Origin: Patescibacteria group bacterium
GTDB lineage: Bacteria > Patescibacteriota > Microgenomatia > Levybacterales > UBA12049
Direction of reading: 5' to 3'
NCBI GenBank assembly: GCA_026004395.1
Contig: BPJB01000001.1
Span: forward strand, 584,910-648,909
Length of the DNA: 64,000 nt
Part shown: in pieces, positions 1 to 64,000 of the stretch
Position numbering within the stretch: position 1 is the stretch's first letter
Layout: the number at the start of each line of letters is the position of its first letter
Program-made: the position numbers and the translations under genes
Notes under the pieces: model-generated
The model's database searches: none
What the model saw: only the letters and a program-made list of their open reading frames with translations
Told to the model about the DNA's origin: nothing

Positions 1-207
1 TGTATTTACAGAATTTGTTATTTGTGCATTATTAGACTGATTTACAGTTGTTGAAGATGTGTTAGTGATCGTTATTTCATTATTTGAACCAGATCCATTA
101 TCGGTAATTATAATCTCTTGTGCACTTGTTGATCTTGCCGCAAAAGGAAGCATTACAAGAGATAACAATGTCAAAACTAACTGTTTTTTATTTATTTTTA
201 TTCTCAT
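1..207 (-). CDS. N-terminal part of a secreted Asn/Thr/Ser-rich repeat protein (partial; gene runs off the window start). It is a paralog of the two downstream repeat proteins.
   Basis: Minus-strand translation from the ATG at 207 gives MRIKINKKQLVLTLLSLVMLPFAARSTSAQE... (a signal peptide). This is followed by ITDNGSGSNNEITITNTSSTTVNQSNNAQITN, which resembles the ISGNGAGSDNSVNV...TTVNQTNNADVKNN segment of the 2626..3882 protein. The track ORF 59..247(+) is antisense to this gene and was rejected. Confidence 0.4.
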   Translation of the reverse strand, partial: MRIKINKKQLVLTLLSLVMLPFAARSTSAQEIIITDNGSGSNNEITITNTSSTTVNQSNNAQITNSVNT

Positions 208-291
208 AACTTTCTATAGTACTTGCCTTACGTATCTTTTTCAGTGAGACTGCTTACGTACGGGACAGAGTAACTTTCTTGGCAGGTAAAA

Positions 292-2517
292 TTACAGCGT
301 ACTTGGACGAATTATTTTTTTCTTAAGCAAATATACTCCTGCTGTTAGCGGAATAATTACCACCAACCATGCAAGATTAATTTTTATTTTATTTCTGGAA
401 GAGTTTACATATTCGGGATTATTAGATGTAGCTCCCTTTACAAGTGCGAGCGAAGTATCACTAGAATTACTGGTCGCAAAAACTATACCGCTATCCACAG
501 TCTCGTTTGCTGGAGTTGTCGATGAAGCAATAACCGCATTTTGAGGAGTAGGACTACTATCAGAATTTGATTTTTGAGTATTTGATTCATTTGATGAAGT
601 TGCAGTATTACCCTGATTCAGCTGTTGTTGATCTAATCCTCCTCGCCATGCATGATTACTATTATTTTGTGAATTAGTTGCGATTTGATCATTTTGATGT
701 TGTTTTTTCTGTCCGGGTGTTACAAAATCGCCTATCCAGTTTCCAAAAACATTAACAAATGTAACTACCAATCTCCCACTCCCTACAATATTGTTATTAA
801 CAAAATTGATAATATTAGCTACTATCTTGGCATCTCCTGTAACAATAGAGGAGTCACCACCTGTATTAAAGCTTGATTTATTGTTGCCTGTATTTGCCGA
901 AAGATTAATATTATTCACTACATGAGCAGAATTATTTTGAGTAATGGTACTTGTATTTGATATGTTTGCTGCTGCTGAATTTACAGAGTTTGATCCATTA
1001 TTGGCATTTATTGCTGTAATTTGACCATACTCATCAACAAAAAAATGCGTACCGGCTGATCCGGCAACTGTCGTACCCTGAGGAGCACCCAATATCTGAC
1101 CGATCCATTGACCAGCATTATTAACAATGACTAACCACCAATCACCACCACTTATATTGGTATTAGCTATATTCAGTACCTGCGCATTGATATTGCTTGA
1201 TCCTGTAGTGACAGATGAGTCACCACCTGTATTAAAGCTTGTTGAATTTCCTCCGGTATTAGCATTAAAAACTAAATTATTCTCTATTGTCGCATCGTTT
1301 GACTGGAACTGATTTTCTGCGTTGTTCGTTGTCACTGATGCAGTATTTGTTGATCCTGATCCATTGTTGGTATTTGCCACTGCTGTATTTGATTGAGAAC
1401 AAGTTGAGCAGGGATTATCAGGAAGGATAATATCTCCAATCAAATCTCCAAAAATATTTACAACTCCTAAAAGTACATTCCCAGCTAAATTGTTGTTTAC
1501 AAAATTTAGAATATTGGCAGCAACATTGGCATCACCCGTAACAATAGAGGAGTTACCACCTGTATTAAAGCTAGCAGTATTATCGCCTGAGTTGGCAACA
1601 AGTGTCATATCATTAATCACAGTTCCATTGTTGGTTTGACTAGTTGAATCGTTATTTGTTGTGTTGGATGTAGCAGTGTTAGCTGATCCTGATCCATTAT
1701 TGATATTGGATACTGCTGTGGGTGATGATCCACAGTTGGCTACACAGTTTGCCGCAAAATCAAGAACATAATCACCTAGATGATCATCCTCAATATTAAA
1801 CTCAGAGACTGTCACACCTGCAAGATTGGAGTTTATATTGTTAAATATAGTACCTGTGGTATTTGCATTACCTGTTGTAAGTGTCGAATTTCCATTATTG
1901 TAAGATGTAGAGTTATTGCCTGTAACAGTTGCGCTATCTACATAATTTGCAATGACGCCACCATTGCCTTGATTAAGACTATCAGAATTGGAGAGTGTTG
2001 CAGATCCTGTATTGGTTGAATTTGCTCCATTGTTACTGTTAACAACTGTTGCACCTTGTTGGCAGCAGGTGTTATTGCCTGAGATATTTTGATTGCCTGT
2101 ATTTGCAATATTTGTGTTATTATTAGCATCCCCAGTAGTAAGATATGTATCTCCTGATCCTCCATTTGATGTCTTGCCAGTATTATTCTGTGCTGCGCTG
2201 TCTATATTGTTTTGGTCAGATTGAGTTGGTGCCCAGTATTGTTCTTCTGAAATATATTTAGGCTCAGGCATAGATGGCAGGGAAGGTACTGACGGCTGAG
2301 ATGGCTGACTAACAGATGATTCCGAAGGCTGAGGTGGAGGGGTGATAGTTGGTGGTGGAGTGACAGTTGGTGGCGGAGTTATCTGCTGAAGATTACTCTC
2401 TGTTGACTGAGTCTGTTGCACTGTGTCTCCCTCTGCCAAAACAGGAGAAAGAGGCATAATTATAATAGTAGTACTAAGAATAATAGCAATGATTTTTTGT
2501 AATAAAGTTTGTTTCAT
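292..2517 (-). CDS. Secreted/cell-surface repeat protein (741 aa). It has a signal peptide, a Thr/Pro-rich linker, many degenerate FNTGG(N/D)SS..TGDA repeats, and a C-terminal hydrophobic anchor with a KKK tail.
   Basis: The N-terminus MKQTLLQKIIAIILSTTIIIMPLSPVLA is signal-peptide-like. The linker reads TPPPTVTPPPTITPPPQP. The SFNTGGNSS(I)VTGDA..N(I)(L)NFVNNNLAGNVLLG module recurs at least 5 times. The C-terminus is LAWLVVIIPLTAGVYLLKKK. At the DNA level there are periodic near-repeats, for example gagtcaccacctgtattaaagct at about 845, 1219 and 1545. Confidence 0.6.
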   Translation of the reverse strand: MKQTLLQKIIAIILSTTIIIMPLSPVLAEGDTVQQTQSTESNLQQITPPPTVTPPPTITPPPQPSESSVSQPSQPSVPSLPSMPEPKYISEEQYWAPTQSDQNNIDSAAQNNTGKTSNGGSGDTYLTTGDANNNTNIANTGNQNISGNNTCCQQGATVVNSNNGANSTNTGSATLSNSDSLNQGNGGVIANYVDSATVTGNNSTSYNNGNSTLTTGNANTTGTIFNNINSNLAGVTVSEFNIEDDHLGDYVLDFAANCVANCGSSPTAVSNINNGSGSANTATSNTTNNDSTSQTNNGTVINDMTLVANSGDNTASFNTGGNSSIVTGDANVAANILNFVNNNLAGNVLLGVVNIFGDLIGDIILPDNPCSTCSQSNTAVANTNNGSGSTNTASVTTNNAENQFQSNDATIENNLVFNANTGGNSTSFNTGGDSSVTTGSSNINAQVLNIANTNISGGDWWLVIVNNAGQWIGQILGAPQGTTVAGSAGTHFFVDEYGQITAINANNGSNSVNSAAANISNTSTITQNNSAHVVNNINLSANTGNNKSSFNTGGDSSIVTGDAKIVANIINFVNNNIVGSGRLVVTFVNVFGNWIGDFVTPGQKKQHQNDQIATNSQNNSNHAWRGGLDQQQLNQGNTATSSNESNTQKSNSDSSPTPQNAVIASSTTPANETVDSGIVFATSNSSDTSLALVKGATSNNPEYVNSSRNKIKINLAWLVVIIPLTAGVYLLKKKIIRPSTL

Positions 2518-2625
2518 TTTTATTTATATTTATAAAATTTAAATTAGCGTAATTAATTTTATTTTTTACTCTTTTGGGAGGGAGTCTTGCTGAAGTGCTA
2601 GCAAGAACTCCCATCCCTCTGAGTA

Positions 2626-3882
2626 TTAGTTATGAAGGAACATCCCGAAAAATGCCCAGAATGCTGACCAGTTAAAATCTAAATCGATCTCTGGCAGTTC
2701 TGGTAAAGTAACATTCCCAAGGATGTTATGATTACCTTCATTACTGACACCAGCGTTAACTTTAGCATTGCCGGTCACAACAGATGGATCACCATTGGAT
2801 CCAGCTGTGTTCTTGCTTGCTTCATTATCACCGGTGTTGGTGGTCAATTCATCAAGATGATTATTTAGTTTGGATATATTATCTTGACTGTAATTCTGGA
2901 TTCCAGCAAGAGTTACTCTGATGACGTTATCATCATCAGAAGAGTACCCTGGCTCTGCACCATTTCCAGCGATTTTTGCTGACAGACCACCAAAGACACA
3001 ACCACAGTCAACATCTGCAGCGTTAAAGTTGACCATATTATCTATGGTCGCATTAACTTCTGCATTTCCGGTGTCAACAACAACATCTCCATCACCAGTG
3101 TTGAAGTTAGCATCGTTATCACCTGTATCAGCATCCGCCTCTACATTGTTTTTAACGTCTGCATTATTGTACTGGTAGAGATTTGTTGTGTTGGAGAGTG
3201 TTGCATTAATGAGATTATCACTCCCCGCACCGTTATCAAGAATCATCAGGCTGACATTGCCTGCTGCGCCTTGATTCCCGCCTACTTGTGCCCAGTTGAC
3301 ATTGGCAGTAGTGTTAACAGTAGTGTTAACAGTAGCGTTACCTGTTCGGATGGTGACACTACCATTGCCAGTGTTGAAGCCTGCATCGTTATCGCCTGTA
3401 TCTGCATCTGCATCAACATTATTGTCAACTTCAGCTCTATTGTTTTGATTTAAAGTGGTTGTGCTATTTTGATTCAGGTTAACCGTATTATCTGAAAATG
3501 CTCCATTACCTGAAACTTTTACATCTGTGTTGCCAGCTGCTGTGCAGCAGTCAACTTGTGCAACATTTTTGTTAAGGTCATTGGAGACATTTGCAGTAAT
3601 ATTGGCATTACCGGTTGAGACTGTGACGTTTCCTCCGGTATTAAAGTTAGCATCGTTATCACCTGTATCAGCATCCGCCTCTACATTGTTTTTAACGTCT
3701 GCATTATTTGTTTGGTTAACCGTTGTTTTAATAGTACGGGTAACATTCACAGAATTATCAGATCCTGCTCCATTGCCGGAGATCTCAATTGTAGTTTGAG
3801 CGAATGTTACCGGAGCTAATGCGTGAAGTAAGACTGATCCGGTTGCAATAGCTGTTGTAAGTCTAGTTTTGAAATTGTTCAT
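2626..3882 (-). CDS. Secreted tandem-repeat protein (418 aa) with three repeats of about 180 aa containing NNADVKNNVEADADTGDNDANFNTGG.
   Basis: The N-terminus MNNFKTRLTTAIATGSVLLHALAPVTFA is a signal peptide. Three near-identical repeat blocks are visible in the protein. An exact 65-bp direct repeat in the DNA (3104..3168 and 3644..3708) underlies them. Confidence 0.6.
   Translation of the reverse strand: MNNFKTRLTTAIATGSVLLHALAPVTFAQTTIEISGNGAGSDNSVNVTRTIKTTVNQTNNADVKNNVEADADTGDNDANFNTGGNVTVSTGNANITANVSNDLNKNVAQVDCCTAAGNTDVKVSGNGAFSDNTVNLNQNSTTTLNQNNRAEVDNNVDADADTGDNDAGFNTGNGSVTIRTGNATVNTTVNTTANVNWAQVGGNQGAAGNVSLMILDNGAGSDNLINATLSNTTNLYQYNNADVKNNVEADADTGDNDANFNTGDGDVVVDTGNAEVNATIDNMVNFNAADVDCGCVFGGLSAKIAGNGAEPGYSSDDDNVIRVTLAGIQNYSQDNISKLNNHLDELTTNTGDNEASKNTAGSNGDPSVVTGNAKVNAGVSNEGNHNILGNVTLPELPEIDLDFNWSAFWAFFGMFLHN
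3104..3168. repeat. Exact 65-bp direct repeat, copy 1 of 2 (copy 2 is at 3644..3708); it is an intragenic tandem-repeat unit.
   Basis: aagttagcatcgttatcacctgtatcagcatccgcctctacattgtttttaacgtctgcattatt is found identically at both positions, 540 bp apart. A degenerate third copy lies near 3340..3420. Confidence 0.8.
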
Positions 3883-4444
3883 TTCTTTTCACCTCCTTTC
3901 CTTTGATGATTTCCTCGCATCCTTTGCGAAGAGCACTTCCTTCCGCTTTAGTTGTCAAAAAACTATCTTTGACAAAAAAACGGAAACTTTACTTTCCTAT
4001 ATTTAGTAGGGAAGTAAGGCCTCCGTTTTTATTTTTAAGACTACCACACAATGATCTCTTCTCATAGTCGAATTGTTATAATAAGCTCTCTGTATTTTTT
4101 AATCTGTTAGTTTACTAACAAATGTTTTTTATTTATCTAATTCTTCGCATTATCCAACAAAAAGAGGCACGCAAACAAATATGTTTCGTGCCTCCGTGTA
4201 CGGTCAGCAAAAATTTATTGATCATCCAAAATATAGACCAGTAAAAGCTAAGTTGTCAAGACCCAATTTTCACAGTTCTATCATTGGCATTCGTTTTTTT
4301 AATATTCCTTTCTGTTATTTGCACCACTTTAAAATCTTGGACATAAATCTCAACACTTCCCCAACCTCTGATATTTTTTAATGCGATGACAATCTCCTCA
4401 ATCAGCTCAGGAGAAATATGTTTGGTAGAAAAATCGCTCATAGT

Positions 4445-5092
4445 TTATTTTAAAGCAAGTTTAAGAGTGTCTTTCTTGCCATTTACCTCTCCAATCTGCA
4501 ATGTCAAATTTTTATCATTATCATTGATAGGAAATCCTATTCGTGTGAGTTTTGTTGATATTGCAAGTACTTCGACAGGATCATTATGAATATCAGCAGC
4601 TAGCTTTTCAGTTGAATTATTAATGATTAAGCGAATATAATCACGTGCATTAATCTGAATTGGTTTATCAAAATCATTGGTAATCTTAAGATTTATAATT
4701 AAAAATGTCCTCCCCTCAACTGCCGATGCCTTTTGACCTTTAACAATAATCTCATCTCTAAGCTCTGCTTTTTCTAGCGTATACTTTATTTTACTAACTT
4801 CATTCCCTTTTACATCTCTAATCGGAAACTCATAAGTTTTATTAAGAATTTGCTGAGCCTTTGGTTTTTCCAACCTGAATTTATTGGAACTTTCACCAGC
4901 AACAATTTTTGAAGAAGTTTTACTAGTGAATGAACTGATGGACCATAAAATGAGAATTAATACGACTATACCAACAATTACAAAGGGAATATAAGCTGAT
5001 CGTCTAATTCTACGTTGAAGATTTTTGATATAAATAAGGAATGAAGTGTGGTTTTTTTGATCTTCCATAGTACAAACAAAAATGCTCTGCAT
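4445..5092 (-). CDS. Membrane-anchored hypothetical protein. Its C-terminal region is reminiscent of a DUF4352-type extracytoplasmic domain.
   Basis: There is an N-terminal TM segment (IPFVIVGIVVLILILWSISSF). A beta-rich C-terminal domain follows (RTFLIINLKITNDFDKPIQINARDYIRL). The family assignment rests on recall only. Confidence 0.35.
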   Translation of the reverse strand: MQSIFVCTMEDQKNHTSFLIYIKNLQRRIRRSAYIPFVIVGIVVLILILWSISSFTSKTSSKIVAGESSNKFRLEKPKAQQILNKTYEFPIRDVKGNEVSKIKYTLEKAELRDEIIVKGQKASAVEGRTFLIINLKITNDFDKPIQINARDYIRLIINNSTEKLAADIHNDPVEVLAISTKLTRIGFPINDNDKNLTLQIGEVNGKKDTLKLALK

Positions 5093-5206
5093 GGGCAGAG
5101 CAGATAGATGAGTAAGATCTTAGCAGGGCTACTATAGCTTGTCAAGTGGATATCTTACAAAAAATTACTGAAAGGTTACGGGAAATAAATTATTAAGGGA
5201 ATATTT

Positions 5207-5563
5207 TTAATATTTATTATTTCGTGGATGACGAAATTTGAATCTGTCAGGATATCGCAATCCTTGAATAATTCCTCCTAAAGATGCACCAGCTATTGCT
5301 TTCCCACTAGTATAGTGAAACCAATTATCAAACATCATTAACGCAGCAAGAGTAAAAACGCTCAAATAAAACCAATGATGAAAATGATACGTTTTATTGC
5401 GCAAATGGATTTTAACATTGGGAAGAATCTCAATATTTTTAAAACGAAGATTAGGAAGACGATTGGGAAGAGACTTTCCATTTTTCTCAATTGGACGAGA
5501 AAGATAAACTGAGAGGTAGTAGCCTACACACAAAGCTATTAGAAAAAGAAATAGAGATTGCAT
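5207..5563 (-). CDS. Small integral membrane protein, hypothetical.
   Basis: It is 118 aa with two or three hydrophobic segments. No motif was recognised. Confidence 0.3.
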   Translation of the reverse strand: MQSLFLFLIALCVGYYLSVYLSRPIEKNGKSLPNRLPNLRFKNIEILPNVKIHLRNKTYHFHHWFYLSVFTLAALMMFDNWFHYTSGKAIAGASLGGIIQGLRYPDRFKFRHPRNNKY

Positions 5564-5655
5564 AGGACCATTAATCTCTTCTAACTAAATTATAATACAA
5601 TTTAATCATAAAGAAAAATTTTATCTGTTGTCAAGTCAAGTAAAATCACAGAATT

Positions 5656-6393
5656 TTACTCTTCTCGTACATCTTTAAAAGTATTAAAAGCAACTCTTCG
5701 AAAAAAAATTCTCATAACTGTACTTGGAAGATAATCCAAAATCCCTTTAAGAAGACCTCTTTTGTAACGCCTGCCTGAGACAGTTGAGACAATATCTCGT
5801 CTTAGGATTACCTTTCCTAATTTACGCAGTTTTTTTGAAAGATCAATATCTTCTCCAATTTGAAGATTAGGATCAAATCCTCCTGTTCGTAAAAATGCAT
5901 CTTTTCTCACTGCCATACTAAATCCCGAAAGATTCCACCCGCCTGAAAGGAGTTTATCAATTACCAAAAATGGATAAAAAAGATATCTTGCTACCAAACG
6001 AGCCGAAAGAGGACCTGAATGAAGATAAGCAATACCACCAACTGCTACTAAAGATCGATCGCTATCTAGTATTTTTACAATCCGCTCAATCCAATCAGGA
6101 GGATGAATAGCGTCTGCGTCTGTTGAGACAATAATTTCTCCTTTTGCGGCTAAAAATCCAGCCTGCCTTGCATGAGTCACACCTTTTTTAGGTTCATAAA
6201 TCACTTTAGCTCCATATCTGCCTGCGATTTCAGCTGTATTATCTGTTGAGTTGTTATCAACAACTATCAGCTCAAAATCTTGATATGTTTGATTTAGTAT
6301 ACTTTCAAGCGTTTGATGAATATTCTTTGCCTCATTAAAAGCTGGTATAACAACTGAAACGTGAGGATGGGGAGGATTTTTGTGTTTGAGCAT
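5656..6393 (-). CDS. Family 2 glycosyltransferase (GT2; dolichyl-phosphate sugar synthase-like).
   Basis: VSVVIPAFNEAKNIHQTLESILNQTYQDFELIVVDNNSTDNTAEIA is a classic GT-A N-terminus with a DxD-type context. The 1-nt gap to the upstream GT4 gene indicates co-transcription. Confidence 0.8.
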   Translation of the reverse strand: MLKHKNPPHPHVSVVIPAFNEAKNIHQTLESILNQTYQDFELIVVDNNSTDNTAEIAGRYGAKVIYEPKKGVTHARQAGFLAAKGEIIVSTDADAIHPPDWIERIVKILDSDRSLVAVGGIAYLHSGPLSARLVARYLFYPFLVIDKLLSGGWNLSGFSMAVRKDAFLRTGGFDPNLQIGEDIDLSKKLRKLGKVILRRDIVSTVSGRRYKRGLLKGILDYLPSTVMRIFFRRVAFNTFKDVREE

Positions 6394-6394
6394 A

Positions 6395-7594
6395 TCAATC
6401 TTGCAATAAGAGATATTTCGTTAAATTTCTGAAGGGAGAGTCAACTTTTTTCGAGTTTTTCGCAATAAGCTCTTTGTAGAGTATTTCAAGTTGTTCTGCT
6501 ATTGTATCAATTGCATATTTTTTTACTTCTTCCTGCGCTTTCTTTGAGAATTTTTTTCTTAGTGAAGCATCAGTAAGGATTTTATTCACATACTCAGCAA
6601 ATATAGAAGGTGACCCTTTTACTAGAAAACCATTTGTTCCATCTTTTACCATATCCATATAGGCATCATCATAGACAGTAACTACTGGCAAGCCTGAAGC
6701 CATTGCTTCTAAAATAACCATGCCTTGTGTTTCTGTTTTGGAAGCAAACACGAATACATCAGCACTCGCATATACATGCGGAAGAAATGCGTTCTCAATT
6801 CCTCCTGTAAAGATAACTGATTGCTGTATACCCAGTTTTTTAGCAAGCTCTTTAAGTCTTGATTTTTCAACACCATCTCCCACAATGACCAAAAGAACAT
6901 TTTCTGAGGAGATCTCTTGCAATTTCTTGAAAGCTTTCAGCAAATAATCAACTGATTTCTCTTTTCCAAGTCTTCCAACATAGAGCACAATTTTTGCCTG
7001 AGGATCAAAAGCAAAACGACTGCTAAGCCATTTACTGTCTCCATTTTGGAAGCGATTAAGATCAATTCCATTGGGAATAACTTTAATCGGCTTTTCTACG
7101 CCATAGGAAATAAGCTCCTCTCTAACTTTTTTAGTAGGTACAACAATAGTATCGCAGAGATTGCCAAAAATTCTGCTCGCTACCTCAACCATCTTTGGCT
7201 TAATTATTTTTCCTTTTAATATATAATGCAAATAACTATTCCACAGAGTATGATATGTAACCAAAAATGGTACTCTTTTAAGTCTGGCAATTTCCCATCC
7301 AAGAAGCGTTAAAGGACCTCCTGAGTGTCCATGAACAATATCAAAATCAATTTTCGATGCTTGTAAAAGTGATTTTGAAGGCAAAAATGTCGCCAAACGG
7401 ATCTCGGGATTTTCAGGATACTTAATTGATGTGATGCGTATAACTTTTTTCTTGTCTTTTACTCCTGGATATTTAGGAGCAACAATGTATACCTCATGCC
7501 CTCGTCTCTCAAGTGCTTGTGCGCATTCATCAACCGAGACTGCCACACCGTTGAGTTGAGGATAATATCCCTCTGTAAAAAATCCAATTTTCAT
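6395..7594 (-). CDS. Family 4 glycosyltransferase (GT4, GT-B fold).
   Basis: The N-terminus is MKIGFFTEGYYPQLNGVAVSV. The C-terminal GT4 signature ETQGMVILEAMASGLPVV (EX7E-like) is present. Confidence 0.8.
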   Translation of the reverse strand: MKIGFFTEGYYPQLNGVAVSVDECAQALERRGHEVYIVAPKYPGVKDKKKVIRITSIKYPENPEIRLATFLPSKSLLQASKIDFDIVHGHSGGPLTLLGWEIARLKRVPFLVTYHTLWNSYLHYILKGKIIKPKMVEVASRIFGNLCDTIVVPTKKVREELISYGVEKPIKVIPNGIDLNRFQNGDSKWLSSRFAFDPQAKIVLYVGRLGKEKSVDYLLKAFKKLQEISSENVLLVIVGDGVEKSRLKELAKKLGIQQSVIFTGGIENAFLPHVYASADVFVFASKTETQGMVILEAMASGLPVVTVYDDAYMDMVKDGTNGFLVKGSPSIFAEYVNKILTDASLRKKFSKKAQEEVKKYAIDTIAEQLEILYKELIAKNSKKVDSPFRNLTKYLLLQD

Positions 7595-8292
7595 AAAACT
7601 TAATTCATTATATCAATTTTTTAAAAATATCTTCAAATTACTCGTTATTATTATCTTCTTACGCTTCCTTCGTATCCTTTACATATTATAAATTAATATG
7701 AAAAAAATATGACACTACTAGTTTTGGTAATCTTCGGAATAACTAACGGCATTATTATTTATCAGTTTGAAAATTATCAAAATAAAGGAAGTAGCATTGT
7801 TATTGCATTTTGGGGAATAGTGATACTGTGAGTGGAGGAGTGGTAGCTTATTACATCTTTGGTGGAAAAATGCAACACCCAAGTTAATTGCATTTAGAAT
7901 TCTCGCTCTTAAATTTGGAGTATTATTGCTTCTTATAAAAAAATAAAGCATTCAAACAATTCTAAATTCAAAAACTTCTGAATATATTTCTAATCTAATT
8001 ATCAATATTTCAGACAAATAAATGGTTATAGGGGTTATTATTAAGGATTTATAAAATTAAAACACAAACCAAAACATATAAAAACATTGATAGCACAAGC
8101 TCATCATTAAATTCTTACTTGCATATTTTGTAATTCACTCTTATACTTTCTGTTATGGTACCCTTTATGGTGGGGTTACTTTTTGTTCTCTTGTGGAATA
8201 TATATATCAAAAAGTAATCCTTCTGCCCAAAGCCAAAAAATAAACTCCTAAAACTTAAGGAATCTCTTGCTGGCAATGATTCTTTAAAAAAA

Positions 8293-8802
8293 CTATCCTC
8301 TTGTAAGATATTCCTTAATAGCTCTTTTTGTACTTTCAAAAGCTATCTCATCAAAAGGAATTTCAGTAGGAGAAAAAAATTGAAAAGAATCAATATCATC
8401 AGATGCGCTAAGCTCATAAGTTACCAATTCAGCGCTTGCAAAAATATCAAGAGTTGGGATATTCACTCCTTGAAAAGGATAAGTATTGGGTAGAGCACTA
8501 ATAAATTTTATGTTTTTCAACTCACAGCCTAGTTCTTCTCTAATCTCTCTTCTTACTGATTCCTCAAATGTTTCATGTGGTTTGATAAATCCTCCGGGCA
8601 AATCCCAAAATCCCTTTTGAGGTTCAACACCCCGTCTCACAAGTAGAATATCACCTTTATCATTTTCAATGATAACTGCGTTAGCAGGTGCAGGATTAAA
8701 ATATATACGATAACCACACTGCGTGCATATCACGCACTCAGTTGATTTTTTGAGCTTTCCTCCACAAATGAGACAATATTTATAAGCATCCCGCGGCTCC
8801 AC
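8293..8802 (-). CDS. NUDIX hydrolase with an N-terminal C4 zinc ribbon (NudC-like architecture).
   Basis: A zinc ribbon is formed by CLICGG...CVICTQCG. The Nudix box reads GGFIKPHETFEESVRREIREELG. Confidence 0.75.
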   Translation of the reverse strand: MEPRDAYKYCLICGGKLKKSTECVICTQCGYRIYFNPAPANAVIIENDKGDILLVRRGVEPQKGFWDLPGGFIKPHETFEESVRREIREELGCELKNIKFISALPNTYPFQGVNIPTLDIFASAELVTYELSASDDIDSFQFFSPTEIPFDEIAFESTKRAIKEYLTRG

Positions 8803-9336
8803 CTAATTATTATAAAAACTGCAATAGTTGAGTCAAGTGGGAATTTGTATCATAAGTTAATATATGATACATAAGAGTAAAAACAATACATGCACTGGAA
8901 ATATTAGTCTTCTTCTATAGATTTATAGAAAAGACAGCGGCAAAAGAGTTTGATAGTTGAAGAAATATTTCTTTAGCCTATATCTATTTATGGTCTTCAG
9001 AGAAAAATCTTATAATTGACATATAGGTCTAAACCTAATTATCTTTTAATTCTTGATAATCATCAGAAGTCTCACTTCAAGACAAGTGGCAGAAATTCTT
9101 TTTGAGAGAGCGATAAGTTTATGGAGTAAAAAATTTAAATTCTATTCCAAAAAAATGGATGAGTCGACATGACAACATTTAAACACATTTAAATATAACT
9201 TTCCAAGATTCAAAAATATTTAATTAGCAAACATTTATAAGGTTTTTTACAAAAAAATCCTCTTTAACTCTTCCTTACATTTTTATAGAAAAATGTTATA
9301 CTTCAGTTATATATACTGCATTTAATTACATACTTT

Positions 9337-9663
9337 ATGTCAATTGAACAAAATAGTAATCCTGCAAACATAAGAAGAAAAAACGAAGACATTGTCATCA
9401 GTATTGGTATTAGAGATGGAGATGGTAGAATCGTTTTTCTTTCTCATACCCAGTCCCATACTCAGATAGAAAATCCTCAGATAAACAACACAATACCATG
9501 TCCTAACACAGAGATTTTATTTAGTGAAAAAGAGCCACCATCACTTCATCTTCCCACTGTATCTCATTCTAAAGAATATACAGTCAAAGAAGATAAAGTT
9601 ATTGATATCGGTTTTCTAGATGAAGACGGTAATATAATTCGACTTTCTAATAACCAATCTTAG
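9337..9663 (+). CDS. Hypothetical 108-aa protein with two internal repeats of about 22 aa. It is the first gene of the 9.3-15.4 kb hypothetical cassette.
   Basis: DIVISIGIRDGDGRIVFLSHTQS is repeated as VIDIGFLDEDGNIIRLSNNQS. The gene is preceded by about 530 bp of AT-rich non-coding DNA. Confidence 0.35.
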   Translation: MSIEQNSNPANIRRKNEDIVISIGIRDGDGRIVFLSHTQSHTQIENPQINNTIPCPNTEILFSEKEPPSLHLPTVSHSKEYTVKEDKVIDIGFLDEDGNIIRLSNNQS

Positions 9664-9756
9664 AAAGACAAGAAGAGCTATTAATAAACCCCATTGACCT
9701 GCCAATACTCTTACTAAAAAACTAAAATCTCAAAACTATATCACTTAAACTTTCTC

Positions 9757-12258
9757 TTGTCATGTATTGCTCTAATACAATTAAAATTTGACTTAGGTAA
9801 GAAAAAAAATTATAATCCCCAATTAAAATTTATGGAAAAACAACGCTCCTCAAGATTAGCTGAAATTCAGCAAAAATATAACACTATATCTAACCTTATT
9901 GATAAACGACGCAGAATGCTTGCTGAATCTTCCTCTTGGAACATCACCCGCGATGATCCTGACGTAGAAGCTGCCGCAAAAGTTCACGCCAGAAGACTTG
10001 TTGAGCAGATAATTCCTGATAGTATTAATACACTTGAACAAAGAAGATTGGATTTACGTGCTCAGAGAGAAGTTTATATTCAAGATCATGCATCAGAATT
10101 AATCTCTAAAGCTGAGGAGTTTGAGAATGATATCGCACGGGAAGAAAAAATAATTAATCAACTTAAAAAAGACTTGCGAAGAGGATATACTACACAAGAT
10201 GTTGTAGATGATAGACTAGCAAATCTTCAAGCATTAAAATCACGTATAAAAACAGATATCGATCTTCAAGTTGGTTTTGAACTTCTAAATCAAAAACGTC
10301 AGTCTGCATTAGAGGAAGAAGCTGTTGAAAAAACTACTCCTGAAGCAACACCAGTAGCAGAGAAGCAAATCCCAATCCAAGAATCCAAAATATATACCCT
10401 TTTACCACCTTTATTACAAAATTTAAGACCAATTACATCTCATGTAGAAAAGATACATCCAAAACCAACGGATTTAATAAAGCATCAGTTGAGAATAATT
10501 AAAGAATCAGAAGAAGAGCCTACTGATACACAAATGCAATTACTTGAAGATATAGCTTTTATTAATAACCTATCAACCGATAATAATTATCAAAGAGTTT
10601 TGACACCCGAAGAACTTCATCATATCGTATGTGATATACGTAAAAATATTATATCTTCACCAAATGGTAGAATAAGAGAAATTTCACTAGATTTTCAACG
10701 AAGAATAATAGAATTTGCAGAACAATACAATGGCTACTCCGGAAAAGTTGACAAAAAAGACATACAGAAAGCAAAAAATGAGTTACAAGTTGATGGTCAT
10801 TCCCCATTAATAACAAGAAGAATCGATGACTTTGCTGAGACTGCATCCATGTTTTTAAGAGGTAGAATTATGAATCCTAATCCAGAACAAAATTTTCGAA
10901 TAAAGGTGGATAAAGTTGATTGGACGATAGAGCCTTTATATCAGGCTGCTTTAGATTTGGCATGTTATGATGTTTATCGAAATCGGTACATTACACCTGA
11001 GCAAAGAAATCTTGAATCCTGGCACTTCAACAGTAATTTAATCAATAATTGGCATACAGAAGTAAGAGATTTACTTAGAATATTAATGCAGGATACTAGG
11101 GTTGCTCCCTTAGTTGAAAAGTTAGAAGAAACTATTACTTCGATGAGACAGAAAATTCCATCAGAAAGAACTGATAGATATTCTTTAAATTTTTTAATAA
11201 GTCAACAGTTGAAAATTGGTCATTTGATTAATGATATCAATAACAAACTAGTTTTCTTACAGCAAAAAGAAGCAGCAAGCGCTAATTTACCAGTCGAAAA
11301 ACAAAAAATAGAAGGATTTTCAGCTGATAATATTCCAAGCATACTACCTCGATTGGTGCCTATTACTTCTATACATGAACATAAATATAATCCAGATAAT
11401 ACTGTGCGTATACAGGCTCAAAAAGCTCATGCTATTTCACCAGATAAGCGTACTCCTGAACAAAAGCAGCTGCTAGAGGATATATCAATCTTATCTCAGT
11501 TTACAAATTCAGAAAGTTATCAAGATGTATTCAATCCGGATGAACTACATAAGTTAGTTGAAAAACTACAATTACTTTCAGGAAAGAACCGTCCAGACTT
11601 TAATGGAGTTGAAGATATGATTATAGGGATACTAGAAGAAAAAGCACGAGTAACACAAAAAGGAATAATATCAGATAGTCTGGCTGGTATCATTGAACGA
11701 GCAGACAGAAACGCACCCAATAGAAAAGGAATGCAATGGGATACTTTGTGCAGCTTTGCAAGCGAAGCATCTGCATTCATTCGACAAAGAAATATGTATA
11801 GCAGTGAAATAATGAAATATTTTTTTTCACTACAAGATCCAGAACCCAGAAATTACCCCAATTTAACGCCGGTATATCAATTAGTTGCCGATGCACATGT
11901 TCTTGATGTTATTGGTCAAAGAAGCCTTCGAGCAAGAAAAGATCATGAAGAAGCATTTCTTACAAATTGCGGAATAATCAATGATTGGTATGATGAAGTA
12001 TCACCAACTTTGGATAGCTTATTAAATTATAATAATAATGAGCAAATAAAAAGGCTCGTTTATCAATTAAAAACGATGATTGAAACTATGAATATTCGTC
12101 TCAATGGTGAACAAAAATCAGGTATTAATAAATCTTACAAAATTGATACGATAGCTGCTATTAGACTTCAAAGAAAGATAGGTCACACAATAGAACAATT
12201 AAAAGCTACTTTATCTCAACCAGAACCAGTCGAAGAACTAATTATTCCTCTTCAGTAA
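9757..12258 (+). CDS. Large hypothetical protein (833 aa, or 808 aa from the alternative ATG at 9832). It has an N-terminal coiled-coil-like region followed by two homologous modules of about 300 aa each (internal duplication). No known catalytic motif was recognised.
   Basis: Charged heptad-like sequence occupies aa 30-190. Module A (about aa 200-510) and module B (about aa 520-833) align segment by segment: LLPPLLQNLRPITSHVEKIHPKP / ILPRLVPITSIHEHKYNPDN; QLLEDIAFINNLSTDNNYQRVLTPEELHHIV / QLLEDISILSQFTNSESYQDVFNPDELHKLV; ETASMFLRGRIMNPNPEQNF / EASAFIRQRNMYSSEIMKYF. Its stop lies 23 nt before the helicase start. Confidence 0.5.
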   Translation: MSCIALIQLKFDLGKKKNYNPQLKFMEKQRSSRLAEIQQKYNTISNLIDKRRRMLAESSSWNITRDDPDVEAAAKVHARRLVEQIIPDSINTLEQRRLDLRAQREVYIQDHASELISKAEEFENDIAREEKIINQLKKDLRRGYTTQDVVDDRLANLQALKSRIKTDIDLQVGFELLNQKRQSALEEEAVEKTTPEATPVAEKQIPIQESKIYTLLPPLLQNLRPITSHVEKIHPKPTDLIKHQLRIIKESEEEPTDTQMQLLEDIAFINNLSTDNNYQRVLTPEELHHIVCDIRKNIISSPNGRIREISLDFQRRIIEFAEQYNGYSGKVDKKDIQKAKNELQVDGHSPLITRRIDDFAETASMFLRGRIMNPNPEQNFRIKVDKVDWTIEPLYQAALDLACYDVYRNRYITPEQRNLESWHFNSNLINNWHTEVRDLLRILMQDTRVAPLVEKLEETITSMRQKIPSERTDRYSLNFLISQQLKIGHLINDINNKLVFLQQKEAASANLPVEKQKIEGFSADNIPSILPRLVPITSIHEHKYNPDNTVRIQAQKAHAISPDKRTPEQKQLLEDISILSQFTNSESYQDVFNPDELHKLVEKLQLLSGKNRPDFNGVEDMIIGILEEKARVTQKGIISDSLAGIIERADRNAPNRKGMQWDTLCSFASEASAFIRQRNMYSSEIMKYFFSLQDPEPRNYPNLTPVYQLVADAHVLDVIGQRSLRARKDHEEAFLTNCGIINDWYDEVSPTLDSLLNYNNNEQIKRLVYQLKTMIETMNIRLNGEQKSGINKSYKIDTIAAIRLQRKIGHTIEQLKATLSQPEPVEELIIPLQ

Positions 12259-12280
12259 TCTAAACAATTAAGATTAAATT

Positions 12281-14356
12281 ATGGGTAAAGAAAATTTACG
12301 AGGAGAAAGTACAAAACCTCAAGACTTACTTCATGAAGGTCCCAAACTAACTCATCGTTTTTATGAAAGCATCAACATCTATCTTCAAGATGCACAACGC
12401 AACGGAGTATTACGTCCTCATCAACGTGATGTTTTCGAAAGCTTTCAACGGTTTTTTCAAGAGGGCTATACAAGAGGTTTTATTGAATTACCAACTGGAA
12501 CAGGTAAGACTGTTTTATTTGTTGAATTATCTAAAGCATTATTGAACACCGATCCTAGTCTTCCTCGACCCAAAATACTAGTCGTAACACCTACAAAAGA
12601 TCTGGTTCAGCAAATAATGGGTAGAACTGGAGAAAAAGGATATGGGAAATTTGCCCCTGAGTTAAAAGTTGGATCCTTTTTCAGTGATACACCAGATAAA
12701 GAAAAAACAGAAGAAGCTCTAGATATGTATGATGTAGTAGTCACAACATATAACTCTTTCTCTATTCTTAATAAAAGAAATGAATATCGCCCAATCACAG
12801 ATACAGATAAACAACTACTCTTGCAAGAGTATCAGTCTTCCAGAATTTCAGAATATATAGACAAAGAAGAAATACATCACCTTGTAAGTAGTATTAAATA
12901 TATTCCAACAGGCAGAAATTTATTGAATAAATTTGATGTGTTTATCTTGGATGAAGCACATCATACTTTAGGTGTTAAAACCGGGAGCATAGTTAACTCT
13001 CTGCCTCCAAATAAAGTAATTCTTGGATTCACTGCAACACCTGATGCTAGCCAACAAAAAAAATTAATTCATTACCTTCCTGAAAAAATACATTCTCTTG
13101 AACTAAATGAAGCGATATGGCTGGGATTATTAGCACCTATCGTACCGATTGGAATAAAAAGTGGTATCCACATTCGAGGTTCAAACCTCTACGACGACTC
13201 AGGAGACTTTATTGATAGTAGAATCAGATATTTAGCAGAGGACCCTAAAAGAAATAGACTTATCATAGAAGCAGCTAAATCCTTAACACAACATGGTATT
13301 GGTACAGTTATTTCATGTATTGCAGGAAATGAAGCTTGGCATGCAAGATACTTAGCTGAAAAACTTGAAAGAGAAGGAGTCCGAGCTGTTGCTGTACATA
13401 GAGGTGTTCCTTCACAAGAACGTCAGGAAATATACCAACAATTTGAAAAAGGTGAAATTGATGTACTTACTTTTATTGGTGTACTAAGTGAGGGTTGGGA
13501 TAGTTACAGAGCAAAAGCTATGATTGGAGCTAGACCTACTCGATCGATAATCTTTTCAAAACAAAGAGTTGGACGTATAACTAGACCCGGCGGAATCGCT
13601 TTTGCAATTGACATTTGGGATGAGTATGAAGATAAAAATCCTGCGATTAATGTAGCAGACATATTGAACGAAGGAGATATACCATTAGGTAGTACAGTAG
13701 GAATAGCAGAAGATAGAGGAATTATCCAGCAGGTAATTGCATCTTTGACAGAAACTACACCCTTAATGACTGTATTACCAAGTAATTATAAAAACTATGA
13801 AGAATTATTATCTGATTTAGATGTACTTAATAAAGGTGTTCTTGTAAGTTATGACCGCAAACAAACTCCGGAATGGGCTATAGCGTCACGAATAACTTCA
13901 ACATATTCAGGAGTAACAGATGAAATTTTCGCAAAAATTGAAGAACTAAAGGGAATAAAGATCAGTAAAAAACTTGCGAGACAGGGTAATTCAATCAGAA
14001 CAGTATATAGTGTAAACCAAGCTAAAGACTTACTCTACAAATTACCAAAAATTGATCCTCGTAAATACTTCATAGATGAAAAAGGAGTTAAAAGAATCTC
14101 ACCTGAAGGCCTAGTAGTATTATTTGGTAAAAGATATCCTAATTTAAATCTAGAAATTGTTCAAGAGCAACTTGAAAAAATTGAAGATCAATTAGATTGG
14201 ATACCTGCTTGCTATCAATTAACAAGAGAAGGGTCACAATATAGGAATTATAAGGTAATTAAAATATACAATGCTGAACAAAAAACAATTGATCTTCTTA
14301 ATCAGGCACTATCGGAATATTTTCAACAAACTTTATTGGATAAAAGGCAAATATAG
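12281..14356 (+). CDS. Superfamily-2 DEAH-box helicase (ResIII-like N-lobe plus helicase C-lobe) with an unassigned C-terminal extension of about 250 aa.
   Basis: Motif I is LPTGTGKTV, Ia is LVVTPTKDL, II is DEAHH, III is TATP, and VI is QRVGRITRP. The C-terminal extension (aa about 445-691) carries no recognised motif. Confidence 0.8.
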   Translation: MGKENLRGESTKPQDLLHEGPKLTHRFYESINIYLQDAQRNGVLRPHQRDVFESFQRFFQEGYTRGFIELPTGTGKTVLFVELSKALLNTDPSLPRPKILVVTPTKDLVQQIMGRTGEKGYGKFAPELKVGSFFSDTPDKEKTEEALDMYDVVVTTYNSFSILNKRNEYRPITDTDKQLLLQEYQSSRISEYIDKEEIHHLVSSIKYIPTGRNLLNKFDVFILDEAHHTLGVKTGSIVNSLPPNKVILGFTATPDASQQKKLIHYLPEKIHSLELNEAIWLGLLAPIVPIGIKSGIHIRGSNLYDDSGDFIDSRIRYLAEDPKRNRLIIEAAKSLTQHGIGTVISCIAGNEAWHARYLAEKLEREGVRAVAVHRGVPSQERQEIYQQFEKGEIDVLTFIGVLSEGWDSYRAKAMIGARPTRSIIFSKQRVGRITRPGGIAFAIDIWDEYEDKNPAINVADILNEGDIPLGSTVGIAEDRGIIQQVIASLTETTPLMTVLPSNYKNYEELLSDLDVLNKGVLVSYDRKQTPEWAIASRITSTYSGVTDEIFAKIEELKGIKISKKLARQGNSIRTVYSVNQAKDLLYKLPKIDPRKYFIDEKGVKRISPEGLVVLFGKRYPNLNLEIVQEQLEKIEDQLDWIPACYQLTREGSQYRNYKVIKIYNAEQKTIDLLNQALSEYFQQTLLDKRQI

Positions 14357-14460
14357 AATTTGATAAAAGATTAGATATTAGATAGATATTAGACAATTTA
14401 ATTAAGGAAGGTCGAAAAAGTATATGACTTATACATTGCCTAGATTGAATATAATATGAT

Positions 14461-14934
14461 ATGGAACAATATAAAGAACATAAACACAGAGAAGTACAAC
14501 AAACTTATGAACAAAAGGGTATATCAGAGCTAAATCAACTGCTAAAGAACCCAACGTTGCAGGAACGATTTATCGCAGTTCAGACAGCACCTCAACAGGA
14601 ACAGTTATCAACTGTATATAAGGAAATCGACAAGACCGTAGAGCAGAGAATAAAACCACTTATAGAAGATCAGGCAGCAACTGCACTTGGATTAACTAGC
14701 ATAGAAGAAGGACGAAAATATGGCAAGAAATGGGGAGAAGCCTTACGTGCTATCTCGGAAATAGAAATAAATTTAATAAATGGTGAAAAAATGAGAATGC
14801 CATTAGATCAAGCAAGAGAATACTTTAGAAATCAACTTGAAAATGAGTTTGCAGCTCGAATATCAGAAGCACAAGAGGCTTTGTCCAATTCTGTAATAGC
14901 TAAGAAAAAAAATTTTAGCAAGTTTAGAACTTGA
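14461..14934 (+). CDS. Hypothetical protein (157 aa, predicted helical).
   Basis: It is on the same strand as the cassette, 105 nt after the helicase. No motif was recognised. Confidence 0.4.
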   Translation: MEQYKEHKHREVQQTYEQKGISELNQLLKNPTLQERFIAVQTAPQQEQLSTVYKEIDKTVEQRIKPLIEDQAATALGLTSIEEGRKYGKKWGEALRAISEIEINLINGEKMRMPLDQAREYFRNQLENEFAARISEAQEALSNSVIAKKKNFSKFRT

Positions 14935-14974
14935 GCTTAGTAATAGAAAAAACGATCCACAATTACTCGATGCA

Positions 14975-15439
14975 ATGGGAGTTTGGGGTAGATCGCCAGA
15001 TTCATCAGGAGATCTTGGAGTTAATGATCAAGGATACCACGCAGGAGTAATTCATTACTTTGAGTACAGAGCCGATGCGGAAAAGAATGGCAGATACAAA
15101 AACACTGAGGGTGAGATAAGTATTGATGGTTTTATTAAATTTTCCAATCGTCTAAGAAGTTTCATAGATAATCCCAATCCCCAAAACAACGCTGAAGTTA
15201 AAAACGCCACCATTATTGAGGACGAGCAAGGTAATAGAAGGTTATATGTCTTAACAGATAAAGGTGAATTTATTGTTGGTTTTGAGAACGCACAAAATCA
15301 GGAGCCTATGCGAGTAATTACCATTATCCCAGGAAGAAATGACAAAGATTATGCAAATGCTGTTAATACTGAACTTGAAGGAAAAAATGACAGAAATAGA
15401 CTAAACAAATTACATGGCGCAAGACGTATCATCAGTTGA
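14975..15439 (+). CDS. Hypothetical protein (154 aa, beta-rich). It is the last gene of the cassette.
   Basis: It begins 41 nt after the previous gene. No recognisable motif is present. The sequence HYFEYRADAEKNGRYKNTEGEISIDG...YVLTDKGEFIVGF suggests a compact globular domain. Confidence 0.4.
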   Translation: MGVWGRSPDSSGDLGVNDQGYHAGVIHYFEYRADAEKNGRYKNTEGEISIDGFIKFSNRLRSFIDNPNPQNNAEVKNATIIEDEQGNRRLYVLTDKGEFIVGFENAQNQEPMRVITIIPGRNDKDYANAVNTELEGKNDRNRLNKLHGARRIIS

Positions 15440-15635
15440 TATACATTATACTTCATATTTGAGCAAACACAACTCTTAAATACTATACTTGAGGATTAAC
15501 TCAAGAAAAGAGATTAATATAAAAACCAAAGCAAATGAACAAATCAATGTTAATTGTATTTTGGTTGGCTGTATATTGATTAAGGATAAAATATACCTTG
15601 CATTTCTTCAAAAAATATGTTTTGCTATAGATAGC

Positions 15636-15735
15636 ATACCGAGAGGCCGTTTTGGCCCGGCAACCGAGAGTATTACGGTGCCATTGCAGCAATGCATATG
15701 TGCCAGTGAAAACTGGAAATACTTAAGGCCTCTCG
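15636..15735 (+). promoter_or_regulatory. SAM-responsive riboswitch (SAM-I/SAM-IV-like core) in the metK leader.
   Basis: The P1 arms are gagaggcc (15641) and ggcctctc (15728). The conserved core strings GGCCCGGCAACC and GGUGCCAUUGCAGC are present, as is the P4-like hairpin ccagtGAAAactgg. The 3' P1 strand overlaps the 5' arm of the downstream terminator, so mutually exclusive folds are possible. It sits immediately upstream of metK. Confidence 0.6.
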
Positions 15736-15752
15736 TATGGAGAGGTTTTTTT
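15727..15752 (+). terminator. Intrinsic terminator (expression platform of the SAM riboswitch).
   Basis: The hairpin cctctc-gtatg-gagagg is followed by TTTTTTT and ends 2 nt before the metK ATG. Confidence 0.65.
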
Positions 15753-15753
15753 A

Positions 15754-16860
15754 ATGAATTCATTTACATTTACCTCAGAGTCTGTTTGTGCAGGACATCC
15801 TGACAAGATCTGCGATCAAGTCAGCGATGCTATTGTAGATGCAATTCTTCAACAAGATCCATTTGGAAGAGTCGCAGTTGAGACAGTGGCTGCCAAAAAT
15901 CGTTTGATTATCGCAGGTGAGGTATCCACCACAGCCGTTGTAAACTACGAAAAAATTGCTCGAGACTTGATTAAAAGTCTTGGCTACCTTGATCCTGAAT
16001 ATGGTTTTTCTTATCTTGTGCCGATAGATATTTATATTCATGAACAATCCGCTGAAATTGCGTGCGGAGTTAAGAAAAAGGGTGCAGGAGATCAAGGCAT
16101 GATGTTTGGATTTGCCTGTAAAGAAACAGAAAATCTTATGCCTCTTCCTATATCTTTGGCACATGCTCTAACCCAAGGTATTGATAAAGCCCGAGAGACA
16201 AAATCTATACCTTATCTTAGACCGGATGGTAAAAGCCAAGTAACTGTTGCGTACCAAAATAACAAACCAACAAGAGTAACATCTGTCGTTCTTGCTGTAC
16301 CTCACGATGAAAATGTATCTCTTGATGATGTTAAAAAAGAATTGTATGTAAAAGTAGTTTCTCCTGTGCTCCATACATATGGATATTCGATAACTGAAGA
16401 TAAATTAATTGTGAATGGCACAGGCATATGGCATAGAGGGGGACCTGCTTCAGACACAGGGCTTACAGGACGAAAGATAGTCGTTGATACCTACGGAGGA
16501 TACTCAAGAGTAGGTGGCGGAGCATTTAGCGGTAAAGATCCAACAAAGGTTGACAGATCAGGAGCTTATGCTGCACGCTTCCTTGCAAAGAATATAGTTG
16601 CTGCAGGACTTGCTGACAAAGTTGAGGTGAGACTTGCATACTTTATTGGAGGTAGGAAGCCAATTATGCAAGAGGTGGAGACATTTGGTACAGAAAAGAC
16701 ATCGCCAAGATGTATCCGTGATTTTATGCTCAATTTGCTAGATACCTCTGTAGAAGGAATTCTTGAAGGCTTAAACTTACAAAGACCCATCTACCTTCCA
16801 ACAGCTACTTATGGTCATTTCGGAAGAGATAATTTTACGTGGGAGAAGGTAATAAAATAA
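15754..16860 (+). CDS. metK: S-adenosylmethionine synthetase.
   Basis: The N-terminus contains GHPDKICDQVSDAIVDAIL, and the GAGDQG and GGGAFSGKDPTKVDRSGAY loops are present. The length is 368 aa. Confidence 0.95.
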   Translation: MNSFTFTSESVCAGHPDKICDQVSDAIVDAILQQDPFGRVAVETVAAKNRLIIAGEVSTTAVVNYEKIARDLIKSLGYLDPEYGFSYLVPIDIYIHEQSAEIACGVKKKGAGDQGMMFGFACKETENLMPLPISLAHALTQGIDKARETKSIPYLRPDGKSQVTVAYQNNKPTRVTSVVLAVPHDENVSLDDVKKELYVKVVSPVLHTYGYSITEDKLIVNGTGIWHRGGPASDTGLTGRKIVVDTYGGYSRVGGGAFSGKDPTKVDRSGAYAARFLAKNIVAAGLADKVEVRLAYFIGGRKPIMQEVETFGTEKTSPRCIRDFMLNLLDTSVEGILEGLNLQRPIYLPTATYGHFGRDNFTWEKVIK

Positions 16861-17127
16861 ATAGTTTTACCCACCTTAGACGATCCATTAGACGAGTAGA
16901 ATAATCACCTATATTAGGGTGATTCATTGGATCACTCGTCTCCATTGGAATCACTTGTCCCTCTATCATCCAGAGATTTCTCACTATTTTCTTCGGAGTT
17001 GCCGCTTTTCAGATCAGATGTATCGTAGTCTGGATCCATAGTATCTACACCTCCACTATCAAATGTGGAAAGCATAGGGGATCTAGACAAGAATTACATG
17101 AAGAATGCGTAAGAAATAAAAAATAAA

Positions 17128-17328
17128 CTACTTTTGTTTTAACACTTGCCCAAGGAGTTTGTATGTTTCTTCCATTGCTTGTCTTGTTGTCATCCCTTGA
17201 GATTTAGCTGCTTCCTCAAAAGTCTTGGTAGTAATTGATTTTCCGTTGGGATCAAAACCTGCATGACCAACACCCATATCATCATCAGGAAGACCACAAC
17301 CACAGTTAAAACACATATTATAAATCAC
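17128..17328 (-). CDS. Small Cys-containing hypothetical protein (66 aa).
   Basis: It contains a CFNCGCG motif. No family was recognised. Confidence 0.3.
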   Translation of the reverse strand: MIYNMCFNCGCGLPDDDMGVGHAGFDPNGKSITTKTFEEAAKSQGMTTRQAMEETYKLLGQVLKQK

Positions 17329-17384
17329 CTCCTTTTAGAATAATTTTATATTAGTTATCATAACTCAAACAATTTTAAAACAAA

Positions 17385-18074
17385 CTAAGGCCGCCACCCT
17401 TCATACGTAAAATAATTTTCTACCTGCCCAATACAAACATACGGCGTATCCTCTCTCATATTCTCAGCATGCCCAGAAGAGGCAATCCAAATGTCAACAA
17501 CTTTGGTATAATCAGATATCATTGCAATATTCTCAGTTACCTTTGTATAGGAAGGATAGGGAAGAGAATTATCTTCAATTCTTCGCCTAAAACCATCATG
17601 ATTAAAGGAACGCGATATCTCCTCTGCTCTTAGTTGAGCAAAGTTACAAGTATATGGATCAGTCTGAACTTTATAAAGGCCTTGAGAAACTCGAAATTCA
17701 TTAATTTTTTGCAGTATATAATCTTTGATATTTTCTGATTTACCTATTAGAGAAGATGTGGGAGTAACTGATGTTGTGACTGCAGTCGGAGTAACTGAGG
17801 GTTTGTAAACAGGAGTAGATACAAGAGTGGGTGTTGGAATTGACGAAGAAATGTTACGTGAATTAGGTAAAGTATGAGGTGTTGGAGAAAGTTTTTTATT
17901 CTGCACAGAATCTCGAGAGTAGATGACTTTTGGAGGATTATTTTGAGAAGCTAAAGAAACATGGGATTTAAATAGAATTGTACGAGAAATTACTGAAAAA
18001 AAATAAAAAATCAATACTGCAATGACAATAATCGGCAGGACAAAAAGAAGTACCTTCCGCATGAATAAATACAA
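17385..18074 (-). CDS. Membrane-anchored CAP/SCP/PR-1-like (YkwD-type) domain protein with a Ser/Thr/Pro-rich linker.
   Basis: There is an N-terminal TM segment and then an STP-rich linker. The C-terminal domain shows F..LRAEEISRSFNHDG ... SSGHAENMREDTPYVCIG, matching the CAP motif pattern (H...GEN..., S.GH..N.L). Confidence 0.45.
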   Translation of the reverse strand: MYLFMRKVLLFVLPIIVIAVLIFYFFSVISRTILFKSHVSLASQNNPPKVIYSRDSVQNKKLSPTPHTLPNSRNISSSIPTPTLVSTPVYKPSVTPTAVTTSVTPTSSLIGKSENIKDYILQKINEFRVSQGLYKVQTDPYTCNFAQLRAEEISRSFNHDGFRRRIEDNSLPYPSYTKVTENIAMISDYTKVVDIWIASSGHAENMREDTPYVCIGQVENYFTYEGWRP

Positions 18075-18148
18075 TACTTTTTCTTATGAATTTTGTCAAT
18101 CACTTACTCAAAGGCGTATATTAATGCAAAGATTTACAACTGAGGCTA

Positions 18149-18598
18149 TCAACTCTCCCGAATGCGTTCTTCTGCTTCATCAATCAGCTTTGCTGTATTG
18201 AGCTCATCATTTTCATATCCTTCGCCACTGTTATCCTTGTCATAATCTAGACCATAGCGACGAGCCATTTCACCAACGTCCTCTCCTGTTGGAGCTGGCT
18301 CTGATCCCCCCTCAGGATCTTGCTGACCCAAACTTTCAGGACTCATATAAGGAGCCTCAGAAGATAAAGTATCTCGCTCTGCATCAGCAATATCTTCATT
18401 ACCTTCTATCATCAATTCATCTGAATATCCATCCTCATCCACTTTGATGTTTTCATCAATCTTAATTGTATCTTTTTCCTCTATTTCAGGTATTGTTGCT
18501 TGTTTCTTCTTATCCATACTAGTGAATAGACTAAACAGTATACGTAAGAAAAAAGATAAAAATTTGTAAAAATCCTGAAAGAGAGTTATTGCCTCCAA
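18149..18598 (-). CDS. Acidic hypothetical protein (149 aa).
   Basis: It is Asp/Glu-rich and overlaps the upstream zinc-ribbon gene by 13 nt. Confidence 0.3.
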   Translation of the reverse strand: MEAITLFQDFYKFLSFFLRILFSLFTSMDKKKQATIPEIEEKDTIKIDENIKVDEDGYSDELMIEGNEDIADAERDTLSSEAPYMSPESLGQQDPEGGSEPAPTGEDVGEMARRYGLDYDKDNSGEGYENDELNTAKLIDEAEERIRES

Positions 18599-18858
18599 CG
18601 TTTAAGTTGAGGAATAATAATTTGTGATAATGAGCGTGCTTTGCTTTCATTCATTTTAAGACCATTTACCATATACGATGTTGAGCTCTCAATCATCTGA
18701 GAAAGAGTCATATTAGGATCAATAAATAAACCATTTTGAAAACAGTATTTGCAATATTCGGAATTTTCACTGCCATCACTATTTGTTCCATACTGATCAG
18801 GATGGAAAAGTGGAATTCCACAACTTTGACAACGATTTTTCAAAGATTTATTATCCAT
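18586..18858 (-). CDS. Putative zinc-ribbon domain protein.
   Basis: CQSCGIPL...YCKYCFQNG gives two CxxC pairs of the Zn-ribbon type in a 90-aa protein. Confidence 0.4.
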   Translation of the reverse strand: MDNKSLKNRCQSCGIPLFHPDQYGTNSDGSENSEYCKYCFQNGLFIDPNMTLSQMIESSTSYMVNGLKMNESKARSLSQIIIPQLKRWRQ

Positions 18859-18881
18859 GAATATAATTTTAATATATCAAA

Positions 18882-20030
18882 TCAAGAAACGAGATTCTTA
18901 TTTTCTTTAATTAAAAAAAGCAGCAAAAATGCAATAATTGACAGAATTAGTGAATATATAAAAGGTACCGACTGTCCTACATACTCCCATAATAATCCTG
19001 CGATAAAAGATGACGGAAGTCCCATCAAGCCAATAATCATTTGAAATCCGCCAAGCGTACTTGCCAAATACTCTTGTGGAGCAAGCTCAGCTGCTAAAGC
19101 TTTCTGTACAGGATCAAGAGATGCTTTATGAAGTCCATACAAAATAAATGCACCAATAATACCAACAAAATTAGAAAATAAAAACATAATTGCTACAACT
19201 CCAATCCAGAGAAGAAAAGATACATGCAAAATCGTTCTTCTTCCAAATTTATCAGATAATTTGCCAAAGGGAAGAGAAAACATCGCCGCAACTAATGTAA
19301 ATACAAGATAGAGCAGAGGTATAGCAATTAATGTAAAACCTTTATTTTCAGCATAAACAAGAAGAAAAGAGTAACTAAATGTACCTAAGGAGAAAATAGC
19401 AGAGAGAAATGTATATAATCTCAAATCAGAAGTGAAATCGCTCAGTCGTATTCCACGAAAAACATCTGAAGATACTGGGCGCTCTTTTATGAATATAATA
19501 ATAAGTAATGCGGCAACCAAAGAAGGAAATGCGGCAAATAAAAAAAGATTCCTGTATCCAAAACTTTTAATAAATAAAATCGCAATCAGAATACCAACAA
19601 CAGCACCTAAATTATCCATCGCTCTAAGTATTCCAAAATTCCGTCCTCTGTTCGACTTATCAGAAATTTCAGATATCATTGCATCTCTTGGAGTACTTCT
19701 GATCTTACCTGATCTATCTAGTATTCTAAATGGAATTATCCAAACCCATGTAGGAGAAAAAGCGTATCCGATACGAGCAACACCTCCAAACAAATATCCT
19801 AGAAAGACAAAAATCTTTCTTTTTTTTAATCTATCTGATAGATATCCAGAAACAGCCTGTGAGAGTGAAACAAGTGCATCTCCTATCCCGTCAATTAATC
19901 CCAGAACTGCCATATTCGCACCTAGAACATTAGTAATAAAAAGTGGCCATACTGAAAACACTATATCTGAACCAACATCATGAAGAAATGACGCAGCGGA
20001 AAAAACAAATAAACCTTTTTTTGTACTCAT
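18882..20030 (-). CDS. MFS transporter.
   Basis: There are about 12 predicted TM segments. An MFS-type loop motif GRLSDKFGRR is present between TM2 and TM3. Confidence 0.75.
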   Translation of the reverse strand: MSTKKGLFVFSAASFLHDVGSDIVFSVWPLFITNVLGANMAVLGLIDGIGDALVSLSQAVSGYLSDRLKKRKIFVFLGYLFGGVARIGYAFSPTWVWIIPFRILDRSGKIRSTPRDAMISEISDKSNRGRNFGILRAMDNLGAVVGILIAILFIKSFGYRNLFLFAAFPSLVAALLIIIFIKERPVSSDVFRGIRLSDFTSDLRLYTFLSAIFSLGTFSYSFLLVYAENKGFTLIAIPLLYLVFTLVAAMFSLPFGKLSDKFGRRTILHVSFLLWIGVVAIMFLFSNFVGIIGAFILYGLHKASLDPVQKALAAELAPQEYLASTLGGFQMIIGLMGLPSSFIAGLLWEYVGQSVPFIYSLILSIIAFLLLFLIKENKNLVS

Positions 20031-20121
20031 AAATCGTTTATAAAGAATCTACTCTTAGTTAGCAACTACTTTTTTAATATTTTTAATATAATTTCTTACC
20101 TCTTCAATCACTCAACGGTTT

Positions 20122-21105
20122 TTGTTAGAATGTAATTCTCATCATATGGAAATATTTACCATTTTGCTGATAATTTTCGGGCTGTCACTTTTTGAGGTAA
20201 TCACAAGCATTGATAATGCAGTTATCAATGCAGAAGTTCTCTCAGGAATGAGCAAAAAAGCTCAAAGATGGTTTCTACTGTGGGGATTTCTTTTTGCTGT
20301 TTTTATTGTTCGAGGATTTTTACCATTTGTTATTATCTTCCTTGCCAACCCACAACTAGGTCCTATCGGAGTACTTGGGGCAGCATTTAATAATGATCCG
20401 CATGTAGCAGAAGCAATTGAACAATCAGCACCTTTTTTGCTGCTAGGTGGAGGAGTTTTTTTAACATTTCTTTTCTTCCACTGGCTTTTTCTTGAACCCA
20501 AAAATTTTGGACTACGCGGAGAAAGATTTTTTCAAGCTCAAGGAGCATGGTTTTTTGCCGTTGTTTCAATTTTACTGACTATAATTGTCTGGCTAGCACT
20601 TAATACTCATCCTATGTTGGCTTTTAGTGCTGTTGTTGGATCAACTGCTTTTTTTATAATTCATGGATTTCGTCAATTTGCAGAAGAACAAGAAAAAAAA
20701 CTTATCAGTGGCAATATGTCAGATATCAGCAAAATTGCCTATCTAGAAGTCCTTGACTCTACATTTTCAATTGATGGTGTAATAGGAGCATTTGCTTTTA
20801 CTTTTTCAGTTCCATTTATTCTTATTGGCAATGGTTTAGGCGCACTGGTACTAAGAAAATTAACAGTAAGTAACATTGAACGCATCAAAAGATACAAATA
20901 TCTTAAAAATGGCGCTATGTATTCTATCCTTTTCTTAGGCATAATTATGATACTTGATAGTTTTGGAGCACATATCCCTCACTGGCTTTCACCTGTCATT
21001 ACATTTGGGACTGTTGGATATTTTTTTCATAAATCGCGCTTGGATATGGAAAAAATTCAAGAAGCTCTTGAACCCTTACCTACTACCAAAAATAAAAAAA
21101 ATTAA
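20122..21105 (+). CDS. TerC/DUF475-family integral membrane protein (start more likely the ATG at 20146).
   Basis: MEIFTILLIIFGLSLFEVITSIDNAVINAEVL carries the SIDNA motif typical of TerC/DUF475. There are multiple TM segments. Confidence 0.5.
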   Translation: MLECNSHHMEIFTILLIIFGLSLFEVITSIDNAVINAEVLSGMSKKAQRWFLLWGFLFAVFIVRGFLPFVIIFLANPQLGPIGVLGAAFNNDPHVAEAIEQSAPFLLLGGGVFLTFLFFHWLFLEPKNFGLRGERFFQAQGAWFFAVVSILLTIIVWLALNTHPMLAFSAVVGSTAFFIIHGFRQFAEEQEKKLISGNMSDISKIAYLEVLDSTFSIDGVIGAFAFTFSVPFILIGNGLGALVLRKLTVSNIERIKRYKYLKNGAMYSILFLGIIMILDSFGAHIPHWLSPVITFGTVGYFFHKSRLDMEKIQEALEPLPTTKNKKN

Positions 21106-21190
21106 ATATCTTGTCTTAATTCTTACAAAAAGAGTTTATAGTAAAATAGATTATCTTAAGAGATTAATCTTCTCTTTTAAACAGTCTTAA

Positions 21191-21994
21191 ATGAAACCCT
21201 GGATTATTTTGATTGCGATAATCTTAAGTAGTATTGCAATAATTGCAGGAATAATATATATAATTATTCAGAAGAAACCTGATTATGTTTCTAGTAAAAA
21301 ACCTATGGATACACAAAATCTAACAGAAGACACAATTAAGATTACTCCCATATCTCATGCTACTATGGTACTTAACATGGCAGGTCAAGTAATCTATGTT
21401 GATCCAGTAGGAGGAGAACAATCTTTTGCAGTACAGGAAGCACCTGATCTTATCCTTATAACTGATATTCATTTTGATCATTTTGACAACCCGACGCTTG
21501 AGAAAGTCTCCAAGAAGGATACTGTTCTTATAGTTCCCAAAGCAGTCGCTGAGAGAATGTCCAAAAAAATTGCAGGAGAGACAGTAATTCTTGCCAATGG
21601 TGAAAAAACAGAGCAGAAAGGAATTCTGATTGAAGCAATCCCAATGTACAATATCCCAGAATCCCCTCAAGCATTTCATACAAAAGGAAGAGGAAATGGA
21701 TATGTGCTAGAAGCCAAAGGAGAGAGGGTATATATCGCTGGCGATACCAGTAATATTCCTGAAATGAGAGCACTCAAAAATATTGATATTGCCTTTATAC
21801 CAATGAATCTTCCCTATACTATGACTGTTGAAGAAGCAGCTGAAGCAGTCGTGGCATTTAAACCCAAGATAGTTCATCCTTATCACTATCGCGGGGAGAA
21901 GGGATTTTCTGATATTAATAAATTCAAAGAATTAGTTAATAAGGCTGACCCTTCTATCAAAGTAGAACTCCTCAATTTCTATCCAAATCAATAA
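21191..21994 (+). CDS. Membrane-anchored MBL-fold metallo-hydrolase.
   Basis: There is an N-terminal TM segment. The metal-binding motif reads LILITDIHFDHFD (HxHxDH-like). A later Asp/His occurs in IAGDTS ... HPYHY. Confidence 0.65.
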   Translation: MKPWIILIAIILSSIAIIAGIIYIIIQKKPDYVSSKKPMDTQNLTEDTIKITPISHATMVLNMAGQVIYVDPVGGEQSFAVQEAPDLILITDIHFDHFDNPTLEKVSKKDTVLIVPKAVAERMSKKIAGETVILANGEKTEQKGILIEAIPMYNIPESPQAFHTKGRGNGYVLEAKGERVYIAGDTSNIPEMRALKNIDIAFIPMNLPYTMTVEEAAEAVVAFKPKIVHPYHYRGEKGFSDINKFKELVNKADPSIKVELLNFYPNQ

Positions 21995-22169
21995 TTAAAA
22001 TTTTCTCTCACTTTATTTAATAATCGTTAAAACAGAATAAGACAAAATCCTGAGAAAAATCTATAAATTAACTTTTTTGGATTTTGATTTAAATTTTGAT
22101 TAGCAAAATCTGGGATTTCAAGCCTGAGTATGGTACAATTGCATTATTAAACACTCAATTTTCACTTAA

Positions 22170-22243
22170 TGCGGGATCGTCTAATGGTAGGACAGCAGAC
22201 TTTGGATCTGCTTATCATGGTTCGAATCCATGTCCCGCAGCCA
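22170..22243 (+). tRNA. tRNA-Gln (anticodon UUG), with the CCA encoded.
   Basis: The acceptor stem is tgcggga/tcccgca. The anticodon stem-loop is gcaga-cTTTGga-tctgc. The T arm is catgg-ttcgaat-ccatg. Confidence 0.7.
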
Positions 22244-22487
22244 AGTAGAACGAGAAGGTCGCAGAGATCCTTTTGGGTTCAATTATCGTGCAATTCGTTA
22301 GGTTCGAAAGTTTTATCTTCCAATTCTCCAAATTAGCAACTTTCGAACCGTTTGGTTCTGACGCTCGAAATACACCTTTGAACGGGAAACTCTCCAAGCT
22401 AACTCAAATAAGTATGGAGGCTAATTAGTCCTCCCAGAACTACTGCAGATTCCTGCAATAAATGCCCAACGAGCTTGTGAAGATAAA

Positions 22488-23031
22488 TTAAGATGAAATT
22501 CCTAAAACTTTTGGTTTATATAGTCTACGCAAAGGATTACCACTATTATCAAGTTTTGGTGAACAATAAAATTGACAAGTGTGCAACTCTTTAATAAACA
22601 TAACTGTTCTATTTGTTTCTATTTCTATTTCCCAACCTGGCAATTTTTGCAAAATTCTGGCAATCTTTCTCTTCTGTGACAACAGTTCACTCCTATTATA
22701 ACTAATCTCTTCTCTTATTCATTTGGGAAGGCTGATTCCCATGCGTTACTAATTCTGATAGCAGTCTTCTCATAAGACCAATCTTCTGGCTCTTGCCAAA
22801 ACTCTCGCTTGCTAGTATCCCAAGTATATCTAGTATCACTTAACCATCCGCTTGTAACACTACATGTTAAATTATAGTAGTGAAGACGCAAGAACACAGA
22901 GCTAAGCCAGCAGTAATACCTTCGCCCTGAAGGGTTGCAAAAACTCCATCACCGCTAACTTTCAATTTATCAAACTGAGGTTTTATCCTATCTTGATCCT
23001 TTAGTGTCGGTTTGTATATATCAGGTCTCAT
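22488..23031 (-). pseudogene. queE: Degraded queE (7-carboxy-7-deazaguanine synthase, radical SAM). It is fragmented across at least three frames and has lost the CxxxCxxC cluster cysteines.
   Basis: Minus-strand translation from the ATG at 23031 (which overlaps the queD stop as ATGA) gives MRPDIYKPTLKDQDRIKPQF...VFATLQGEGITAG, a QueE-like N-terminus, then a stop. In the next frame, FLRLHYYNLTCSVTSGWLSDTRYTWD aligns with the QueE segment FVRLxGCNLRCxxCDTxY, but with C->Y substitutions and a 6-aa insertion in place of the third Cys. Further fragments are 22715..22897 and 22488..22682. Confidence 0.5.
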
Positions 23032-23498
23032 AATCTTCTTCTTAACTTTTTAGCATCTTTCCGTGTGTAAATAGCCACACTTGTGGGTGTCTCCAACAAT
23101 TTGATTGAGCGAAGCCTCAAGTCAGTTTTGTACTTATCTTTTATCTGACCATCAAGTTGGTTGAATATCCATGCGGCAATATTTTCAGAAGTAGTCACTA
23201 AAGGAACAATAATATTTTTTTTATCAATATTCTCTTTAAAAAATCTTACGAGAGCTTTGTCTTTACTCCATACCATGAATCCATGATCTAATTCGTTGTG
23301 GATATGTTCTGTTGCAATTTTTCTAATATCACTAAAATCAATAACCATGCCTTCATCAGAAATTCCCTCTATTCTTACCAAATCACCCTCAACACATATC
23401 TCAGCTTTATATCTATAACAGTGGAAATTTCTACACTGCGAGTGGTGATTAGTCACTCGATGTCCCATATCCCACTGTATTTCTTTTATGACCTTCAT
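23028..23498 (-). CDS. queD: 6-carboxytetrahydropterin synthase (QueD/PTPS family), with a non-canonical metal motif.
   Basis: WDMGHRV...CRNFHCYRYKAEI ... ELDHGF matches the PTPS pattern. However, the canonical CxxxHGH motif reads CRNFHCY here: the Gly is replaced by Cys and the second His by Tyr. Confidence 0.55.
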   Translation of the reverse strand: MKVIKEIQWDMGHRVTNHHSQCRNFHCYRYKAEICVEGDLVRIEGISDEGMVIDFSDIRKIATEHIHNELDHGFMVWSKDKALVRFFKENIDKKNIIVPLVTTSENIAAWIFNQLDGQIKDKYKTDLRLRSIKLLETPTSVAIYTRKDAKKLRRRL

Positions 23499-23544
23499 AT
23501 CATTTATCTTTTTGCTTATTAATCTCTCTATAAAATTGATTTGT

Positions 23545-24081
23545 TAATTTAGAATCCTTTTTAGTAGTCCTCTAATTATTGTAGTTCTCGTAATACAATC
23601 GCTTTTTCTCACGCCCCTCATACTCATGCAAAGATGCTCTGCCTCAATTGTGACCGCTAATCCTCTAGGGTTTAGTTTTTTTCCAACACATCGGCTATCT
23701 GATTGGCAAGATTTTCTTGGGTCTGAAGTCTGTGACTTAAAATTTCTGTTAATCTAACAAATTTAGAAAGCCCAAGTACCCTCCCGTTGGGAACATAACC
23801 AATATGAATTTTCCCAAAAATGGAATCATGTGATGTTCACAAAGACTATAAAATCTTATATTTGTTAGTGTAATTAAGTCCTTGTAACCGTTGCTTTGAA
23901 TGTTTTGAAAAACAACTTTTGGATCTTGAAGATAATCACTAAGCAATTCTTCATACATCCTATAAACTCTCTGGAGAGTTTCAACCAAACCCTCTCTAGA
24001 AATATCCTCACCGAAGAAACTCAACAATTGGGGAACAAAGTTGGTGATTAGTTCTTTTCGAGCACTACTATTGTTAGACAT
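23545..24081 (-). pseudogene. folE: GTP cyclohydrolase I (folE) interrupted by two single-base homopolymer frameshifts.
   Basis: Frame 1 reads ...[11 protein letters not shown] then terminates (track ORF 23749..24165). Frame 3 continues as [48 protein letters not shown] then stops. Frame 2 continues as [25 protein letters not shown]... to a stop at 23545. Each of these segments matches conserved FolE blocks (CEHH, PNGKVxGLSK, RLQxQERLTxQIA, NPRGxAVxxEAEHxCMxMRG). The frame breaks coincide with the A5 run at 23816..23820 and the T7 run at 23676..23682 on the plus strand. Confidence 0.6.
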
Positions 24082-24174
24082 TGTTGGGTTTTTGTCTTGC
24101 CACGGCCTACACTTTTTATTGTACAGGACGCCCAACGACCGTTCCAATAACTGTATTGTAACCAAAACCTATAT

Positions 24175-24528
24175 TTAGTCAAAATTAACAGTTTTAACCT
24201 CAATAGAGCAACCTTTTTGTTTAATAAATATGTGTTTTAATGAACTTTCAAATTCTTTCTTTGTGCGGTTAACACAAATTGATAAATCGAGATTGACAAA
24301 ACCAATTTCGGGGTAAGTAGGGATAACAAGATGAGATTGGGAAAGTATATAGACAAGAGTAATTCCTGTTGGCTTAAAAATATAAGAAACCTTTTTAACT
24401 ACCTTTAAATCTAAATCATAAATGATGTTGTCTGCCAACTTTTCAACAAACACTAAAGAGTTATCAAATGGTTTTATTTTTATAAGCGCAACAAATTGTC
24501 TAATCAATGGTGTAGATTGGTTTATCAT
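24175..24528 (-). CDS. Pyruvoyl-dependent S-adenosylmethionine decarboxylase proenzyme (SpeH-like, small archaeal/bacterial type).
   Basis: GITLVYILSQSHLVIPTYPEIGFVNLDLSIC corresponds to the AdoMetDC core GVTxVxLLxESHISIHTWPExGYAAVDVFTCG, including the self-cleaving Ser in S-H. The length is 117 aa. Confidence 0.5.
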   Translation of the reverse strand: MINQSTPLIRQFVALIKIKPFDNSLVFVEKLADNIIYDLDLKVVKKVSYIFKPTGITLVYILSQSHLVIPTYPEIGFVNLDLSICVNRTKKEFESSLKHIFIKQKGCSIEVKTVNFD

Positions 24529-25489
24529 AGTTGCCTCGTATTATGGGATTCGCCATGGGTGTAACCTCAGCAACATATAACGAGCTTGCGCTTCCCACAG
24601 ATTCAGCCCCTTCATATCTATTGAATCTATCAAATATCCATCTAAGCATTAGTCCCATACCTGTAATTGCATTCTGAATTGGCAAAAACCTCTCCTTAGC
24701 TCTATCACTATTACCGTAACAAAAGTAAATCCTTGCCGCCCTGTTTTCTTGGTCTATCGCGTCTAATGCCCTTGAAACAAAAAGCTGTATTCCTTCTGGT
24801 GTATAAGGTGGGTCCGTAAACACTGTGTCGAATTTGCCTTTCAATTCAGCGGGGATTGGTTCTCTTAAATCGTGCTTTACTCTTTTGATTCTCAGGTTAA
24901 GTTTATCTGAAATAGCTCCTATGTTGTCCAAAATTCTCTCATCGATGTCTACCACTGTTATATCTTGTGCCGATTTAAGGTTTGCGGTCGCGACAGAAGT
25001 AAAGTCGTCATCACCTAAAAACAAGATTTGTTTATCCTTAACATCTCCAAAGAAGTCAAGAAGGGCAACTCTTCTTCCTATAGTTTCAATTGTAGCTGTA
25101 AGCTGGTCAAGACTTCTTTTGGGAACTGTTCTTCTATCCTTGTAACGGGAAAGTAAAGTAACAGATTGCTCATAAACTTCACTTGTGGTTAAAGTTCTCA
25201 GGAGGTCTTCTTCTACCAAAAAATTGTTGTCATACAATCTACTCACTCTTTCAGCTATATCTTTTCTCAAAGAAGTCTCCTTAGATGGATGATTTAAATA
25301 GGCAGATAGAGCTTTTTTTACCTGGTTTAGCGCATTTCTGGACACTCCTACCATCCGAACTAGTTCGTTATTTTCAATAGTTTCACCCCTGGAAAGATGC
25401 CAAAATACATCCAAGACTTTCTTAATTGGCACTCCCGTTTGTTTTGAGACTTCCAAAAATTCTGAATACATCTTTTCCTTTTCACCCAT
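24500..25489 (-). CDS. DUF43/BpsA-like aminopropyltransferase (branched-chain polyamine synthase family) with an N-terminal winged-helix domain.
   Basis: The LFLGDDDFTSVA and VFTDPPYTPEG motifs (DUF43 signature) are present. It overlaps the SpeH-like gene and is co-directional with it, a classic dcAdoMet supply and use pair. Confidence 0.5.
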   Translation of the reverse strand: MGEKEKMYSEFLEVSKQTGVPIKKVLDVFWHLSRGETIENNELVRMVGVSRNALNQVKKALSAYLNHPSKETSLRKDIAERVSRLYDNNFLVEEDLLRTLTTSEVYEQSVTLLSRYKDRRTVPKRSLDQLTATIETIGRRVALLDFFGDVKDKQILFLGDDDFTSVATANLKSAQDITVVDIDERILDNIGAISDKLNLRIKRVKHDLREPIPAELKGKFDTVFTDPPYTPEGIQLFVSRALDAIDQENRAARIYFCYGNSDRAKERFLPIQNAITGMGLMLRWIFDRFNRYEGAESVGSASSLYVAEVTPMANPIIRGNYDKPIYTID

Positions 25490-25756
25490 AGTCTAACCTT
25501 TATTTTATCAAAAAAGCTGTTTGAAGCTACTCGAAATGAATTCTTAGATTACAGTAGTTAGAAGTTGTTGTGTATACTATAGAGTAAGCTCTGGAAATTC
25601 CAGGATATCTAACCAGTTGGCTAGCCTAAAATCGTTCCATTTGTACAGCAAAAGTGGGCAAAATATTCTAATTTATAAATAAATTACTAACTATAATTTA
25701 GAGAAAATTTTTTTATCTGATTTACCATCAATTGCATTTACGACTGACGCAAATAT

Positions 25757-27217
25757 TTAGTGATTCCTAACAAATATTGCAGCAAATCTATCTCTATAGA
25801 CAATACTCCATTTATTTTCTGCATTAAGTTGTATGAGTCTCTGATAGATCGGTTTTTTTGATGAAATATAAACGACATTGTACTTAGAGTTATTGATATC
25901 TTCCAGATTCTGCTCATAAGCATAATACTCCTTAAAGGCACTATATCCTTTTTCATCTCTCCAAAGATGCATACGTCCATCAATACTTGGTTTGATCTGC
26001 GGGTAATTCCAAATCATCCATCCACCCCAGTTGTACATCGTCATTATTGGACCTTTATATTGTTGACTTAATAAAAATTCCATTGATTTAGGAGAGCACT
26101 CAAGGAAATCATGGCAATATCTCTCCCATGACATCAACTGAAATTGCTGCAAAGGAGACTTAAGAATCAATAATACAATAAATGTAATACCAAAAATTAT
26201 AGTTGCTCCTATAAATCTCATCTTATAACTATCTGGTTTAATAAAATCAGCTATAGGCTGCAGAAAAGGAATTATCAGATAATACATTGACCATGAATAT
26301 CGCTTGACATACAAAGATAGTCCATAGAGTAGAGTAGTAAGAATAAGTATTGGAGAAAGTTGTTTCAATTTTTTTTGAAAATAAAAAGATATAATACCAA
26401 TACTCAAAAACATCCCAATAATTATTTGATTCCACCAAGTTATAGATAGTTCCTGAGGAGGGAGATACTCAATAACACTTTTCAGAAGCGGATTACCAAA
26501 ATGCTCAAATACCGCAAAATACACACCCGCACCAAAAGGATTGATAGATGTTGTTAACAACGAAAGTATGATCATTACTGTAGGTCTTTTAAGTTTTATC
26601 ATTAACAAAGAAAAATTTTTATTAACAGATATATACTCTTTAATTGCAAAACTTATAAACCAAAATATAAGAAGACTCAAACCCAAAATAAATTGTCCAT
26701 GGAGATTAGACCATAATAAGAAAAGCAGGGGTAAAATATAAATACTTCTTCCTCTTTTACGATCATACTGCAAAAGAATATAGATAAGAACAGCTAAAAG
26801 AGCTATACTCAGCAGCTGACCGCGAAAGGATACAGAATTTACAGGATCTTCTAAATACAAAAGAAAAGGGAATATCAACGACTGCTGCCAGTAAGTGAGT
26901 TGAAATGCTTTGGAAAAAAAGAAAAAAGTTAGCATCACGACGAACGCACTCGCCAATGTCAGACCCAAAAATCCACCAACAGAGAAAATAGAATAGGTAA
27001 TAAGATCTGTCAACCATGATGTGTTTGCCCAATGGAAGTTAGTCATCTCTGATGAAAAGATATTCTCACGAAGTAGTGAACCATGTTTGAAAAAATACTC
27101 ACCATACTTCAAGTGCCACCCCAAATCTGCGTCACTAGGCAAATATAATGCTCCAACAAAAACAACAAGAAATGGAAATATGGAAGTTATTATTTTTTCA
27201 AGCTTTATTAGCTTCAT
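25757..27217 (-). CDS. Polytopic membrane protein, possibly a GT-C-fold glycosyltransferase.
   Basis: There are about 12 TM segments. An early DADLGWH loop precedes a large C-terminal soluble domain. The assignment is weak. Confidence 0.3.
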   Translation of the reverse strand: MKLIKLEKIITSIFPFLVVFVGALYLPSDADLGWHLKYGEYFFKHGSLLRENIFSSEMTNFHWANTSWLTDLITYSIFSVGGFLGLTLASAFVVMLTFFFFSKAFQLTYWQQSLIFPFLLYLEDPVNSVSFRGQLLSIALLAVLIYILLQYDRKRGRSIYILPLLFLLWSNLHGQFILGLSLLIFWFISFAIKEYISVNKNFSLLMIKLKRPTVMIILSLLTTSINPFGAGVYFAVFEHFGNPLLKSVIEYLPPQELSITWWNQIIIGMFLSIGIISFYFQKKLKQLSPILILTTLLYGLSLYVKRYSWSMYYLIIPFLQPIADFIKPDSYKMRFIGATIIFGITFIVLLILKSPLQQFQLMSWERYCHDFLECSPKSMEFLLSQQYKGPIMTMYNWGGWMIWNYPQIKPSIDGRMHLWRDEKGYSAFKEYYAYEQNLEDINNSKYNVVYISSKKPIYQRLIQLNAENKWSIVYRDRFAAIFVRNH

Positions 27218-27429
27218 GAATATTAATTGATGGGATTATAGACGCCATCTAAGGTGTATGCAAGAAGATTATTTCTTATATTAAATCTTATATTAAAAGA
27301 TTATCAACAAACTCAACTACATTTGAGATGTTTTTATTTTATTGAAATTAATTATTCCAAGTATACAGGTATACCTGTATACTTGGATAAGATTACACAA
27401 TGTAAATAAAGAATATTTCAATAATGCTG

Positions 27430-27501
27430 AGCGGGGAACGGGCATCGCACCCGCGACCTCTTCCTTGGCAAGGAAGCGTTCTACTGCTGAACTACCCCCG
27501 C
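27430..27501 (-). tRNA. tRNA-Gly (anticodon GCC) with an atypical D-loop and T-loop.
   Basis: Minus-strand sequence: GCGGGGG-TA-GTTC-AGCAGTA-GAAC-G-CTTCC-TTGCCAA-GGAAG-AGGTC-GCGGG-TGCGATG-CCCGT-TCCCCGC-T. The T-loop reads TGCGATG in place of the usual TTCRANT, and the D-loop lacks the GG pair. The reverse orientation (Ala-GGC) gives a worse fold. Confidence 0.5.
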
Positions 27502-27754
27502 AATTATATCATCGTAAAGAATGTAATGTTTTTACGAATTTTTCTGCCACTTAGCAAATTCTGAACAAAGATATGAAGATTTAAGCTAAATATTAAAACA
27601 TTAAATCTTGACTGTATTTCATTATAGCAAAATTTAATACTTCATCAAAGAATTATTCTTGAGAAGATAACAAAAAATTTATGAAACTCGTTTAGTAGAA
27701 AATAAACTTAAATAAACTTATAAGGCACAATCAATAGCGCGGTATATAAATAAG

Positions 27755-27827
27755 TGCCGAGGCTCAGAGTCGAACTGAGATCTGATGTTCTTCAGACACC
27801 CGCCGTGACCACCTTGGCTACCTCGGC
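27755..27827 (-). tRNA. tRNA-Phe (anticodon GAA).
   Basis: Minus-strand sequence: GCCGAGG-TA-GCC-AAGGTGGTCAC-GGC-G-GGTGT-CTGAAGA-ACATC-AGAT-CTCAG-TTCGACT-CTGAG-CCTCGGC-A. The D-stem is 3 bp. CCA is not encoded. Confidence 0.55.
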
Positions 27828-28046
27828 TCCTAATATTCATAATATATAGTACTTTTAGGAATATGGTATGGATTGGTAAAAATTATACAATTTTATATAT
27901 CGCAAAAGCAAGATAATCAAAATCTATTTACTGAAAAACTATACATCAACTATCAATTTTTTGTATTATAAAAATATTATAAAAAATCTAAAAGTAGTAT
28001 TCGTGTATAAAATAAAAATCTAAATCAATGCTATATATAGTAAATG

Positions 28047-28120
28047 TGGACGATTAGGGACTCGAACCCCAGACCTTCTCGGTGTAAACGAGACGCTCTA
28101 ACCAGCTGAGCTAATCGTCC
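28047..28120 (-). tRNA. tRNA-Val (anticodon UAC).
   Basis: Minus-strand sequence: GGACGAT-TA-GCTC-AGCTGGTTA-GAGC-G-TCTCG-TTTACAC-CGAGA-AGGTC-TGGGG-TTCGAGT-CCCTA-ATCGTCC-A. Confidence 0.75.
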
Positions 28121-28559
28121 GCATCGCTTGATTATAGCTAAAAAAGGAGACAAGAAGCAATATTTTAGCATTCTAAGCTAATCTTATTTTACCAAAGGAC
28201 AGAGCAAATTACATCACAAATCTAATATAAGATTTAACATTTTTGTTATAATTTTGCATATGCTACTTAGCGTATTGGTGAAGCCAGCTCAAAAATATCC
28301 CGTAATTGCCTGGAATGGAAGTTCAATCGTTATAAAGCTGAAATCACCCCCCAAAGATGGAGCAGTAAATAAAGAACTATAGAAAAACTTGCAGATTTTT
28401 TCGATATTCCCAAAGGAAAAGTAGATATTCTCTCAGGAGCAACAAGTCGCAACAAACGAGTGATAATAGATCTCGATGAAGCAACAATACTAAAAAACTC
28501 TCTACCATCCACGCAAACAAATAATTTTCTAAAAACTAAAAAGGATACTCTGATGAATA

Positions 28560-29132
28560 TCATGTAAGAATAGGGGAGGATGCGCTATCCTCAAGAATCA
28601 AATATCCATCCTCCGTAGGTGTTTTGTCTGCTGAAAAATAATAGCGGATTCCAAAATGCTTAAGAGATTTAGCTATTACTTCTCTTAGCTGGACAACTGT
28701 ATTGCTATTGCTTCTCACAATCTTGAATGCATCCTCAACAATCTTATGAGCAATCCTTGCATCAATTATCTGAAGAGGATCTTTGCCAGTTAACATATGT
28801 ACTCCTCCTTTATCGATCATAACTAGTGCGTTGTATGAATTTTGCGCATAAGCTAGTATATCTGCCTCCGAGATAACAGTAGTTGGAAGATGATTTATAT
28901 CATCTGATGTAGGATGAGTATGAATAAGAGCAAGATTTCTTATACGTGGATCCAAACTCTTAAATCCATGCGGAAGAAATGGAAGACGAAAAGAGGGAGG
29001 ATGTTTGGTATTATTACCATAACAATGTTGCTCTCCTAATCCTGCAAAAATCCTGCTGGTAAGTAACTTTTGACCATCATAAGAAACCATTAATCCATGT
29101 TCTCTTCCTGATGTATGCGTTTGTTGTAACAT
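28560..29132 (-). CDS. Hypothetical protein with a JAB/MPN (JAMM)-like metal motif (RadC-like spacing variant).
   Basis: LALIHTHPTSDDINHLPTTVISEADI gives HxH...SxxD with a longer spacer than the canonical Hx H x7 S xx D. A Glu is present upstream. The assignment is uncertain. Confidence 0.35.
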   Translation of the reverse strand: MLQQTHTSGREHGLMVSYDGQKLLTSRIFAGLGEQHCYGNNTKHPPSFRLPFLPHGFKSLDPRIRNLALIHTHPTSDDINHLPTTVISEADILAYAQNSYNALVMIDKGGVHMLTGKDPLQIIDARIAHKIVEDAFKIVRSNSNTVVQLREVIAKSLKHFGIRYYFSADKTPTEDGYLILEDSASSPILT

Positions 29133-29460
29133 TTCTTCCCAATATTTTTGCGCCAGTTGATCGCGTGGAATACGGATAAATGAGGGAAGTAAATAGCCTT
29201 TCTTTTCTTGACGAAGATCTAATATTTGATGTTGCTGATTAATATATTCCGTGCTTTGCTGATATCTTCCATCTATAGTATACTCAACAAATCAATGATC
29301 TTTGCTATCAATAGAGAAAGCACCCCAAAATTAGAGGAAATAAACAAATATATCTTCGTGCAGTAAAAATACTAAATGCTGTAATAATACACTTTGCACA
29401 AAATTTTTTAGCGCTGGACTAGCTGGAGCGCGGATAAGTCAATTCCGAACAATTTAGTTT

Positions 29461-29545
29461 TGGTGCGGATGAGAGGACTTGAACCTCCACGCCTTACGGC
29501 ACAGCCACCTCAAGACTGCGTGTATACCAATTTCACCACATCCGC
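29461..29545 (-). tRNA. tRNA-Leu (anticodon GAG), type II, CCA encoded.
   Basis: Minus-strand sequence: GCGGATG-TG-GTG-AAATTGGTATAC-AC-G-CAGTC-TTGAGGT-GGCTG-TGCCGTAAGGCG-TGGAGG-TTCAAGT-CCTCT-CATCCGC-ACCA. Confidence 0.75.
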
Positions 29546-29755
29546 TCGCTTACAATATAAACACATTAAGAAAGAGTCTTAACAATTATTTCTCTTAGGA
29601 TAGAACAAATTATAACATTTTTTGGCAAGATCCTAAAGAGATTAACCAAAGAATAATTTAAAACAAAAAAAACGCCGAAATCAACAAATATTGAAATATC
29701 AAATATCTATAATTGGGATTTAGTATGACTCTTGATTTATGATTTATAGATTATT

Positions 29756-31753
29756 CTAATAAACTGCTTTTTGTTCATTTGGAAATAAGTCGAAAATTAA
29801 CATTCTAGCCGGCAAATGTTTTATCATCATCACTTTTTCCCCATCTGGAGAGAATTTAACATTATATACTATTGTTGTTCCTGTATCATATTCTGCTATC
29901 ACGAAAGAATTTCCCTGATGGTTAGTCACTTCTGAAGAGATCACCTTCATCTTGCTACCCTCTGATATTACCAGCATCTTACCATCCGGAGAAAAGTCTG
30001 CTTCACGAATTGTTTCCCCCCAATTACGATATTTCGCTATCACTTTAGGCTTGCCTATCACATTCTTCTCTGTTAGAGAGATAATATTCAAGATGTTATT
30101 ACTTTTTATTGCCACTTTTTGACCATCAGGAGAAAAAGCAAGTACATGAACATTTTTTCTGAACTTGCTCTTGAGGTCATGCTCAGCTATCACTCTAGGA
30201 TAGCCTTTATCATCCTTTTCTGTTAAAGAAATAACTTTTACCACACCATTTATAATCATTAACAACCTTGAACCGTCAGGAGAAAAATGTACTTTTGAAA
30301 TCGATTCTCCGAAATTATACTCAGCAAGCACTTTAGGCTTACCTTCATCATCCTTCTCCACTAGAGAAATAAGTTGCATTTCTCCACCACTAGAGAATAT
30401 TAACAGATTGCAACCATCTGGAGAAAATTTAGCATTAAAACCCCATTCTGCCCATTTTGGGATATCAAACTCAGCTATTATTTCAGGCTTACACTCATCC
30501 TCCTTTTGTGTTAAAGAGATAACTTGTAATCTATTAGTAGAATTATTTATTAATAATACCCTCTCAACATCAATAGAAAGAGTAGAGAAAGTGACTTCAG
30601 GACATTCCGGGGCATACTCAGCAAGCACTTTAGGCTTACCCTCATCATCCTTTTGTGTTAGTGAGATTAGTTGTATTTTTTTACCATAGGCAATTATTAC
30701 CTTTTCACCATCAGTTGAAAAATTACTAAGATTAATGAATAATTTTTCAAAGTCGGGTAAAATATTATCATTTTCTGCAAATATATTTTCTCTAGTTGCT
30801 AGATCATTGATATTATAGATCCTAAAATCATTACGTTTTCCTAAGAGATCAAATAGACTATAAAATCCTTCTTTTACTTTTTTCTCAAGATCATGACCTT
30901 GAATGTATGAGAGCACAACATTTGTCCGATGGAAATTTCCAATATATGCAATTTTTGTAATTTCTGCTTCTGTACTTTCATTTTCTTCTTTTAACTTATT
31001 AGTAAATTCTACTAGATTTTCTGCAGTGCGAATATCTATATAATTAGTAGCATCAGCCAATAATTTATCAGCCAAATTATAATTTGGGTTGGACAGTGAT
31101 CGATAACTTAAAAGAGATTTGATTAAAGACTTATCTCTTTCACTAATATAGACAAGAGGCAAGATGATTCCACACTGCTTTAAAAATTCATTACGATTCA
31201 TTTTTCCTCTTACTGTCTTATATACCAATCGGAAAGAATTATAATCATTCGCATAATTTAGAAATGAATTTAAAATCATGTATAAATTTCCCTCTGGATT
31301 AATACATCCAATCATTTTTCCAGTATATTTGTAATGACTTAATATTGTCTTATAAAGATTATCATAAAAATCAAATTCACGTTCTTTAAGACTACTTATC
31401 TGCGATGCATTAAATCCACCTGGTTCGTATTCTGTTTCATATGGTATATATCGCAACAAAACGATTTCTGCCCAATCAACAATTTCTTTAATCTTTTCTT
31501 TAAGCTCATCTTCTTTCAATGTTCCTACTAATTCTATTTGGCTTTTTTTGTCATCATGAAGACCTAAAAATTTAATTATGCACCCATTGAGCTTTAATTC
31601 AGATTCTATATATTCGGTTTGTTCGTAATATTTCTCCTCGTCGTTTGTCCTTGTGCTTTCTGCTTTTTCTCCAAACTTAAGAGTCAAAAAATCGCGACGA
31701 CCCAAAGATTTCTGAACTAAAGGATGTTGTAAAGCTTGTATTTCTCTTTCCAT
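29756..31753 (-). CDS. Cytoplasmic 665-aa protein with an unassigned N-terminal domain of about 350 aa followed by a 6-bladed beta-propeller built from FSPDG-type repeats (PD40/WD40-like).
   Basis: Six repeats of about 50 aa match the pattern (V/I)ISLT(E/Q)KDDEGKPKV(L/I)AEY...(K/V)xFSPDG(x)x(L/V)(L/M)(I/M). There is no signal peptide. The N-terminal half carries no recognisable motif. Confidence 0.6.
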   Translation of the reverse strand: MEREIQALQHPLVQKSLGRRDFLTLKFGEKAESTRTNDEEKYYEQTEYIESELKLNGCIIKFLGLHDDKKSQIELVGTLKEDELKEKIKEIVDWAEIVLLRYIPYETEYEPGGFNASQISSLKEREFDFYDNLYKTILSHYKYTGKMIGCINPEGNLYMILNSFLNYANDYNSFRLVYKTVRGKMNRNEFLKQCGIILPLVYISERDKSLIKSLLSYRSLSNPNYNLADKLLADATNYIDIRTAENLVEFTNKLKEENESTEAEITKIAYIGNFHRTNVVLSYIQGHDLEKKVKEGFYSLFDLLGKRNDFRIYNINDLATRENIFAENDNILPDFEKLFINLSNFSTDGEKVIIAYGKKIQLISLTQKDDEGKPKVLAEYAPECPEVTFSTLSIDVERVLLINNSTNRLQVISLTQKEDECKPEIIAEFDIPKWAEWGFNAKFSPDGCNLLIFSSGGEMQLISLVEKDDEGKPKVLAEYNFGESISKVHFSPDGSRLLMIINGVVKVISLTEKDDKGYPRVIAEHDLKSKFRKNVHVLAFSPDGQKVAIKSNNILNIISLTEKNVIGKPKVIAKYRNWGETIREADFSPDGKMLVISEGSKMKVISSEVTNHQGNSFVIAEYDTGTTIVYNVKFSPDGEKVMMIKHLPARMLIFDLFPNEQKAVY

Positions 31754-32865
31754 AGAATGGAATATTATAGGTTATTAAGTAATTTTAGTCAAATTATTAA
31801 AGAAACTTATTACATAAATTTCCATATAACTATAAGATATTTTATATATCATAACCAATGAATAAGATTTAAAACAACGGTTTTTATCTGTATTATCTAA
31901 ATATTTGTTTTCAATTCAAAGTATCTTAGGTGTTATCATATTTGCGAAAGCAATAGCGACTTCGGAATTTATTAATATATATTAGAATTAGATCAAAAAG
32001 GAGATATACTAGTTATTTTTTTTGATCTCAAAAATTGAAATTGAAAAAAGTGACTTTTATTATGAACTCATTTAGTCTACTTGTTTATGATTAGCAAGAT
32101 AAAGTTTGTCTTTTTATTGAATTGAATATTTATTCCACTTTCCAAAATCTTTTCCAATTTATCTATATATCATTTTCATAAAACTAGCCAAAAACCAGAA
32201 ATCTTCTCTCTTTCAACTGAAGGTAAAAGGGTACTACTAGTTTTTGGCTAATAATTTAATTAAAGTAAAAAACAAAAAAAATAAAATTAATCAAGTTAAA
32301 AAACTTTTTTTAATAATTTGCTTTTTCTAGAATTAATATGTTAGAGATATCTTTTCTACCATGGAAAATATAAAAAATTTAAAATTTATAGAACTAAAAC
32401 AATAACTCAAGTTTGAACTTAGCTCATGTTGTATTAGCGAAATTTGAATAACTGCAGCCAACTGTTGATAATGGCGGTCAAATCACAAGAAGTAATATAT
32501 ACAACGTATTTCTACAATCAAGCTCGAACCTATTTTAGCAATAATTGCTGACATAAACCAATCACTCCCATTGCCGCCAGCCGACATGCGGCAACCTGCC
32601 TCGCAGAAAACTTTTTCTACTGCTCTGATTATGCGCACGACAACAAGAAATTCTCTAAAGAAAGTTTTTCTGTTCTGCTCTGCGCTGAATTATGAGTGTC
32701 GTGGCTTTACGCTTTCGGCTTGGCTGGATGGTTTTTTACGGTTATTGTATTTTTCTTATCCTTACCACACACTCCCGTCGCGAAAAAGATTAAGAAACTC
32801 CAAGTGTATAAAATACTCGTTGTGCTTTCTCTTCTTGTTTGTTATCATTTGAATGTATATTCAAA

Positions 32866-33175
32866 TATGAAAAAGGAAGAACTCAAAAAGGGACTCAAAA
32901 ATAAGCAAGCCATTCTCGCATGTGCGCGAGAATTCAACATGGTCGGCGACCCGACGCGCCTCAAAATCTGTTATCTCCTGTGCCGACACAAAGAGCTTTC
33001 GGTCAGCGAGATAGCAGAGGTTGTTGGAGTCTCAATTTCTGCTGTTTCGCATACACTGCGCAAGCTAAAAAAGGCGAATATGGTGGAAAGCCACCGGAAA
33101 TCACGCACCGTTTATTACCAACTAAAAAATAGAGGTATTGTTAATATTCTTAGACAAAGATTTGCCAATTTATGA
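32866..33175 (+). CDS. ArsR/SmtB-family metalloregulator, the first gene of the mer island. The track ORF 32696 start is an artifactual upstream extension.
   Basis: The HTH reads MVGDPTRLKICYLLCRHKELSVSEIAEVVGVSISAVSHTLRKLKKANMVES. The ATG at 32866 follows the local GC rise. Confidence 0.7.
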
Positions 33176-33534
33176 ACACACCAGAATCAAGGGTACAGCT
33201 AAAAAGAGTATATGACGATTTTGAAAGTACAGATGGATATAGAGTTCTTATTGACAGATTGTGGCCACGAGGCATATCAAAACAAAAAGCAAAAATAAAC
33301 CTTTGGCTGAAAGATATCGCACCAAGCAACGAATTAAGAAAATGGTTTTCTCATGATCCCCAAAAATGGGAAGAATTTACAAATCGTTATGAGGAGGAGT
33401 TGAAAGAAAAAGAAGATATTGTAAACTCTCTTAAAGAAATTATTGCCAAAGAAAAAATTGTCACTTTATTATTTTCTGCCTCTGATGAAAAACATAACAA
33501 CGCTGTCGCTTTGAAGAAAATATTAAAACTATGA
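33172..33534 (+). CDS. DUF488 (YeaO-like) protein.
   Basis: RVLIDRLWPRGISKQKAKINLWLKDIAPSNELRKWFSHDPQKWEEF matches the DUF488 consensus. The start overlaps the arsR stop. Confidence 0.7.
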   Translation: MNTPESRVQLKRVYDDFESTDGYRVLIDRLWPRGISKQKAKINLWLKDIAPSNELRKWFSHDPQKWEEFTNRYEEELKEKEDIVNSLKEIIAKEKIVTLLFSASDEKHNNAVALKKILKL

Positions 33535-34934
33535 AGACATTTGAACTTATTATTATAGGCGGAGGAGCGGGCGCATTTGCAGCTGCAATCAGAGCCAACG
33601 AACTGAAAGCCAAAACCGCTATGATTAACTCAGGCCTTCCATGGGGCGGTACCTGCGTCAATGTAGGCTGTGTTCCCTCAAAAACGCTTCTTTATGCTAG
33701 TGAAGTTTTATATCACGCAAAACATCATGGTGTAGCTGGTATTGAGCTTGAAATACAAAATTTTGATTTTCAAAAGGTAGTTGAGGATGAACTTTCACTT
33801 GTAGAAAAATTGCGCAATGAAAAATACGAAAAAGTACTGAAAAATTTAGAATATGTAACTGCGATTGAAGGCAGGGCAAAATTCGTTTCTCAGAATGAAG
33901 TAGAGGTAAATGGCGAAAAGTTGAGAGCTGAAAAATTTATCATTGCTGCTGGCTCTACTGCCAATGTTTCGCAAATTGAAGGAATACACGAAGTTGGATT
34001 TATTACACACATTGAAGCACTGCGACTTAATTATCAGCCAAAAGAATTAATTGTAATTGGAGCAGGGCCACTGGGATTAGAATTTGCCCAAATGTTTTCC
34101 CGCTTTGGCACAAAGGTAACAATTTTACAGCGCGGCGATTCAATTTTATCATATGCTGAAAAAGAACTCACTGATCGTCTATCAGAAATACTTTCAAAAG
34201 AAGGAATAACAATCAAGACACATGTTGAAGTAAAAAGCGCTCGCATAGAAGATACAAAAAAAGTTGTTTCCTATCATATAGGCAAATCGCAGGAGGAAGT
34301 ATCTGCAGACGAAATACTTGTGGCTACAGGTAAAACACCCAACACGCATGGACTGGGACTCGATATTGTTGAAGTTGAGGTGAATAAAACTTATGCAATT
34401 ATTGTTAATCAATACTTCCAAACCTCCAATCCGAACATCTTTGCTGTTGGCGATATCACCAATTTGCCACTACGCCTTGAAACAACTGCCGGACGAGAAG
34501 GCACGCTTGCCGCTGAAAACGCACTCAAAGGTACAACACTTTCAATTGACTATCACACCGTACCCTATACGATTTTTACCGACCCTCAGATTGCCGGAGT
34601 TGGCTTTACAGAGGAGAAGCTGATTAAACAAATAGGTGTTTGTGACTGTCGTACGACTTCATTTGCAGATGTACCAAAGGCAATTATCATGCGCCGCACA
34701 GAAGGTCTCATCAAAATGGTGATTCATCCCCAGACAAAGCAAATTTTGGGTGTCCATATTCTCGCACCAAACGCTGGAGAACTTATTGCCGAAGCGATGA
34801 TGCTCATAAAAAACAAAAATACAATTGATGATGTTGTAAACTCTTTGCCAATGTTTCCGACGCTTTCTGAAGCGATCAAAATTACCGCGCTGTCTTTTTC
34901 AAAAGACATTTCAAAATTAAGCTGCTGCATATGA
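33531..34934 (+). CDS. merA: Mercuric reductase core (MerA without the N-terminal NmerA/HMA domain).
   Basis: The FAD site is IIIGGGAGAF. The redox-active disulfide motif GGTCVNVGCVPSK matches MerA exactly. The C-terminus has a vicinal Cys pair (...KLSCCI), the MerA hallmark. The gene is followed by merT and merP. Confidence 0.75.
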   Translation: MKTFELIIIGGGAGAFAAAIRANELKAKTAMINSGLPWGGTCVNVGCVPSKTLLYASEVLYHAKHHGVAGIELEIQNFDFQKVVEDELSLVEKLRNEKYEKVLKNLEYVTAIEGRAKFVSQNEVEVNGEKLRAEKFIIAAGSTANVSQIEGIHEVGFITHIEALRLNYQPKELIVIGAGPLGLEFAQMFSRFGTKVTILQRGDSILSYAEKELTDRLSEILSKEGITIKTHVEVKSARIEDTKKVVSYHIGKSQEEVSADEILVATGKTPNTHGLGLDIVEVEVNKTYAIIVNQYFQTSNPNIFAVGDITNLPLRLETTAGREGTLAAENALKGTTLSIDYHTVPYTIFTDPQIAGVGFTEEKLIKQIGVCDCRTTSFADVPKAIIMRRTEGLIKMVIHPQTKQILGVHILAPNAGELIAEAMMLIKNKNTIDDVVNSLPMFPTLSEAIKITALSFSKDISKLSCCI

Positions 34935-35221
34935 AAAAGAGAATAATCAATTTTAAGCACGCAATTCCGAAAGATATTGAGGAAATTTTAGCGGCATCAC
35001 CAAAATTAAAAGCTAAGTGGGATAATCTCACCCAGTTAGCTCAAAATGAGTGGATTTGCTATGTAACAATAGTCAAGAATAGTAAAACCCGACAAAGACA
35101 CCTAAAACGATTAGAAGAAGATTTACTCAACGGCAAAAAGCGGCCATGTTGCTGGCCTGGTTGTCCTCACCGCAATCAAAATACCCAGAAATGGTTTTTA
35201 AAAACGTACAAAGATAACTAA
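34931..35221 (+). CDS. Small YdeI/OmdA-like protein (weak assignment) located inside the mer operon.
   Basis: The C-terminal motif RPCCWPGCPHR is present. Its position between merA and merT suggests an accessory role. The assignment rests on recall only. Confidence 0.3.
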   Translation: MKKRIINFKHAIPKDIEEILAASPKLKAKWDNLTQLAQNEWICYVTIVKNSKTRQRHLKRLEEDLLNGKKRPCCWPGCPHRNQNTQKWFLKTYKDN

Positions 35222-35263
35222 TTTTGACAACTAAAAATTTATTATCTAAGATGCAAGGATGAG

Positions 35264-35635
35264 ATGAAAGATAACGATAAAACATTTCTTAAAATCGGCA
35301 TTATAGGAGCATTTATCGCATCACTCTGTTGTCTTGGTCCTCTTATTTTGATTGCACTTGGAGTAGGAACTGCGGGAAGTGTGCTCTCAATCGGTTACAA
35401 CAAACAGTATTTCCTCGCTGGCTCGCTTCTGTTCTTTATCGCTGCCACATTGCTTTACCTCAGAAAGAGACAAAGGGAAATTTGTGAATGCGGGGATGGA
35501 TCAGGCAAAATCGATAATAAGAAAATTGGAGTACAAGTTCTGATTTCCCTTTGCGCGATGATTTTGCTGTATCTCTTACTTACATTCTTGCTGGTGCCAC
35601 TGCTTGCACCGCTGGTTTATAAATACCTTTACTAA
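35264..35635 (+). CDS. merT: Mercuric ion transport protein MerT.
   Basis: The first-TM motif IASLCCLGPLILIALG compares with ASACCLGPLVLIALG in Tn501 MerT. A second Cys pair occurs in a cytoplasmic loop (CECGDG). There are 3 TM segments. Confidence 0.7.
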   Translation: MKDNDKTFLKIGIIGAFIASLCCLGPLILIALGVGTAGSVLSIGYNKQYFLAGSLLFFIAATLLYLRKRQREICECGDGSGKIDNKKIGVQVLISLCAMILLYLLLTFLLVPLLAPLVYKYLY

Positions 35636-35638
35636 AAT

Positions 35639-36046
35639 ATGAACAAGAAAATTATTTTTATCGTAATTCCTCTAGTTTTGACTGGTATTATCATCTTGCG
35701 CCTGGCAACGAAAACTAATCAAGCAAACTCTACTCATGCTGTAAATATAAATAAATTGCGTCATGCTACGCTAAAGATTGACGGAATGTACTGTGCATCA
35801 TGTCCTTATAATGTGGAAAACGCACTCAAAGGTACAACAGGTGTTGTGAATGCAACTGTAGGCTTTGTTGGAAGAGAAATCATAAAGGGAATGGTGGAGG
35901 GCAGGGGTGAAGTTGTGTATGACAAAACTAAAACGAGTATAGATAAAATGATTCAGGCAATTTTGCCTTACAAAGGAACTGTATTGAAAGATGAAGCAAC
36001 ACAATCAACTGAGCTTACTCCTATCTCTAAAAACTTCAGTCTTTAA
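35639..36046 (+). CDS. merP: Membrane-anchored HMA-domain mercury-binding protein (MerP-like).
   Basis: There is an N-terminal TM anchor. The HMA motif LKIDGMYCASCPYNVENAL (GMxCxxC) is present. Confidence 0.65.
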   Translation: MNKKIIFIVIPLVLTGIIILRLATKTNQANSTHAVNINKLRHATLKIDGMYCASCPYNVENALKGTTGVVNATVGFVGREIIKGMVEGRGEVVYDKTKTSIDKMIQAILPYKGTVLKDEATQSTELTPISKNFSL

Positions 36047-36639
36047 TCGATCTCTCGAGCGTTTTTCAAAGCGCGAGCCCACCAGAGAAGTTGGATGATC
36101 ATGGCCTCAGCCTTATCTTTTTGCGCTGCAAATAATTCTTTCATATCCATTTTACCAAATAACACTTGGTAATATTGTTCGCCGGGAATGTGAACGGCAT
36201 TTCTGATTGGAGCCATTTGAAGCTCAATTACATTGAGGCGTAGTTGCTCAACAGCGCGCGCACCTCCGACGGTACCGTAGCTTACGAATGCAACCGGCTT
36301 GTTATTCCATTCTTGATACACCCAATCAAGCGCATTTTTAAGGACAGCGGATGTTCCATGATTATATTCTGGTGTCACAATTACAAAAGCATCGCCTTCC
36401 TCTATTTTTTTGGTGAAACGAGATACCGCTTCGTTTTTATATGGTTCTTGCTTGAATGACGGACTCATCGGCTCATTGAAAAACGGCATATCGTAGTCGC
36501 GCAGATCCAGCACCTCGACCGTAACGCCTTCCTGTTTCTTTATTTCTTCGGCAATCCATGCTGCGGCCTTGTCGCTGAAACGACCTTCACGAGTGCTGCC
36601 AACTATTACTTTGATTTGAATTGTTGCCTTGTTTTTCAT
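36043..36639 (-). CDS. NADPH-dependent FMN reductase (ArsH/ChrR-like flavoprotein).
   Basis: IKVIVGSTREGRFSDKAAAWIAEE ... VIVTPEYNHGTSAVLKNALDW is the flavodoxin-like FMN reductase signature. It is co-directional with, and 33 nt downstream of, an arsR gene. Confidence 0.65.
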   Translation of the reverse strand: MKNKATIQIKVIVGSTREGRFSDKAAAWIAEEIKKQEGVTVEVLDLRDYDMPFFNEPMSPSFKQEPYKNEAVSRFTKKIEEGDAFVIVTPEYNHGTSAVLKNALDWVYQEWNNKPVAFVSYGTVGGARAVEQLRLNVIELQMAPIRNAVHIPGEQYYQVLFGKMDMKELFAAQKDKAEAMIIQLLWWARALKNAREID

Positions 36640-36671
36640 AATTTTTATATTAAATTAAGAAATGAGCTTGT

Positions 36672-36968
36672 TTATATCTTTCCTTTTCTTCTCGGCTTGA
36701 GCTCCTCTGAAAGACGCTTGAGAAGCAAAATAGTATGTTCTGCGTTGAGCGTATAATGCACTTCCTGACCTTTACGCTCGTCTTTCACTAAACCCGTCTC
36801 TTTTAGAACGCGCAAATGCTGTGAGACGAGCGGCTGGGATTGCTTGGTTTTTTTAGCCAGTTCGCTAACTGTTTTTGGTCCGGAAAACAACGCCTCCACG
36901 ATACGATAACGTGGAATACTGCCAATGCCCTTACCGAATTTACTTATTTCTTCGCATAAATCTGTCAT
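36672..36968 (-). CDS. ArsR/SmtB-family transcriptional regulator.
   Basis: The HTH reads YRIVEALFSGPKTVSELAKKTKQSQPLVSQHLRVLKETGLVKDERKGQEVHYTLN. Confidence 0.7.
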   Translation of the reverse strand: MTDLCEEISKFGKGIGSIPRYRIVEALFSGPKTVSELAKKTKQSQPLVSQHLRVLKETGLVKDERKGQEVHYTLNAEHTILLLKRLSEELKPRRKGKI

Positions 36969-36991
36969 ACAATAAAAAGATATTAGAATAT

Positions 36992-37004
36992 TAGAATATT
37001 CTTA
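36992..37004. promoter_or_regulatory. Candidate ArsR operator: the palindrome tAGAATATTCTta, 24 bp upstream of the arsR start.
   Basis: agaatattct is a perfect 10-bp palindrome (36993..37002). It is preceded by the direct repeat attagaat-attagaat. Its position overlaps the likely promoter of the divergent arsR-FMN reductase operon. Confidence 0.35.
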
Positions 37005-37203
37005 TATAAAATGTCAAGATCCAATAATTATCTATCAACAAAACCATGTTTAAAAATATCAATTAGGTAGAAGAGAGGATGCGAAAAACGTATGTTGGAG
37101 AATTCCGCTACTGCTGTAAGTGAAGATGATTTCCCCTCTCACACAATTAGCAGGCTATACTTGTACTACAAAGGTGCATCTCAATAAAGGTGAAAATTTT
37201 TTG

Positions 37204-37285
37204 TGCCCAGAAGGAGACTCGAACTCCTAAGCCTTGCGGCACTGCCTCCTGAAGACAGCGTGTTTACCAGTTTCACCATCTGGGC
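37204..37285 (-). tRNA. tRNA-Leu (anticodon CAG), type II.
   Basis: Minus-strand sequence: GCCCAGA-TG-GTG-AAACTGGTAAAC-AC-G-CTGTC-TTCAGGA-GGCAG-TGCCGCAAGGCTT-AGGAG-TTCGAGT-CTCCT-TCTGGGC-A. Confidence 0.75.
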
Positions 37286-37361
37286 AATTCTTAAAGCATT
37301 GTAACAAAGGAGCCTAAACTTGACAACAACTGCTGGATTTGACATTATTAAAAATTAATAC

Positions 37362-37940
37362 ATGAGAAAGTTTTTTCTGCTCACGACTTTCTTCACAACC
37401 GCACCTCTTTTATTTGCTCTCGTTTTAGTATTTTTACTCTTTATTACCTACCATAATTCATATCAAGGGACAATGACTCTAGGAGGAGAGAGAAAAGTAG
37501 CGTTTGCTGCTTTACCTAGTAATCAAAACATTTATGCAGTTTACGTTGCTCCTGCAGATGCGAGGGTTGAGCTTGTACGCCAATTTTTGGCTAAATACAA
37601 CTCCCCACTTGAGCCATATGCTGAGTATCTCGTTAAAAAAGCGCAAGAATATGGACTGGATTTTCGTCTCCTGCCGGCAATTGCTATGCAAGAGTCTAAC
37701 CTTTGCAAGAAAAATAGACCTGAATCACATAATTGCTGGGGATTTGGAATTTATGGGGGAAAATACACTTATTTTGACAGCTACCAACAAGCAATAGACA
37801 CAGTAGCCAAAACACTCTCGCTAAAATACAAAAACAAACATGGACTAGTCACACCTGAGGAAATTCAGAAAATGTACACACCATCCAATGATGGATCATG
37901 GGCATATAGCGTAAACCTCTTCATGGAAAAAATGCAGTAA
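37362..37940 (+). CDS. Membrane-anchored protein with a lysozyme-like (GH73 N-acetylglucosaminidase-like) domain. It is a paralog of 38252..38830.
   Basis: There is an N-terminal TM segment. AIAMQESNLCKKNRPESHNCWGFGIYG resembles the GH73 pattern A..ESgwG...NN.FGI. It shares the motifs YNSPL, YGLD, ES and WG.G.YG with the downstream paralog. Confidence 0.4.
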   Translation: MRKFFLLTTFFTTAPLLFALVLVFLLFITYHNSYQGTMTLGGERKVAFAALPSNQNIYAVYVAPADARVELVRQFLAKYNSPLEPYAEYLVKKAQEYGLDFRLLPAIAMQESNLCKKNRPESHNCWGFGIYGGKYTYFDSYQQAIDTVAKTLSLKYKNKHGLVTPEEIQKMYTPSNDGSWAYSVNLFMEKMQ

Positions 37941-38052
37941 AATAGACTCATAACATTTGTTATATTGATCACTTTTATTATTCAATAGTCAGTTATTGTC
38001 TACAAATTATTCAATTCAAAATGAACAAGCATTTTGTTGAATAACTCAATAC

Positions 38053-38081
38053 TTGACAAACCTATAGTTATTTGATATAAT
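38053..38081 (+). promoter_or_regulatory. Consensus sigma70 promoter: TTGACA, a 17-nt spacer, then the extended -10 TGaTATAAT.
   Basis: TTGACA is at 38053..38058 and TATAAT at 38076..38081, preceded by a TG at 38073..38074. Confidence 0.7.
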
Positions 38082-38087
38082 GCCGAG

Positions 38088-38168
38088 CTAGATCCTGAGG
38101 TTTGTATTCCAACACAGACGTCAGGATTCAAAAAATCCTAATGTCGAAAGACATTAGGATTTTTTTTG
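38088..38168 (+). ncRNA. Short structured leader or sRNA (about 80 nt): a hairpin followed by a strong intrinsic terminator, with attenuator-like alternative pairing. It lies upstream of the 38252 gene.
   Basis: Hairpin 1 is atcctga(22-nt loop)tcaggat. The terminator is aatcctaatgtc-GAAA-gacattaggatt followed by T8 (38134..38167). The 3' arm of hairpin 1 (caggatt) can alternatively pair with the 5' arm of the terminator (aatcct). Two more hairpins (38185..38250) precede the ATG at 38252. Confidence 0.45.
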
Positions 38169-38251
38169 TCATAAAACTCAATCCTTTAGAAACACCTTCG
38201 TTGTTGGGTGTTTCTAAAGGAGAGGCATTAATTTGTGCCTCTTGAGAATTT

Positions 38252-38830
38252 ATGAAAATAAAGCAATTTATTTTCTGCGTCGCTTTCTTACTCCTTATAG
38301 CGACATCTACCTCTAAAACAGTATACGCATTTAAGACATCCACGTCTTCTGCTCCGATAAAATCGGGGTCAGCTATCCTTGCCTTTGATACTCCTCAAGA
38401 TGAGGCAGACCATCGTGTGGAAATTCTTGAGGCTTTCCTCAGAAGTTACAACTCACCTCTTGCAGATGAAGCTCAAACATTTGTTGAAGAGGCGGATAAA
38501 TATGGTCTTGATTGGAAGCTTGTTGTTTCAATTTCAGGTGTAGAATCGTATTTTGGTCATCTTATACCTTATAATTCTTACAATGGATGGGGTTGGGGAG
38601 TTTATGGTAAAAACGTCATTTATTTTAACTCCTGGAAAGATGGGATCCAAACTATCTCCAGAGATCTTCGCGTAAAATATATCAACAAATGGGGTGCCTC
38701 AGATGTATTTAGTATTGGACGATATTACGCAGCAGATCCCCGCTGGGCACATAAAGTGACTTTCTTTATGAAAAAAATAGATCAGTTTGCACTCAACTAC
38801 AGACTGCAAAAGCTTCCTATCACTCTCTAA
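38252..38830 (+). CDS. Secreted lysozyme-like (GH73-like) domain protein. It is a paralog of 37362..37940.
   Basis: The N-terminus MKIKQFIFCVAFLLLIATSTSKTVYA is a signal peptide. SISGVESYFGHLIPYNSYNGWGWGVYG is the GH73-like motif. Confidence 0.4.
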   Translation: MKIKQFIFCVAFLLLIATSTSKTVYAFKTSTSSAPIKSGSAILAFDTPQDEADHRVEILEAFLRSYNSPLADEAQTFVEEADKYGLDWKLVVSISGVESYFGHLIPYNSYNGWGWGVYGKNVIYFNSWKDGIQTISRDLRVKYINKWGASDVFSIGRYYAADPRWAHKVTFFMKKIDQFALNYRLQKLPITL

Positions 38831-38876
38831 ATCGTATATAATTGATATCTAATCCAACAAATCACTCTTACGATAT

Positions 38877-38957
38877 GCCAGGATGGTGAAATGGTAGACA
38901 CGCATGGTTTAGGACCATGTGGGGCAACCCGTGGAGGTTCGAGTCCTCTTCCTGGCA
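38877..38957 (+). tRNA. tRNA-Leu (anticodon UAG), type II.
   Basis: GCCAGGA-TG-GTG-AAATGGTAGAC-AC-G-CATGG-TTTAGGA-CCATG-TGGGGCAACCC-GTGGAGG-TTCGAGT-CCTCT-TCCTGGC-A. Confidence 0.75.
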
Positions 38958-39112
38958 CACAGAAACTGTTTTTAACTTCTAAAACTGCTCTTGTATCTTG
39001 TATATTGAATATCAACAATTTTTAAACAGAAAAAATTAGCAATTATTACATTTTCTAAATAAATCACAACATAATCGACTTAACACTCCAAACATGATAT
39101 AATATTTCCACT

Positions 39113-39940
39113 ATGACTTCGACAATTCAGCGTGAAAATGACGGAACAATCAAACTAACAGTACATATTAGCTGGAATGAGATTAAAAAAACTCAGGAAG
39201 AGATCATGAACAAAGTAGCAAAAACAGCAAAAATACCAGGCTTCAGAGCAGGAAAAGCGCCTAAAAAGTTAGTAGAAGAATCAGCGGACAAACAAAAAAT
39301 TCAGGAAGAGGTCCTCAAACAACTCTTACCTCAAAAATATATAGAAGCAGTTCAGGAACACAATCTCAAACCTATTGTCAATCCTAAAATTCATGTTGAA
39401 AAGCTGGAAGACAACGCAGAGTGGATTTTTACAGCAACAACCTGCGAAATGCCAAAAGTTGAGCTCAATAATTACAAAGACGCTATCAAGGCCATTACTG
39501 CGAAAGCTAAAATCGTTGTTCCGGGCAAAGAACCCCAGGAACCAAAACTCGATGACATCCTGAATGCTTTAATTAAAAGTGTAAAAGTTACTATACCCAG
39601 CATGCTTATTGAACATGAAGTTGATAGACTTCTTTCACAATTATTGGATGAAATTAAAAGACTTGGACTTACACTCGATCAATATCTTGCATCTACAAAC
39701 AGAACTCCAGAAAAACTGCGTAAAGAATATGAGGAGAGAGCTAAAAATGACCTAATTTTAGAGTTTGCGCTTGCACAGATTGCCGAAGCAGAAAAAATTA
39801 CGGTTGATGCGCAAGAAATTGAAGAAGCTATTCAAAAAGCAAAAGACTCAAAAGAAAAAGAACATCTCCAAAATAATAGATATCTTTTAGCAAGTATTTT
39901 AAGACAGCAAAAGACGCTTGATTTCTTACGCAGTTTGTGA
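39113..39940 (+). CDS. tig: Trigger factor (short form lacking the PPIase domain).
   Basis: The N-terminal ribosome-binding signature IPGFRAGKAPKKLVEE (GFRxGxxP) is present. The 275-aa length corresponds to the N and C domains only. Confidence 0.65.
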   Translation: MTSTIQRENDGTIKLTVHISWNEIKKTQEEIMNKVAKTAKIPGFRAGKAPKKLVEESADKQKIQEEVLKQLLPQKYIEAVQEHNLKPIVNPKIHVEKLEDNAEWIFTATTCEMPKVELNNYKDAIKAITAKAKIVVPGKEPQEPKLDDILNALIKSVKVTIPSMLIEHEVDRLLSQLLDEIKRLGLTLDQYLASTNRTPEKLRKEYEERAKNDLILEFALAQIAEAEKITVDAQEIEEAIQKAKDSKEKEHLQNNRYLLASILRQQKTLDFLRSL

Positions 39941-39956
39941 TAGATTGCAGCCAAAT

Positions 39957-40640
39957 ATGGCAAGCACCAAACTCACAACGCTTCTAAAGCAACAAATTGC
40001 TGCAAATAACAATCATATCGAGACAGGAAAGTCTCGAGTCTCTGATATCCCTAAAGAATTTGTCCAAGAGGTCAAACAAAACGCAACGGCAATGACCAAT
40101 GATTTTTTTAATCAATTGTTAGGTATAGAAAATTTTATTACTACAAATACCTCTAAGCAAACTGAGGTTGAGATGAAGCCGGGTCAAGAATTTACTCTTA
40201 CACACAAATCAAAAGAATCCAATAAAAATAAAAGTGAACGCAAGGATGCAATTGCTCCTGCTATTAATTACCATGAACAAATAGCACGAAGCAGCGAACA
40301 GTCTAACAAAAAAGAGATTCGCGAAATACAATTTCAAATGCAACAAATAATGGATGAATTAAAACGTCTTGTTGATTCGTCACAGAAGATTATGCAAGTT
40401 CAGTATGCTGAGATAAGTGTTCAAAAAACGCCCCCAACGGTTGGCAAATATCATCTGAATTTTTTTTCATGGATGCTCTCTGTGATTAGTGATGCTCGCA
40501 GAAGAGTAGAGGATTCAGGCGCATGGCTTGCTGTCATGAGAAGCAAAAAAGGTAAAAAGGATTTCTGGAGTATCTTCAAAAAAAATGGTACATCCTTTAG
40601 TATGTCCAACGAGAGATTTGTGGCTATACAAACAGGTTAA
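39957..40640 (+). CDS. Hypothetical protein (start probably the ATG at 39957, MASTKL...).
   Basis: It is 228 aa and Lys/Gln-rich. No motif was recognised. The track ORF start at 39918 overlaps tig. Confidence 0.35.
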   Translation: MASTKLTTLLKQQIAANNNHIETGKSRVSDIPKEFVQEVKQNATAMTNDFFNQLLGIENFITTNTSKQTEVEMKPGQEFTLTHKSKESNKNKSERKDAIAPAINYHEQIARSSEQSNKKEIREIQFQMQQIMDELKRLVDSSQKIMQVQYAEISVQKTPPTVGKYHLNFFSWMLSVISDARRRVEDSGAWLAVMRSKKGKKDFWSIFKKNGTSFSMSNERFVAIQTG

Positions 40641-41269
40641 TTTATAGATCTTATTAAATGAAAACTTTCGTTCCATATTTGCATCTTCCATCCTTTAGCG
40701 GTTAATTCACAAAGAGAAATGCTAGCATGATCCATCTGAGAAAAGGTATCAAAGCGGGAGTATTCCTCTGCTGTAACGTACTTTCCCAGCGCCATGACTA
40801 AAAAAACCATTGTCAAAAAATGACTATGCGTCACAACCACAATATCTTTTTCTTGTCTTTGATTTAGGTATGACAGTGCATTTATTGCTCGTTTCTTAAC
40901 ATCGGTAAAGTTCTCTTCATCAGAGTAGTGCCATGCGGGGTAAGACCACTTTGCAAGAAGTAATTTTTGGATATTTTTTATCTTGGGATCATCAATACTT
41001 CTTCCCTCTAATTCTTTGGGTAATCTGACTTCTGTAAAAAGTTCATTAATCTCAACTTTCTTATTAGACGATTTGGCTATCTCCTCAGCTGTTTCTATTG
41101 CTCTTTCAAGAGGACTTGAGATTATCACATCAAATGAGATTTTAGAAAACTTCTCTGCAAGAATTAAAATATCTTGATACCCATCATCTGTCAAAGGAGA
41201 TTCAGGACGCTCATAAATATTATCACAATAATCCTGACTCTCACCATGTGTGACAAAATAAACTTTCAT
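40637..41269 (-). CDS. Histidine phosphatase (phosphoglycerate mutase-like) superfamily protein with a non-canonical catalytic motif.
   Basis: MKVYFVTHGESQDYCDN shows THG in place of the canonical RHG. The downstream PLERAIETAE and VVTHSHF motifs fit His phosphatase branch 1. Confidence 0.5.
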   Translation of the reverse strand: MKVYFVTHGESQDYCDNIYERPESPLTDDGYQDILILAEKFSKISFDVIISSPLERAIETAEEIAKSSNKKVEINELFTEVRLPKELEGRSIDDPKIKNIQKLLLAKWSYPAWHYSDEENFTDVKKRAINALSYLNQRQEKDIVVVTHSHFLTMVFLVMALGKYVTAEEYSRFDTFSQMDHASISLCELTAKGWKMQIWNESFHLIRSIN

Positions 41270-42235
41270 AACATTGTATATTATCACACATATTATCATT
41301 CATTCATCTTAGAAAATTAGACACCTCAAACTTTCAACAAAAAATAATATCGAATATATTTGAAATACAGTTCTGTGCCCCTCATCAGTGTCTTAATTAC
41401 CAACGCTGCTGGAGTAGTTTTAAGAGAGTTCTTTAAAATCTTACCTCTGTAGTCAGCCAGAACAAAACATTGCTATTGCAAGCATGAAATATTATATTCA
41501 GCATGATTTTGCAGTTGATAAACATGAGTAAACAGTCATTGCATGTATGATCTCTGTGTGAGGTTTTTTGTATGGGGGAGATTCTTACATACGAATCCAA
41601 AATAGTATTTCCCATACAGGAGGAAAAAATGCATTTTCCTGAACGGATAACTATATCTCATCAGCCGCTCCTGCCAGACGTCTGTACACCTGCAAAAGCA
41701 TCTAATATCCAACAATGTGGAGAAAAAATAAGAATTCGTTTTGGAGTTTGTGATATTGCTATCGCACAACTGAAAAGAAAATGAGCAATTAGTTACTTAT
41801 AATCTTTTAGGTATGTAGCGGTAAGGAATCTTATTAATGAAAAAATATATCCCAATAAACATAATTCAATAAATATAATCTTGTTTTGGCACATCTAGGT
41901 GTAAGCCCAAATGCTGCCTTTGACTGCCTCAGAAAACAACTCTCACAACAATATACAATCAGCGATATAGCACGCTCCTGATGATTTTTTTACAAGAGAA
42001 AATCAAAAGAAAGTAAATTATTTATATACCTACCTTCAATTCTTTGTTCAATATTCTCCTGATAAAAACTATATATAAATAGTAGACTTGATCTAAGAAG
42101 AAAAGATGATGTTGGTGAAATGCTCATTGATACAACAGGAGTAACATTCTTACGAAGAGAATCTCACTCTCCATCCCAAAATCATGTAGAATTCGTACCC
42201 ATACGACAGGCAAAGTAGAGATCACTTACAAATTC

Positions 42236-42264
42236 TTGACAGAAAATAACAATTTTAATAAAAT
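42236..42264 (+). promoter_or_regulatory. Sigma70-like promoter (TTGACA, 17 nt, TAAAAT) driving leader copy 1.
   Basis: TTGACA is at 42236..42241 and TAAAAT at 42259..42264. Confidence 0.55.
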
Positions 42265-42378
42265 TAAAAAGATGAGTACGAATCTTTACATTATGGTTTA
42301 CTTTATTGCTCTCCTTAGATGGGGCGGCAATCTGGTGACCATAAGGTAGAAGATACGTATAATAATCCAGAAAAGCCG

Positions 42379-42403
42379 CCTCCCAAAAAAGGGAGGTTTT
42401 TTT
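42379..42403 (+). terminator. Leader copy 1 hairpin: cctccc-aaaaaa-gggagg followed by T7. It contains the Shine-Dalgarno sequence and abuts the start codon.
   Basis: This is part of a 46-nt segment aaaagccgcctcccaaaaaagggaggtttttttatgatctatgaaa that is repeated with 1 mismatch at 45145..45190. The upstream ggggcggc (42321..42328) is complementary to the gccgcc of the 5' arm. Confidence 0.55.
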
Positions 42404-42410
42404 ATGATCT

Positions 42411-43943
42411 ATGAAAGAATTAGAGCAAAGATTACCAACTGAACATTTATCCTCTTATCATGATAGGATAGCTCAATCAGAAGCTAATAATTTTGATCAT
42501 GCTCGATTTACTGATGGGGAAGAAACAACGTCTATACCTCGTACTATTTATGACAGTCGCCTTTTTCTACATCGTTTAGAAGCTAATTCAATTTTAGACG
42601 AAGCTATACGAGAACCTGAAAGAATTCATTTAGGAGAAGTTGTGGATCGATGGGATATTGAGTCATCCCTAAGACCATTTCATACTCTTCCTGAATATCG
42701 CACAGAATATCCTCATACAGTAATTAATGCACTTGGAGAGTTATTCCAAGAGTACAATCAGGCTTTTGTACCACTCGTTGAGGCAAATAAAGAATGGGAG
42801 ACAGATTATCAATACACAAGATATGGGATAAATGGCGATCCCGTCAATCGCTGGGTACAGATAGATATGATTGGTCTGCCTCAAAGATTTTTAGATGCAG
42901 CTTCTCGTATGGATCAGAGTACCGTACGCGAAGTATTAAGACAGCGAATTTTTGAGATTGAAAATTCTCTTGCAATGTATCAATTACTAGAACGCATACA
43001 CTCAAGAGATGGAGAGTCTTCTCTTTTTGATAGAGTATTTCGATCTTCTCTGCAATCCTTAAGAGAACAATATGGAAAACCGATAGCTCTTTTAGCGCTC
43101 ACTGATCAAAAATACAACAGTATGAAAGCATCGGAATTTGGAAAATCAGAAGAGGAACAGATAACAGATGAAGAAGTAAAACGACTATCAGGATTTGATA
43201 GATTATTCGGTCCACAAGAGTTTTCGGAACATTTAGAAGAAAATGGGGGAGAGTGCGAATATTTGCTTTTTGTACGAGCTTCTGATCCCTTGGAGAAATT
43301 GAGAAAACCCAAAACCACATTTAGCATTCCTTTACTCGAAAATCCTGTTACAAGAAGAATTATCAAAGCCAATGCTATTACATTTAATATTGATCAGCCT
43401 GATGAACCTATTATGTCCATGAGGAGGATCAACGATACAAAAGCATATCTTCCAACAATGGGAATGGCATATAGGGCTGATACATTCGAAGATGTTTTTG
43501 AGGAGATAATCTATCGCAGTAATGATCCTGCATTAATAAAACTTAATCCCCAATTGCGAGAATATTTACGCTCACATGGGATAGATCAACAAAAACTTGA
43601 TTCTGGATATGTTTGCTTCCGTGCAAAGCCGATGTTAGGTTCATATGGCTGCTATGGGCATGTGACAGTTGATACCAGTAATGGAGAGACTCGAGGTGAG
43701 TTGCGCAAAGGTATTCGTGAGAGAGGACCATACGTTATTCAACCTGAGATGACAACACCTATCATTGTCAACGAATCAACAGGACAGACCTATACCTACA
43801 TTGATAGAGTTTTTTTTGCTACCGATGGTAGACATATCACATTTATGGGAGGATTTAGATCACTTATGCCACTTGATTCTATTGAAGCACAGAAAAAAAG
43901 AAATCATGGTAACCACTCAACAGTCTGGGCTGAGATTTATTAA
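42411..43943 (+). CDS. Hypothetical 510-aa protein. Its C-terminal region is weakly ATP-grasp-like.
   Basis: GYVCFRAKPMLGSYGCYGHVTV and DRVFFATDGRHITFMGGF resemble the ATP-grasp patterns vvvKP..Gs.G.GV and D.Rv.v..G. The call is weak. Its stop lies 5 nt before the M20 peptidase start. Confidence 0.45.
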   Translation: MKELEQRLPTEHLSSYHDRIAQSEANNFDHARFTDGEETTSIPRTIYDSRLFLHRLEANSILDEAIREPERIHLGEVVDRWDIESSLRPFHTLPEYRTEYPHTVINALGELFQEYNQAFVPLVEANKEWETDYQYTRYGINGDPVNRWVQIDMIGLPQRFLDAASRMDQSTVREVLRQRIFEIENSLAMYQLLERIHSRDGESSLFDRVFRSSLQSLREQYGKPIALLALTDQKYNSMKASEFGKSEEEQITDEEVKRLSGFDRLFGPQEFSEHLEENGGECEYLLFVRASDPLEKLRKPKTTFSIPLLENPVTRRIIKANAITFNIDQPDEPIMSMRRINDTKAYLPTMGMAYRADTFEDVFEEIIYRSNDPALIKLNPQLREYLRSHGIDQQKLDSGYVCFRAKPMLGSYGCYGHVTVDTSNGETRGELRKGIRERGPYVIQPEMTTPIIVNESTGQTYTYIDRVFFATDGRHITFMGGFRSLMPLDSIEAQKKRNHGNHSTVWAEIY

Positions 43944-43947
43944 GTAT

Positions 43948-45018
43948 ATGGAAAATAATATTCTATCCTTAACCAAAAAACTGATAGCTATTAAGTCCAC
44001 TCCGGATAACAACAAGGCATTAGAACAATGTCTTATGGAAGTTCTTACACAACTGAAAGGTTATACAGTTGAAATGTTTGAGAGTAATGGATATAAAAGT
44101 GCTCTGGTATATAACACTCCTAAAAGGCCTAAGAAATTTAAGATTATTTTAAATGGACATCTTGACATTATTCCCGGAAAAGAGAGTCAATACACACCCC
44201 AAATAAAAAATGGGAGACTATATGGAGTGGGAGCTATGGATATGAAAGCAAGTGTAGCTAGCTTTGTTGAGGTTTTTAAAGAGGTGGCTGATAAGATTAA
44301 TTATCCGTTGGGAATACAGCTTGTTACGGATGAGGAGATAGGAGGATTTAATGGAACAAAATATCAAATTGATAACGGTGTCCGAGCAGATTTTGTTATT
44401 GTTGGTGAAACGACCAATTTCAAAATTGAAAATGAAGCCAAAGGTATCATCTGGATGAAAATCTCATCCAATGGCAAAACAGCACATGGGGCATATCCTT
44501 GGATGGGGAAAAATGCTATCTGGAGAATGAATGATTTTCTCAATCTCCTATCAAAAAAATTCCCCCTTCCTACAAAAAAAGAATGGGTTACAACAGTCAA
44601 TCTTGCAAAAATTACAACCAACAATAATACTTTTAATAAAATTCCTGATCAATGTGAAATATGGCTGGATATTCGCTATATACCTGAGGATACAAAAACA
44701 GTTATCAAGGCAATAAAAGATATACTTCCTCAAGGATTTTCACTGCAGATAATAGTGAAAGAACCTGCTCAATTTGTAAAAAATGATAACTCATTTATAA
44801 GACAGCTGCAAAAAATAGGCAGAAAACACCTCTTAAAAAGCGTATCACTAAATCAAGGACAAGGATCATCAGATGCGAGACATTTTACAAGGGTCAAAAC
44901 AGATGCAGTTGAATTTGGGCCTTATGGTCACGGTATGGGAACTGACAATGAATGGATAGATGTTCAAAGTCTTAAGCAATATTCACATATTCTTAAAGAT
45001 TTTTTACTCAACAATTAA
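43948..45018 (+). CDS. M20-family metallopeptidase/amidohydrolase (ArgE/DapE-like). The start is at ATG 43948, not at the track ORF start 43765.
   Basis: NGHLDIIPGKESQ, GVGAMDMKASVASFVEVFK and the ...GETTN... metal-ligand blocks are typical of M20. Confidence 0.75.
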   Translation: MENNILSLTKKLIAIKSTPDNNKALEQCLMEVLTQLKGYTVEMFESNGYKSALVYNTPKRPKKFKIILNGHLDIIPGKESQYTPQIKNGRLYGVGAMDMKASVASFVEVFKEVADKINYPLGIQLVTDEEIGGFNGTKYQIDNGVRADFVIVGETTNFKIENEAKGIIWMKISSNGKTAHGAYPWMGKNAIWRMNDFLNLLSKKFPLPTKKEWVTTVNLAKITTNNNTFNKIPDQCEIWLDIRYIPEDTKTVIKAIKDILPQGFSLQIIVKEPAQFVKNDNSFIRQLQKIGRKHLLKSVSLNQGQGSSDARHFTRVKTDAVEFGPYGHGMGTDNEWIDVQSLKQYSHILKDFLLNN

Positions 45019-45020
45019 TA

Positions 45021-45048
45021 TTGACAAATATTTCTCTTAGGATAAAAT
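45021..45048 (+). promoter_or_regulatory. Sigma70-like promoter (TTGACA, 16 nt, TAAAAT) driving leader copy 2.
   Basis: TTGACA is at 45021..45026 and TAAAAT at 45043..45048, immediately after the M20 stop. Confidence 0.55.
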
Positions 45049-45150
45049 AAAAATATGGATAAGCTTTTCATTCGCAACGTTGTTATTTTCCTCCTTAAAG
45101 GAGGCGGTAATAACGTGGTGATATAACTTATCACCTAGAACAAAAAGCCG

Positions 45151-45175
45151 CCTCCCAAAAAAGGGAGGTTTTTTT
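45151..45175 (+). terminator. Leader copy 2 hairpin, identical to copy 1 (cctccc-aaaaaa-gggagg followed by T7).
   Basis: The upstream ggaggcgg (45101..45108) is complementary to ccgcctcc. An internal hairpin ggtgatataacttatcacc is present at 45117..45135. Confidence 0.55.
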
Positions 45176-45182
45176 ATGATTT

Positions 45183-45920
45183 ATGAAAATTTCGGAATCA
45201 ACCAATCATCAAAGCATTGATACTCGAACTCAGTCTAATAATCCTCTAATAAGAGAGGTTCATGTTGTTTTTGATGCACAACCTGAAGGAGATATTGATG
45301 AAAGTAGAAATGATTTTTCAAGAGAAAGAAAAATAGATATTATAAATCCAGACGGTTATCCCAAAAATATCTATATTGATCCGTATATCATCCAAGAAGC
45401 CACCAAAGAATGGGGTATAGGAGTGAAGCTGGAACTACCACGGAATGTCTTTCATGGAACACAACCTATGGAAGACTATAATCAAGCAACAAGAAGATAT
45501 ATAGAAAAACAATTACAAATCTATGGCAAAGCATACCTTCAGGAAAATCCGATCATTGTAATTGCACTACCAACTTTGATCAACGGTGGAGATGGAACAA
45601 AAGAATCAATAATTTTAGCAATCGGTGATGGTCACCATCGCTTTCGCTACTCAGGAGGGAAAAAAGAGTTTGAGTATCTACCTTCTATTGTCTTTACTCC
45701 GCTACAATACGCTGCTCTTTATAATTTAAACAAGGATCCAAGAGACAAGATTACACCTGAGGAGCTAGAATTGATTTTTATGCAACGTATAGCAGAAGCA
45801 AAACTATCCTTTGAAGCAAGTCTTACCGATAAATGCAAACCTCATCCTTTGCCTCTTTACGGGATACGCACAGTAGAAGAGCTACAAACTCTACTTGACA
45901 CACCTATTCATTCTGCTTAA
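45183..45920 (+). CDS. Hypothetical 245-aa protein with a ParB/sulfiredoxin-fold-like DGHHR motif.
   Basis: ILAIGDGHHRFRYSGG resembles the DGxHR motif of ParB-like nuclease/NTPase domains. The assignment is weak. Confidence 0.35.
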   Translation: MKISESTNHQSIDTRTQSNNPLIREVHVVFDAQPEGDIDESRNDFSRERKIDIINPDGYPKNIYIDPYIIQEATKEWGIGVKLELPRNVFHGTQPMEDYNQATRRYIEKQLQIYGKAYLQENPIIVIALPTLINGGDGTKESIILAIGDGHHRFRYSGGKKEFEYLPSIVFTPLQYAALYNLNKDPRDKITPEELELIFMQRIAEAKLSFEASLTDKCKPHPLPLYGIRTVEELQTLLDTPIHSA

Positions 45921-45968
45921 TATTGATTGTTCTTATTAAACTGCTATGATACAATTACCACAAACTTA

Positions 45969-46042
45969 GGGCGCATAGCTCAGCTGGTTAGAGCGTTGCA
46001 TTGACATTGCAAAGGTCTCTGGTTCGAGTCCAGATGTGCCCA
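45969..46042 (+). tRNA. tRNA-Val (anticodon GAC).
   Basis: GGGCGCA-TA-GCTC-AGCTGGTTA-GAGC-G-TTGCA-TTGACAT-TGCAA-AGGTC-TCTGG-TTCGAGT-CCAGA-TGTGCCC-A. Confidence 0.8.
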
Positions 46043-46137
46043 CAATTATTTAATATTGTATTCAAATAATAACATACTTCTAAAAGAGAACATCTCCTCA
46101 GCTTTACTTCCGTTTTGCTCTGTTCTAAAATGATTTT

Positions 46138-46737
46138 ATGGACACTCAAAATAGTAATTTTCTTTCACGTGAACAAGCATATAGCATTCTCACAAAATAT
46201 GTTAAAACACCCAATCTGATCAAACACTCTCTTGCTACCGAAGCAGTCATGAAAGCTCTCTATCGCAGACTCTATCAAGGGACACCTCTTGATCCTAAGA
46301 TAGAAGAAGAATGGGGTATAACAGGTCTTCTTCACGATGCTGATTATGAAATATCTAAAGGACATCCGGAAAAACATGGACTTTTGCTGTTTGAGAAAGA
46401 ACCTAACAAAATCCCAGAACATATAGCTTATGCTATTAAAGCCCATAACTATGAAAAAACACTCGTTGTTCCCAAGAATCTTCTCGATTGGGCTATTGCC
46501 TGTTGTGATCAACTGACAGGTCTTATTGTTGCAGCAGCACTTATACATCCTGAGAAAAAACTTGCTCCATTAACTACAGAGTTCGTACTCAATAGATTTC
46601 ACGAAAAATCTTTTGCCAAAGGAGCGGATCGAAGATCTATTCTAAAATGTGAAGAAAAACTGCAGATTCCACTTGAAGAGTTTGTTACTATCACCCTTGA
46701 CGCAATGAAAAATATAAGTGATCAACTAGGTTTGTAG
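46138..46737 (+). CDS. HD-domain phosphohydrolase.
   Basis: HSLATEAVMKAL ... GLLHDADYE is the H...HD signature. Confidence 0.7.
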   Translation: MDTQNSNFLSREQAYSILTKYVKTPNLIKHSLATEAVMKALYRRLYQGTPLDPKIEEEWGITGLLHDADYEISKGHPEKHGLLLFEKEPNKIPEHIAYAIKAHNYEKTLVVPKNLLDWAIACCDQLTGLIVAAALIHPEKKLAPLTTEFVLNRFHEKSFAKGADRRSILKCEEKLQIPLEEFVTITLDAMKNISDQLGL

Positions 46738-46766
46738 TTATATCTCAAATCGGTTAGACTATTTTT

Positions 46767-46994
46767 ATGGCCAGAAATCAACCATACGAAAAATCATCTC
46801 TTACACTCCGTGAGATCATTGTGAATAATTTTGTAGGAGGAATTGCATGGGGACTTGGCGTAACTGTTGGACTTGCTATTCTTTTTACTATTTTAGGTTT
46901 TTTTCTGCATCAGCTTAATATTGTACCTTTTTTAGGTAATTTTATTAATGATATTGTTAAATATGTAATGAAAAATAACCCCTATTTAAGATAA
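46767..46994 (+). CDS. Small membrane protein, hypothetical.
   Basis: It is 75 aa with one TM segment (GIAWGLGVTVGLAILFTILGFFL). Confidence 0.3.
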   Translation: MARNQPYEKSSLTLREIIVNNFVGGIAWGLGVTVGLAILFTILGFFLHQLNIVPFLGNFINDIVKYVMKNNPYLR

Positions 46995-47295
46995 TTTGTG
47001 CTTCAAGATCCATAAATTGTCAGAAAGCTTCAACCAGACTATACCTTTAGTTTTTTTTAAGAGGTAGAGATTGAGAATAAAAATATTCATATTTGAAAAA
47101 TTTTTCTGTTAAAAATTAAGTCTAGAAAATAATCAGGATAAACAAACTTCTAAAATACTTCATGAGTAATGAAAATGAGTCTTTATAAACAGGACTAACT
47201 TTGCTATAGTACAGCTTAAGAGAACACATTTGACATGGTAAATTTTAGAGTAATAAAAAAATAAATGGGCAACATTGGGAAATTAAAAATCAACT

Positions 47296-49035
47296 ATGAA
47301 AAATAAAAATCAACAGGAAAAACTCAATCAACTTAGACACTCATGTTCACACCTTCTTGCAGCTGCAGTCTTGGAGCTTTGGCCCAACACCAAACCCACA
47401 ATTGGTCCTGCTATTGAAAATGGATTTTATTATGACTTTGAGTTCCAAGAAAATATAAGTGAAGAAGATCTACCCAAAATAGAGAAAAAAATGCGCGAAA
47501 TTCTTCCTACATGGGAATCTTTCTCTCATAGAGAAGTATCTGCTGACGAAGCAAAGGCTTTCTATAAAAATAATCCTTACAAACTAGAGCTTATAGATGA
47601 AATTATCAAAAAAGGCGAGAAAATCACCTTCTATAAAGCAGGCAAATTTGAGGATCTATGCAGGGGAGGGCATGTTGATCATCCCAATAAAGAAATTGGA
47701 GCATTCAAGCTTCTCTCCCTTGCAGGTGCCTATTGGCGAGGAAGTGAAAAAAATAAAATGTTGACAAGGATTTATGGAACAGCATTTCCAACACAAAAAG
47801 AGTTAAATGAGTATCTTTTAATGCTGGAGGAAGCAAAAAAACGCGATCATAAAAAACTGGGGCAGCAACTGGGATTATTTATGTTTCATGAGACAGCCCC
47901 AGGAATGCCTTATTGGCTACCAAAAGGAGTTATTATTTACAATGAACTAATCAATTTTTGGAGAGAAGAACACTACAATCGAGGATATCAGGAGATTATG
48001 TCACCTCTTTTGAATAAAAAAGCGTTATACGAAACATCTGGACATTGGGAGCATTATAGAGAAAATATGTTCGTTGTCGAAACAGAGGAGAAAGAAGTCT
48101 ATGGTATTAAAGCTATGAACTGTCCAAACGCAATGATTGTTTTTGGAAGTTCCTCTCGTTCATACCGCGATCTTCCACTTCGTCTTGGGGATACAGATAC
48201 TTTACATAGATATGAACGATCCGGAACACTTAATGGGCTCCTCAGAGTCAGAGAGTTTCGTCAAGACGATGCTCATATTTTTGTAACTGAAGAACAGATA
48301 AAATCTGAATATCAGAATATCTTTGCAATTGTTGAAAAGTTTTATTCTATATTTAAAATCTCATATTCTTTTAGATTAGGGACGAGGCCAGAAAAATACA
48401 TGGGAGACCTTAAGACATGGAATAAAGCAGAAACAGCTCTTAAAGAAATTCTCAAAGAAAGCGGAAAAGAATATACCATTGAAGAGGGCGACGGCGCATT
48501 TTATGGTCCCAAGATTGACATTTTGATGAAAGATTCATTAGGCAGATCATGGCAAATGGGAACAATTCAACTTGATTTTCAGCAGCCCAAAAATTTCAAC
48601 CTTCGTTATACCGATATTGACGGTAAGGAAAAAATGCCCGTTGTGATTCATCGAGTGGTCTATGGATCATTAGAACGATTTATTGGTATCTTGCTAGAAC
48701 ATTTTGCTGGTGCCTTCCCGATTTGGCTTTCTCCTATTCAAGTAATGTTACTTCCTATTGCCGATAGGCACGTAGAATATGCACAGGAAACAGCTGATAA
48801 ATTACGCCGCGCTAAAATAAGAGTCTCCATAGATACGCGTTCAGAAACATTGCAAGCTAAGATTCGTGAGGCTACTTTACAAAAGGTACCAATTCTGGGT
48901 ATAATAGGGGATAAAGAAATTGATCAGAATTCTATCTCGGTTAGACTGAGAAATGGAGAAGATCAAGGTCAAGTAGAAATCTCTCAATTTATACAAAGGT
49001 TAAGAGAAGACATTGATAAAAAGACACAAAGCTAA
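47296..49035 (+). CDS. thrS: Threonyl-tRNA synthetase (short form without the N-terminal TGS domain).
   Basis: Zinc-site context HSCSHLLAAAV is present, along with class II motifs and the anticodon-binding domain. It heads the thrS-infC-rpmI-rplT cluster. Confidence 0.9.
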   Translation: MKNKNQQEKLNQLRHSCSHLLAAAVLELWPNTKPTIGPAIENGFYYDFEFQENISEEDLPKIEKKMREILPTWESFSHREVSADEAKAFYKNNPYKLELIDEIIKKGEKITFYKAGKFEDLCRGGHVDHPNKEIGAFKLLSLAGAYWRGSEKNKMLTRIYGTAFPTQKELNEYLLMLEEAKKRDHKKLGQQLGLFMFHETAPGMPYWLPKGVIIYNELINFWREEHYNRGYQEIMSPLLNKKALYETSGHWEHYRENMFVVETEEKEVYGIKAMNCPNAMIVFGSSSRSYRDLPLRLGDTDTLHRYERSGTLNGLLRVREFRQDDAHIFVTEEQIKSEYQNIFAIVEKFYSIFKISYSFRLGTRPEKYMGDLKTWNKAETALKEILKESGKEYTIEEGDGAFYGPKIDILMKDSLGRSWQMGTIQLDFQQPKNFNLRYTDIDGKEKMPVVIHRVVYGSLERFIGILLEHFAGAFPIWLSPIQVMLLPIADRHVEYAQETADKLRRAKIRVSIDTRSETLQAKIREATLQKVPILGIIGDKEIDQNSISVRLRNGEDQGQVEISQFIQRLREDIDKKTQS

Positions 49036-49603
49036 ACAGGACAATCTTCGATATCAATATCGCACTAATGAGCGTATTCAGGCTCCATCAGTGCGGGTAT
49101 TAGATCAGGATGGCAAGCAGATTGGAGTGTTTTCAAGAAGAGAAGCACTACAACTGGCAGCAAATCAAGGTTTAGACCTTGTCGAGATAGCGCCACAAGC
49201 TCAGCCACCTGTTGTCAAAATTATTGATTTCAATAAGTTCCTGTATCAAGAAGCAAAGAAAAAGCAAGAGGAAAAAAGAAAAGCAAAAGTGTCTGAAACA
49301 AAAGAGATTAGACTTGGACCCTTTATGTCAGAAAATGACCTTGCGGTCATGATCAATAGAGGGAGAGAATTTCTGGAAGAAGGAGATAAAATTAGACTTG
49401 TTGTCAAATTTAAAGGACGACAAATTACTCATCCAGAATTTGGAAATAATATAATTAATAGAGTAATTGATGCTCTCAAAGACTTCTCAAAAGTTGACAG
49501 AGAGCCACATATGGAGGGGAAGCAAATGATAGCGCTTCTCTCACCGGAAAGGAAAAAACATGCCGAAAAAAAAGATCAAAAGATCAGTAGCACGAAGATT
49601 TAA
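49013..49603 (+). CDS. infC: Translation initiation factor IF-3.
   Basis: VRVLDQDGKQIGVFSRREALQLAANQGLDLVEIAPQAQPPVVKIIDFNKFLY matches the IF3 N-domain consensus. The ATG at 49013 overlaps the thrS 3' end by 23 nt. Confidence 0.85.
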   Translation: MIKRHKAKQDNLRYQYRTNERIQAPSVRVLDQDGKQIGVFSRREALQLAANQGLDLVEIAPQAQPPVVKIIDFNKFLYQEAKKKQEEKRKAKVSETKEIRLGPFMSENDLAVMINRGREFLEEGDKIRLVVKFKGRQITHPEFGNNIINRVIDALKDFSKVDREPHMEGKQMIALLSPERKKHAEKKDQKISSTKI

Positions 49604-49757
49604 AATCACCAAAACCGGAAAGGTGATGTTTGGTCATCAATACGGAAGTCATTTAAAACTTAAAAAGTCAAAACGTAGAATTCGTCGTCAAAAAGAGCCA
49701 GGAGTTCTTACTGGTACATTTGCAAAGAAAATAAAAAAGATGCTCGGAGCTGCATAA
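49560..49757 (+). CDS. rpmI: 50S ribosomal protein L35.
   Basis: MPKKKIKRSVARRFKITKTGKV. Confidence 0.9.
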   Translation: MPKKKIKRSVARRFKITKTGKVMFGHQYGSHLKLKKSKRRIRRQKEPGVLTGTFAKKIKKMLGAA

Positions 49758-49840
49758 AAAGTAAAGTAATTTAGCAGAAGGAAATTAGCTTTCAGCTTAT
49801 CGAGAATTAAAAAAATTAGTTGTAATTGGAATAAATCATT

Positions 49841-50191
49841 ATGGCAAGAGTCAAAAGAGGCGTCATATCACGCGCAAAACATAAAAAACTGCTCAGTCTT
49901 ACTAAAGGTTATAGAGGCACAAAATCGCGTCTAGTTAAAGTTGCACGCGAGGCAGAGCTTCATGCTGGTCAATATGCTTATCATGGTCGCAAATTACGCA
50001 AACGAGACTTTCGTACTCTCTGGATCACGCGCATTGGTGAAGCTGTTAAAAAGGAAAATCTTTCATATAGTAAATTTATGAACAAATTGAAAAAAGCTCA
50101 TATTGAACTTGATCGTAAAATCCTCAGTGATCTAGTAGTCAATGAGCCAGAAGTTTTTAAAAAATTAGTTGACAAAGTCAAGAGTTTATAA
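49841..50191 (+). CDS. rplT: 50S ribosomal protein L20.
   Basis: MARVKRGVISRAKHKKLLSLTKGYRGTKSRLVKVAREA. Confidence 0.9.
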   Translation: MARVKRGVISRAKHKKLLSLTKGYRGTKSRLVKVAREAELHAGQYAYHGRKLRKRDFRTLWITRIGEAVKKENLSYSKFMNKLKKAHIELDRKILSDLVVNEPEVFKKLVDKVKSL

Positions 50192-50311
50192 TAGTATCAT
50201 AAAACTTACTATGAATAGAGCTTTTTATTTTTGGTTTTACTTTACTCCCTACTCGGGAGGTGTGTTAGTGGCGTAAAAGTCAACTAACAAAGGTAAAACC
50301 ACCTTTGACTA

Positions 50312-50334
50312 CCTCCCAAAAGGGAGGTTTTTTT
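50312..50334 (+). terminator. Leader copy 3 hairpin (cctccc-aaaa-gggagg followed by T7) upstream of the aromatic amino-acid operon.
   Basis: It has the same arms and U-run as copies 1 and 2. The upstream cgggaggt (50254..50261) is complementary to acctccc. It also serves as a plausible terminator for rplT. Confidence 0.5.
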
Positions 50335-50343
50335 GTTGAGAAT

Positions 50344-50571
50344 ATGGAATTAGATAGATTTTTACCAACAAAAGGTATACCAAAAGCAGAACTTATTATT
50401 GACAAAAAGACTGGTCTACCATTAACCGTAAGACCTGATAGACAACCTACGCTGGGATTTTGTGAAAATCCAGTTCTATCAGGTGGTCAGCGAATGTCTT
50501 TAACTGATGAAAAAGAATTTGTTATTTACGAAGCAAAGGTAAATAAACCTGAAAAACCGTTAGGATACTAA
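50344..50571 (+). CDS. Small hypothetical protein (75 aa from ATG 50344), the first gene of the aromatic amino-acid operon.
   Basis: The track ORF begins at a TTG (50305) that lies inside the hairpin, so the ATG at 50344 is preferred. No motif was recognised. Its stop is 1 nt before the DAHP synthase start. Confidence 0.35.
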   Translation: MELDRFLPTKGIPKAELIIDKKTGLPLTVRPDRQPTLGFCENPVLSGGQRMSLTDEKEFVIYEAKVNKPEKPLGY

Positions 50572-50572
50572 T

Positions 50573-51397
50573 ATGATTGAGAATTTAAGAAAACCTATCA
50601 TTATAGCTGGACCATGTGCTGCTGAGAATATGCCGCAAATAGAGTTAACCATTCGTGAGGTTAAAACGCGTGAAATACCCATAATGCGAGCATCAATAGT
50701 TAAACCTCGAACAGAAAACAGCTGGGATGGAATTGGAATAGAGGAAGGAATCCCTATACTAAGAAGAATAAAAGAAGCTGGACTTATTCCTGCTACTGAG
50801 GTCCTTGACATCGAGGAAGCACAAAAAGTTATTGATGGTGTTCTAGGGCAAGATGAAGGAAATATTATGCTTTGGATTGGAGCTCGCAATCAAAATCATC
50901 GCTTTCAGCGCAATCTAGGAAAACTCGCTAGTGAAGATAGGCGTCTGATAGTTGGCGCAAAAAATCAAATATGGTCTGGTGATGCAGAGAGACACTTTAG
51001 AGGCATAATCTCGCATATTTGTGATGGTGGTGGATTTGATAGATCCAGGCTAATTATGATCCATAGAGGTTTTTCTGATACAAACACTAAAGGTTATCGA
51101 AATACACCCGATTATAATATGGCACTGAAAATCAAATACGAGGAAGGAGTTATCATGCTTCTTGATCCATCTCATATTGGCGGAAGCATAGAAAAAGTCA
51201 TAGAAGTAACACAAGAAGGAATGACATTGGAAAGGCAGGGTGTTATTTTTGATGGATTAATGATCGAAATTCACCCAAATAGAGATACTGCAAAGACAGA
51301 TTCAAAACAACAGCTTACTTGGAGAGAATATGACGAATATATCGAACCCCTAGTAAGAGGAGGTACTATCTATGAAACAAAGTCAGCAGCAGACTAA
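50573..51397 (+). CDS. 3-deoxy-D-arabino-heptulosonate-7-phosphate synthase (type I-beta, catalytic core only).
   Basis: IIAGPCAAE, KPRTENSWDG and LLDPSH blocks indicate the DAHPS/KDO8PS family. KPRT rather than KANRS, together with the aromatic-operon context, favours DAHPS. Confidence 0.65.
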   Translation: MIENLRKPIIIAGPCAAENMPQIELTIREVKTREIPIMRASIVKPRTENSWDGIGIEEGIPILRRIKEAGLIPATEVLDIEEAQKVIDGVLGQDEGNIMLWIGARNQNHRFQRNLGKLASEDRRLIVGAKNQIWSGDAERHFRGIISHICDGGGFDRSRLIMIHRGFSDTNTKGYRNTPDYNMALKIKYEEGVIMLLDPSHIGGSIEKVIEVTQEGMTLERQGVIFDGLMIEIHPNRDTAKTDSKQQLTWREYDEYIEPLVRGGTIYETKSAAD

Positions 51398-53057
51398 ACC
51401 TAATGTTCTTATTATAGGTGGTAGCGGACGAATGGGGAAGTGGTTTCAATCGTTTTTTGAAAGCAAGAAGATTAGCGTTCTTATTTATGGAAGAGCATCA
51501 AAAAAATCTCTAACTAAGCTTCTGAAAAAAACTGACATCATTATAGTCTCTGTTCCTATTTTTCAGACAGAAAAGACAATCAAATCAGTTCTTCCATATC
51601 TTCGAAGCGATCAACTTCTCTGCGATATAGCATCTCTTAAAGACCTTTCACTCAAAGCTATGAAGGATGCCAAGTGTGGAACGCTAGGAATGCATCCTCT
51701 ATTTGGACCAAGCATTCTTTCTCCTCAAGGACAAAAAATTGTTTTTTGCCACCAGCATGATAACGATCATGTCACATTTCTAAAAGAACTTTTTTTGCAA
51801 TCAGGAATGGAAATTGTCGATCTTAAAACATCAGAACATGATCAACAAATGGCAGTTATCCAAGCTCTAATTCATGCAGTAAATATCTCACTTGCAAAAA
51901 CCCTTGATAACCAAACATCAATTAATGCTAAATTACAAACACCTCTTTTTACTCTTCAATCTCTTGTTACAAGTAGAGTACTGCAACAAGAACCGCATCT
52001 TATAACGGACATACAACTGCTCAATCCGCATTTCTTGCCAATAATCAAGGAGTTACAAAAATCCATTAATTTATTGGTAGACATTAATATCAAGCAGGAT
52101 CGGCAAAGATTCACTGATCTTTTAGAAAAGCTTCGCAAGAAAACACAGAAAATTGCTCCATATGCTCTCTATCAAACAAATAAAATTCTTACCATGATTG
52201 ATGATCAATCTTTAAATTTGTCTTCGTCATCTCTACAAATAGATCCAAATTTTCCCTTAAAAGTAGCATATCTTGGCCCTGAGGGAACAAATACTCACCA
52301 GGCTGCAATGAAAGTATTTGATAATCAAAAAAATATTTTTGTTGCTAAAGAAGTCATTGATGATATTTTTCAAGCAGTTAATGAAGATGAAGTGGATGCT
52401 GGTATTGTACCTGCTGAAAATTCACTTCAGGGGACAGTGCGTGAAACATTAGATTTACTCTCTAATTCTCCACTTAAAGTTGTTGGCTCATTCACGCTAC
52501 CTATTCACCACTGTCTTCTCTCATTGGAAAACAATTTTAAAAAGATCACAACAGTTGTATCTCATCCTCAAGCACTGGCTCAATGCAAAAATTGGCTAAC
52601 AGATAATCTCCCTAAAGCAAAAATAGTTACAACTACAAGTACTACAGCTTCTTTAAAGAGTCCAAGAAAACACGAAGCTTATATCGCCTCAGAAAAAGCT
52701 AGCAAGATTTATAAAGTTCCGATTCTTGCAAAAAATATTGAAGATAACGCAAGTAATTTAACGCGCTTTTATGTTATTGCCAAATACGATCTTCCAGTAA
52801 AAGGTCTGAATCAAAGCAATACGTTACTCTTTCTGACGATTTTTAATCGTGTGGGAATTCTTAGAGATATACTTGATGTATTTGCTCGTAAGGGAATCAG
52901 TTTAACTAAATTAGAATCTCGTCCAAGCCTTGAAAAAGTCTGGGACTACTGTTTTTATATTGAAGTTGACCACGAACAAGAAAGTAAAAAACTTAAAAGA
53001 GCATTAACTGAGATACAAAAATACTGTAGTACAGTTCGTATCTTAGGACGAACATAA
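51372..53057 (+). CDS. Fused prephenate dehydrogenase (TyrA) and prephenate dehydratase plus ACT domain (PheA).
   Basis: The N-terminal Rossmann fold is VLIIGGSGRMGKWF, with LGMHPLFGP (TyrA). The C-terminal half has VAYLGPEGTNTHQAAMKVF (PDT) and TKLESRPS (the ACT/PheA hallmark). Confidence 0.7.
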   Translation: MKQSQQQTKPNVLIIGGSGRMGKWFQSFFESKKISVLIYGRASKKSLTKLLKKTDIIIVSVPIFQTEKTIKSVLPYLRSDQLLCDIASLKDLSLKAMKDAKCGTLGMHPLFGPSILSPQGQKIVFCHQHDNDHVTFLKELFLQSGMEIVDLKTSEHDQQMAVIQALIHAVNISLAKTLDNQTSINAKLQTPLFTLQSLVTSRVLQQEPHLITDIQLLNPHFLPIIKELQKSINLLVDINIKQDRQRFTDLLEKLRKKTQKIAPYALYQTNKILTMIDDQSLNLSSSSLQIDPNFPLKVAYLGPEGTNTHQAAMKVFDNQKNIFVAKEVIDDIFQAVNEDEVDAGIVPAENSLQGTVRETLDLLSNSPLKVVGSFTLPIHHCLLSLENNFKKITTVVSHPQALAQCKNWLTDNLPKAKIVTTTSTTASLKSPRKHEAYIASEKASKIYKVPILAKNIEDNASNLTRFYVIAKYDLPVKGLNQSNTLLFLTIFNRVGILRDILDVFARKGISLTKLESRPSLEKVWDYCFYIEVDHEQESKKLKRALTEIQKYCSTVRILGRT

Positions 53058-53104
53058 ATGTTGTGCTTAGGAGAATTTATCAGTATACTTAATACTATAA
53101 TACT

Positions 53105-53365
53105 ATGAAAGACCTTGCAAAATTACGTACAGAAATTACACAACTAGATACACAACTTTTAACACTTCTTGCAAAGCGATTACAGCTTGTTAGCAAAATA
53201 GGAGAATACAAAAAAATGCACAATTTACCTATTAGAGATGAAAAACGAGAACAGGAAATCTTACAAGATCTTTATGAGAAAGGAAAGAGTTTACATATCT
53301 CTCAAGAATTAATTAAATTTATCTGGAAAAGAATATTTCAGGAAGCTTACAAGCTTGAAAATTAA
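53105..53365 (+). CDS. Chorismate mutase (AroQ class).
   Basis: It is 86 aa. LRTEITQLDTQLLTLLAKRLQLVSKIGEYKK fits AroQ helix 1. Confidence 0.65.
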   Translation: MKDLAKLRTEITQLDTQLLTLLAKRLQLVSKIGEYKKMHNLPIRDEKREQEILQDLYEKGKSLHISQELIKFIWKRIFQEAYKLEN

Positions 53366-54289
53366 ATGATGGAACAGATACTTTATTTTAACGGTAAATT
53401 TGTAAAAGAATCCGAAGTGCGTATTTCACCAATGACACACGCCCTTCATTACGGCACTGGATGTTTTGAGGGTATACGCGCTTATTACAATAACGATGAT
53501 AATGCTCTTTATATTTTTCGAATGAAAGAGCATTTCGAGCGATTCAAAAAATCCTGTAAATTGCTTTTTATTACTCTTCCTCATAGCGTTGATGAGCTTT
53601 GTGAGGTAACTAAAAAATTAGTTCAAAAGAACTTTAATGAAACGGATCTTTATATCAGACCTCTAGCATATAAATCCGATCTTGCAGTTGGTAACTTTCA
53701 TTTACCTTCGCTTAAGGATAGCCTACTCATTTATACTGTACCCCTTGGTCGCTATTTACAAGCAGAGGAAGGAATACGAGTAAATGTCTCCTCGTGGACA
53801 AGAGTAAGTGATAATTCTATTCCTCCACGAGCAAAAATTACAGGATCCTATATCAATACAGCACTTGCAAAAACAGAAAGTGTATTTAATGGGTATCATG
53901 AGGCTCTCTTCATGGATAAAAACGGTCATATAGTTGAAGGAAGTGCAGAAAACATTTTTGTAGTGAAAAACGGCAAGATTTACACTCCTTATGTTGCTGA
54001 TGATATTTTGCAAGGAATAACACGCGATACCATAATTAAACTTTGTCAAGATGAATTAGGAATTGCAGTTGAGGAAAGAAGTATTGATCGCTCGGAACTC
54101 TATCAGGTTGATGAAATATTTTTGGTAGGAACAGGAGCAGAAGTATCTTCGGTTGTAGAAGTTGATAAAAGAGAAATAGGAGATGGAAAAGTTGGTCCAA
54201 TTGCAAAACGGATAAAAGAACTGTACTTTGATATCGTACATGGTAAAAATAAAAAATATCAGCAATGGTTAACAAAGGTAACAAAATAG
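53366..54289 (+). CDS. Class IV (branched-chain/D-amino-acid type) aminotransferase, probably serving as the aromatic aminotransferase here.
   Basis: HYGTGCFEGIRAY ... VVEVDKREIGDG matches the BCAT fold-type IV pattern. Confidence 0.75.
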   Translation: MMEQILYFNGKFVKESEVRISPMTHALHYGTGCFEGIRAYYNNDDNALYIFRMKEHFERFKKSCKLLFITLPHSVDELCEVTKKLVQKNFNETDLYIRPLAYKSDLAVGNFHLPSLKDSLLIYTVPLGRYLQAEEGIRVNVSSWTRVSDNSIPPRAKITGSYINTALAKTESVFNGYHEALFMDKNGHIVEGSAENIFVVKNGKIYTPYVADDILQGITRDTIIKLCQDELGIAVEERSIDRSELYQVDEIFLVGTGAEVSSVVEVDKREIGDGKVGPIAKRIKELYFDIVHGKNKKYQQWLTKVTK

Positions 54290-54412
54290 CAAAAAGGAGA
54301 TATCTATTATCCTATAATAAAACTTAGTTAACCAAAGAAATAGAAAGGAGAAGTAGAATTTTTTCAGAGAAAAAACTGAAGTTATTAAAAAATTTTCTTT
54401 GAGGATTTTATT

Positions 54413-55471
54413 ATGGAGCAAGAATTAATGACAATTAAAAACAATGCACTCTCACTGATTCTTGATGCGAAAAGTGAGAAAGAACTTGAAGAAATTAAAC
54501 TGCAGTTTCTAGGAAAAAATGGAACGCTCACTCTTGCTATGAAAGAGATAGCAAAACTTCCTCAGAAAAAAAGACCAGAAGTGGGAAAACTAGCAAATGA
54601 AGTCAAGCAAATTATTGAGGATGCTATAGAGAACGCAAAACATTCCTTCCGCGAACAAAAAATTAAAAAAATGCAAAAAATTGATGTAACTGACCCTGGA
54701 ATAAGTCCTCCCTTGGGACATCTCCATCTTGTAACACAAGCAATTGAGGAGATTACGCGTATTTTTGAAAGAATAGGATTTACTCGCGTTCGCTACCCTG
54801 AGGTTGAATGGGACTGGTATGCGTTTGAAGGACTTAATTTTCCTCAAAACCATCCAGCACGAGACGAATGGGAGACTTTTTTTATTAAGCAAGATCCTGA
54901 CCCTAAAAAAGGTCCAGTTCTTCTCACACCTCATACATCATCAGGACAAATTCGGGAAATGGAACGGCAAGTTGCTCTTCAGAAAAAAACAGGAAAAGAG
55001 ATTTCAATCCGGATGTTAAATATAGCCAAAACATATAGACGACAATCTGATGTATCACACACACCTATGTTTCACCAGTTTGAAACACTTGTTGTAGATA
55101 AAAATATTTCTATTGCCGATCTAAAAGGTGTATTAGAATATTTTGTAAAATCATATTTTGGAGAGAAAAGAAAATCAAGAATACGACCATATCATTTTCA
55201 ATTTACTGAACCTTCTTTTGAGACAGATGTTTCCTGCGGTATCTGTGACGGATCGGGTTGCAAACTCTGTAAGGATGGTTGGCTGGAACTGGGAGGAGCG
55301 GGCATGGTCCATCCCAATGTGCTCAAAAACTGCGGAATTGATCCTAAGATTTACTCCGGTTTTGCATCTGGTTGGGGAGTAGAAAGAGTTCTTATGATGC
55401 GAGAAGGAATAGAAATTGATGATTTGAGATTGCTTTATTCAAATAGAGTAGAGTTTTTAGAACAATTTTAA
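54413..55471 (+). CDS. pheS: Phenylalanyl-tRNA synthetase alpha subunit.
   Basis: FQFTEPSFETDVSC...GWLELGGAGMVHPNVL...GFASGWGVERVLMM are class II motifs 2 and 3 of PheS. Confidence 0.9.
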   Translation: MEQELMTIKNNALSLILDAKSEKELEEIKLQFLGKNGTLTLAMKEIAKLPQKKRPEVGKLANEVKQIIEDAIENAKHSFREQKIKKMQKIDVTDPGISPPLGHLHLVTQAIEEITRIFERIGFTRVRYPEVEWDWYAFEGLNFPQNHPARDEWETFFIKQDPDPKKGPVLLTPHTSSGQIREMERQVALQKKTGKEISIRMLNIAKTYRRQSDVSHTPMFHQFETLVVDKNISIADLKGVLEYFVKSYFGEKRKSRIRPYHFQFTEPSFETDVSCGICDGSGCKLCKDGWLELGGAGMVHPNVLKNCGIDPKIYSGFASGWGVERVLMMREGIEIDDLRLLYSNRVEFLEQF

Positions 55472-55547
55472 TGTTTAGGGAAAAATTCAAGCTACATTTG
55501 CAAAATTTTTTAAATTGAATTTGCATGAATAGAGTATTAGTAAATAT

Positions 55548-57503
55548 ATGAATATTAAAATACTTGACAGTTGGTTAAGAGAATATCTAAAAACAGACGC
55601 CAAACCAAAAGAAATTGCAACATCTTTATCTCTTACCAGTGTTTCTGTAGAACGCATGGAAATGCTTGGTGAAGATGTTATCTATGAGATTGAAGTCACA
55701 ACTAATCGTTCTGACCTTATGTCTGTGGTGGGTTTAGCACGCGAGGCAAGCGCAGTACTGCCACAGTTTGGATACAAGGCTAGTTTTAATCCACCTACAA
55801 TTTCCCAACTTAAATATCAACCATCAGAAAATCTTCCACTTACCATCATCAATGATGAAAAACTTGTCTATCGAATTTGCGCAGTTGTGATGGAGGTTGA
55901 TGTCATGAAGTCCCCAGAGTTCATAAGAGAGAGACTGGAGTCAACAGATATAAGAAGTCTAAATAATCTAATTGATATTACAAACTATGTAATGCGTCTT
56001 ATAGGTCATCCTACCCATGTATTTGACTACGATCGGATTATAGGACATACAATAAAAATCCGCGAGTCACAAAAAGGAGAAGAGATCGTCACACTTGATG
56101 GTAAGCGATACACTCTTCCAGGAGGAGATATTATTGCTGAAGATGCTGAAGGAAATATTATTGACCTTCTAGGAATCATGGGTCTTGAAAATAGTGTTGT
56201 GACCGACAAAACAAAAAGAATAATTTTTTTCATTAATAACAACGATCCTTATAGGATACGTAAAACATCGATGGCATTACAGATCAGAACAGAAGCGGCT
56301 CAAATTAATGAAAAATATATTGATCCTGAAATTGCAGATGACGCATTAGCTCTAGGTATTGATCTCTATAAAAATTATGCTAATGGTAAACTTTGTTCAG
56401 AGATTATTGATATCTATCCCTCTCCTTATAAAAGCAAGATTGTAACTTTATCCGAGGAACATCTTCAAAAATTAATGGCTATACCTTTATCAATTGTTGA
56501 AGCTGCAGAAATTCTTAAGCGTCTTGGCTTTATCATACAGATTAAAGAACACTTTCTGGAAGCAGAAATTCCATCTTTTAGAGCCAATGATATTAAAATT
56601 CCAGAGGATTTAATTGAAGAAATAGCACGGGTCTATGGATACCATAATCTCCCCAGTAGGCTACCCCATATTACATATTTGGAGACATTTAATTTAGAAA
56701 AAAGCCCGTATTTTTGGGAAGATCGTGTTAAACAAGCAATGAAATTTTGGGGATATACTGAAGTTTATACTTATCCTATGGTTTCAGAAGAAATGTATGA
56801 AGGACCTATTGAAAACGCAGTTACAATTGCAAATCCATTAGGTGAGGATTTCTTATATATGCGTCGAACACTCGTCCCTAGCCTTCTAAAAGTTATAAAG
56901 GAAAATAGACAATACGATACTCTCCAATTATTTGAAATTGCAAATATCTACGAAAGACAGGAAAGAGATCTTCCCAAAGAAATAAGAATGTTTGCTGGTG
57001 TTGTAAAAAAGAAAGATGTTTCATTTTTTGAGATTAAAGGTCTAATAGAGCAGTTAGCGACTGATTTAGGAATCACTAATCTTAAATTTGAAGCACTTTC
57101 TAAAGTTGGTCTTGAGACACTCATCAAAATAGGAGAGAAGGAGTTAGGAACAATAGAAGTACTTGATGAAGACCTTATAAATTTTGAGTTAAATTTTGAA
57201 ATATTAGTTAGCCATGCTACATTGAAAAAAAGATATAAAAAAATTCCTAAGTATCCACCAATTATAGAAGATCTTGCATTTATTATTGATGAATCAATCC
57301 CAACTGGAGAGATCATTGAAACAATTAAAAGAGTAGACCCACTTATAAAAGATGTTACCCTTTTTGATCGTTTCGGACAAACGCGAACTTTCCATATACT
57401 TTATCAGCACGAAGAAAGAAACTTAACAAGTGATGAGGTAAGTCAGATTCGCAACGCTATTATTGCTACATTAGACAAAGAATATAAAGCCCAACTCAAA
57501 TAA
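55548..57503 (+). CDS. pheT: Phenylalanyl-tRNA synthetase beta subunit (short form).
   Basis: The N-terminus MNIKILDSWLREYL is PheT-like, and the B3/4 and B5 regions are present. The 651-aa length is shorter than the typical ~800 aa. Confidence 0.85.
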   Translation: MNIKILDSWLREYLKTDAKPKEIATSLSLTSVSVERMEMLGEDVIYEIEVTTNRSDLMSVVGLAREASAVLPQFGYKASFNPPTISQLKYQPSENLPLTIINDEKLVYRICAVVMEVDVMKSPEFIRERLESTDIRSLNNLIDITNYVMRLIGHPTHVFDYDRIIGHTIKIRESQKGEEIVTLDGKRYTLPGGDIIAEDAEGNIIDLLGIMGLENSVVTDKTKRIIFFINNNDPYRIRKTSMALQIRTEAAQINEKYIDPEIADDALALGIDLYKNYANGKLCSEIIDIYPSPYKSKIVTLSEEHLQKLMAIPLSIVEAAEILKRLGFIIQIKEHFLEAEIPSFRANDIKIPEDLIEEIARVYGYHNLPSRLPHITYLETFNLEKSPYFWEDRVKQAMKFWGYTEVYTYPMVSEEMYEGPIENAVTIANPLGEDFLYMRRTLVPSLLKVIKENRQYDTLQLFEIANIYERQERDLPKEIRMFAGVVKKKDVSFFEIKGLIEQLATDLGITNLKFEALSKVGLETLIKIGEKELGTIEVLDEDLINFELNFEILVSHATLKKRYKKIPKYPPIIEDLAFIIDESIPTGEIIETIKRVDPLIKDVTLFDRFGQTRTFHILYQHEERNLTSDEVSQIRNAIIATLDKEYKAQLK

Positions 57504-57507
57504 CAAC

Positions 57508-59811
57508 TCAGGGAGTAGGAGTAAGAGTGACCGAAATTTCTTGTTCTTCTTGTTTTTTGAGTTCATCAGGAGGATTATAACGTTCTTCCCCTTTATGGTA
57601 TTGCTCAATCCATGCATCAATTCCTTCCTGCCAACGATTTCTACCATCCTGAGAAATAGGATCATTTTCAACAAACACCCAATAATCTTTACCATCTTTA
57701 TTTTTATAGATTGAAGATACTGTTGTAGGCTCAGTTCCTTTAATAAAGTACTCGGTGCGTGTTGGCTGCCCCTCACGAGGAAGACCCCCACCTAAAGGAT
57801 CAATCTGCATTGCGATCACATTTTCCGGTTTTTCAAATTCTTCACTAGGTTTTCCTTTTAATGCCATCACCATTAATTTATGCCATATTGGTGAAGCACC
57901 AGTCACTCCTGATGCGATTGCTTGATTCATTGGCGAATAGTCATTGTTACCCACCCATACACCCACAACTATGGATGGTGTATATCCAATTGTCCAGTTA
58001 TCACGTTTTTCATCTGTTGTTCCTGTCTTGACAGCTACTGTCCTCCCCGGAATTCTAAGGTAAGAATTCGAACCAAAAGCATCAGAACGAGCTACATTAT
58101 CAAGGAGAATATGAGAAATAAGAAAGGCTATTTCCTCAGGGATAACTTGTTTACCTTCTTTCTTTTTATACTCATACAATTTTCTCCCTTTGGCATCTGT
58201 TACTTTAAGAATTGAGACAAGATCCTGTCGTCTCCCTTTGTTAGCAAAAACTCCATACGCTGTTACCTCATCGAAAAGAGTAGTTTCTCTTCCTCCTAAG
58301 ACAAGAGAAAGTCCAACATTTCTCATATTTTCTGGAGTTGGTTCCCAATTTTTTATTCCCATTTCGTAAGCAAGTTGCATGCTATCTTCTATACCTACCA
58401 ATGCAAGGGTTTTTACTGCTGGAATATTCAACGAGTTGCCTAAAGCAAATCTAATCTGGACTGGACCTCTAAATTTACCGTCATAATTAACCGGCGTATA
58501 ACTTTTATCAGCTGGATTACCACTGTAGAATTCTGTTTTTACATCCATAAGCATAGTCGCAGGAGTGTAGCCTTTCTCAAATGCTTTGGCATAAATTATC
58601 GGCTTAAGCGAAGATCCTGGTTGGCGTGGACGAAGTGCCATATTAATTTTGCCATTATCTTCATTAAACCAATCATGACTACCAATCATTGTCAAAATCT
58701 CTCCTGTTTGAGGATTAGTGATCATTGCGGCTCCATTTGTTACTTTATATTTTTTGAGACTCTCGATCTCCTTTTTGACAATCTCTTCTGCTTGCTTTTG
58801 CATCTTATAATCAAGTGTTGTGGTCACCTGTAGCCCTCCACGCTCGACAAGCTCTTCTCCAAACTGATCAGCAAGAAGATCTTTTATATATAGTACGAAA
58901 TGTGGTGCCTTGATCGTTGTTCCTCTTTGAGAAAATTTATATGTTTTTATCTTGCTCAATGCTTTCTCACTTTGTTCCTTAGTGATATATTTATCAGCAA
59001 CCATTCTTTTAAGAACTGCTTCTGTTCTACCAATGTAATAATCATTTCCACTAAAAGGAGAATACAATGAAGGGCTCTGTGGAAGACCTGCCAGAAATGC
59101 AGACTCTGCAAGATCTAATTTTTTAACCTCTTTGCCAAAATAAGTTTGAGCTGCTGCTTCAACTCCAATGGCAGTACTACCATAAGAAATATTATTTAAA
59201 TACATCTCTAAAATCTCATCCTTGCTAAATCGCTGGTTAATCTGCACTGACAAAATAAGTTCCTTTATTTTACGAGGAAGAGATCGTTCAGAGCTCAATA
59301 AAACATTTTTTACTAATTGCTGTGAAATTGTCGAACCTCCAGCAAGCCCTTTTCCTCTTAAAAAATTCCATGCTACTCGCACATATGCAAGAGGAGAAAA
59401 TCCTTTATTTTTGTAAAAATCTTTATCCTCTATTGCTATTGTTCCTTGGCGAAGAAAGAGTGGAATATCTTCAAGTTTTACATATGTCCTATTTTCTTCT
59501 GCATATACAGAATAAAGTAGCTCACCGTTACGATCAAAAATACGAGTTGACTGATGTGTATTGGTGGTAACAAGTTTTCCTGGCGTTGGAAGATCTCTGC
59601 TATACCAGAGAAATAAGGCGGGAATGGAAAGAATTCCCAAAATGAACAGAATAAGAATATATCTTGAGAGTTTATAAAGAAAAAGACGATGAGTAAAAAA
59701 CAAAGGCTTTGATGAACCTGAAAAAGTACCTCGTCGGATCCTCGATCGTCTAGGACGATAGTCAACCATAGCAAACAAAACTAGTATAGCAAAAATAAAA
59801 AATCCTTTCAC
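57508..59811 (-). CDS. Class A penicillin-binding protein (bifunctional transglycosylase/transpeptidase, PBP1A-like).
   Basis: The GT51 motifs EDKDFYKNKGF and GGSTISQQLVKN are present, as are the TPase motifs SSLKP, SxN and KTGTT. There is an N-terminal TM anchor. Confidence 0.85.
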   Translation of the reverse strand: MKGFFIFAILVLFAMVDYRPRRSRIRRGTFSGSSKPLFFTHRLFLYKLSRYILILFILGILSIPALFLWYSRDLPTPGKLVTTNTHQSTRIFDRNGELLYSVYAEENRTYVKLEDIPLFLRQGTIAIEDKDFYKNKGFSPLAYVRVAWNFLRGKGLAGGSTISQQLVKNVLLSSERSLPRKIKELILSVQINQRFSKDEILEMYLNNISYGSTAIGVEAAAQTYFGKEVKKLDLAESAFLAGLPQSPSLYSPFSGNDYYIGRTEAVLKRMVADKYITKEQSEKALSKIKTYKFSQRGTTIKAPHFVLYIKDLLADQFGEELVERGGLQVTTTLDYKMQKQAEEIVKKEIESLKKYKVTNGAAMITNPQTGEILTMIGSHDWFNEDNGKINMALRPRQPGSSLKPIIYAKAFEKGYTPATMLMDVKTEFYSGNPADKSYTPVNYDGKFRGPVQIRFALGNSLNIPAVKTLALVGIEDSMQLAYEMGIKNWEPTPENMRNVGLSLVLGGRETTLFDEVTAYGVFANKGRRQDLVSILKVTDAKGRKLYEYKKKEGKQVIPEEIAFLISHILLDNVARSDAFGSNSYLRIPGRTVAVKTGTTDEKRDNWTIGYTPSIVVGVWVGNNDYSPMNQAIASGVTGASPIWHKLMVMALKGKPSEEFEKPENVIAMQIDPLGGGLPREGQPTRTEYFIKGTEPTTVSSIYKNKDGKDYWVFVENDPISQDGRNRWQEGIDAWIEQYHKGEERYNPPDELKKQEEQEISVTLTPTP

Positions 59812-59850
59812 AAATTATAAGATGAAATAAATTTATGCTATACTCACACT

Positions 59851-61035
59851 ATGGAGATTATTGATGAAATTTTAACAAGAGGTGTTGCCAACATTATTCC
59901 TTCCAAAGAAGAGCTTAAAGAAGTCTTACTGTCTGGTAGAAAATTAAATATATATCTTGGTATTGATCCAACAGCAAACAAAATTCATTTAGGTCATGCT
60001 GTACCACTTCGCAAACTTCAACAGTTTGCTGATTTTGGACATCATGTGACATTCCTTATTGGCGATTTCACATCACTTATTGGTGATACTTCAGATAAGG
60101 AATCTGAACGTCCCATTTTAACTAAAGAAGAAATCGAACAAAATTTTAAAGACTACAAACGTCAGGCTGAAAAAATTGTTGATTTTTCAAAAATAATTAT
60201 TCGCTATAACAGCGAATGGCTTTCTCAACTTACATTAGAAGATATTATCAGATTATCACGACACTTTTCTGTTGGAGATTTTATTAATCGTGAATTGATA
60301 CGCAAAAGGCTGCAAGAAGGTAAAAGGGTGAGATTAGATGAAATGTTATATCCTATTATGCAAGGCTATGATAGCTATTATATGGACACTGATTTACAAC
60401 TTGGAGGCACAGATCAAACATTCAATATGCAAGCAGGAAGAACACTACAAAGAAACTTACGTGGTAAAGAATCTTTTATCATGACGAATGAATTTCTTGA
60501 AGGAACAGATGGACGAAAAATGAGCAAATCATGGGGCAATGCAATCTGGCTCGATGATGAACCAGAAGAGATGTATACAAAAGTGATGGCAATTCCTGAT
60601 AATTTGATTATCAAGTACTTTACATTGGCAACCAATACTCCAATAGAGGAAATAGCAAAAATCGAAGAATCCCTCCAAAAAGGCGCTCATCCAATGAGTA
60701 TCAAGAAAACACTCGCATTTACAATTGTGAGTGAACTGCATACTCCCGAAGAAGCAGCATATGCACAAAAGCAATTTGAAAGAATCGTACAAAAAGGAGA
60801 ACTTCCATCTGAAATAACAGAAGTAAAGATAGCAGTAAAGAAATATATTGACGAGGATTTACTAGTTGATCTGAAACTTGCAAGCTCCAAATCAGAAGCC
60901 AAAAGACTATTCCAACAAGGAGGAGTGGAGTATGATGGAAGAAGAATTCTTGATCCTGCTGAAGCTGTACTTATTCAAGATGGAAAAATATTAAAAGTTG
61001 GAAAACGAAAAATTGTCAAATTAAGGATCAACTAG
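59851..61035 (+). CDS. tyrS: Tyrosyl-tRNA synthetase.
   Basis: YLGIDPTANKIHLGH carries the HIGH-type motif and KMSKSWGNAI the KMSKS motif. A C-terminal S4-like domain is present. Confidence 0.9.
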   Translation: MEIIDEILTRGVANIIPSKEELKEVLLSGRKLNIYLGIDPTANKIHLGHAVPLRKLQQFADFGHHVTFLIGDFTSLIGDTSDKESERPILTKEEIEQNFKDYKRQAEKIVDFSKIIIRYNSEWLSQLTLEDIIRLSRHFSVGDFINRELIRKRLQEGKRVRLDEMLYPIMQGYDSYYMDTDLQLGGTDQTFNMQAGRTLQRNLRGKESFIMTNEFLEGTDGRKMSKSWGNAIWLDDEPEEMYTKVMAIPDNLIIKYFTLATNTPIEEIAKIEESLQKGAHPMSIKKTLAFTIVSELHTPEEAAYAQKQFERIVQKGELPSEITEVKIAVKKYIDEDLLVDLKLASSKSEAKRLFQQGGVEYDGRRILDPAEAVLIQDGKILKVGKRKIVKLRIN

Positions 61036-61163
61036 TATAATTGAATGTTATGGAATTGTTGAGAAATCATCAAAAAGCATTCAAGATTATAATGATTGTT
61101 GGTCTAATTGCTCTAATACTATCATCATTTCTTCCTTTTATAGCGCTTTTATTCTAAGATTGT

Positions 61164-63254
61164 ATGCATCTTCATTCGCCAGTTTCTGAGGGGGGAAGAA
61201 GCCTCAAAAAATACGCTCGCCGTCTAGAGAAATTAGAGATAAAAACTCTAAAGGATCTTCTTTATCATCTTCCATCAAGATATGAGGACTTTAGACTCAT
61301 CTCAACAATTAGACAATTACAAGAAGGAGAAGTAGTAACAGTACAAGGTAAGGTTGTAGAAGCAAAAAATGAGTACACTCGACGCTTCAAATCTCTTCAA
61401 AGAATAACTCTTGCAGATTCCACCGGGACAATTGAGATTATTTGGTTCAATCAACCCTATATTTTAAAAAATATTTCTTTGGGAGATGCGCTTTCTGTTT
61501 CAGGAAGAGTGGAGGTGTTTGCTAGAAGACAAACCATTGTCTCTCCTGAATACGAAATACTCTCAGAAGGAAAACCCACAATTCACACGGGAAGACTAAT
61601 ACCTATTTACCCAGAAACAGCTGGAATCTCATCAAAATGGCTTCGAAGACAAATATTCAATATACTAAATATACTTAAAGACGAAATTCACGATTATCTG
61701 CCATTAAGCATACGAAAGAAATACAATCTTGAAGATCTCCCTACTGCGCTTCAACATGTCCACTTTCCTCTGAATTATGAAGATGCAATTCGTGCCAAAC
61801 GACGATTGGCATTCGATGAAGTCTTTTTTCTCCAGCTTCAAGCTCTTGAAAGAAAGAAAAAATGGGAAGAAAATAAAAAAGGACCTACGATTTTTTACGA
61901 GCCCTATAAAGATAATATCGTCAGACTTATCTCGTCGCTTCCTTTTACTCTTACCTCATCTCAAAAGAATGCGCTGGATGAAATTTTTAGTGACTTACAA
62001 AAAGAAAAACCAATGAATAGATTGCTCCAAGGAGAAGTTGGAAGTGGAAAAACAATCATAGCCACTATTGCAATGTATCTTGTATATCTTAATAACTATC
62101 AATCCGTTCTTATGGCTCCAACTGAGATTCTTGCAGAGCAACATTATAAAACTGTTTCGACTTTTTTAGAGCCTTTGGGTGTTAGTGTTGGTCTCGTAAC
62201 AGGATCTAAAAAATTGAAAGTAAAAAATGTCAAACTTTCTGAAAGTGAAAAAACAAATTCAAAGAATAACATGAATAAAAAATCATTAGACAATCAATAT
62301 AATATTCTCATCGGTACTCATTCTCTTCTTCAAGAATCAATAAATTTTGAGAATCTAGGATTTGTTGTTATTGATGAACAGCAGAGATTTGGAGTGGCTC
62401 AACGTGGAATATTACGCCAAAAAGGCAAACATCCACACACTTTAACAATGACTGCAACACCAATTCCAAGAACTGTTGCTCTGACTATCTACGGCGATCT
62501 TTCTGTATCATTTCTTAATGAAATGCCTAAAGGAAGAAAAATAGTTAAAACCTGGCTTGTGCCTTTAGAAAAACGGCAGGCTGCTTATGAATGGATACGT
62601 CAAGAAATAAAAACTAATTGCTCGCAAGCATTTATAATATGTCCTTTTATCGAAGAATCAGAAAGCATGCAAACAATAAAAGCAGCAACAAAAGAATTTG
62701 AAAGATTGCAAAAAGAAATATTCCCTGACCTTCGACTGGGACTACTACATGGTAAATTGAAAGCAAAAGAAAAAGAAGAGGTACTACAAAATTTTAGAAA
62801 GCAAATTTTTGATATCTTGATTGCTACACCAGTAGTAGAAGTTGGAATAGATATACCCAATGCAACCATCATAGTTATTGAGGGAGCTGAACGTTTTGGA
62901 CTTGCGCAACTTCATCAACTACGAGGAAGAGTAGGAAGAGGCGATAAACAATCCTATTGTCTGCTTTTTACGGAATCCAAATCGCATTCTACATGGAAAA
63001 GGCTCAAAGCATTAGAGACTATGACACAAGGCGCAAAACTAGCAGAGTACGATCTAAAGTTACGCGGACCAGGAGAGATTTATGGCCTCAAACAATCAGG
63101 AATTAAGCTTCTTAAAATTGCATCATTTTCCGATATTGAACTGATATCACAGGCTAGAAAATCTGCAGAACTTATATTCCCTCATATCTCAAAGTTTCCA
63201 GAACTTCATAAAAGCATACTCTCCATTACAAACTCATCTGTAAATCCTGATTAG
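61164..63254 (+). CDS. recG: ATP-dependent DNA helicase RecG.
   Basis: An N-terminal wedge/OB region is present. The helicase motifs are LLQGEVGSGKT, VIDEQQRFG and QLRGRVGRG. Confidence 0.9.
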   Translation: MHLHSPVSEGGRSLKKYARRLEKLEIKTLKDLLYHLPSRYEDFRLISTIRQLQEGEVVTVQGKVVEAKNEYTRRFKSLQRITLADSTGTIEIIWFNQPYILKNISLGDALSVSGRVEVFARRQTIVSPEYEILSEGKPTIHTGRLIPIYPETAGISSKWLRRQIFNILNILKDEIHDYLPLSIRKKYNLEDLPTALQHVHFPLNYEDAIRAKRRLAFDEVFFLQLQALERKKKWEENKKGPTIFYEPYKDNIVRLISSLPFTLTSSQKNALDEIFSDLQKEKPMNRLLQGEVGSGKTIIATIAMYLVYLNNYQSVLMAPTEILAEQHYKTVSTFLEPLGVSVGLVTGSKKLKVKNVKLSESEKTNSKNNMNKKSLDNQYNILIGTHSLLQESINFENLGFVVIDEQQRFGVAQRGILRQKGKHPHTLTMTATPIPRTVALTIYGDLSVSFLNEMPKGRKIVKTWLVPLEKRQAAYEWIRQEIKTNCSQAFIICPFIEESESMQTIKAATKEFERLQKEIFPDLRLGLLHGKLKAKEKEEVLQNFRKQIFDILIATPVVEVGIDIPNATIIVIEGAERFGLAQLHQLRGRVGRGDKQSYCLLFTESKSHSTWKRLKALETMTQGAKLAEYDLKLRGPGEIYGLKQSGIKLLKIASFSDIELISQARKSAELIFPHISKFPELHKSILSITNSSVNPD

Positions 63255-63296
63255 CAAAAATTGACAAATTAGGAAGTTGATCCTAAACTAAATATG

Positions 63297-64000
63297 TGAC
63301 TACACAAGAATATACTCTTGCCCAACACCCAACACCACCTCCGGATGAAAACATACCTCCTCAAAGAAGGTTCCCTAGTTTGGCTCTTATACTCTCATGT
63401 GTGATTGTAGGAATTTTATTATTCCTCAGCGGATTTTTTCTGGGAGGAATAAAAAAGTCTCCACCTCAAATATCGCCTACTTCTACACCCACACCGGTAC
63501 CAACCCTACCGTTGTCTGAAAACACCCCCACACCAACAATTTTTTCTGAAGTGCCATCAAGATCTATTCAATTTTTGCCTGGAAAACAGTACTTTGATGA
63601 CACATATGTTGTAGTGAGCAAACAGAAACCTCACCAAAGTATTATTGTTTCTGTTGCCCGAATTGAACAGCAGCGGGATTATATCCAATATACAAAATTA
63701 AATTATTTTAATGGATCTGAGTGGGTTAGGAGAACAGTCACCAGCACATTACAAAAATCATCAGTGACCACAAATCCACTACTTAGATATTGGAGTGAAC
63801 CATCAATGATCCCAACAAGAAACGAAAAAAATCTCGTTAATCTTTCTTTAGAGAATGATATTTTAAGTTTTGGATCGCAAAACCTTCAAAATGAAATTAG
63901 TGTTCAAAGCCTTCCTGGATCCACAAAATTTATCTATCAAGGAGAGGGTTATATGGTAATTAACAATGACCGTACTGATGCATATGTACTTTATAGCAAA
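63297..64000 (+). CDS. Partial (3'-truncated by the window end) membrane-anchored protein with a Pro/Thr-rich linker, hypothetical.
   Basis: A GTG at 63297 opens a frame that runs to the window end. It contains a TM segment (LALILSCVIVGILLFLSGFFL), then SPPQISPTSTPTPVPTLPLSENTPTPT. It is not in the ORF track because no stop is reached. Confidence 0.35.

Follow-up and report, generated by a model that had tools for sequence, protein, structure and literature searches.

The conserved functional unit at this locus is a two-gene operon, formed by an SF2 helicase and a large partner protein whose repeated module is, we are confident, a previously undescribed all-helical fold, as judged from structure prediction. 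We regard the anatomy and linkage of this helicase/module pair as very probably correct. What the pair does is more tentative: at a rough probability of 0.4, it may be a helicase-adaptor complex that is specific to CPR bacteria and works in DNA maintenance. The locus lies in a 64,000-nucleotide stretch from a Patescibacteria group bacterium, the whole of which we call the window.

Two genes among five open reading frames

The original prediction described a self-contained cassette of five genes, with the following layout:

8803-9336, no strand: AT-rich non-coding stretch 5' of ORF1, 534 bp, 25.7% GC
9337-9663, + strand: ORF1, 108 aa
9757-12258, + strand: big (partner) protein from its originally proposed TTG start, 833 aa
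12281-14356, + strand: SF2 DEAH helicase, 691 aa
14461-14934, + strand: ORF4, 157 aa
14975-15439, + strand: ORF5, 154 aa
14461-15439, + strand: ORF4 and ORF5 as one frameshifted gene of ~325 aa, with an A8 run at 14905-14912
15629-15732, + strand: SAM-I/IV riboswitch, the downstream boundary (Rfam RF01725; 45.5 bits, gathering score 41.1)

All five same-strand ORFs, of 108, 833, 691, 157 and 154 aa, are indeed present, and they are as closely packed as had been claimed, although the gaps measure 93, 22, 104 and 40 nt, each one below the figure given. The boundaries hold as well. The upstream region, described as AT-rich and about 530 bp long, has a GC content well under the 35.3% of the window; it is ~81% identical to the upstream region of locus L001 and gave nothing better than E=0.3 against Rfam. 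At the other end, the announced metK riboswitch sits 22 nt before metK (15754-16860).

That ORF1, the big protein, the helicase, ORF4 and ORF5 make up one self-contained functional cassette is nevertheless highly improbable, and the phyletic pattern largely refutes it. Their common strand, their tight spacing between the AT-rich region and the riboswitch and the same gene order in L001 (a 95% relative) and L002 (a 76% relative) speak for such a unit, but L001 and L002 are close enough relatives for plain synteny to account for what they share, and only two genes are conserved together beyond them. In fact, at loci where the big protein is at most 56% identical, ORF1, ORF4 and ORF5 are absent while the pair persists. 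A strong promoter-like site also lies between ORF1 and the big gene.

The flanking genes have histories of their own. ORF1, whose two ends carry a short internal repeat (…IVISIGIRDGDGRIVFLS… and …KVIDIGFLDEDGNIIRLS…), has homologues only in L001 (93%) and L002 (69%) among 181 fetched loci, matches no family in Pfam, NCBIfam, PADLOC or PHROG and shows a dN/dS of 0.58; it is a lineage-specific neighbour outside the conserved pair. ORF4 and ORF5 are, by comparison with related sequences, the halves of one gene split by a frameshift: L002 has a single 325-aa ORF in this place, with a one-base difference to the window in the A8 run, and five relatives measure 325-359 aa. Homologues of this gene occur in six other metagenomic loci, where neither a helicase nor a module lies within 10 kb, and it too is a neighbour rather than a member of the pair.

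The big gene itself was described as starting at TTG 9757. Its large size and internal duplication stand, but the true start is probably ATG 9832, which yields 808 aa rather than 833 aa. Relatives measure 801-807 aa and every one begins with MEKQ, and a promoter-like site falls inside the supposed extension; the gene therefore likely spans 9832-12258, beginning 168 nt after ORF1. This sigma70-like site (TTGACT-17-TATAAT) agrees with 11 of 12 consensus positions, a consensus match only, in a setting where promoter-like sites overall are not above shuffle expectation. Translational coupling of the helicase with the big protein, also part of the original prediction, may be suggested by their 22-nt gap.

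The partner module and the helicase

The partner protein and its upstream site comprise:

9788-9816, + strand: sigma70-like promoter, 16 nt before ATG 9832
9832-12258, + strand: partner protein, 808 aa from its probable true start at ATG 9832
9832-10326, + strand: N-terminal long-helix region, residues 1-165, with AF2 helices at 8-165
10390-11295, + strand: module copy 1, residues 187-488, degenerate, 24% identical to copy 2
11296-12255, + strand: module copy 2, residues 489-808, a conserved new all-alpha domain
12232-12255, + strand: acidic-hydrophobic tail EELIIPLQ, family consensus [DE]EEI[VIT]P[LF][ED]

The internal duplication noted originally consists of two copies of an all-alpha module of ~310 aa, predicted with a pLDDT of 94. 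The module was duplicated in tandem in the window lineage, and the first copy has since degenerated, retaining just 14 of the 36 family-conserved positions. The N-terminal region is modelled less firmly (pLDDT by block mostly ~80-90, with two 10-residue blocks at 67, in a full-length AF2 model that is poor) and is also conserved in same-clade relatives that have one module, such as L007 (E 5.6e-45). We found no match for the partner in Pfam, NCBIfam, PADLOC or PHROG, which bears out its description as a protein of unrecognised family, and no relatives of the module in Pfam, PDB or BFVD. A resemblance to FAT/talin/vinculin-type four-helix bundles covers one third of the domain at 5-12% identity; being generic to up-down bundles, it is not evidence of homology. 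Conservation in the module is strongest at Arg, Lys, Asn, Gln and Tyr residues, and the conserved positions include no Asp/Glu/His set of the catalytic or metal-binding kind.

Most module proteins end in a short tail (EEIxP[L/F][E/D]), which falls within the last 6 residues in 48/69 members of the module family. By its sequence, this tail seems to resemble the C-terminal tip of SSB, DDDIPF, which docks onto partner proteins (PMC10164576). In RadD, for example, activation occurs when an acidic-hydrophobic tail binds a hydrophobic pocket with a basic rim (PMC10238739). The likeness to SSB-Ct is inexact, a point that we count against the adaptor reading: the hydrophobic residue is usually followed by at least one acidic residue and is hence not the free C-terminus.

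The helicase carries all four of the motifs first reported for it (LPTGTGKTV at residue 70, DEAHH at 224, TATP at 251 and QRVGRITRP at 428), and these are conserved in 33 relatives. Its two lobes, RecA1 and RecA2, with motifs I, II, III and VI, place it in the ResIII/DEAH type of SF2, with the ATPase motifs of a helicase/translocase intact. Pfam matches above cut-offs (ResIII 1.5e-24, DEAD 2.8e-17, Helicase_C 1.1e-11) cover residues 43-437, and a database entry from a Patescibacteria group bacterium, KatS3mg089_0579, is 100% identical. Profile matches of the core in the PDB are SauUSI-type 7clg (2.7e-23), HsdR 3h1t, XPB, Rad25, RadD 6jde (1.6e-12) and UvsW, so that the core appears nearest to DNA motors and repair helicases. 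RadD is also the best NCBIfam match (9.4e-13), but the curated repair-helicase models of NCBIfam all score far under their cut-offs.

Behind the motor lies a further domain:

13631-14353, + strand: C-terminal domain of the helicase (residues 451-691), conserved throughout the CPR family but uncharacterised

The unassigned extension of about 250 aa in the original prediction is therefore real. Its 240 aa align full length in 33 family members, in none of which Pfam finds a domain there, and its profile has no relative among PDB sequences (best E 0.26). Non-CPR and phage homologues match the helicase over residues ~37-445 only, which suggests that the domain is private to the CPR helicase family.

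Linkage and distribution of the pair

We found a module gene directly beside a helicase carrying the family C-terminal domain, on the same strand, in 15/15 distinct loci (the window and 14 others, helicase at least 41% identical), upstream or downstream of it according to clade. Another nine pairs apparently share contigs, as indicated indirectly by contigs of equal size. Pairwise identities of helicase and module correlate (r=0.96, Mantel p ~2e-4), the helicase and module trees come close to congruence, and gene order follows clade: helicase and partner are inherited and diverge together. They do so at different rates, with a mean identity across the family of 0.40 for the partner and 0.51 for the helicase, and a dN/dS of 0.51 (partner, against L002) and 0.20. 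In examined Saccharibacteria loci, a sister clade of the helicase with the same C-terminal domain but no partner is a stand-alone chromosomal gene.

Taxonomically labelled carriers are all Patescibacteria, except for one MAG labelled as a Nitrososphaeria archaeon, which is taken to be misbinned; so far, the pair is confined to these ultra-small bacteria (CPR). The distribution is sparse, with 78 clusters (50% identity) in a set of 1.8 billion representatives. Orthologues universally present at a conserved housekeeping locus would have spoken against the defence-like system first proposed, but the pair is neither universal nor fixed: it occupies a different genomic locus in every lineage, among ordinary cellular genes at the loci examined. 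In Levybacteria, for instance, the order is hrcA-grpE-dnaK-dnaJ, pair, clpB-nusA-infB. So sparse and locus-varying a pair is as compatible with an accessory or conflict gene as with a maintenance gene.

Maintenance, defence or mobile element

Could the pair instead be an undescribed two-gene anti-phage or anti-plasmid system of CPR, in which the restriction-like helicase detects foreign DNA or moves along it and the module is the effector or specificity subunit? We consider this possible but doubtful. The patchy occurrence would fit, and the core finds its best matches among restriction and defence motors, namely SauUSI-type enzymes and HsdR. Likewise, mREase_IV (6.8e-18) and PbeA (4.3e-17) of PADLOC, the dnd restriction helicase TIGR04095 and Pfam SWI2_SNF2 (PF18766) all match the helicase. 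A transposase-associated gene lies upstream of the pair in L004 and a recombinase fragment in L008. The faster-evolving partner, with its tandem duplication, degeneration and variable N-termini, would suit this reading too; conflict proteins often evolve fast, with variable N-termini and duplications, and we count these traits against a maintenance role.

The searches, however, yielded no positive evidence for the Hachiman- or Druantia-like module first envisaged. The 24 PADLOC families matched in the cassette are all generic helicase cores and leave the partner unmatched. Among 119 neighbour proteins at 8 loci, the check for a defence island returned isolated single-member PADLOC matches only, a result that rests on the first 25 of 40 families (MTase, ClpB-like DolB and RmuC among them). 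No nuclease or other recognisable effector was found; the sole nuclease-family match is sub-threshold and pairs the helicase core with an NCBIfam model for the Hef nuclease, and the partner signatures reported missing at the outset (DUF1837, HEPN, STAND, methyltransferase) are indeed without a match in Pfam and PADLOC. The Levybacteria pair is embedded in a dnaK-clpB cluster, the trees keep Levybacteria together and three Saccharibacteria together with no obvious rampant transfer, and the viral, phage and plasmid collections IMG/VR, INPHARED and PLSDB lack the module. The support for defence is no greater than that for a role in genome maintenance. The fuller claim, that the pair founds a new class of two-gene immunity against phages or mobile elements, seen only in Patescibacteria so far and built on an effector or sensor fold without known relative, is unlikely.

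Comparison with known systems separates the pair from each of them. SauUSI offers the best solved-structure match and the best PADLOC match, and in both proteins an extra C-terminal domain follows the motor, but the match spans only part of the motor (residues ~205-448), SauUSI is one polypeptide where here there is a separate obligatory partner, and the N-terminal PLD nuclease and DUF3427-type C-terminal domain of this Type IV restriction family occur in 0/33 family members. Nonetheless, it is a Type IV restriction enzyme and not RadD that gives the core its strongest structural-sequence match, a point that we count against maintenance. Type I restriction fails as well (hsdR TIGR00348 at 26.9 bits against 284.55, with no methyltransferase or specificity gene in the window neighbourhood). 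Hachiman (HamA DUF1837 with the HamB helicase) and Druantia (the DruE DUF1998 helicase) similarly set an SF2 helicase beside a large gene of unknown function and occur sporadically, but the partner here is an unrelated all-alpha fold: the four non-helicase proteins have no Pfam match above the gathering cut-off, DUF1837 included, Pfam finds no DUF1998, and the PADLOC matches include no Ham or Dru model. XPB-Bax1 and T4 UvsW-UvsW.1 share a ResIII-type motor with a dedicated, if small, operon-encoded partner; the XPB model, however, scores 26.1 bits against a 610-bit cut-off, and our partner resembles neither Bax1 nor any known family or solved structure.

It is improbable, though less so than a five-gene cassette, that the pair serves to replicate or maintain a mobile element, be it an integrated plasmid, an ICE or a prophage remnant, or that it acts on RNA. 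The helicase core matches phrog_16 'DNA helicase' at 3.8e-61 and has 24-28% identical, DNA-helicase-annotated homologues in Paenibacillus, Vibrio and other phages, but phage and plasmid homologues lack both the C-terminal domain and the module. The closest relatives all sit on short contigs (3.6-6.9 kb), and L004 and L008 have the mobile-element genes mentioned above; the long-contig examples (96-275 kb), however, are chromosomal, no primase, polymerase, integrase or structural genes were found beside the pair, and the window shows neither flanking repeats marking an element nor an anomalous GC content of the cassette. As for RNA, the RecA2 lobe also matches DEAD-box RNA helicases, but the ResIII N-lobe and the best full-core matches are DNA enzymes.

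The reading that we tentatively prefer, a helicase-adaptor complex in DNA maintenance, has a parallel in RadD, an SF2 repair helicase of E. coli that binds the C-terminal tip of SSB. Both are SF2 motors with accessory C-terminal parts, and the partner ends in a tail similar to the one that the RadD pocket binds, although this tail belongs to a dedicated partner, not to SSB, and is not at the very C-terminus. The window helicase is not RadD itself, because it scores 47.3 bits against a 720-bit NCBIfam equivalog cut-off. In favour of maintenance we count that Pfam, NCBIfam, PADLOC and PHROG searches found no effector domain in the pair proteins. We envision that helicase and partner form a stoichiometric complex, in which the partner would be a non-catalytic adaptor or regulator, acting as a dimer or, in its tandem form, as a pseudo-dimer. 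Its tail would dock into a basic-rimmed hydrophobic pocket, as the SSB tip does in RadD, RecG and RecQ, and the docked partner would recruit the ATP-driven DNA motor to particular DNA structures or gate it there. Such a complex may provide accessory genome maintenance in the streamlined genomes of CPR bacteria, for example by processing branched or stalled DNA intermediates.

Genes and boundaries of the locus

The five open reading frames of the original prediction are all present in the window and are as closely packed as it described, with gaps of 93, 22, 104 and 40 nt rather than 94, 23, 105 and 41. The big protein, read there as 833 aa from a TTG, has to be shortened. Its five database relatives (725-807 aa) begin with MEKQ, which corresponds to ATG 9832 in the window, and a sigma70-like TTGACT-17-TATAAT (11/12 match) at 9788-9816 sits within the supposed N-terminal extension, so that the gene is probably 9832-12258. 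The locus then reads as follows.

Features of the locus (window positions; all five reading frames on the same strand)
9337-9663: ORF1, 108 aa, with the same ~25-residue motif at both ends
9832-12258, same strand as the helicase: big protein (the partner), 808 aa
12281-14356: helicase
14461-15439: ORF4 and ORF5, read as one ~325-aa gene with a 1-nt frameshift in an A8 run (14905-14912)
15629-15732: SAM-I/IV riboswitch ahead of metK, 45.5 bits, just over the Rfam gathering score of 41.1

Both proposed edges were confirmed. Upstream of ORF1 lies an AT-rich region of 534 bp (25.7% GC against 35.3% in the whole window), in which an Rfam search found no RNA element better than E=0.3; downstream, the riboswitch stands directly 5' of metK, which it is predicted to control in this CPR genome. 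The GC content of the cassette itself is unremarkable. A Shine-Dalgarno sequence is not recognisable in the 25 nt 5' of the genes at 9337, 9832, 12281, 14461 and 15754 (metK), and a -10-like TATAAT or TATACT lies ~10-20 nt 5' of several of these starts, which together suggest that 5' leaders are very short or absent in this organism.

Are these genes a single five-gene cassette, as originally proposed? ORF1, whose end motifs EDIVISIGIRDGDGRIVFLSHTQS and EDKVIDIGFLDEDGNIIRLSNNQS are identical at 14/25 positions, has relatives in only two of the fetched loci, the close relatives L001 and L002 (95% and 76%). ORF4 and ORF5 appear to be one gene: the region is a single 325-aa ORF in L002, from which the window differs by one base at the A8 run, and the ORF5 frame is open and conserved 5' of its own ATG. 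The five database members of this family are likewise single proteins (325-359 aa); in intact members the motif GVIHYFEYR…EKNGR is strongly conserved and no known domain is present. An assembly error, a recent inactivation or slippage might each account for the frameshift. At six metagenomic loci with ORF4/5 homologues, neither the helicase nor the partner's module occurs within up to 10 kb, and the ordinary synteny of close relatives would explain why ORF1 and ORF4/5 accompany the pair in the window, L001 and L002. We therefore consider a functional unit of all five genes very improbable; only the helicase and its partner are conserved together.

L001 (GCA_038893955.1, JAWAQI010000058.1) is a 5.8-kb contig, 95% identical in protein to the window cassette. 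The MAG to which it was assigned bears the label 'Nitrososphaeria archaeon', and the contig was almost certainly misbinned.

Linkage of the helicase and its partner

The helicase follows immediately downstream on every contig with a relative of the big protein, and where contigs are longer, the unannotated neighbour of the helicase encodes a protein with the same C-terminal module. At locus L007 the upstream partner has a single module (503 aa; 47% identity to copy 2 of the window protein, with the N-terminal region shared), and partners found downstream of the helicase measure 370 aa in one Saccharibacteria genome and 574 aa in Levybacteria. When HMMs of both families were run over 92 fetched loci, a module gene lay directly adjacent and on the same strand at all 15 distinct loci with a helicase of ≥41% identity to that of the window; it precedes the helicase in the window's clade and follows it in the others. 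Indirect support comes from 9 further helicase/module pairs on contigs of identical size in database tables. Pairwise identities in the two families are tightly correlated (r=0.96, Mantel p ~2e-4) and the neighbour-joining trees are almost congruent, with the module diverging faster (mean identity 0.40 versus 0.51 for the helicase). Against L002, dN/dS is 0.51 for the partner and 0.20 for the helicase. By these comparisons the conserved unit is two genes, helicase and partner.

A sister helicase clade at ~33% identity has the same C-terminal domain. Near its 12 distinct fetched Saccharibacteria loci, no module was found within 10 kb by the family HMM or by 11 weak members used singly, nor is there another conserved neighbour. 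Some helicases of this clade may nevertheless have a very divergent module partner, because the longest contigs of the weak module member P0211 (446 aa) and of the ~33%-clade helicase P0069 are both 13,794 bp in length; P0201, the cluster representative of P0211, matches the module family at E 6.6e-6.

The two proteins

The SF2 assignment of the helicase was borne out, with ResIII (1.5e-24), DEAD and Helicase_C matches over residues 43-437 and the four quoted motifs at residues 70, 224, 251 and 428. A protein from a Patescibacteria group bacterium, KatS3mg089_0579, matches the helicase at 100% identity, which places the window in a CPR genome. Its C-terminal extension, residues 451-691, is as unassigned as was claimed: Pfam and PDB sequence searches with these 240 residues gave no relative. 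All PDB matches of the helicase family profile, led by the SauUSI-type 7clg (2.7e-23) and followed by a type I R subunit (3h1t), XPB, RadD and UvsW, are confined to the motor. The top NCBIfam match is RadD, which scores 47 bits where the cut-off is 720, and the best PADLOC matches, mREase_IV and PbeA, cover cores only. Including the C-terminal domain, the family comprises >100 clusters aligned over at least 85% of their length, far more than the partner family, and its taxon-named clusters are all Saccharibacteria, Levybacteria or Patescibacteria. At L041 (Patescibacteria JAQUAW010000016.1, 2781-13819), the helicase core is matched by each of four successive ORFs on one strand (217-252 bits), a tandem array of SF2 helicase paralogues.

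None of the other four products gave an above-cut-off match in Pfam, NCBIfam, PADLOC or PHROGs, as the original prediction had it. The internal duplication it saw in the big protein is real: a long-helix N-terminal region (residues 1-165; AF2 block pLDDT mostly 80-90) is followed by two copies of a ~310-aa unit, residues 187-488 and 489-808. From 1.84 billion representatives, an exhaustive profile search collected a module family of 78 clusters, most of which match the second unit alone and nearly all of which carry it at the C-terminus of ~330-820-aa proteins. Their N-terminal extensions contain no recognised domain except one sub-threshold ArsR-type HTH in Levybacteria. Copy 1 is a degenerate duplicate, as it retains only 14 of the 36 positions conserved at ≥80% in the family, against 33 in copy 2.

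The full-length model of the 808-aa protein, built from 6 sequences, was poor (pLDDT 61, pTM 0.30) and was excluded from the fold search; a single module was modelled instead. Copy 2, with a 54-sequence alignment, gives an all alpha-helical model of high confidence (pLDDT 94.3, pTM 0.87). Foldseek against PDB and BFVD returned nothing below E=0.18, the family profile found no sequence relative in PDB, and Pfam scans of the members one by one gave no match below E=4.5e-4. By the model and these searches, the module is a domain that folds with high confidence and is related to nothing known in PDB, BFVD or Pfam. N224 and Q292 are invariant, followed by R99, Y175, R209, R268 and K279, and by H29, E83, E106, R135, R143 and D181 at 85-90%; we infer from this set a binding surface rather than a metal-dependent active site.

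Genomic setting and possible function

The pair occupies a different site in each lineage. In the window it lies between a NUDIX/glycosyltransferase block and metK; at L007, among miscellaneous small enzymes; in a Saccharibacteria genome, after ftsA-ftsZ-nrdR and a recombinase fragment. In Levybacteria (L010/L011/L020, 8001-12472) it stands between hrcA-grpE-dnaK-dnaJ and clpB-nusA-infB on the same strand, with a helicase of 903 aa that carries an insertion and the 574-aa partner, whose sub-threshold HTH lies at residues 167-198. Elsewhere it adjoins folC-like, DUF1801 or unknown genes. A DUF1801 gene directly beside the helicase in two distantly related loci, L007 (10130-10486, downstream) and L174 (8520-8939, upstream), could be coincidence.

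That the pair is a new defence system, as the original prediction suggested, is a doubtful reading for which positive support is absent. Run at 1e-8 on 119 neighbour proteins from 8 loci, PADLOC gave isolated single-member matches only (40 families) and no enrichment of defence genes; the matches listed, from 25 of the 40 families, are generic (one methyltransferase, the ClpB-like DolB, RmuC, mad2, PDC-M37B). We think still less of a mobile-element or RNA-related role. No meaningful direct or inverted repeats, as would mark a mobile element, flank the cassette in the window.

A viral, phage or plasmid origin was rejected: IMG/VR, INPHARED and PLSDB lack the module, and the helicase has only remote, core-only homologues there (24-28% identity).

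We favour, at a tentative probability of about 0.4, an accessory helicase-adaptor complex in genome maintenance, and rank defence, a mobile-element or RNA role and the five-gene cassette after it in that order. Within its last six residues, the tail of 48 of 69 module proteins reads [DE]-E-E-I-[V/I/T]-P-[L/F]-[E/D] (EELIIPLQ in the window, EEITPFE in several relatives). It resembles the SSB C-terminal tip (…DDDIPF), imperfectly because one or more acidic residues usually follow the hydrophobic residue. The pocket in which SSB-interacting enzymes hold the tip is hydrophobic and has a basic lip (PMC10164576), and RadD requires this contact for stimulation of its ATPase by SSB (PMC10238739). We envision that the tail would tether the partner, either to its helicase or to some other protein that binds the SSB tip, and that the tandem modules of the window's lineage may stand in for a dimer of single-module partners.

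Our searches found no publication on this pair or on the locus of the source genome. The observations behind the original prediction largely hold; of its interpretation, the undescribed helicase-centred unit remains, without the five-gene cassette or support for defence. The pair matches no known system. Both the domain of the partner and, by sequence, the one at the C-terminus of the helicase are new. SF2 motors served by a dedicated accessory subunit are, as a general design, already familiar.

Patescibacteria (CPR) account for a large part of bacterial diversity, and about half of their genes still lack a functional assignment. Here an anonymous "hypothetical protein" becomes tractable, as a 78-cluster domain family with a confident structural model and no known relative, whose obligate helicase partner and conserved tail motif offer a testable docking mechanism. 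Both proteins are small and soluble, and in vitro tests should be easy. As a defence system, the pair would be one so far seen in CPR only and built on a new fold; as a repair factor, it would reveal how DNA intermediates are processed in minimal genomes without the common recombination helicases.

Follow-up and report, generated by a model that had tools for sequence, protein, structure and literature searches.

A largely disabled preQ0 biosynthesis cluster, probably in reductive decay, in a Patescibacteria genome from hot spring sediment

The canonical pathway to preQ0, the 7-deazaguanine precursor of the tRNA base queuosine, consists of FolE, QueD, QueE and QueC acting in succession (GTP to H2NTP to CPH4 to CDG to preQ0), and tgt encodes the tRNA-guanine transglycosylase of the queuosine pathway. 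The cysteine motif of QueE is known in the variants CX3CX2C (B. subtilis, E. coli) and CX14CX2C (the Burkholderia type, TIGR04508, 'queE_Cx14CxxC'); we know of no biochemical study of a CX3CX7C spacing, and a literature search showed none. Patescibacteria are usually described as already streamlined. The locus described here has the gene families and the gene order of the canonical preQ0 pathway, which its intact relatives hold as a folE-queD-queE-queC cluster, and it would document a Patescibacteria genome that is still losing genes.

The window (the whole stretch of DNA that was analysed) comprises 64 kb, approximately 6% of the 1.08-Mb KatS3mg089 genome, and all gene searches were confined to it. 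KatS3mg089 is the Patescibacteria (class Microgenomatia-like) metagenome-assembled genome mg089 from sediment of the Katase hot spring, whose metaFlye assembly used PacBio HiFi reads only (PMC9671151). The G+C content of the window is 35%. The following features of the locus were recognized, with the methods given in brackets:

22250-25489, minus strand: gene block bpsA-speH-folE-queD-queE (ORF listing, three-frame translation, Pfam)
24500-25489, minus strand: bpsA, branched-chain polyamine synthase (Pfam PF01861, 166 bits)
24175-24528, minus strand: speH, pyruvoyl-dependent S-adenosylmethionine decarboxylase (Pfam PF02675)
23500-24081, minus strand: folE pseudogene, GTP cyclohydrolase I (Pfam PF01227, DNA alignment to sibling folE, tblastn)
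23028-23498, minus strand: queD, 6-carboxytetrahydropterin synthase of the PTPS family (Pfam PF01242, 89.7 bits)
22497-23031, minus strand: queE pseudogene, first ~179 of 260 codons (DNA alignment to intact sibling queE, tblastn, NCBIfam)
22350-22500, minus strand: truncated and diverged copy of a conserved non-coding element (blastn and nhmmer match to sibling locus L008)
22170-22243, plus strand: tRNA-Gln (UUG), intact (ARAGORN, Rfam)

The comparison with sibling genomes that the sequence-only reading had proposed brought to light approximately 30 related loci in which folE, queD and queE are full-length and each match as a single HSP. The order bpsA-speH-folE-queD-queE-queC is found in L002/L005 and L008, and bpsA-speH-folE-queD-queE is common to L009, L011, L035 and L039; queE directly follows queD in the siblings, as it does in the window. 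On the contigs of the relatives, folE (194 aa), queD, a 260-aa gene and queC are consecutive, and in several of them bpsA-speH precede. Judged by profile, the 260-aa protein is a divergent QueE subfamily, with clear homology that stays below the equivalog level: the intact sibling protein matched all five NCBIfam QueE models at 45-73 bits and missed every cut-off. The cluster motif of the intact subfamily reads HYC-NLT-C-GVPSGWL-C-DT. Among 119 QueE homologues, the CX3CX7C spacing is found in 102 and the classical CX3CX2C in 15, and X6 and X8 spacings of the motif occur in other phyla.

The queE gene of the window starts, as had been read from the sequence, with an ATGA that overlaps the queD stop codon (23028-23031) and encodes MRPD...VFATLQGEGITAG, a recognizable QueE N-terminus in which VFATLQGEG, with the substrate-binding QGEG motif, is readable. 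It is indeed split over three reading frames, as seen both by DNA alignment and by tblastn (three HSPs in three frames). The description of the cluster-binding segment needed correction. The segment, LHYYNLTCSVTSGWLSDTRY, is present, but it does not have two cysteines replaced by tyrosine: only Cys1 has become Tyr, Cys2 is kept and Cys3 has become Ser, and the first Tyr of the segment is native, because intact relatives read LHYCNLTCGVPSGWLCDT. The insertion that was thought to replace the third cysteine is no lesion at all, since its 5 residues between Cys2 and Cys3 are native to the CX3CX7C spacing. At this site the remnant reads Y-NLT-C-SVTSGWL-S versus C-NLT-C-GVPSGWL-C in the family, with one cysteine left of three.

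Alignment to three intact orthologues placed the change of Cys1 (TGT to TAT) within 22871-22882 and that of Cys3 (TGT to AGT) within 22832-22846. Two 1-bp deletions, within 22895-22908 and within 22688-22702, both lie outside homopolymers, and there is an in-frame nonsense mutation (CAA to TAA) within 22712-22723. The SAM-binding motif GGEP reads RSEL after a frameshift, and DNA alignment with intact orthologues shows ETNGT changed to ETNRT. The 3' end of the gene is gone: similarity stops at approximately codon 179, near 22497, and the last ~80 codons are lost. With two frameshifts, one TAA and this truncation, no continuous ORF of the ~260 aa typical of QueE remains; instead, four short ORFs in three frames span 22488-23031, none with a Pfam match.

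Stitched across its frames, the remnant still matches TIGR04322 (27.8 bits, E = 1.5e-6), TIGR03963 and TIGR04508, within 24-28 bits and E-values of 1.5e-6 to 2.5e-5 over these three NCBIfam models, the cut-offs being 200-260 bits; intact siblings score 67-73 bits on TIGR04322 versus the 27.8 bits of the remnant. Its best PDB match is the E. coli QueE structure, a weak one (E = 0.18). Kinship of the fragments with QueE, on which the first interpretation depended, is thus borne out by TIGR04322 and by the colinearity of the DNA with intact sibling queE. In an alignment of 119 homologues, the remnant departs from the consensus at 11 of the 60 columns that are at least 95% conserved, versus a mean of 0.37 and a maximum of 2 for the other homologues. 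The queE gene of the window is a true pseudogene and the most degraded gene of the cluster.

In folE, DNA alignment and a stitched translation revealed frameshifts at three places, not the one that had been noticed: a 1-bp deletion reducing T6 to T5 (within 23813-23823), another in an A7 run (within 23670-23684) and a third reducing A6 to A5 (within 23556-23567). After three -1 shifts, the frame is back to the original at the end of the gene, and tblastn yields four HSPs over three frames. The longest folE ORF covers profile positions 3-95 of the 179 of PF01227, short of the full domain, and there is no continuous ORF of the ~190 aa typical of FolE. In the stitched translation, the zinc and catalytic motifs CEHH (CEHHMIP) and HLCMSMRGV are still legible, and four conserved columns have changed (P36L, G49D, F61I, T126A).

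That each of the three folE frameshifts is the loss of one base from an A/T homopolymer, in an assembly made from HiFi reads only, would fit a different explanation, namely that the organism has intact genes and that consensus errors of PacBio HiFi sequencing and metaFlye produced the frameshifts. A second assembly, the Logan assembly of DRR290133, is 100% identical to window positions 13028-24262 (11.2 kb), every folE and queE lesion included. Both assemblies come from this one PacBio HiFi run, in which the assemblers agree on identical reads, so the folE homopolymer deletions are without confirmation by an independent chemistry. Against an artefact stands the rest of the window, where none of 449 A/T runs of at least 5 nucleotides in long unbroken ORFs (47,958 bp) disrupts the frame, versus 3 of 6 such runs shifted in folE (Fisher p = 1.3e-6); the frameshifts per base in folE and queE likewise differ from those in the rest of the window (p = 6e-9), and the lesions are confined to this locus. 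Errors of this type would also leave unexplained the two queE indels outside homopolymers, the queE nonsense mutation, its 11 conserved-column substitutions and missing 3' third, the complete absence of queC, and the unique substitutions in the zinc motif of queD. Sequencing error is therefore considered highly improbable as an account of the locus. The folE frameshifts are treated as real mutations, since the queE indels lie outside homopolymers and since nonsense, missense and deletion changes are not HiFi error types, and they are the least secure part of the case. No intact canonical copy of queE or queD, which had been named as a finding that would speak against decay, is present in the 64-kb window (6% of the 1.08-Mb genome).

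Location in A/T runs, a type of tract where slippage can occur, together with the preserved catalytic motifs of folE, might also suggest recoding, by which programmed frameshifting on the ribosome or slippage during transcription would bring the folE and queE frames back. The runs are just 5-7 nucleotides long, however, and three independent corrections per transcript would be required; a restored frame of queE, lacking two cluster cysteines, GGEP and the C-terminal third, gives no enzyme, and with queC gone preQ0 is impossible in any case. Recoding is scarcely credible here.

The loss of queC was seen in tblastn searches with sibling proteins, by which neither queC nor the carbamoyltransferase, GT2 glycosyltransferase, SHMT and RrnaAD-like genes of the siblings were detected in the window. 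The element that follows the queE remnant covers model positions 45-196 of 214, and it matches L008 positions 10848-11001 at 85% identity (blastn, nhmmer). In L008, the element directly follows the RrnaAD-like gene, which is the last gene of the cluster, and a short piece of it occupies the same place in L005; sixteen copies were found in metagenomes. The simplest reading of these sequences is that one deletion of ~7 kb ran from approximately codon 179 of queE into the first ~44 nucleotides of the element; it would have taken the 3' end of queE, queC and the carbamoyltransferase, glycosyltransferase, SHMT and RrnaAD-like genes. The 20-kb locus of the closest sibling, L101, lacks the boundary element, and so the position of the deletion boundary rests on the gene order of L008 and L005. 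The tRNA-Gln gene is the first intact gene past the decayed region, and there the gene order common to the relatives stops: window genes beyond it have no counterpart in the sibling loci by tblastn.

Several identities were considered for the element. It is not the end of an IS3 element, because in L008 the IS lies beyond it, and IS-free contigs continue straight from it into the sequence that resumes after the IS in L008. It is not a small protein gene, having stops in every frame, and it does not belong to a known RNA family, since Rfam gave no match at a threshold as loose as E = 10. No compensatory pairs indicative of a structured RNA were seen in the aligned copies, because the sequences are too similar. 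A second copy of the tRNA-Gln 3' end, as would be repeated at an integration site, was not found in the window.

The queD gene is full-length, as had been reported, with an ORF of 156 aa in which the motif reads C-RNF-HCY in place of HGH. The two changes in the zinc motif, G27C and H28Y, are encoded at 23415-23420. More than 1,000 QueD homologues were found, the closest of 79% identity, and the 118 other close homologues all read HGH, as do all 78 related genome loci. The changes were seen in alignments of 26 and of 119 homologues; G27C, H28Y and W135L each occur solely in the queD of the window among the 119, and conserved columns are also altered by K59R and F100L. The protein is recognizably of the PTPS family, scoring 89.7 bits against the PF01242 cut-off of 22.4 over residues 3-146; on TIGR03367 it scores 71.9 bits, below the cut-off of 89.25, as does an intact sibling (83.8 bits). 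A direct sequence search of the PDB with QueD returned nothing at E <= 0.001 and a profile of homologues was needed; this family profile aligns the HGH site of queD with the HGH of solved QueD/PTPS chains, in which the two histidines are zinc ligands. The catalytic Cys of CxxxHGH is retained (C22), and the three-histidine zinc site is incomplete, HGH reading HCY. Lacking one of three zinc-binding histidines, the QueD of the window is most likely catalytically dead, a loss of activity predicted from the H28Y change. This queD is annotated as a normal enzyme, and it should not be counted toward a working pathway in metabolic reconstructions.

It is conceivable that QueD has been kept and not lost, the HCY variant retaining a metal site for another role, pterin-related or unrelated, that needs neither FolE nor QueE. 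Such repurposing would explain the sole surviving open frame in a decaying operon: queD is intact between two broken genes, G27C supplies a potential thiolate ligand beside the lost H28, and pairwise dN/dS (window versus L101) is 0.18. The locus would provide no substrate, however, as there is no FolE, and an intact ORF is itself unremarkable, since ~6 disabling lesions per 1.1 kb in the neighbours lead to an expectation of ~2.5 in 471 bp and hence a chance of ~0.08 that the frame stays open. The queD product also has the most conserved-column deviations of the 119 sequences (5 of the 47 columns that are at least 95% conserved, versus a mean of 0.5), its rate is accelerated specifically in the window, W135L and F100L lie away from the metal site, and HCY occurs in no other sequence among the best 119 matches of a search of 5.8 billion proteins. 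A new role for QueD is accordingly judged unlikely, and the inactive enzyme of a decaying pathway is the preferred reading.

The state of selection on the cluster was examined with L101, a 93-kb Logan contig obtained from a SpeH search, with 83.7% DNA identity over window positions 22504-25548. Its queD is intact with HGH, and it has a queC ORF with a QueC Pfam match. Its queE, free of indels and with the three cysteines in place, contains a stop codon (TGG to TAG), and its folE has a TAA at codon 18. Because these lesions differ from those of the window, they arose independently. Pairwise dN/dS between the window and L101 is 0.14 for bpsA, 0.14 for folE, 0.18 for queD, 0.48 for queE and 0.71 for speH, the last with a dS of only 0.10. 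The pairwise values of queD and folE alone show no relaxation, that of queD reflecting mostly past purifying selection, and lineage-specific counts are needed. With L008 as the outgroup, substitutions specific to the window/L101 pair were therefore counted against those specific to the outgroup. The ingroup/outgroup ratio is 2.0 for folE, 2.15 for queE and 1.33 for queD, with bpsA and speH together as control at 0.66; pooled, folE, queD and queE give 1.83 versus 0.66 (p = 2.6e-5). Substitutions specific to the window and to L101 number 18:6 in queD versus 17:30 in bpsA (Fisher p = 0.0026). Thus, folE, queD and queE change faster in amino acids than bpsA and speH. Constraint on the pathway seems to be relaxed in the lineages of both the window and L101, that of the window being further along, and queD and folE seem to have been hit late in the window lineage, an order of events that we infer.

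The polyamine genes next to the decayed genes had been called intact, which is correct in that both reading frames are unbroken and the Pfam domains are those expected; for speH it holds at the level of the ORF only. BpsA has its domain and conserved residues, with no deviation at 27 conserved columns of a 64-sequence alignment, and from its sequence bpsA looks functional and serves as an internal control for the locus. In speH, the self-cleavage Ser is kept (QS, as in the siblings), and codon 70 (24319-24321) specifies Pro at a position that is His in 37 of 38 homologues. This Pro70, unique among the 38 homologues, stands opposite T. maritima His68 in an alignment to PDB 1TLU, so that the product has the Ser without the His. 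In the T. maritima enzyme, Ser63 is the self-cleavage Ser and His68 is reported to be required for self-processing.

The earlier view that the GTP-to-CDG route is undergoing reductive loss is supported by the lesions, the conserved-column deviations and the rate counts. The reading preferred here, with a probability of roughly 0.88, is a dead preQ0 operon in which selection has relaxed and mutation is erasing de novo preQ0 synthesis. Selection for preQ0 synthesis would have been relaxed in this lineage, after which mutation would have eroded the cluster; folE, with its three single-base deletions and its catalytic motifs still legible, would have been hit most recently. None of folE, queD and queE would make a product, and so the cell would either salvage a 7-deazaguanine base from a host or its surroundings or go without queuosine, a consequence that we infer. 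Pfam scans of all long ORFs found none of tgt, queA, queF, queG/H, queC, yhhQ and dpdA in the 64-kb window, a tblastn search of the window with an approximate E. coli Tgt query found no tgt, and no Rfam match to the preQ1 riboswitch was present there. The 8 tRNAs of the window include none for Asp, Asn, His or Tyr, the queuosine targets. Some Patescibacteria with the cluster also encode tgt, since in one Saccharibacteria locus with the same cluster tgt lies a few kb off.

Successive stages of decay adjoin at this locus, with a deleted gene (queC), a shattered gene (queE) and a freshly frameshifted gene (folE). This gradation, together with the independent stop codons of L101 in the same pathway, suggests that de novo synthesis of the queuosine precursor is dispensable in a small clade, the base being presumably salvaged or unused.

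Compared with the canonical preQ0 pathway, the cluster of the window differs in having three genes disabled (queD most likely so) and queC deleted. The cluster of the clade as a whole differs in being joined to the polyamine genes bpsA and speH, in having a QueD of the long form (~155 aa), and in having a divergent QueE whose scores fall well short of all the NCBIfam QueE cut-offs. With the known QueE variants, the clade shares QGEG, the three-cysteine site, GGEP and overall length, but in most of its intact members the spacing is CX3CX7C, Cys2 and Cys3 being set further apart by additional residues. An accumulation of A/T-run frameshifts, nonsense mutations, deletions and active-site substitutions in a single pathway is also a feature of Mycobacterium leprae, Rickettsia and insect endosymbionts; as in reduced or host-dependent bacteria, decay is limited to a dispensable pathway and neighbouring genes are under purifying selection, and there is a likeness to bacteria without queuosine synthesis of their own, which depend on salvage. 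The difference from reduced or host-dependent bacteria is that the genome here is a free-standing Patescibacteria MAG from a hot spring. The locus is a case of ordinary reductive decay of a dispensable pathway and no new kind of system.

A large subfamily of QueE, found mainly in Patescibacteria, has five additional residues separating Cys2 from Cys3 of the cluster site. The arrangement CX3CX7C is present in 102 of 119 aligned QueE homologues (P0121-P0240), and X6 and X8 spacings were found in Lentisphaeria and Saccharibacteria loci. Proteins with the wide spacing are mostly missed by the Pfam radical-SAM models and mostly reach none of the NCBIfam QueE cut-offs. Members on related contigs include:

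L002, 2220-3002: QueE subfamily member
L003, 10468-11250: QueE subfamily member

The closest relative of the window, L101 (a 93-kb Logan contig, SRR16606022), has stop codons of its own in the corresponding genes (10450-12284), with TAA at codon 18 of folE and TGG changed to TAG in queE; its RrnaAD-like gene is called in two parts of 62 and 210 aa. On L003, a sibling metagenome contig, cysteinyl-tRNA synthetase (5761-7352) is called as fragments of 132, 206, 102 and 84 aa, which is attributable to either decay or sequencing error.

A highly conserved non-coding element adjoins the queE truncation point of the window; possibly, it is a Microgenomatia gene for a small RNA that has yet to be described. 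It was found at the following locations:

Window, 22350-22500, minus strand: single copy, truncated and unusually diverged
L008 (related locus), 10806-11016: conserved element
L084-L100 except L098: conserved element on 16 JGI metagenome contigs, with varying flanks
L005 (related locus): part of the element

The element is approximately 205-214 nt long, with a mean identity of 88%, at which the copies are too similar for compensatory base pairs, and none were found among them. The element had no match in Rfam and contained no conserved ORF. In L008 it is directly followed by an insertion sequence:

L008, 11026-12103: IS3-family insertion sequence (orfA and orfB)

The stretch of the window between tRNA-Gln and the conserved element (22246-22352) is 74% identical to an intergenic region of L006, another related locus (8062-8186), that adjoins a frameshifted ORF for an excisionase-like helix-turn-helix protein. 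The similarity reaches into the final bases of tRNA-Gln, and this stretch could be what is left of an element that had integrated there.

Other features noted in the window and related contigs were:

Window, 15629-15732, plus strand: SAM-I/IV riboswitch (45.5 bits for Rfam RF01725), located immediately 5' of metK (15754-16860)
Window, 32696-36046, plus strand: apparent mercury-resistance-like operon (ArsR-type regulator, DUF488 protein, MerA-like pyridine nucleotide-disulphide oxidoreductase with dimerisation domain, MerT, and heavy-metal-associated protein)
L087, 6014-6124, minus strand: LOOT RNA
L006, 19698-19814, minus strand: LOOT RNA (Rfam RF03000, 82-83 bits across both loci)

The genes bpsA and speH are located directly upstream of folE-queD-queE in the window and in L005, L008, L009, L011, L035 and L039, an arrangement of several Microgenomatia and WWE3 genomes; no functional link between the polyamine and folE-queD-queE pathways is evident. 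SpeH of the window may be incapable of self-processing, in which case BpsA would be without an aminopropyl donor. Codon 70 of speH (24319-24321) encodes proline at a position that is histidine in 37 of 38 homologues, is kept as histidine in the closest sibling, and aligns with His68 of T. maritima.

Follow-up and report, generated by a model that had tools for sequence, protein, structure and literature searches.

The minus strand of the window (the whole 64-kb stretch of DNA that was analyzed) carries a very probable pseudogene of folE, the gene for GTP cyclohydrolase I, at 23500..24081, with queD and a remnant of queE directly downstream; the three genes belong to an operon for preQ0, a precursor of queuosine. 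The folE assignment draws on the reading frames, a Pfam match, identity to orthologues, and tblastn. The gene starts at an ATG at 24081 and ends at a TGA at 23500-23502. A sequence-only reading of the stretch had placed the boundaries at 24165 and near 23545; however, the former is merely the TTG start of the longest open reading frame (ORF), and the latter is a premature TAA brought about by the third of the deletions described below.

When 23500-24200 was read in three frames, the folE blocks of the minus strand, including the CEHH block, proved to be spread over all three, as the sequence-only reading had observed. The first frame opens at the ATG at 24081 (MSNNSS...CEHHMIPF), the third ends in ...RGLLK, and the final 20 residues return to the first frame before the stop. 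By tblastn, the pieces likewise fall in three frames, with the C-terminal 20 residues in another frame. Adding one base at each of three sites restores a protein of 194 aa rather than the 178 aa previously suggested. The repaired protein matches the Pfam family GTP_cyclohydroI (PF01227) at profile positions 3-178 of 179 (E = 3.5e-65, 219 bits) and aligns end to end with two 194-aa orthologues (P0001 and P0002; up to 85% identity, 100% coverage); its identity as FolE is not due to chance. The orthologue itself exceeds the 181.6-bit cut-off of NCBIfam TIGR00063, scoring 201.5 bits, and also passes NF006826. C81, H84, and C152, which form invariant alignment columns, are all kept in the CEHH and HLCM blocks of the window's FolE; we take the conserved cysteines and histidine of these blocks to be the catalytic zinc ligands. 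Three 1-nt deletions nevertheless leave the coding sequence in three frames with premature stops, and, since no open frame remains, we regard the gene as a FolE family member by sequence that is nonetheless a pseudogene.

Related FolE proteins in the databases are labeled Patescibacteria or Gottesmanbacteria. A search of 5.8 billion database proteins revealed no intact FolE allele above 85% identity. A scan of genome contigs with the repaired FolE returned, among the matches listed, relatives at 41-49% and no sibling genome, and when metagenome contigs were scanned with a 35-mer common to the window and its nearest relative, that relative (FWPU01006498.1) was the sole match.

Three one-base deletions in folE

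To locate the breaks, we aligned the folE DNA with four intact orthologous loci, among which L001, L002, and L003 represent the same allele and L086 and L085 are more distant. The DNA alignments show one base missing at each of three minus-strand sites. At site 1 (23815..23824), orthologues have ATTCCCTTTTTTGGG (T6), whereas the window has ATTCCATTTTTGGG (T5), corresponding to the plus-strand A5 at 23816-23820. At site 2 (23675..23682), GAAGAAAATTTA or close variants in the orthologues contrast with GAAAAAAA-CTA in the window (plus-strand T7 at 23676-23682), and the old frame meets a TAA directly after the shift. These are the two frame switches, and the two single-base indels, that the sequence-only reading had recognized, and both are real features of the alignments; the third, at site 3 (23556..23562; coding strand CTAAAAA-GGAT), had been overlooked. 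There, the orthologues have AAAAAGGG (L001) or AAAAAAGG (L086) and the window AAAAAGG. All three lesions are thus one-base deletions at or beside short homopolymers.

The expectation of a T8 run at 23676-23682 did not hold up. In all three orthologues, site 2 reads GA(A/G)GA(A/G)AATTTA (encoding E-E-N-L), without any 8-run. A G-to-A change gave rise to the A7 run of the window, and the base lost may equally derive from the adjacent T3, judging from the alignment, so T8 is only one among several possible repairs. None of the relatives is frameshifted at any of the three sites. The relatives so compared include no sibling above 85% protein identity.

The remainder of the preQ0 operon

The gene downstream of folE, queD (6-carboxytetrahydropterin synthase; 23028..23498, minus strand), is an open ORF of 156 aa that matches Pfam PTPS. 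At 23415-23420 (minus), however, it encodes CRNFHCY (G27C, H28Y), where three of three orthologues have CRNLHGH. The signature motif of QueD and PTPS-I is CxxxHGH (PMC5041015), and the C-RNF-H-C-Y of the window does not conform to it. The activity of queD has probably been lost, to judge by this motif, though an annotation pipeline would call the gene functional.

The queE gene (radical-SAM 7-carboxy-7-deazaguanine synthase) persists as a remnant at 22497..23031 on the minus strand, delimited by tblastn, tblastx, and alignments with the orthologues. It carries two 1-nt deletions outside A/T runs, at 22902/22903 (CACCC context) and 22690/22691 (GGAGGGG context), and a nonsense codon at 22715-22717 (CAA-to-TAA). 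Two conserved cysteines have been replaced, C53Y by a TGT-to-TAT change and C65S by TGT-to-AGT: the cysteine block, invariant in the three orthologues compared, is HYCNLTCGVPSGWLCDT, as opposed to HYYNLTCSVTSGWLSDT in the window. The GGEP motif is also damaged (TGGEPLL in the orthologues versus IG-ELLS). The conserved cysteine triad presumably provides the ligands of a [4Fe-4S] cluster, and GGEP is presumably the SAM-binding motif; the remnant retains neither the complete triad nor GGEP, the features by which a radical-SAM QueE would be recognized. The homologous part stops near 22497 (residue 179 of 260), so about the last 80 codons are gone. In agreement with this, tblastn with the L001 QueE recovered the remnant as pieces in three frames, none of which extends past residue 179, and tblastx similarity to all four relatives halts at 22497.

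Beyond this point lies a junction (22244..22496) of about 250 nt of unrelated sequence, without similarity to the relatives, where the continuation of the cluster is missing; it is adjoined by a tRNA-Gln gene (22170-22243). In the relatives, the gene order is bpsA, AdoMet decarboxylase, folE, queD, queE (260 aa), queC, a NodU-like carbamoyltransferase, a GT2 glycosyltransferase, SHMT, a gene for a 237-aa protein, and ksgA. The intact cluster has been kept in three separate lineages (L001-L003; L086/L087; and L085, which is CP055308.1, an 802,554-bp record), and on this ground we take it as the ancestral state. By their best NCBIfam matches, each of which scores under the curated cut-off, the relatives' proteins include a QueE relative (the 260-aa protein), QueC, and QueD. 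Queries from L001 for QueC, the NodU-like carbamoyltransferase, SHMT, the 237-aa protein, and KsgA had no tblastn match in the window, and the GT2 query gave only a weak match of 23% identity to a different glycosyltransferase at 5815-6360. Within the window, therefore, FolE, QueD, QueE, and QueC are not all encoded and intact, as the preQ0 pathway would demand. As read from the alignments, all three surviving pathway genes are damaged, mostly by changes beyond homopolymer miscounting.

The carbamoyltransferase and GT2 genes of the relatives lie directly after the preQ0 genes (L001 10001-15044; L085 1168-6215; L086 10001-15043). This linkage could mean that a modified 7-deazaguanine, and not simply queuosine, is the product. 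The flanking sequence retrieved around the relatives' clusters showed no tgt, queF, or dpdA.

On the other side of folE, bpsA and the AdoMet decarboxylase gene are intact directly upstream, with 84% and 70% protein identity to L001, respectively, and BpsA, the decarboxylase, and QueD of L001 each have a single full-length tblastn match in the window. The bpsA gene (329 aa, with a BpsA_C domain) and the small AdoMet decarboxylase gene occupy 24175-25489 (-) and overlap by 29 nt. Genes for branched-chain polyamine synthase are associated with thermophiles, and their presence here would fit a hot-spring origin of the reads.

Sequencing error and strain variation

A sequencing artifact would explain the state of folE if its three runs were each one base longer in the true genome, in which case folE would be intact at 194 aa. 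Every break consists of a single missing base at or beside a homopolymer, the data are PacBio HiFi, and the residual errors of that technology are mainly homopolymer indels. The retention of every conserved cysteine and histidine in the CEHH and HLCM blocks also speaks for this explanation, as does the low pairwise dN/dS of folE against L001 (0.18). The latter value lies within the range of the intact neighbors (0.06-0.35), from which folE is inseparable by this measure, pairwise dN/dS being too blunt to register recent inactivation. The low ratio indicates that most of the divergence of folE arose while the gene was constrained; this puts a bound on how old the inactivation can be, without contradicting pseudogene status. 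On the strength of these comparisons, the inactivation of folE is recent relative to the split from L001.

The distribution of the frameshifts stands against an artifact. The other ORFs in the window, totaling about 50 kb, contain 471 A/T runs of at least 5 nt and zero frameshifts, whereas three of the six such runs in folE coincide with a break; the chance that three of three errors would land in folE, weighted by homopolymers, is about 2e-6. A further broken gene, a DUF167 (YggU-like) pseudogene at 28261-28522 (+), is spread over three frames by 1-nt deletions at 28378/28379 (CTCA to CTA, a non-homopolymer site) and 28493/28494; the protein has 88 aa in the relative L001. The seven 1-nt frameshifts all fall within these three broken genes (folE, queE, and DUF167; 1.4 kb), for which a uniform error model gives P of about 1e-11, and relative to L001 all seven frameshifting indels are deletions. 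Every other gene in the window that matches a Pfam family does so at full length, including those for MetK, ThrRS, IF3, L20, PheS, PheT, TyrRS, RecG, PBP1, and DAHP synthase; for about 15 other ORFs without a family match, openness is the sole evidence of intactness. A hexamer frame-potential scan did flag other apparent frame changes, and we rejected these as candidates: most of the flagged junctions, together with other overlapping ORF pairs, were checked against Pfam, and the junctions so checked were boundaries of separate complete genes, a judgment that applies to ORFs with a Pfam match.

An independent assembly also argues against an artifact. Over 11,235 nt, window positions 13028-24262 agree at 100.000% identity with a Logan contig of run DRR290133, and this span covers folE, queD, and the queE remnant. 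DRR290133 is a PacBio HiFi metagenome (PMC11646566), and its reads come from a hot spring (bioRxiv 10.1101/2025.08.20.671380). Because the contig was built from what are probably the same reads, the identity excludes an artifact of the assembler or of polishing but not a systematic read error. A systematic miscount is further disfavored by the lack of an 8-run in the orthologues at site 2, by the finding that the pathway is already dead through lesions in queE and queD other than indel errors, and by the failure to find, in the protein search described above, an intact allele that a corrected sequence might resemble more closely than 85%. Where alignment columns show at least 95% conservation, FolE in the window also carries five private changes (P36L, G49D, K59Q, F61I, and T126A), the most among 58 aligned sequences, for which the median is 1; these changes are less conservative than those in the other sequences and speak for relaxed constraint in folE itself. 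Taken with the statistics above, we consider it very unlikely that the folE breaks are sequencing errors.

The sequence-only reading had likewise preferred real decay to homopolymer error. That conclusion is supported, although the argument offered for it, that the neighboring genes are intact, fails: queE is wrecked directly downstream, and queD has a broken signature motif. Real decay is instead supported because the neighbors are damaged, by substitutions, a nonsense codon, non-homopolymer deletions, and a large deletion.

Metagenome assemblies collapse strain variation, so the assembled allele might be a defective variant that coexists in the population with intact alleles of folE and queE. 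Among indexed assemblies, however, a single contig carried the window's queD; the protein database held no FolE of >85% identity; and the 35-mer scan of metagenome contigs matched the nearest relative only. We give even less credence to such heterogeneity than to sequencing error.

Recoding and read-through

The breaks could in principle be real and yet bypassed, with FolE produced by three -1 ribosomal frameshifts or by base-adding transcriptional slippage in the A/T runs. In the incoming frame, sites 1 and 2 do happen to fit the heptamer pattern X_XXY_YYZ, as G_GGA_AAA and A_AAA_AAC, respectively, with a stop after the second, and the remaining folE coding sequence is well preserved. Against this, site 3 has no canonical heptamer, and the folding of the 60 nt after each site does not surpass that of shuffled sequences (z = +0.8, +0.5, and +1.7 for sites 1-3), so that the combination of heptamer and stimulatory structure by which programmed -1 frameshifting is recognized is absent, as is its conservation: no relative is frameshifted, and none of the three sites is therefore a conserved recoding site. 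Efficient transcriptional slippage needs runs of about 9 or more, while those in folE are just 5 to 7 nt long. Moreover, three independent events would be required, making the yield the product of three small efficiencies, and the product would feed a pathway without queE and queC. We regard recoding as very unlikely. An alternative genetic code was rejected, as the breaks are changes of frame and not in-frame stops.

It is similarly hard to credit that the breaks are read through, with site 3 slipping on a single tRNA-Lys, to furnish a trickle of GTP cyclohydrolase I for a pterin need other than preQ0. If true, folE would represent a triple recoding event within one small gene.

Probable erosion of a truncated preQ0 operon

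In our assessment, folE is very probably a genuine, recent pseudogene in a preQ0 operon that presumably eroded under relaxed selection after the loss of its distal part. A deletion or rearrangement would have removed the cluster from the last third of queE onward, through ksgA. Loss from the 3' third of queE onward breaks the preQ0 pathway and would have ended the use for the 7,8-dihydroneopterin triphosphate and 6-carboxytetrahydropterin made at the locus; with the upstream enzymes useless, lesions could gather under relaxed selection. In folE, these would be the three 1-nt deletions at or next to short homopolymers, of the kind that replication slippage yields. The stump of queE would have acquired its two 1-nt deletions, its nonsense codon, and the loss of conserved cysteines by drift, and drift would likewise have cost queD its HGH motif. 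We infer this sequence of events, with the distal loss first and erosion afterward, from the present state of the genes. No FolE, QueE, or QueC activity is expected from the locus, given what remains of the genes, and the cell would presumably either live without 7-deazaguanine bases or obtain them by salvage.

A protein with DUF5660 and a short trigger factor are also encoded in the window. Together with the labels of the related FolE proteins, they suggest a small-genome bacterium of the candidate phyla radiation, and gene losses of this sort are commonplace in such bacteria. The phenomenon, with its small deletions in AT-rich runs, is ordinary pathway-level pseudogenization in a reduced genome, nothing new in kind. 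A literature search found no report joining pseudogenes, queuosine, and Patescibacteria.

Comparison with known systems places the locus accordingly. The full-length domain match, the 85% identity to intact orthologues, and the CEHH and HLCM blocks liken folE to type IA enzymes (PF01227; TIGR00063/NF006826), from which it differs in a frame broken three times and in the five private substitutions at highly conserved columns. The window shares the order folE-queD-queE with its relatives and with the bacterial preQ0 operon folE-queD-queE-queC, but it has no queC, only a truncated and mutated queE, and a queD without HGH; the relatives' own cluster departs from the textbook operon in being extended by the NodU-like carbamoyltransferase and the GT2 glycosyltransferase. 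Pathway-level pseudogenization is known from reduced and symbiotic genomes, for example Mycobacterium leprae and insect endosymbionts. The window resembles these in that several genes of one pathway bear multiple independent lesions, among them small deletions and nonsense and missense changes, while housekeeping genes are intact. It differs in that only three pseudogenes (folE, queE, and DUF167) were seen in 64 kb, which amounts to limited decay and not to genome-wide erosion. In insect endosymbionts, transcriptional slippage at poly(A) tracts rescues frameshifted genes, and the one-base deficits in A/T runs and the AT-rich genome (35% GC) recall that situation; the window's runs, however, are short (5 to 7 nt), would all three have to slip in series, and are not conserved, and the downstream pathway is missing.

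For annotation, the gene is best described as a folE pseudogene in a degraded preQ0 operon, neither repaired nor split into three hypothetical ORFs, and in metabolic reconstruction the queD ORF should not count as evidence for the synthesis of queuosine or 7-deazaguanine. The significance beyond annotation is slight. The locus provides a small, clean example of an operon whose remaining genes erode once one of its ends is lost, and it illustrates that frameshifts occurring in a cluster can be genuine in an assembly based on HiFi reads.

Other features of the window

A SAM-I/IV riboswitch at 15629-15732 (+), with 45.5 bits where the gathering score is 41.1, immediately precedes metK (15754-16860). 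A mercury-resistance-like cluster at 32696-36046 (+) encodes an ArsR-type regulator, DUF488, a MerA-like protein, OmdA, a MerT-like protein, and an HMA-domain protein; the MerA-like protein is a pyridine-nucleotide disulfide oxidoreductase of 467 aa. Between tRNA-Gly and tRNA-Phe, L001 has two genes, one of 224 aa and one of 220 aa with a transglycosylase domain (L001 3838-5239), whereas the same interval of the window (27502-27753) spans about 250 nt only, a difference in gene content that could reflect either a deletion in the window or an insertion in L001.

Long stretches without a convincing ORF, unusual for a compact genome, occur at 41300-42410, 31754-32695, and 7595-8292. Rfam gave no match at E <= 0.1 in the first two. 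Such stretches could contain further decayed genes or unknown RNAs. Across the 64 kb (35% GC), A/T homopolymers end abruptly at length 8, with 20 runs of 8 and none longer. The plus strand contains more A than T (21957 versus 19455), a skew that appears to track the coding strand.

Follow-up and report, generated by a model that had tools for sequence, protein, structure and literature searches.

The window (the whole 64,000-nt stretch of DNA that was analysed) comes from a small hot-spring CPR bacterium and carries an intact mercury-detoxification cassette, which is found in none of the closest relatives compared (Table 1). The genes that a preliminary description had assigned to it (ArsR1, DUF488, MerA, OmdA/YdeI, MerT-like, HMA, FMN reductase and ArsR2) were all confirmed at their coordinates and are intact, and both predicted ArsR-type regulators match HTH_5 and NF033788. 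MerA is, as described there, a core enzyme lacking the NmerA domain: it matches TIGR02053, has the motif CVNVGC at residues 42-47 and bears a C-terminal CC at residues 465-466. Alignment to 1ZK7, 4YWO and 5X1Y located C42/C47, Y99, F442 and C465/C466, and all catalytic residues are present; Y99 is the equivalent of Tn501 Y194, and F442 is the archaeal-type residue at the position of Tn501 Y535. The dN/dS of 0.15 against a 95%-identical copy from another sample (L082) counts in favor of maintenance. The MerT motif reported earlier is also present (ASLCCLGP); the predicted transporter has its CC pair in membrane helix 1 and a CxC in its loop, and a promoter-like site lies by its gene (35224-35252). 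The MerT-like and HMA proteins are respectively 75-77% and 57-71% identical to their counterparts in L002, L014 and L084; both score far below the NCBIfam equivalog cut-offs, at 38.8 against 150 for NCBIfam MerT and 35.3 against 92.55 for TIGR02052 MerP. The membrane-anchored HMA protein appears to be an analogue of MerP.

Table 1. Features of the cassette and its insertion site (positions in the window)
Feature	Positions	Strand	Evidence or remark
tRNA-Leu(gag)	29461..29545	-	ARAGORN; left anchor of insertion site
Segment missing from sibling genomes, ~7.55 kb	29650..37202	.	blastn vs sibling contigs
Orphan beta-propeller (WD40/PD40-like) protein, 665 aa	29756..31753	-	weak sub-threshold Pfam beta-propeller matches
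AT-rich spacer, ~23.6% GC, no recognisable gene	31754..32502	.	composition
Conserved terminal motif, left end of transferred cassette	32503..32557	+	nhmmer E=1.5e-13; core CTCGAACCTATTTTAGCAA at 32523-32541
Non-coding leader, 40.6% GC, GC-rich hairpin remnants	32558..32866	+	alignment to leaders of other CPR arsR-merA cassettes
Palindrome TTGAAT-N4-ATTCAA, candidate ArsR1 operator	32849..32864	+	overlaps promoter region
ArsR1, ArsR/SmtB-type regulator, 102 aa	32867..33175	+	HTH_5 2e-14; NF033788 80.6 bits (cut-off 55)
DUF488 protein, 120 aa, accessory gene	33172..33534	+	PF22752/PF04343
MerA, core mercuric reductase, 467 aa, no NmerA domain	33531..34934	+	TIGR02053 524.7 bits (equivalog cut-off 454.45)
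YdeI/OmdA-family protein, 96 aa, motif CCWPGCPH	34931..35221	+	PF13376 6.2e-14
MerT-like Hg(II) transporter (predicted), 123 aa	35264..35635	+	PF02411 33.3 bits (GA 32.9)
HMA protein with N-terminal membrane helix, 135 aa, GMYCASC	35639..36046	+	PF00403
NAD(P)H-dependent FMN reductase, 198 aa	36043..36639	-	PF03358 3.7e-42; convergent with mer genes
ArsR2, second ArsR/SmtB regulator, 98 aa, one Cys	36672..36968	-	HTH_5 1.5e-15; NF033788 74.6 bits
Spacer between ArsR2 and tRNA, 234 nt, 30% GC, unique	36969..37202	.	no sibling counterpart
tRNA-Leu(cag)	37203..37285	-	ARAGORN + Rfam; right anchor, 3' end toward island

Indels relative to L082 break the frame of the leader and thereby show it to be non-coding. 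The palindrome at its end is found in exact form only once in the window and recurs just 5' of arsR, on different contigs, in 7 other fetched cassettes (L002, L005, L007, L012, L049, L082 and L180). ArsR1 itself has three conserved cysteines (C19, C35 and C39), and the motif CAxEF...KICYLLC is kept in the CPR cassettes; a serine replaces cysteine at the position of the classical ELCVCDL arsenite site of R773 ArsR, and the three other conserved cysteines are present instead. The DUF488 gene also occurs 5' of merA in L012 and L082. The Cys/His motif of the YdeI/OmdA protein is almost invariant family-wide, and its gene was not found in the other fetched cassettes, save for an ORF start at that position on L082.

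By homology, ArsR1 would bind the palindrome and repress the operon until Hg(II), captured by its conserved cysteines, releases it. The CxxC pair of the anchored HMA protein would capture extracellular Hg(II) and pass it on to the MerT-like protein, at the CC pair of helix 1 and then at the cytoplasmic CxC loop; C465/C466 of MerA would deliver it to the C42/C47-FAD site, where NAD(P)H would reduce it to volatile Hg(0). The DUF488 and YdeI/OmdA proteins may be lineage-specific passengers. It could be argued that 'mer' is merely a label here and that the reductase and its partners act on another thiol-reactive substrate or in general redox or metal stress, given that the regulators are of the ArsR rather than the MerR type, that the MerT-like and HMA proteins fall below equivalog cut-offs, that merA is accompanied by an FMN reductase (and by thioredoxin- or CcdA-like genes in other CPR loci), and that we found no published assay of a member of the CPR MerA clade. 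However, MerA exceeds its curated equivalog threshold, and its C-terminal vicinal cysteines and Tyr/Phe pair are features that set MerA apart among the flavoprotein disulfide reductases; the cassette also encodes a CxxC metallochaperone and a transporter bearing the MerT CC motif, and control of mer genes by ArsR-type repressors is established in Sulfolobus and Streptomyces (PMC3466566). We consider a non-mercury role quite improbable.

On the opposite strand, ArsR2 (with a promoter-like site at 37017-36988) and the FMN reductase are predicted to form an operon of their own, and the same order of ArsR followed by FMN reductase is seen in L010, whose reductase is 83% identical. A 52-nt remnant of the FMN reductase gene follows the decayed mer cassette of L083. 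In our reading, the convergent pair was transferred together with the mer genes as a second module, for redox or metal stress.

Among known systems, the ArsR-regulated mer operons of Sulfolobus solfataricus and Streptomyces lividans share with this cassette the ArsR/SmtB-type repressor in place of MerR and a simple core MerA (Boyd and Barkay 2012, PMC3466566). In that 2012 survey the presence of ArsR was negatively correlated with MerT and MerP; unlike that trend, ArsR, MerT-like and MerP-like proteins occur together here. With the Tn21/Tn501 mer operon of Proteobacteria (merR-T-P-A-D) the cassette shares an external Hg(II) binder, a CC-pair transporter and a cytoplasmic reductase with a C-terminal CC, but it lacks MerR, MerD and NmerA, as well as the Tn3-type transposase, resolvase and 38-bp inverted repeats, and its MerP-like protein is tethered by a membrane helix rather than soluble and periplasmic. 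The preliminary description called it notable that a CPR-like genome should have a functional mer system, yet many CPR MAGs carry an annotated MerA, and a study of 2021 had already described a MerA clade of CPR bacteria for which lateral transfer was inferred (Christakis, Barkay and Boyd 2021, PMC8261052), so that the present system is not the first in CPR. That clade (K12-K14 and other Group B CPR sequences) shares with our protein a core MerA without NmerA, and both group with archaeal-type MerA and have Phe at the Bacillus-605 position. In the sections available to us, that report treats MerA phylogeny; the full cassette (ArsR, MerT-like, anchored HMA and FMN reductase), the comparison with an empty site and the conserved terminus are what this locus adds. 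To judge by its trigger-factor hits, the host here resembles Microgenomates/Levybacteria.

The empty site is defined by three sibling contigs (L093, L088 and L089), which are metagenome contigs rather than complete genomes. In blastn searches they align with the window at 29463-29649 and 37200-41293, at nucleotide identities of ~92% for L093 and ~82-83% for L088 and L089, with ~80 nt of sibling spacer unaligned between the two blocks, and all three lack the segment 29650-37202. In L088 and L089, whose contigs include both genes, tRNA-Leu(GAG) and tRNA-Leu(CAG) are 173 nt apart as against 7,657 nt here, which indicates an insertion of ~7.55 kb, and sibling homology restarts exactly at the 3' end of tRNA-Leu(cag). 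The earlier account thus located the cassette genes correctly, and rightly placed them about 230 nt from this tRNA gene (234 nt from ArsR2), but its extent of 4.4 kb falls short of the segment that the siblings are missing, within which, or adjoining which, the cassette would have arrived. Inside the segment also lies the orphan beta-propeller gene, of host-like composition (GC3 0.24) and with internal repeats (D1/D2) of ~147 nt each; no homologue besides the protein itself was found among 5.8 billion proteins. Tblastn detected no serine-recombinase remnant in the AT-rich spacer next to it, and an Rfam search of that spacer gave no match.

The contrast in composition is modest and varies from gene to gene. 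The island is indeed richer in GC, as had been noted, but at 39.8% (32560-36970) against 35.0% in the remainder of the window, not 45-50% against 30%; 45-47% is reached in just two 400-nt windows. The sharp rise at the left is due in good part to the adjoining spacer being unusually AT-rich (23.6% GC over 31754-32559), and at the right border GC drops to 30% over 234 nt and then stands at 37-38% for 2 kb. In sliding 4.4-kb windows the GC of the island is the highest of 596 (~2.8 sd); its tetranucleotide deviation ranks fifth to seventh (~2.5 sd, windows every 400 nt) and is exceeded by that of positions 1-1600. GC3 is 0.40-0.45 in ArsR1, MerT, FMN reductase and ArsR2, 0.31 in MerA and host-like in the DUF488 and HMA genes (host 0.26 +/- 0.04). 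The near-host codon usage of MerA, HMA and DUF488 suggests that the acquisition was not very recent. Deviant composition and an AT-rich junction in a metagenome-assembled genome might point to foreign DNA fused to a CPR contig in assembly or binning; against this, the same sequence was recovered both as part of a long-read contig of 1.08 Mb and in an independent assembly of 12.9 kb from the same sample (L001), another sample (L082) shows the same left junction, and both flanks are syntenic with the siblings up to the tRNA genes, making such an artefact barely credible.

The donor, for which a search of nearest relatives had been proposed, would be not an outside lineage but a gene pool common to CPR classes. 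MerA proteins from Saccharibacteria, Magasanikbacteria, Nealson-, Vogel-, Berkel-, Harrison- and Kerfeldbacteria share 77-84% identity with the one here, and those outside the clade at most 59%, while identity of the neighbouring trigger factor falls from 96% and 89% to at most 67%. The merA genes of this clade have 45-49% GC whether the host flank has 35% or 58%. The leader region (32506-32875) aligns with Magasanikbacteria and Saccharibacteria loci, being 72% identical to positions 7066-7438 of L004 and 67% identical to 7277-7705 of L083, the latter of which retains remnants of merT, HMA and FMN reductase in conserved order. An ancestral cassette deleted in the siblings would account for the host-like codon usage of MerA, HMA and DUF488 and for the island with the same left flank in L082, a relative sampled elsewhere, and the sibling set comprises only three contigs. 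However, the whole segment is missing from siblings at two distances (92% and 82%), with the tRNA-Leu genes 173 nt apart in L088 and L089; MerA and even the non-coding leader resemble their counterparts in other CPR classes far more than the flanking housekeeping genes do; and in other genomes related cassettes are found at different loci. Vertical descent with later loss is therefore unlikely, and the horizontal acquisition proposed earlier is supported, at a tRNA-flanked site and apparently without a recombinase of its own. Taken together, we favor, with a probability of roughly 85%, an intact Hg(II)-resistance cassette of the CPR type that was acquired horizontally and now lies recombinase-free between two tandem tRNA-Leu genes.

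Like tRNA-linked genomic islands, the segment is strain-specific, abuts a tRNA 3' end, deviates in composition and carries resistance cargo; unlike them, it is inserted in the spacer between two tRNA genes and has neither an integrase nor a direct repeat of the tRNA 3' end. The island ORFs include no integrase or transposase domain, in agreement with the preliminary description, and the proposed search for an att repeat found no direct repeat of at least 13 nt between tRNA-Leu(cag) and the left border. The 7-nt match to the tRNA, ctcgaac, was rejected as an att repeat, as it sits within the conserved terminal motif of ~55 nt (32503-32557). Nucleotide homology to other CPR cassettes starts at this motif, which is present in a single copy in the window (nhmmer), and its exact 19-mer core recurs in at least 120 metagenome contigs as well as in the CPR loci L004, L021 and L083. 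We found neither an Rfam entry for this family of elements nor a description of it in the literature. Of 130 motif copies, 27 have a tRNA gene within 400 nt, and a large serine recombinase is encoded on the outer flank of 23 of the 78 copies with enough flanking sequence, as against 1 of 74 on the inner side. The left end of the cassette would be a conserved terminus that in other CPR genomes has tRNA genes and large serine-recombinase modules as neighbours, and the latter are likely the agents of its spread. Given that the window contains only this one motif, with no second, right-hand copy, target duplication or recombinase remnant, the mechanism of insertion proposed here is drawn from those other loci.

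Elsewhere, the motif forms the outer tip of inverted-repeat arms that bracket unrelated cargo, for which MICs, MITE-bounded cargo and the Hin-type invertible recombinase module offer analogies, applicable to the motif family only. As in these, the arms surround variable passenger genes with no transposase inside, short forms of two arms alone exist, and a serine-recombinase gene with flanking inverted repeats lies beside regulated or cargo DNA. Mobility or inversion of the family is putative. It departs from these systems in that no target-site duplication is seen, the arms are 190-420 nt long and 97-100% identical, and the serine recombinase is a large one, with its C-terminus encoded within one arm.

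The island-free sibling contigs, which were reached through the trigger factor gene 2 kb to the right of the island, are about 92% (L093) and 82–83% (L088/L089) identical to the window at the nucleotide level. They are collinear with it over positions 24054-29649 and 37200-41293, with an identical order of tRNA genes, and lack the island at the same site, in keeping with the horizontal acquisition proposed in the preliminary description. In L088/L089 only 173 nt separate tRNA-Leu(gag) from tRNA-Leu(cag), as against 7,657 nt in the window, which therefore carries about 7.55 kb of extra sequence, and the 3' end of tRNA-Leu(cag) is the exact point from which homology to the siblings continues. 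This empty-site comparison is proof of gain. The extra segment consists of an orphan β-propeller gene, an AT-rich spacer and the mer/FMN-reductase cassette (see the table). Among 5.8 billion proteins the sole match to the β-propeller protein was itself, leaving no homologue in that set by which the left half of the insertion could be dated or placed, and its codon usage is host-like.

Coordinates of the features of the window and of the comparison loci
Feature	Sequence	Position	Remarks
Segment with the strongest tetranucleotide deviation	window	1-4000	38-41% GC
Long ORFs in this segment	window	292-2517; 2626-3882	Pfam match in neither
Extra segment relative to siblings	window	29650-37202	
Orphan β-propeller gene	window	29756-31753	665 aa; 5-6 internal repeats of ~147 nt
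AT-rich spacer	window		0.75 kb
Terminal motif	window	32503-32557	left border of cassette
mer/FMN-reductase cassette	window	left end at 32503-32557	
Non-coding stretch aligning with other CPR loci	window	32506-32875	
24-nt direct repeat	window	34515-34538; 35816-35839	in merA; in HMA gene
tRNA-Leu(cag)	window	37203-37285 (-)	234 nt from ArsR2 start codon
Trigger factor gene	window	39113-39940	275 aa
15-nt insertion at ArsR1 start	L082	634-700	
1-nt insertion in A-run	L082	~1240-1290	near DUF488 end
MerF-like protein	L004	7770-7991	73 aa; CC motif
CcdA/DsbD-like and thioredoxin-like genes	L010	6634-7941	
Remnants after merA	L083	9401-9621	
Recombinase module	L083	5385-7277	
Recombinase module	L171	12609-14500	
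Recombinase module	L194	89-1978	
Recombinase module	L118, L166, L178, L109, L156		
mer genes after a different recombinase	L084	2722-10811	example from L084-L087

All the genes of the island named in the preliminary description, and the adjacent tRNA-Leu(cag), lie where it placed them. The compositional contrast on which it drew also exists, with 39.8% GC at 32560-36970 against 35.0% in the rest of the window, and the island ranks highest in GC among 596 sliding 4.4-kb windows; however, the contrast is weaker than the 45–50% against about 30% estimated by eye, with 45–47% reached by two 400-nt windows only, and the abruptness of the rise on the left was exaggerated by the spacer (23.6% GC at 31754-32559). 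The signal is uneven between genes: against a host GC3 of 0.26 ± 0.04, ArsR1 (for a start at 32867), MerT, the FMN reductase and ArsR2 reach 0.40–0.45 and MerA 0.31, while DUF488 and the HMA protein are host-like. In tetranucleotide usage the island does deviate, by about 2.5 sd, but a stronger deviation is seen at window positions 1-1600. The first 4 kb of the window, which holds two long ORFs, may be another foreign segment.

Christakis et al. (PMC8261052) define MerA by four residue features: a CxxxxC redox pair in the FAD domain (C207/C212 in Bacillus, C136/C141 in Tn501), C-terminal vicinal cysteines (628/629 in Bacillus, 558/559 in Tn501), a tyrosine at Bacillus position 264 (Tn501 Y194), and, at Bacillus position 605 (Tn501 Y535), tyrosine in bacteria and phenylalanine in archaea. 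Alignment to the solved structures 1ZK7, 4YWO and 5X1Y recovered all four in the MerA of the island: the redox pair C42 and C47 in GGTCVNVGCVPSK; C465 and C466 (…KLSCCI), matching the CC pair in each of the three structures; Y99 (NEKYEKV), aligned with 1ZK7 chain position 100, which is Tn501 Y194; and F442 (PMFPT) at the Tn501 Y535 position, the archaeal-type variant, as in 4YWO. The protein also passes the equivalog model TIGR02053 (524.7 bits, cut-off 454.45), with other flavoprotein models each scoring under their own cut-offs, and has no NmerA domain. All eight ORFs of the island are intact, and dN/dS is 0.15 between this MerA and its 95%-identical counterpart in L082, a close relative from another sample that carries the island. 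In L082, which is 96% identical, an insertion takes away the ATG of ArsR1 and another causes a frameshift in DUF488; these lesions could be real early decay or assembly errors. A perfect 24-nt direct repeat, GAAAACGCACTCAAAGGTACAACA, which encodes ENALKGTT, is shared by merA and the HMA gene, and looks like a short gene-conversion tract from merA because the corresponding residues are ENALKDT(P/S) in the products of other CPR HMA genes.

The MerT-like protein (123 aa) bears a CC pair in helix 1 (ASLCCLGP, residues 19–26) and a CxC in the loop between helices 2 and 3 (CECGDG, 76–81), both of which are kept in L002, L014 and L084. It scores just over the gathering threshold of Pfam PF02411 (33.3, GA 32.9) and under the NCBIfam MerT model NF010314 (38.8 versus 150). 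The HMA protein (135 aa) has an HMA domain with GMYCASC behind an N-terminal hydrophobic helix, an arrangement which suggests that it would be tethered outside the cell through this helix; it scores 35.3 against the MerP model TIGR02052 (cut-off 92.55) and 17.4 against the Gram-positive MerP model (cut-off 110). Given that the NCBIfam MerT cut-off is missed, and those for MerP are missed by far, we call these proteins MerT-like and MerP-like. ArsR1 and ArsR2 are both winged-helix HTH_5 proteins that pass the ArsR/SmtB subfamily model NF033788 (80.6 and 74.6, cut-off 55), and the three cysteines of ArsR1 (CAxEF…KICYLLC) are common to the regulators of other CPR cassettes. The palindrome TTGAAT-N4-ATTCAA, which lies 3 nt ahead of the start codon of ArsR1, is a good candidate for the ArsR1 operator because it is also found upstream of arsR in seven other cassettes, and ArsR1 is a candidate for a putative Hg(II)-responsive mer repressor acting there. 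A longer ArsR1, a membrane-linked protein of 159 aa, was rejected since 1-nt indels in L082 interrupt the reading frame upstream, and it is also disfavored by the gene call of L001, an independent assembly of the same sample, which starts at 32867. The mer system of the island would follow the same working logic as other ArsR-regulated mer operons that lack NmerA, its MerA being a predicted NAD(P)H-dependent reductase of Hg(II) to Hg(0).

The CCWPGCPH motif of the YdeI/OmdA protein was considered as a mercury-specific site and discarded: C43, C73, C74, C78 and H80 are nearly invariant in 30 diverse members, and the motif therefore says nothing specific to mercury. A DUF488 gene before merA was encountered elsewhere only in L012 and L082, and the literature searched revealed no connection between DUF488 and mercury. 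Other cassettes have other partners, such as the MerF-like protein of L004, a conserved membrane protein, about 165 aa long and encoded immediately 3' of merA, in L004, L011, L016 and L021, and the CcdA/DsbD-like and thioredoxin-like genes of L010. Across CPR cassettes the accessory genes that accompany the arsR-merA core form a modular set.

The source genome, MAG mg089, comes from Katase hot-spring sediment at 52 °C, and the paper describing it makes no mention of mercury. The preliminary description expected the relatives of merA to identify a donor lineage; the nearest MerA proteins were all from CPR, apart from a few bins with non-CPR labels, and point to a pool shared across CPR rather than an outside donor. 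One relative is 95% identical and is followed by many at 77–84%, whose hosts include Saccharibacteria, Magasanikbacteria, Nealson-, Vogel-, Berkel-, Harrison- and Kerfeldbacteria, and others; beyond these, identity among species representatives falls to 59% and then to at most 48% in archaea and Chloroflexi. For the adjoining trigger factor the values are 96% and 89%, then at most 67%, with Levybacteria as the best named matches. When an identity baseline for housekeeping genes was sought among the fetched loci, L185 was the only CPR contig that shared genes with the window (ThrRS 51%, IF3 43%, trigger factor 31%). In the group of 76–83% identity merA has a GC content of 45–49%, alike in host flanks of 35% and 58% GC; here it has 40%, which fits an older acquisition that has been partly ameliorated toward host composition.

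The strongest evidence on the origin of the cassette comes from the non-coding stretch at its left end, which aligns at 72% identity with the Magasanikbacteria locus L004 and at 67% with the Saccharibacteria locus L083. The cassette in L083 is decaying: downstream of merA it retains a fusion of merT codons 1–26 with the final 25 codons of the HMA gene, and beyond this a 52-nt piece from the 3' end of the FMN-reductase gene. As these remnants stand in the same order as the genes of the window, the unit leader-arsR-merA-merT-HMA, with a convergent FMN reductase, was therefore assembled before it reached both lineages, and DUF488 and OmdA are later additions in the lineage of the window. The empty-site comparison shows that a complete detoxification module entered this 1-Mb CPR genome of a hot spring from a pool common to several CPR classes. 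The mer system falls within the published CPR MerA clade (PMC8261052); its presence in a CPR genome, which the preliminary description called notable, is not so in itself, and the cassette is another example of a known system. What is new here is that the empty site proves the gain, that the extent is corrected to 7.55 kb, that the origin lies in a shared pool, and that a terminal motif recurs together with a recombinase partner.

This motif, which forms the left border of the cassette, is one occurrence of a sequence of about 55 nt, tTGGTGTATtTATACAACCACGCTCGAACCTATTTTAGCAAaAAT, with the core CTCGAACCTATTTTAGCAA, and its conservation between CPR classes extends to single nucleotides. The loci L004, L005, L021 and L083 also bear this sequence. 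The exact 19-mer core occurs in at least 120 metagenome contigs (L095-L214) and in loci of Saccharibacteria, Magasanikbacteria and Colwellbacteria, and a Harrisonbacteria locus has a near-exact copy; among the motif-bearing contigs, L208 encodes a cargo protein that clusters at 90% identity with one annotated from a Paceibacterota MAG. Neither the motif nor MerA was found in viral contigs (2.9 million in the case of the motif), and searches of Rfam and of the accessible literature brought up no match to the motif with its recombinase partner. Eleven contigs among the matches listed carry two copies, in convergent orientation in ten cases and divergent in the eleventh, with no direct pair. Cargo of 1.8–4.3 kb is enclosed by eight of the convergent pairs; the other two are short arms-only forms of about 180 nt (L111, L178). 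The 2–4-kb cargo found between such inverted arms is unrelated from one case to the next and includes restriction-modification genes, ribonucleotide reductase, a radical-SAM enzyme and arsR-merA. The arms, 190–420 nt long and 97–100% identical in six pairs examined, begin in the four checked at the motif, which is their outer tip. Inverted copies of the motif also lie downstream of merA in L005 and L021. Among the matches listed, 27 of 130 motif copies have a tRNA gene within 400 nt on their outer side, and the motif adjoins tRNA genes far above chance expectation; in L004 and L098 the cassettes sit against tRNA-Leu genes with the arrangement seen in the window. No target duplications were seen at the motif cassettes.

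A second feature of the motif is its association with large serine recombinases. Among the matches listed, these lie on the outer side of 23 of the 78 copies whose outer flank extends for 1.5 kb or more (about 30%) and on the inner side of 1 of 74, and within their main group they are 73–89% identical. They are borne on a module of about 1.85 kb, in which perfect inverted repeats of about 135 nt, some 1,583 nt apart, frame the gene; one of these repeats stops a few bases inside the motif, and the C-terminus of the recombinase is encoded in the other. L083 is a parallel case, with tRNA-Val followed by the recombinase module, the motif, the leader, arsR and merA. Different loci carry the module in one or the other orientation, a pattern that would be consistent with inversion of the module; L198 and L158, compared for such an inversion, differ at a contig end.

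The motif may instead be a promoter or leader element. In just one of the 120 contigs listed does arsR-merA follow it, and the other downstream genes are mutually unrelated. The inverted arms, short forms, tRNA proximity and recombinase modules make it conceivable, with a probability that we put at roughly one in three, that the left border of the cassette is one terminus of an undescribed cargo-cassette family spread across CPR. If recombinases do move or switch such cassettes, there would be a dedicated route of gene exchange among CPR bacteria, of which the mer island would be a recombinase-less relic, and this route would explain the same MerA (about 80% identity, about 47% GC) in hosts of 35%–58% GC. 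Gene exchange among these reduced, probably symbiotic bacteria is poorly understood, and a recurrent terminal sequence that accompanies tRNA genes and a single family of large serine recombinases offers a concrete, testable handle on it.

The island of the window fits in full neither a tRNA-integrated island nor a cargo cassette bounded by inverted repeats. Like a tRNA-integrated island it is absent from relatives at the same site, but a terminal integrase gene and an attL/attR repeat of the tRNA 3' end are both missing. The 7-nt 'ctcgaac' at the left border, read earlier as a match to the tRNA 3' end, is part of the unrelated conserved motif, and there is no direct repeat of at least 13 nt between the 3' end of tRNA-Leu(cag) and either border. 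The inverted second copy of the motif that would bound a cassette on the right is also absent: nhmmer with filters off returned a single copy in the window, a degenerate right-hand copy having been included in the search. As the preliminary description had it, there is no integrase or transposase, no island ORF having a recombinase domain; remnants of serine recombinases were seen neither in the spacer and the remainder of 29500-32600 nor elsewhere in the window. In the leader and spacer no structured RNA was found, Rfam matching tRNA only.

In L084-L087, from other Patescibacteria genomes, arsR-merA-merT-HMA directly follows a different large serine recombinase, and the MerA is 81% identical to that of the island. 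These loci resemble a prophage or an integrative element that bears the mer cassette as cargo at its end. The companions of the recombinase are a CI/LexA-like repressor, a Cro-like HTH protein, RecT and an FtsK/PDDEXK protein, and a truncated Mg-chelatase/ComM-like gene adjoins the element. The short trigger factor of the window, like all its close homologues, has the N- and C-terminal domains and no FKBP/PPIase domain; the one encoded in L084 has 429 aa and a weak FKBP match.
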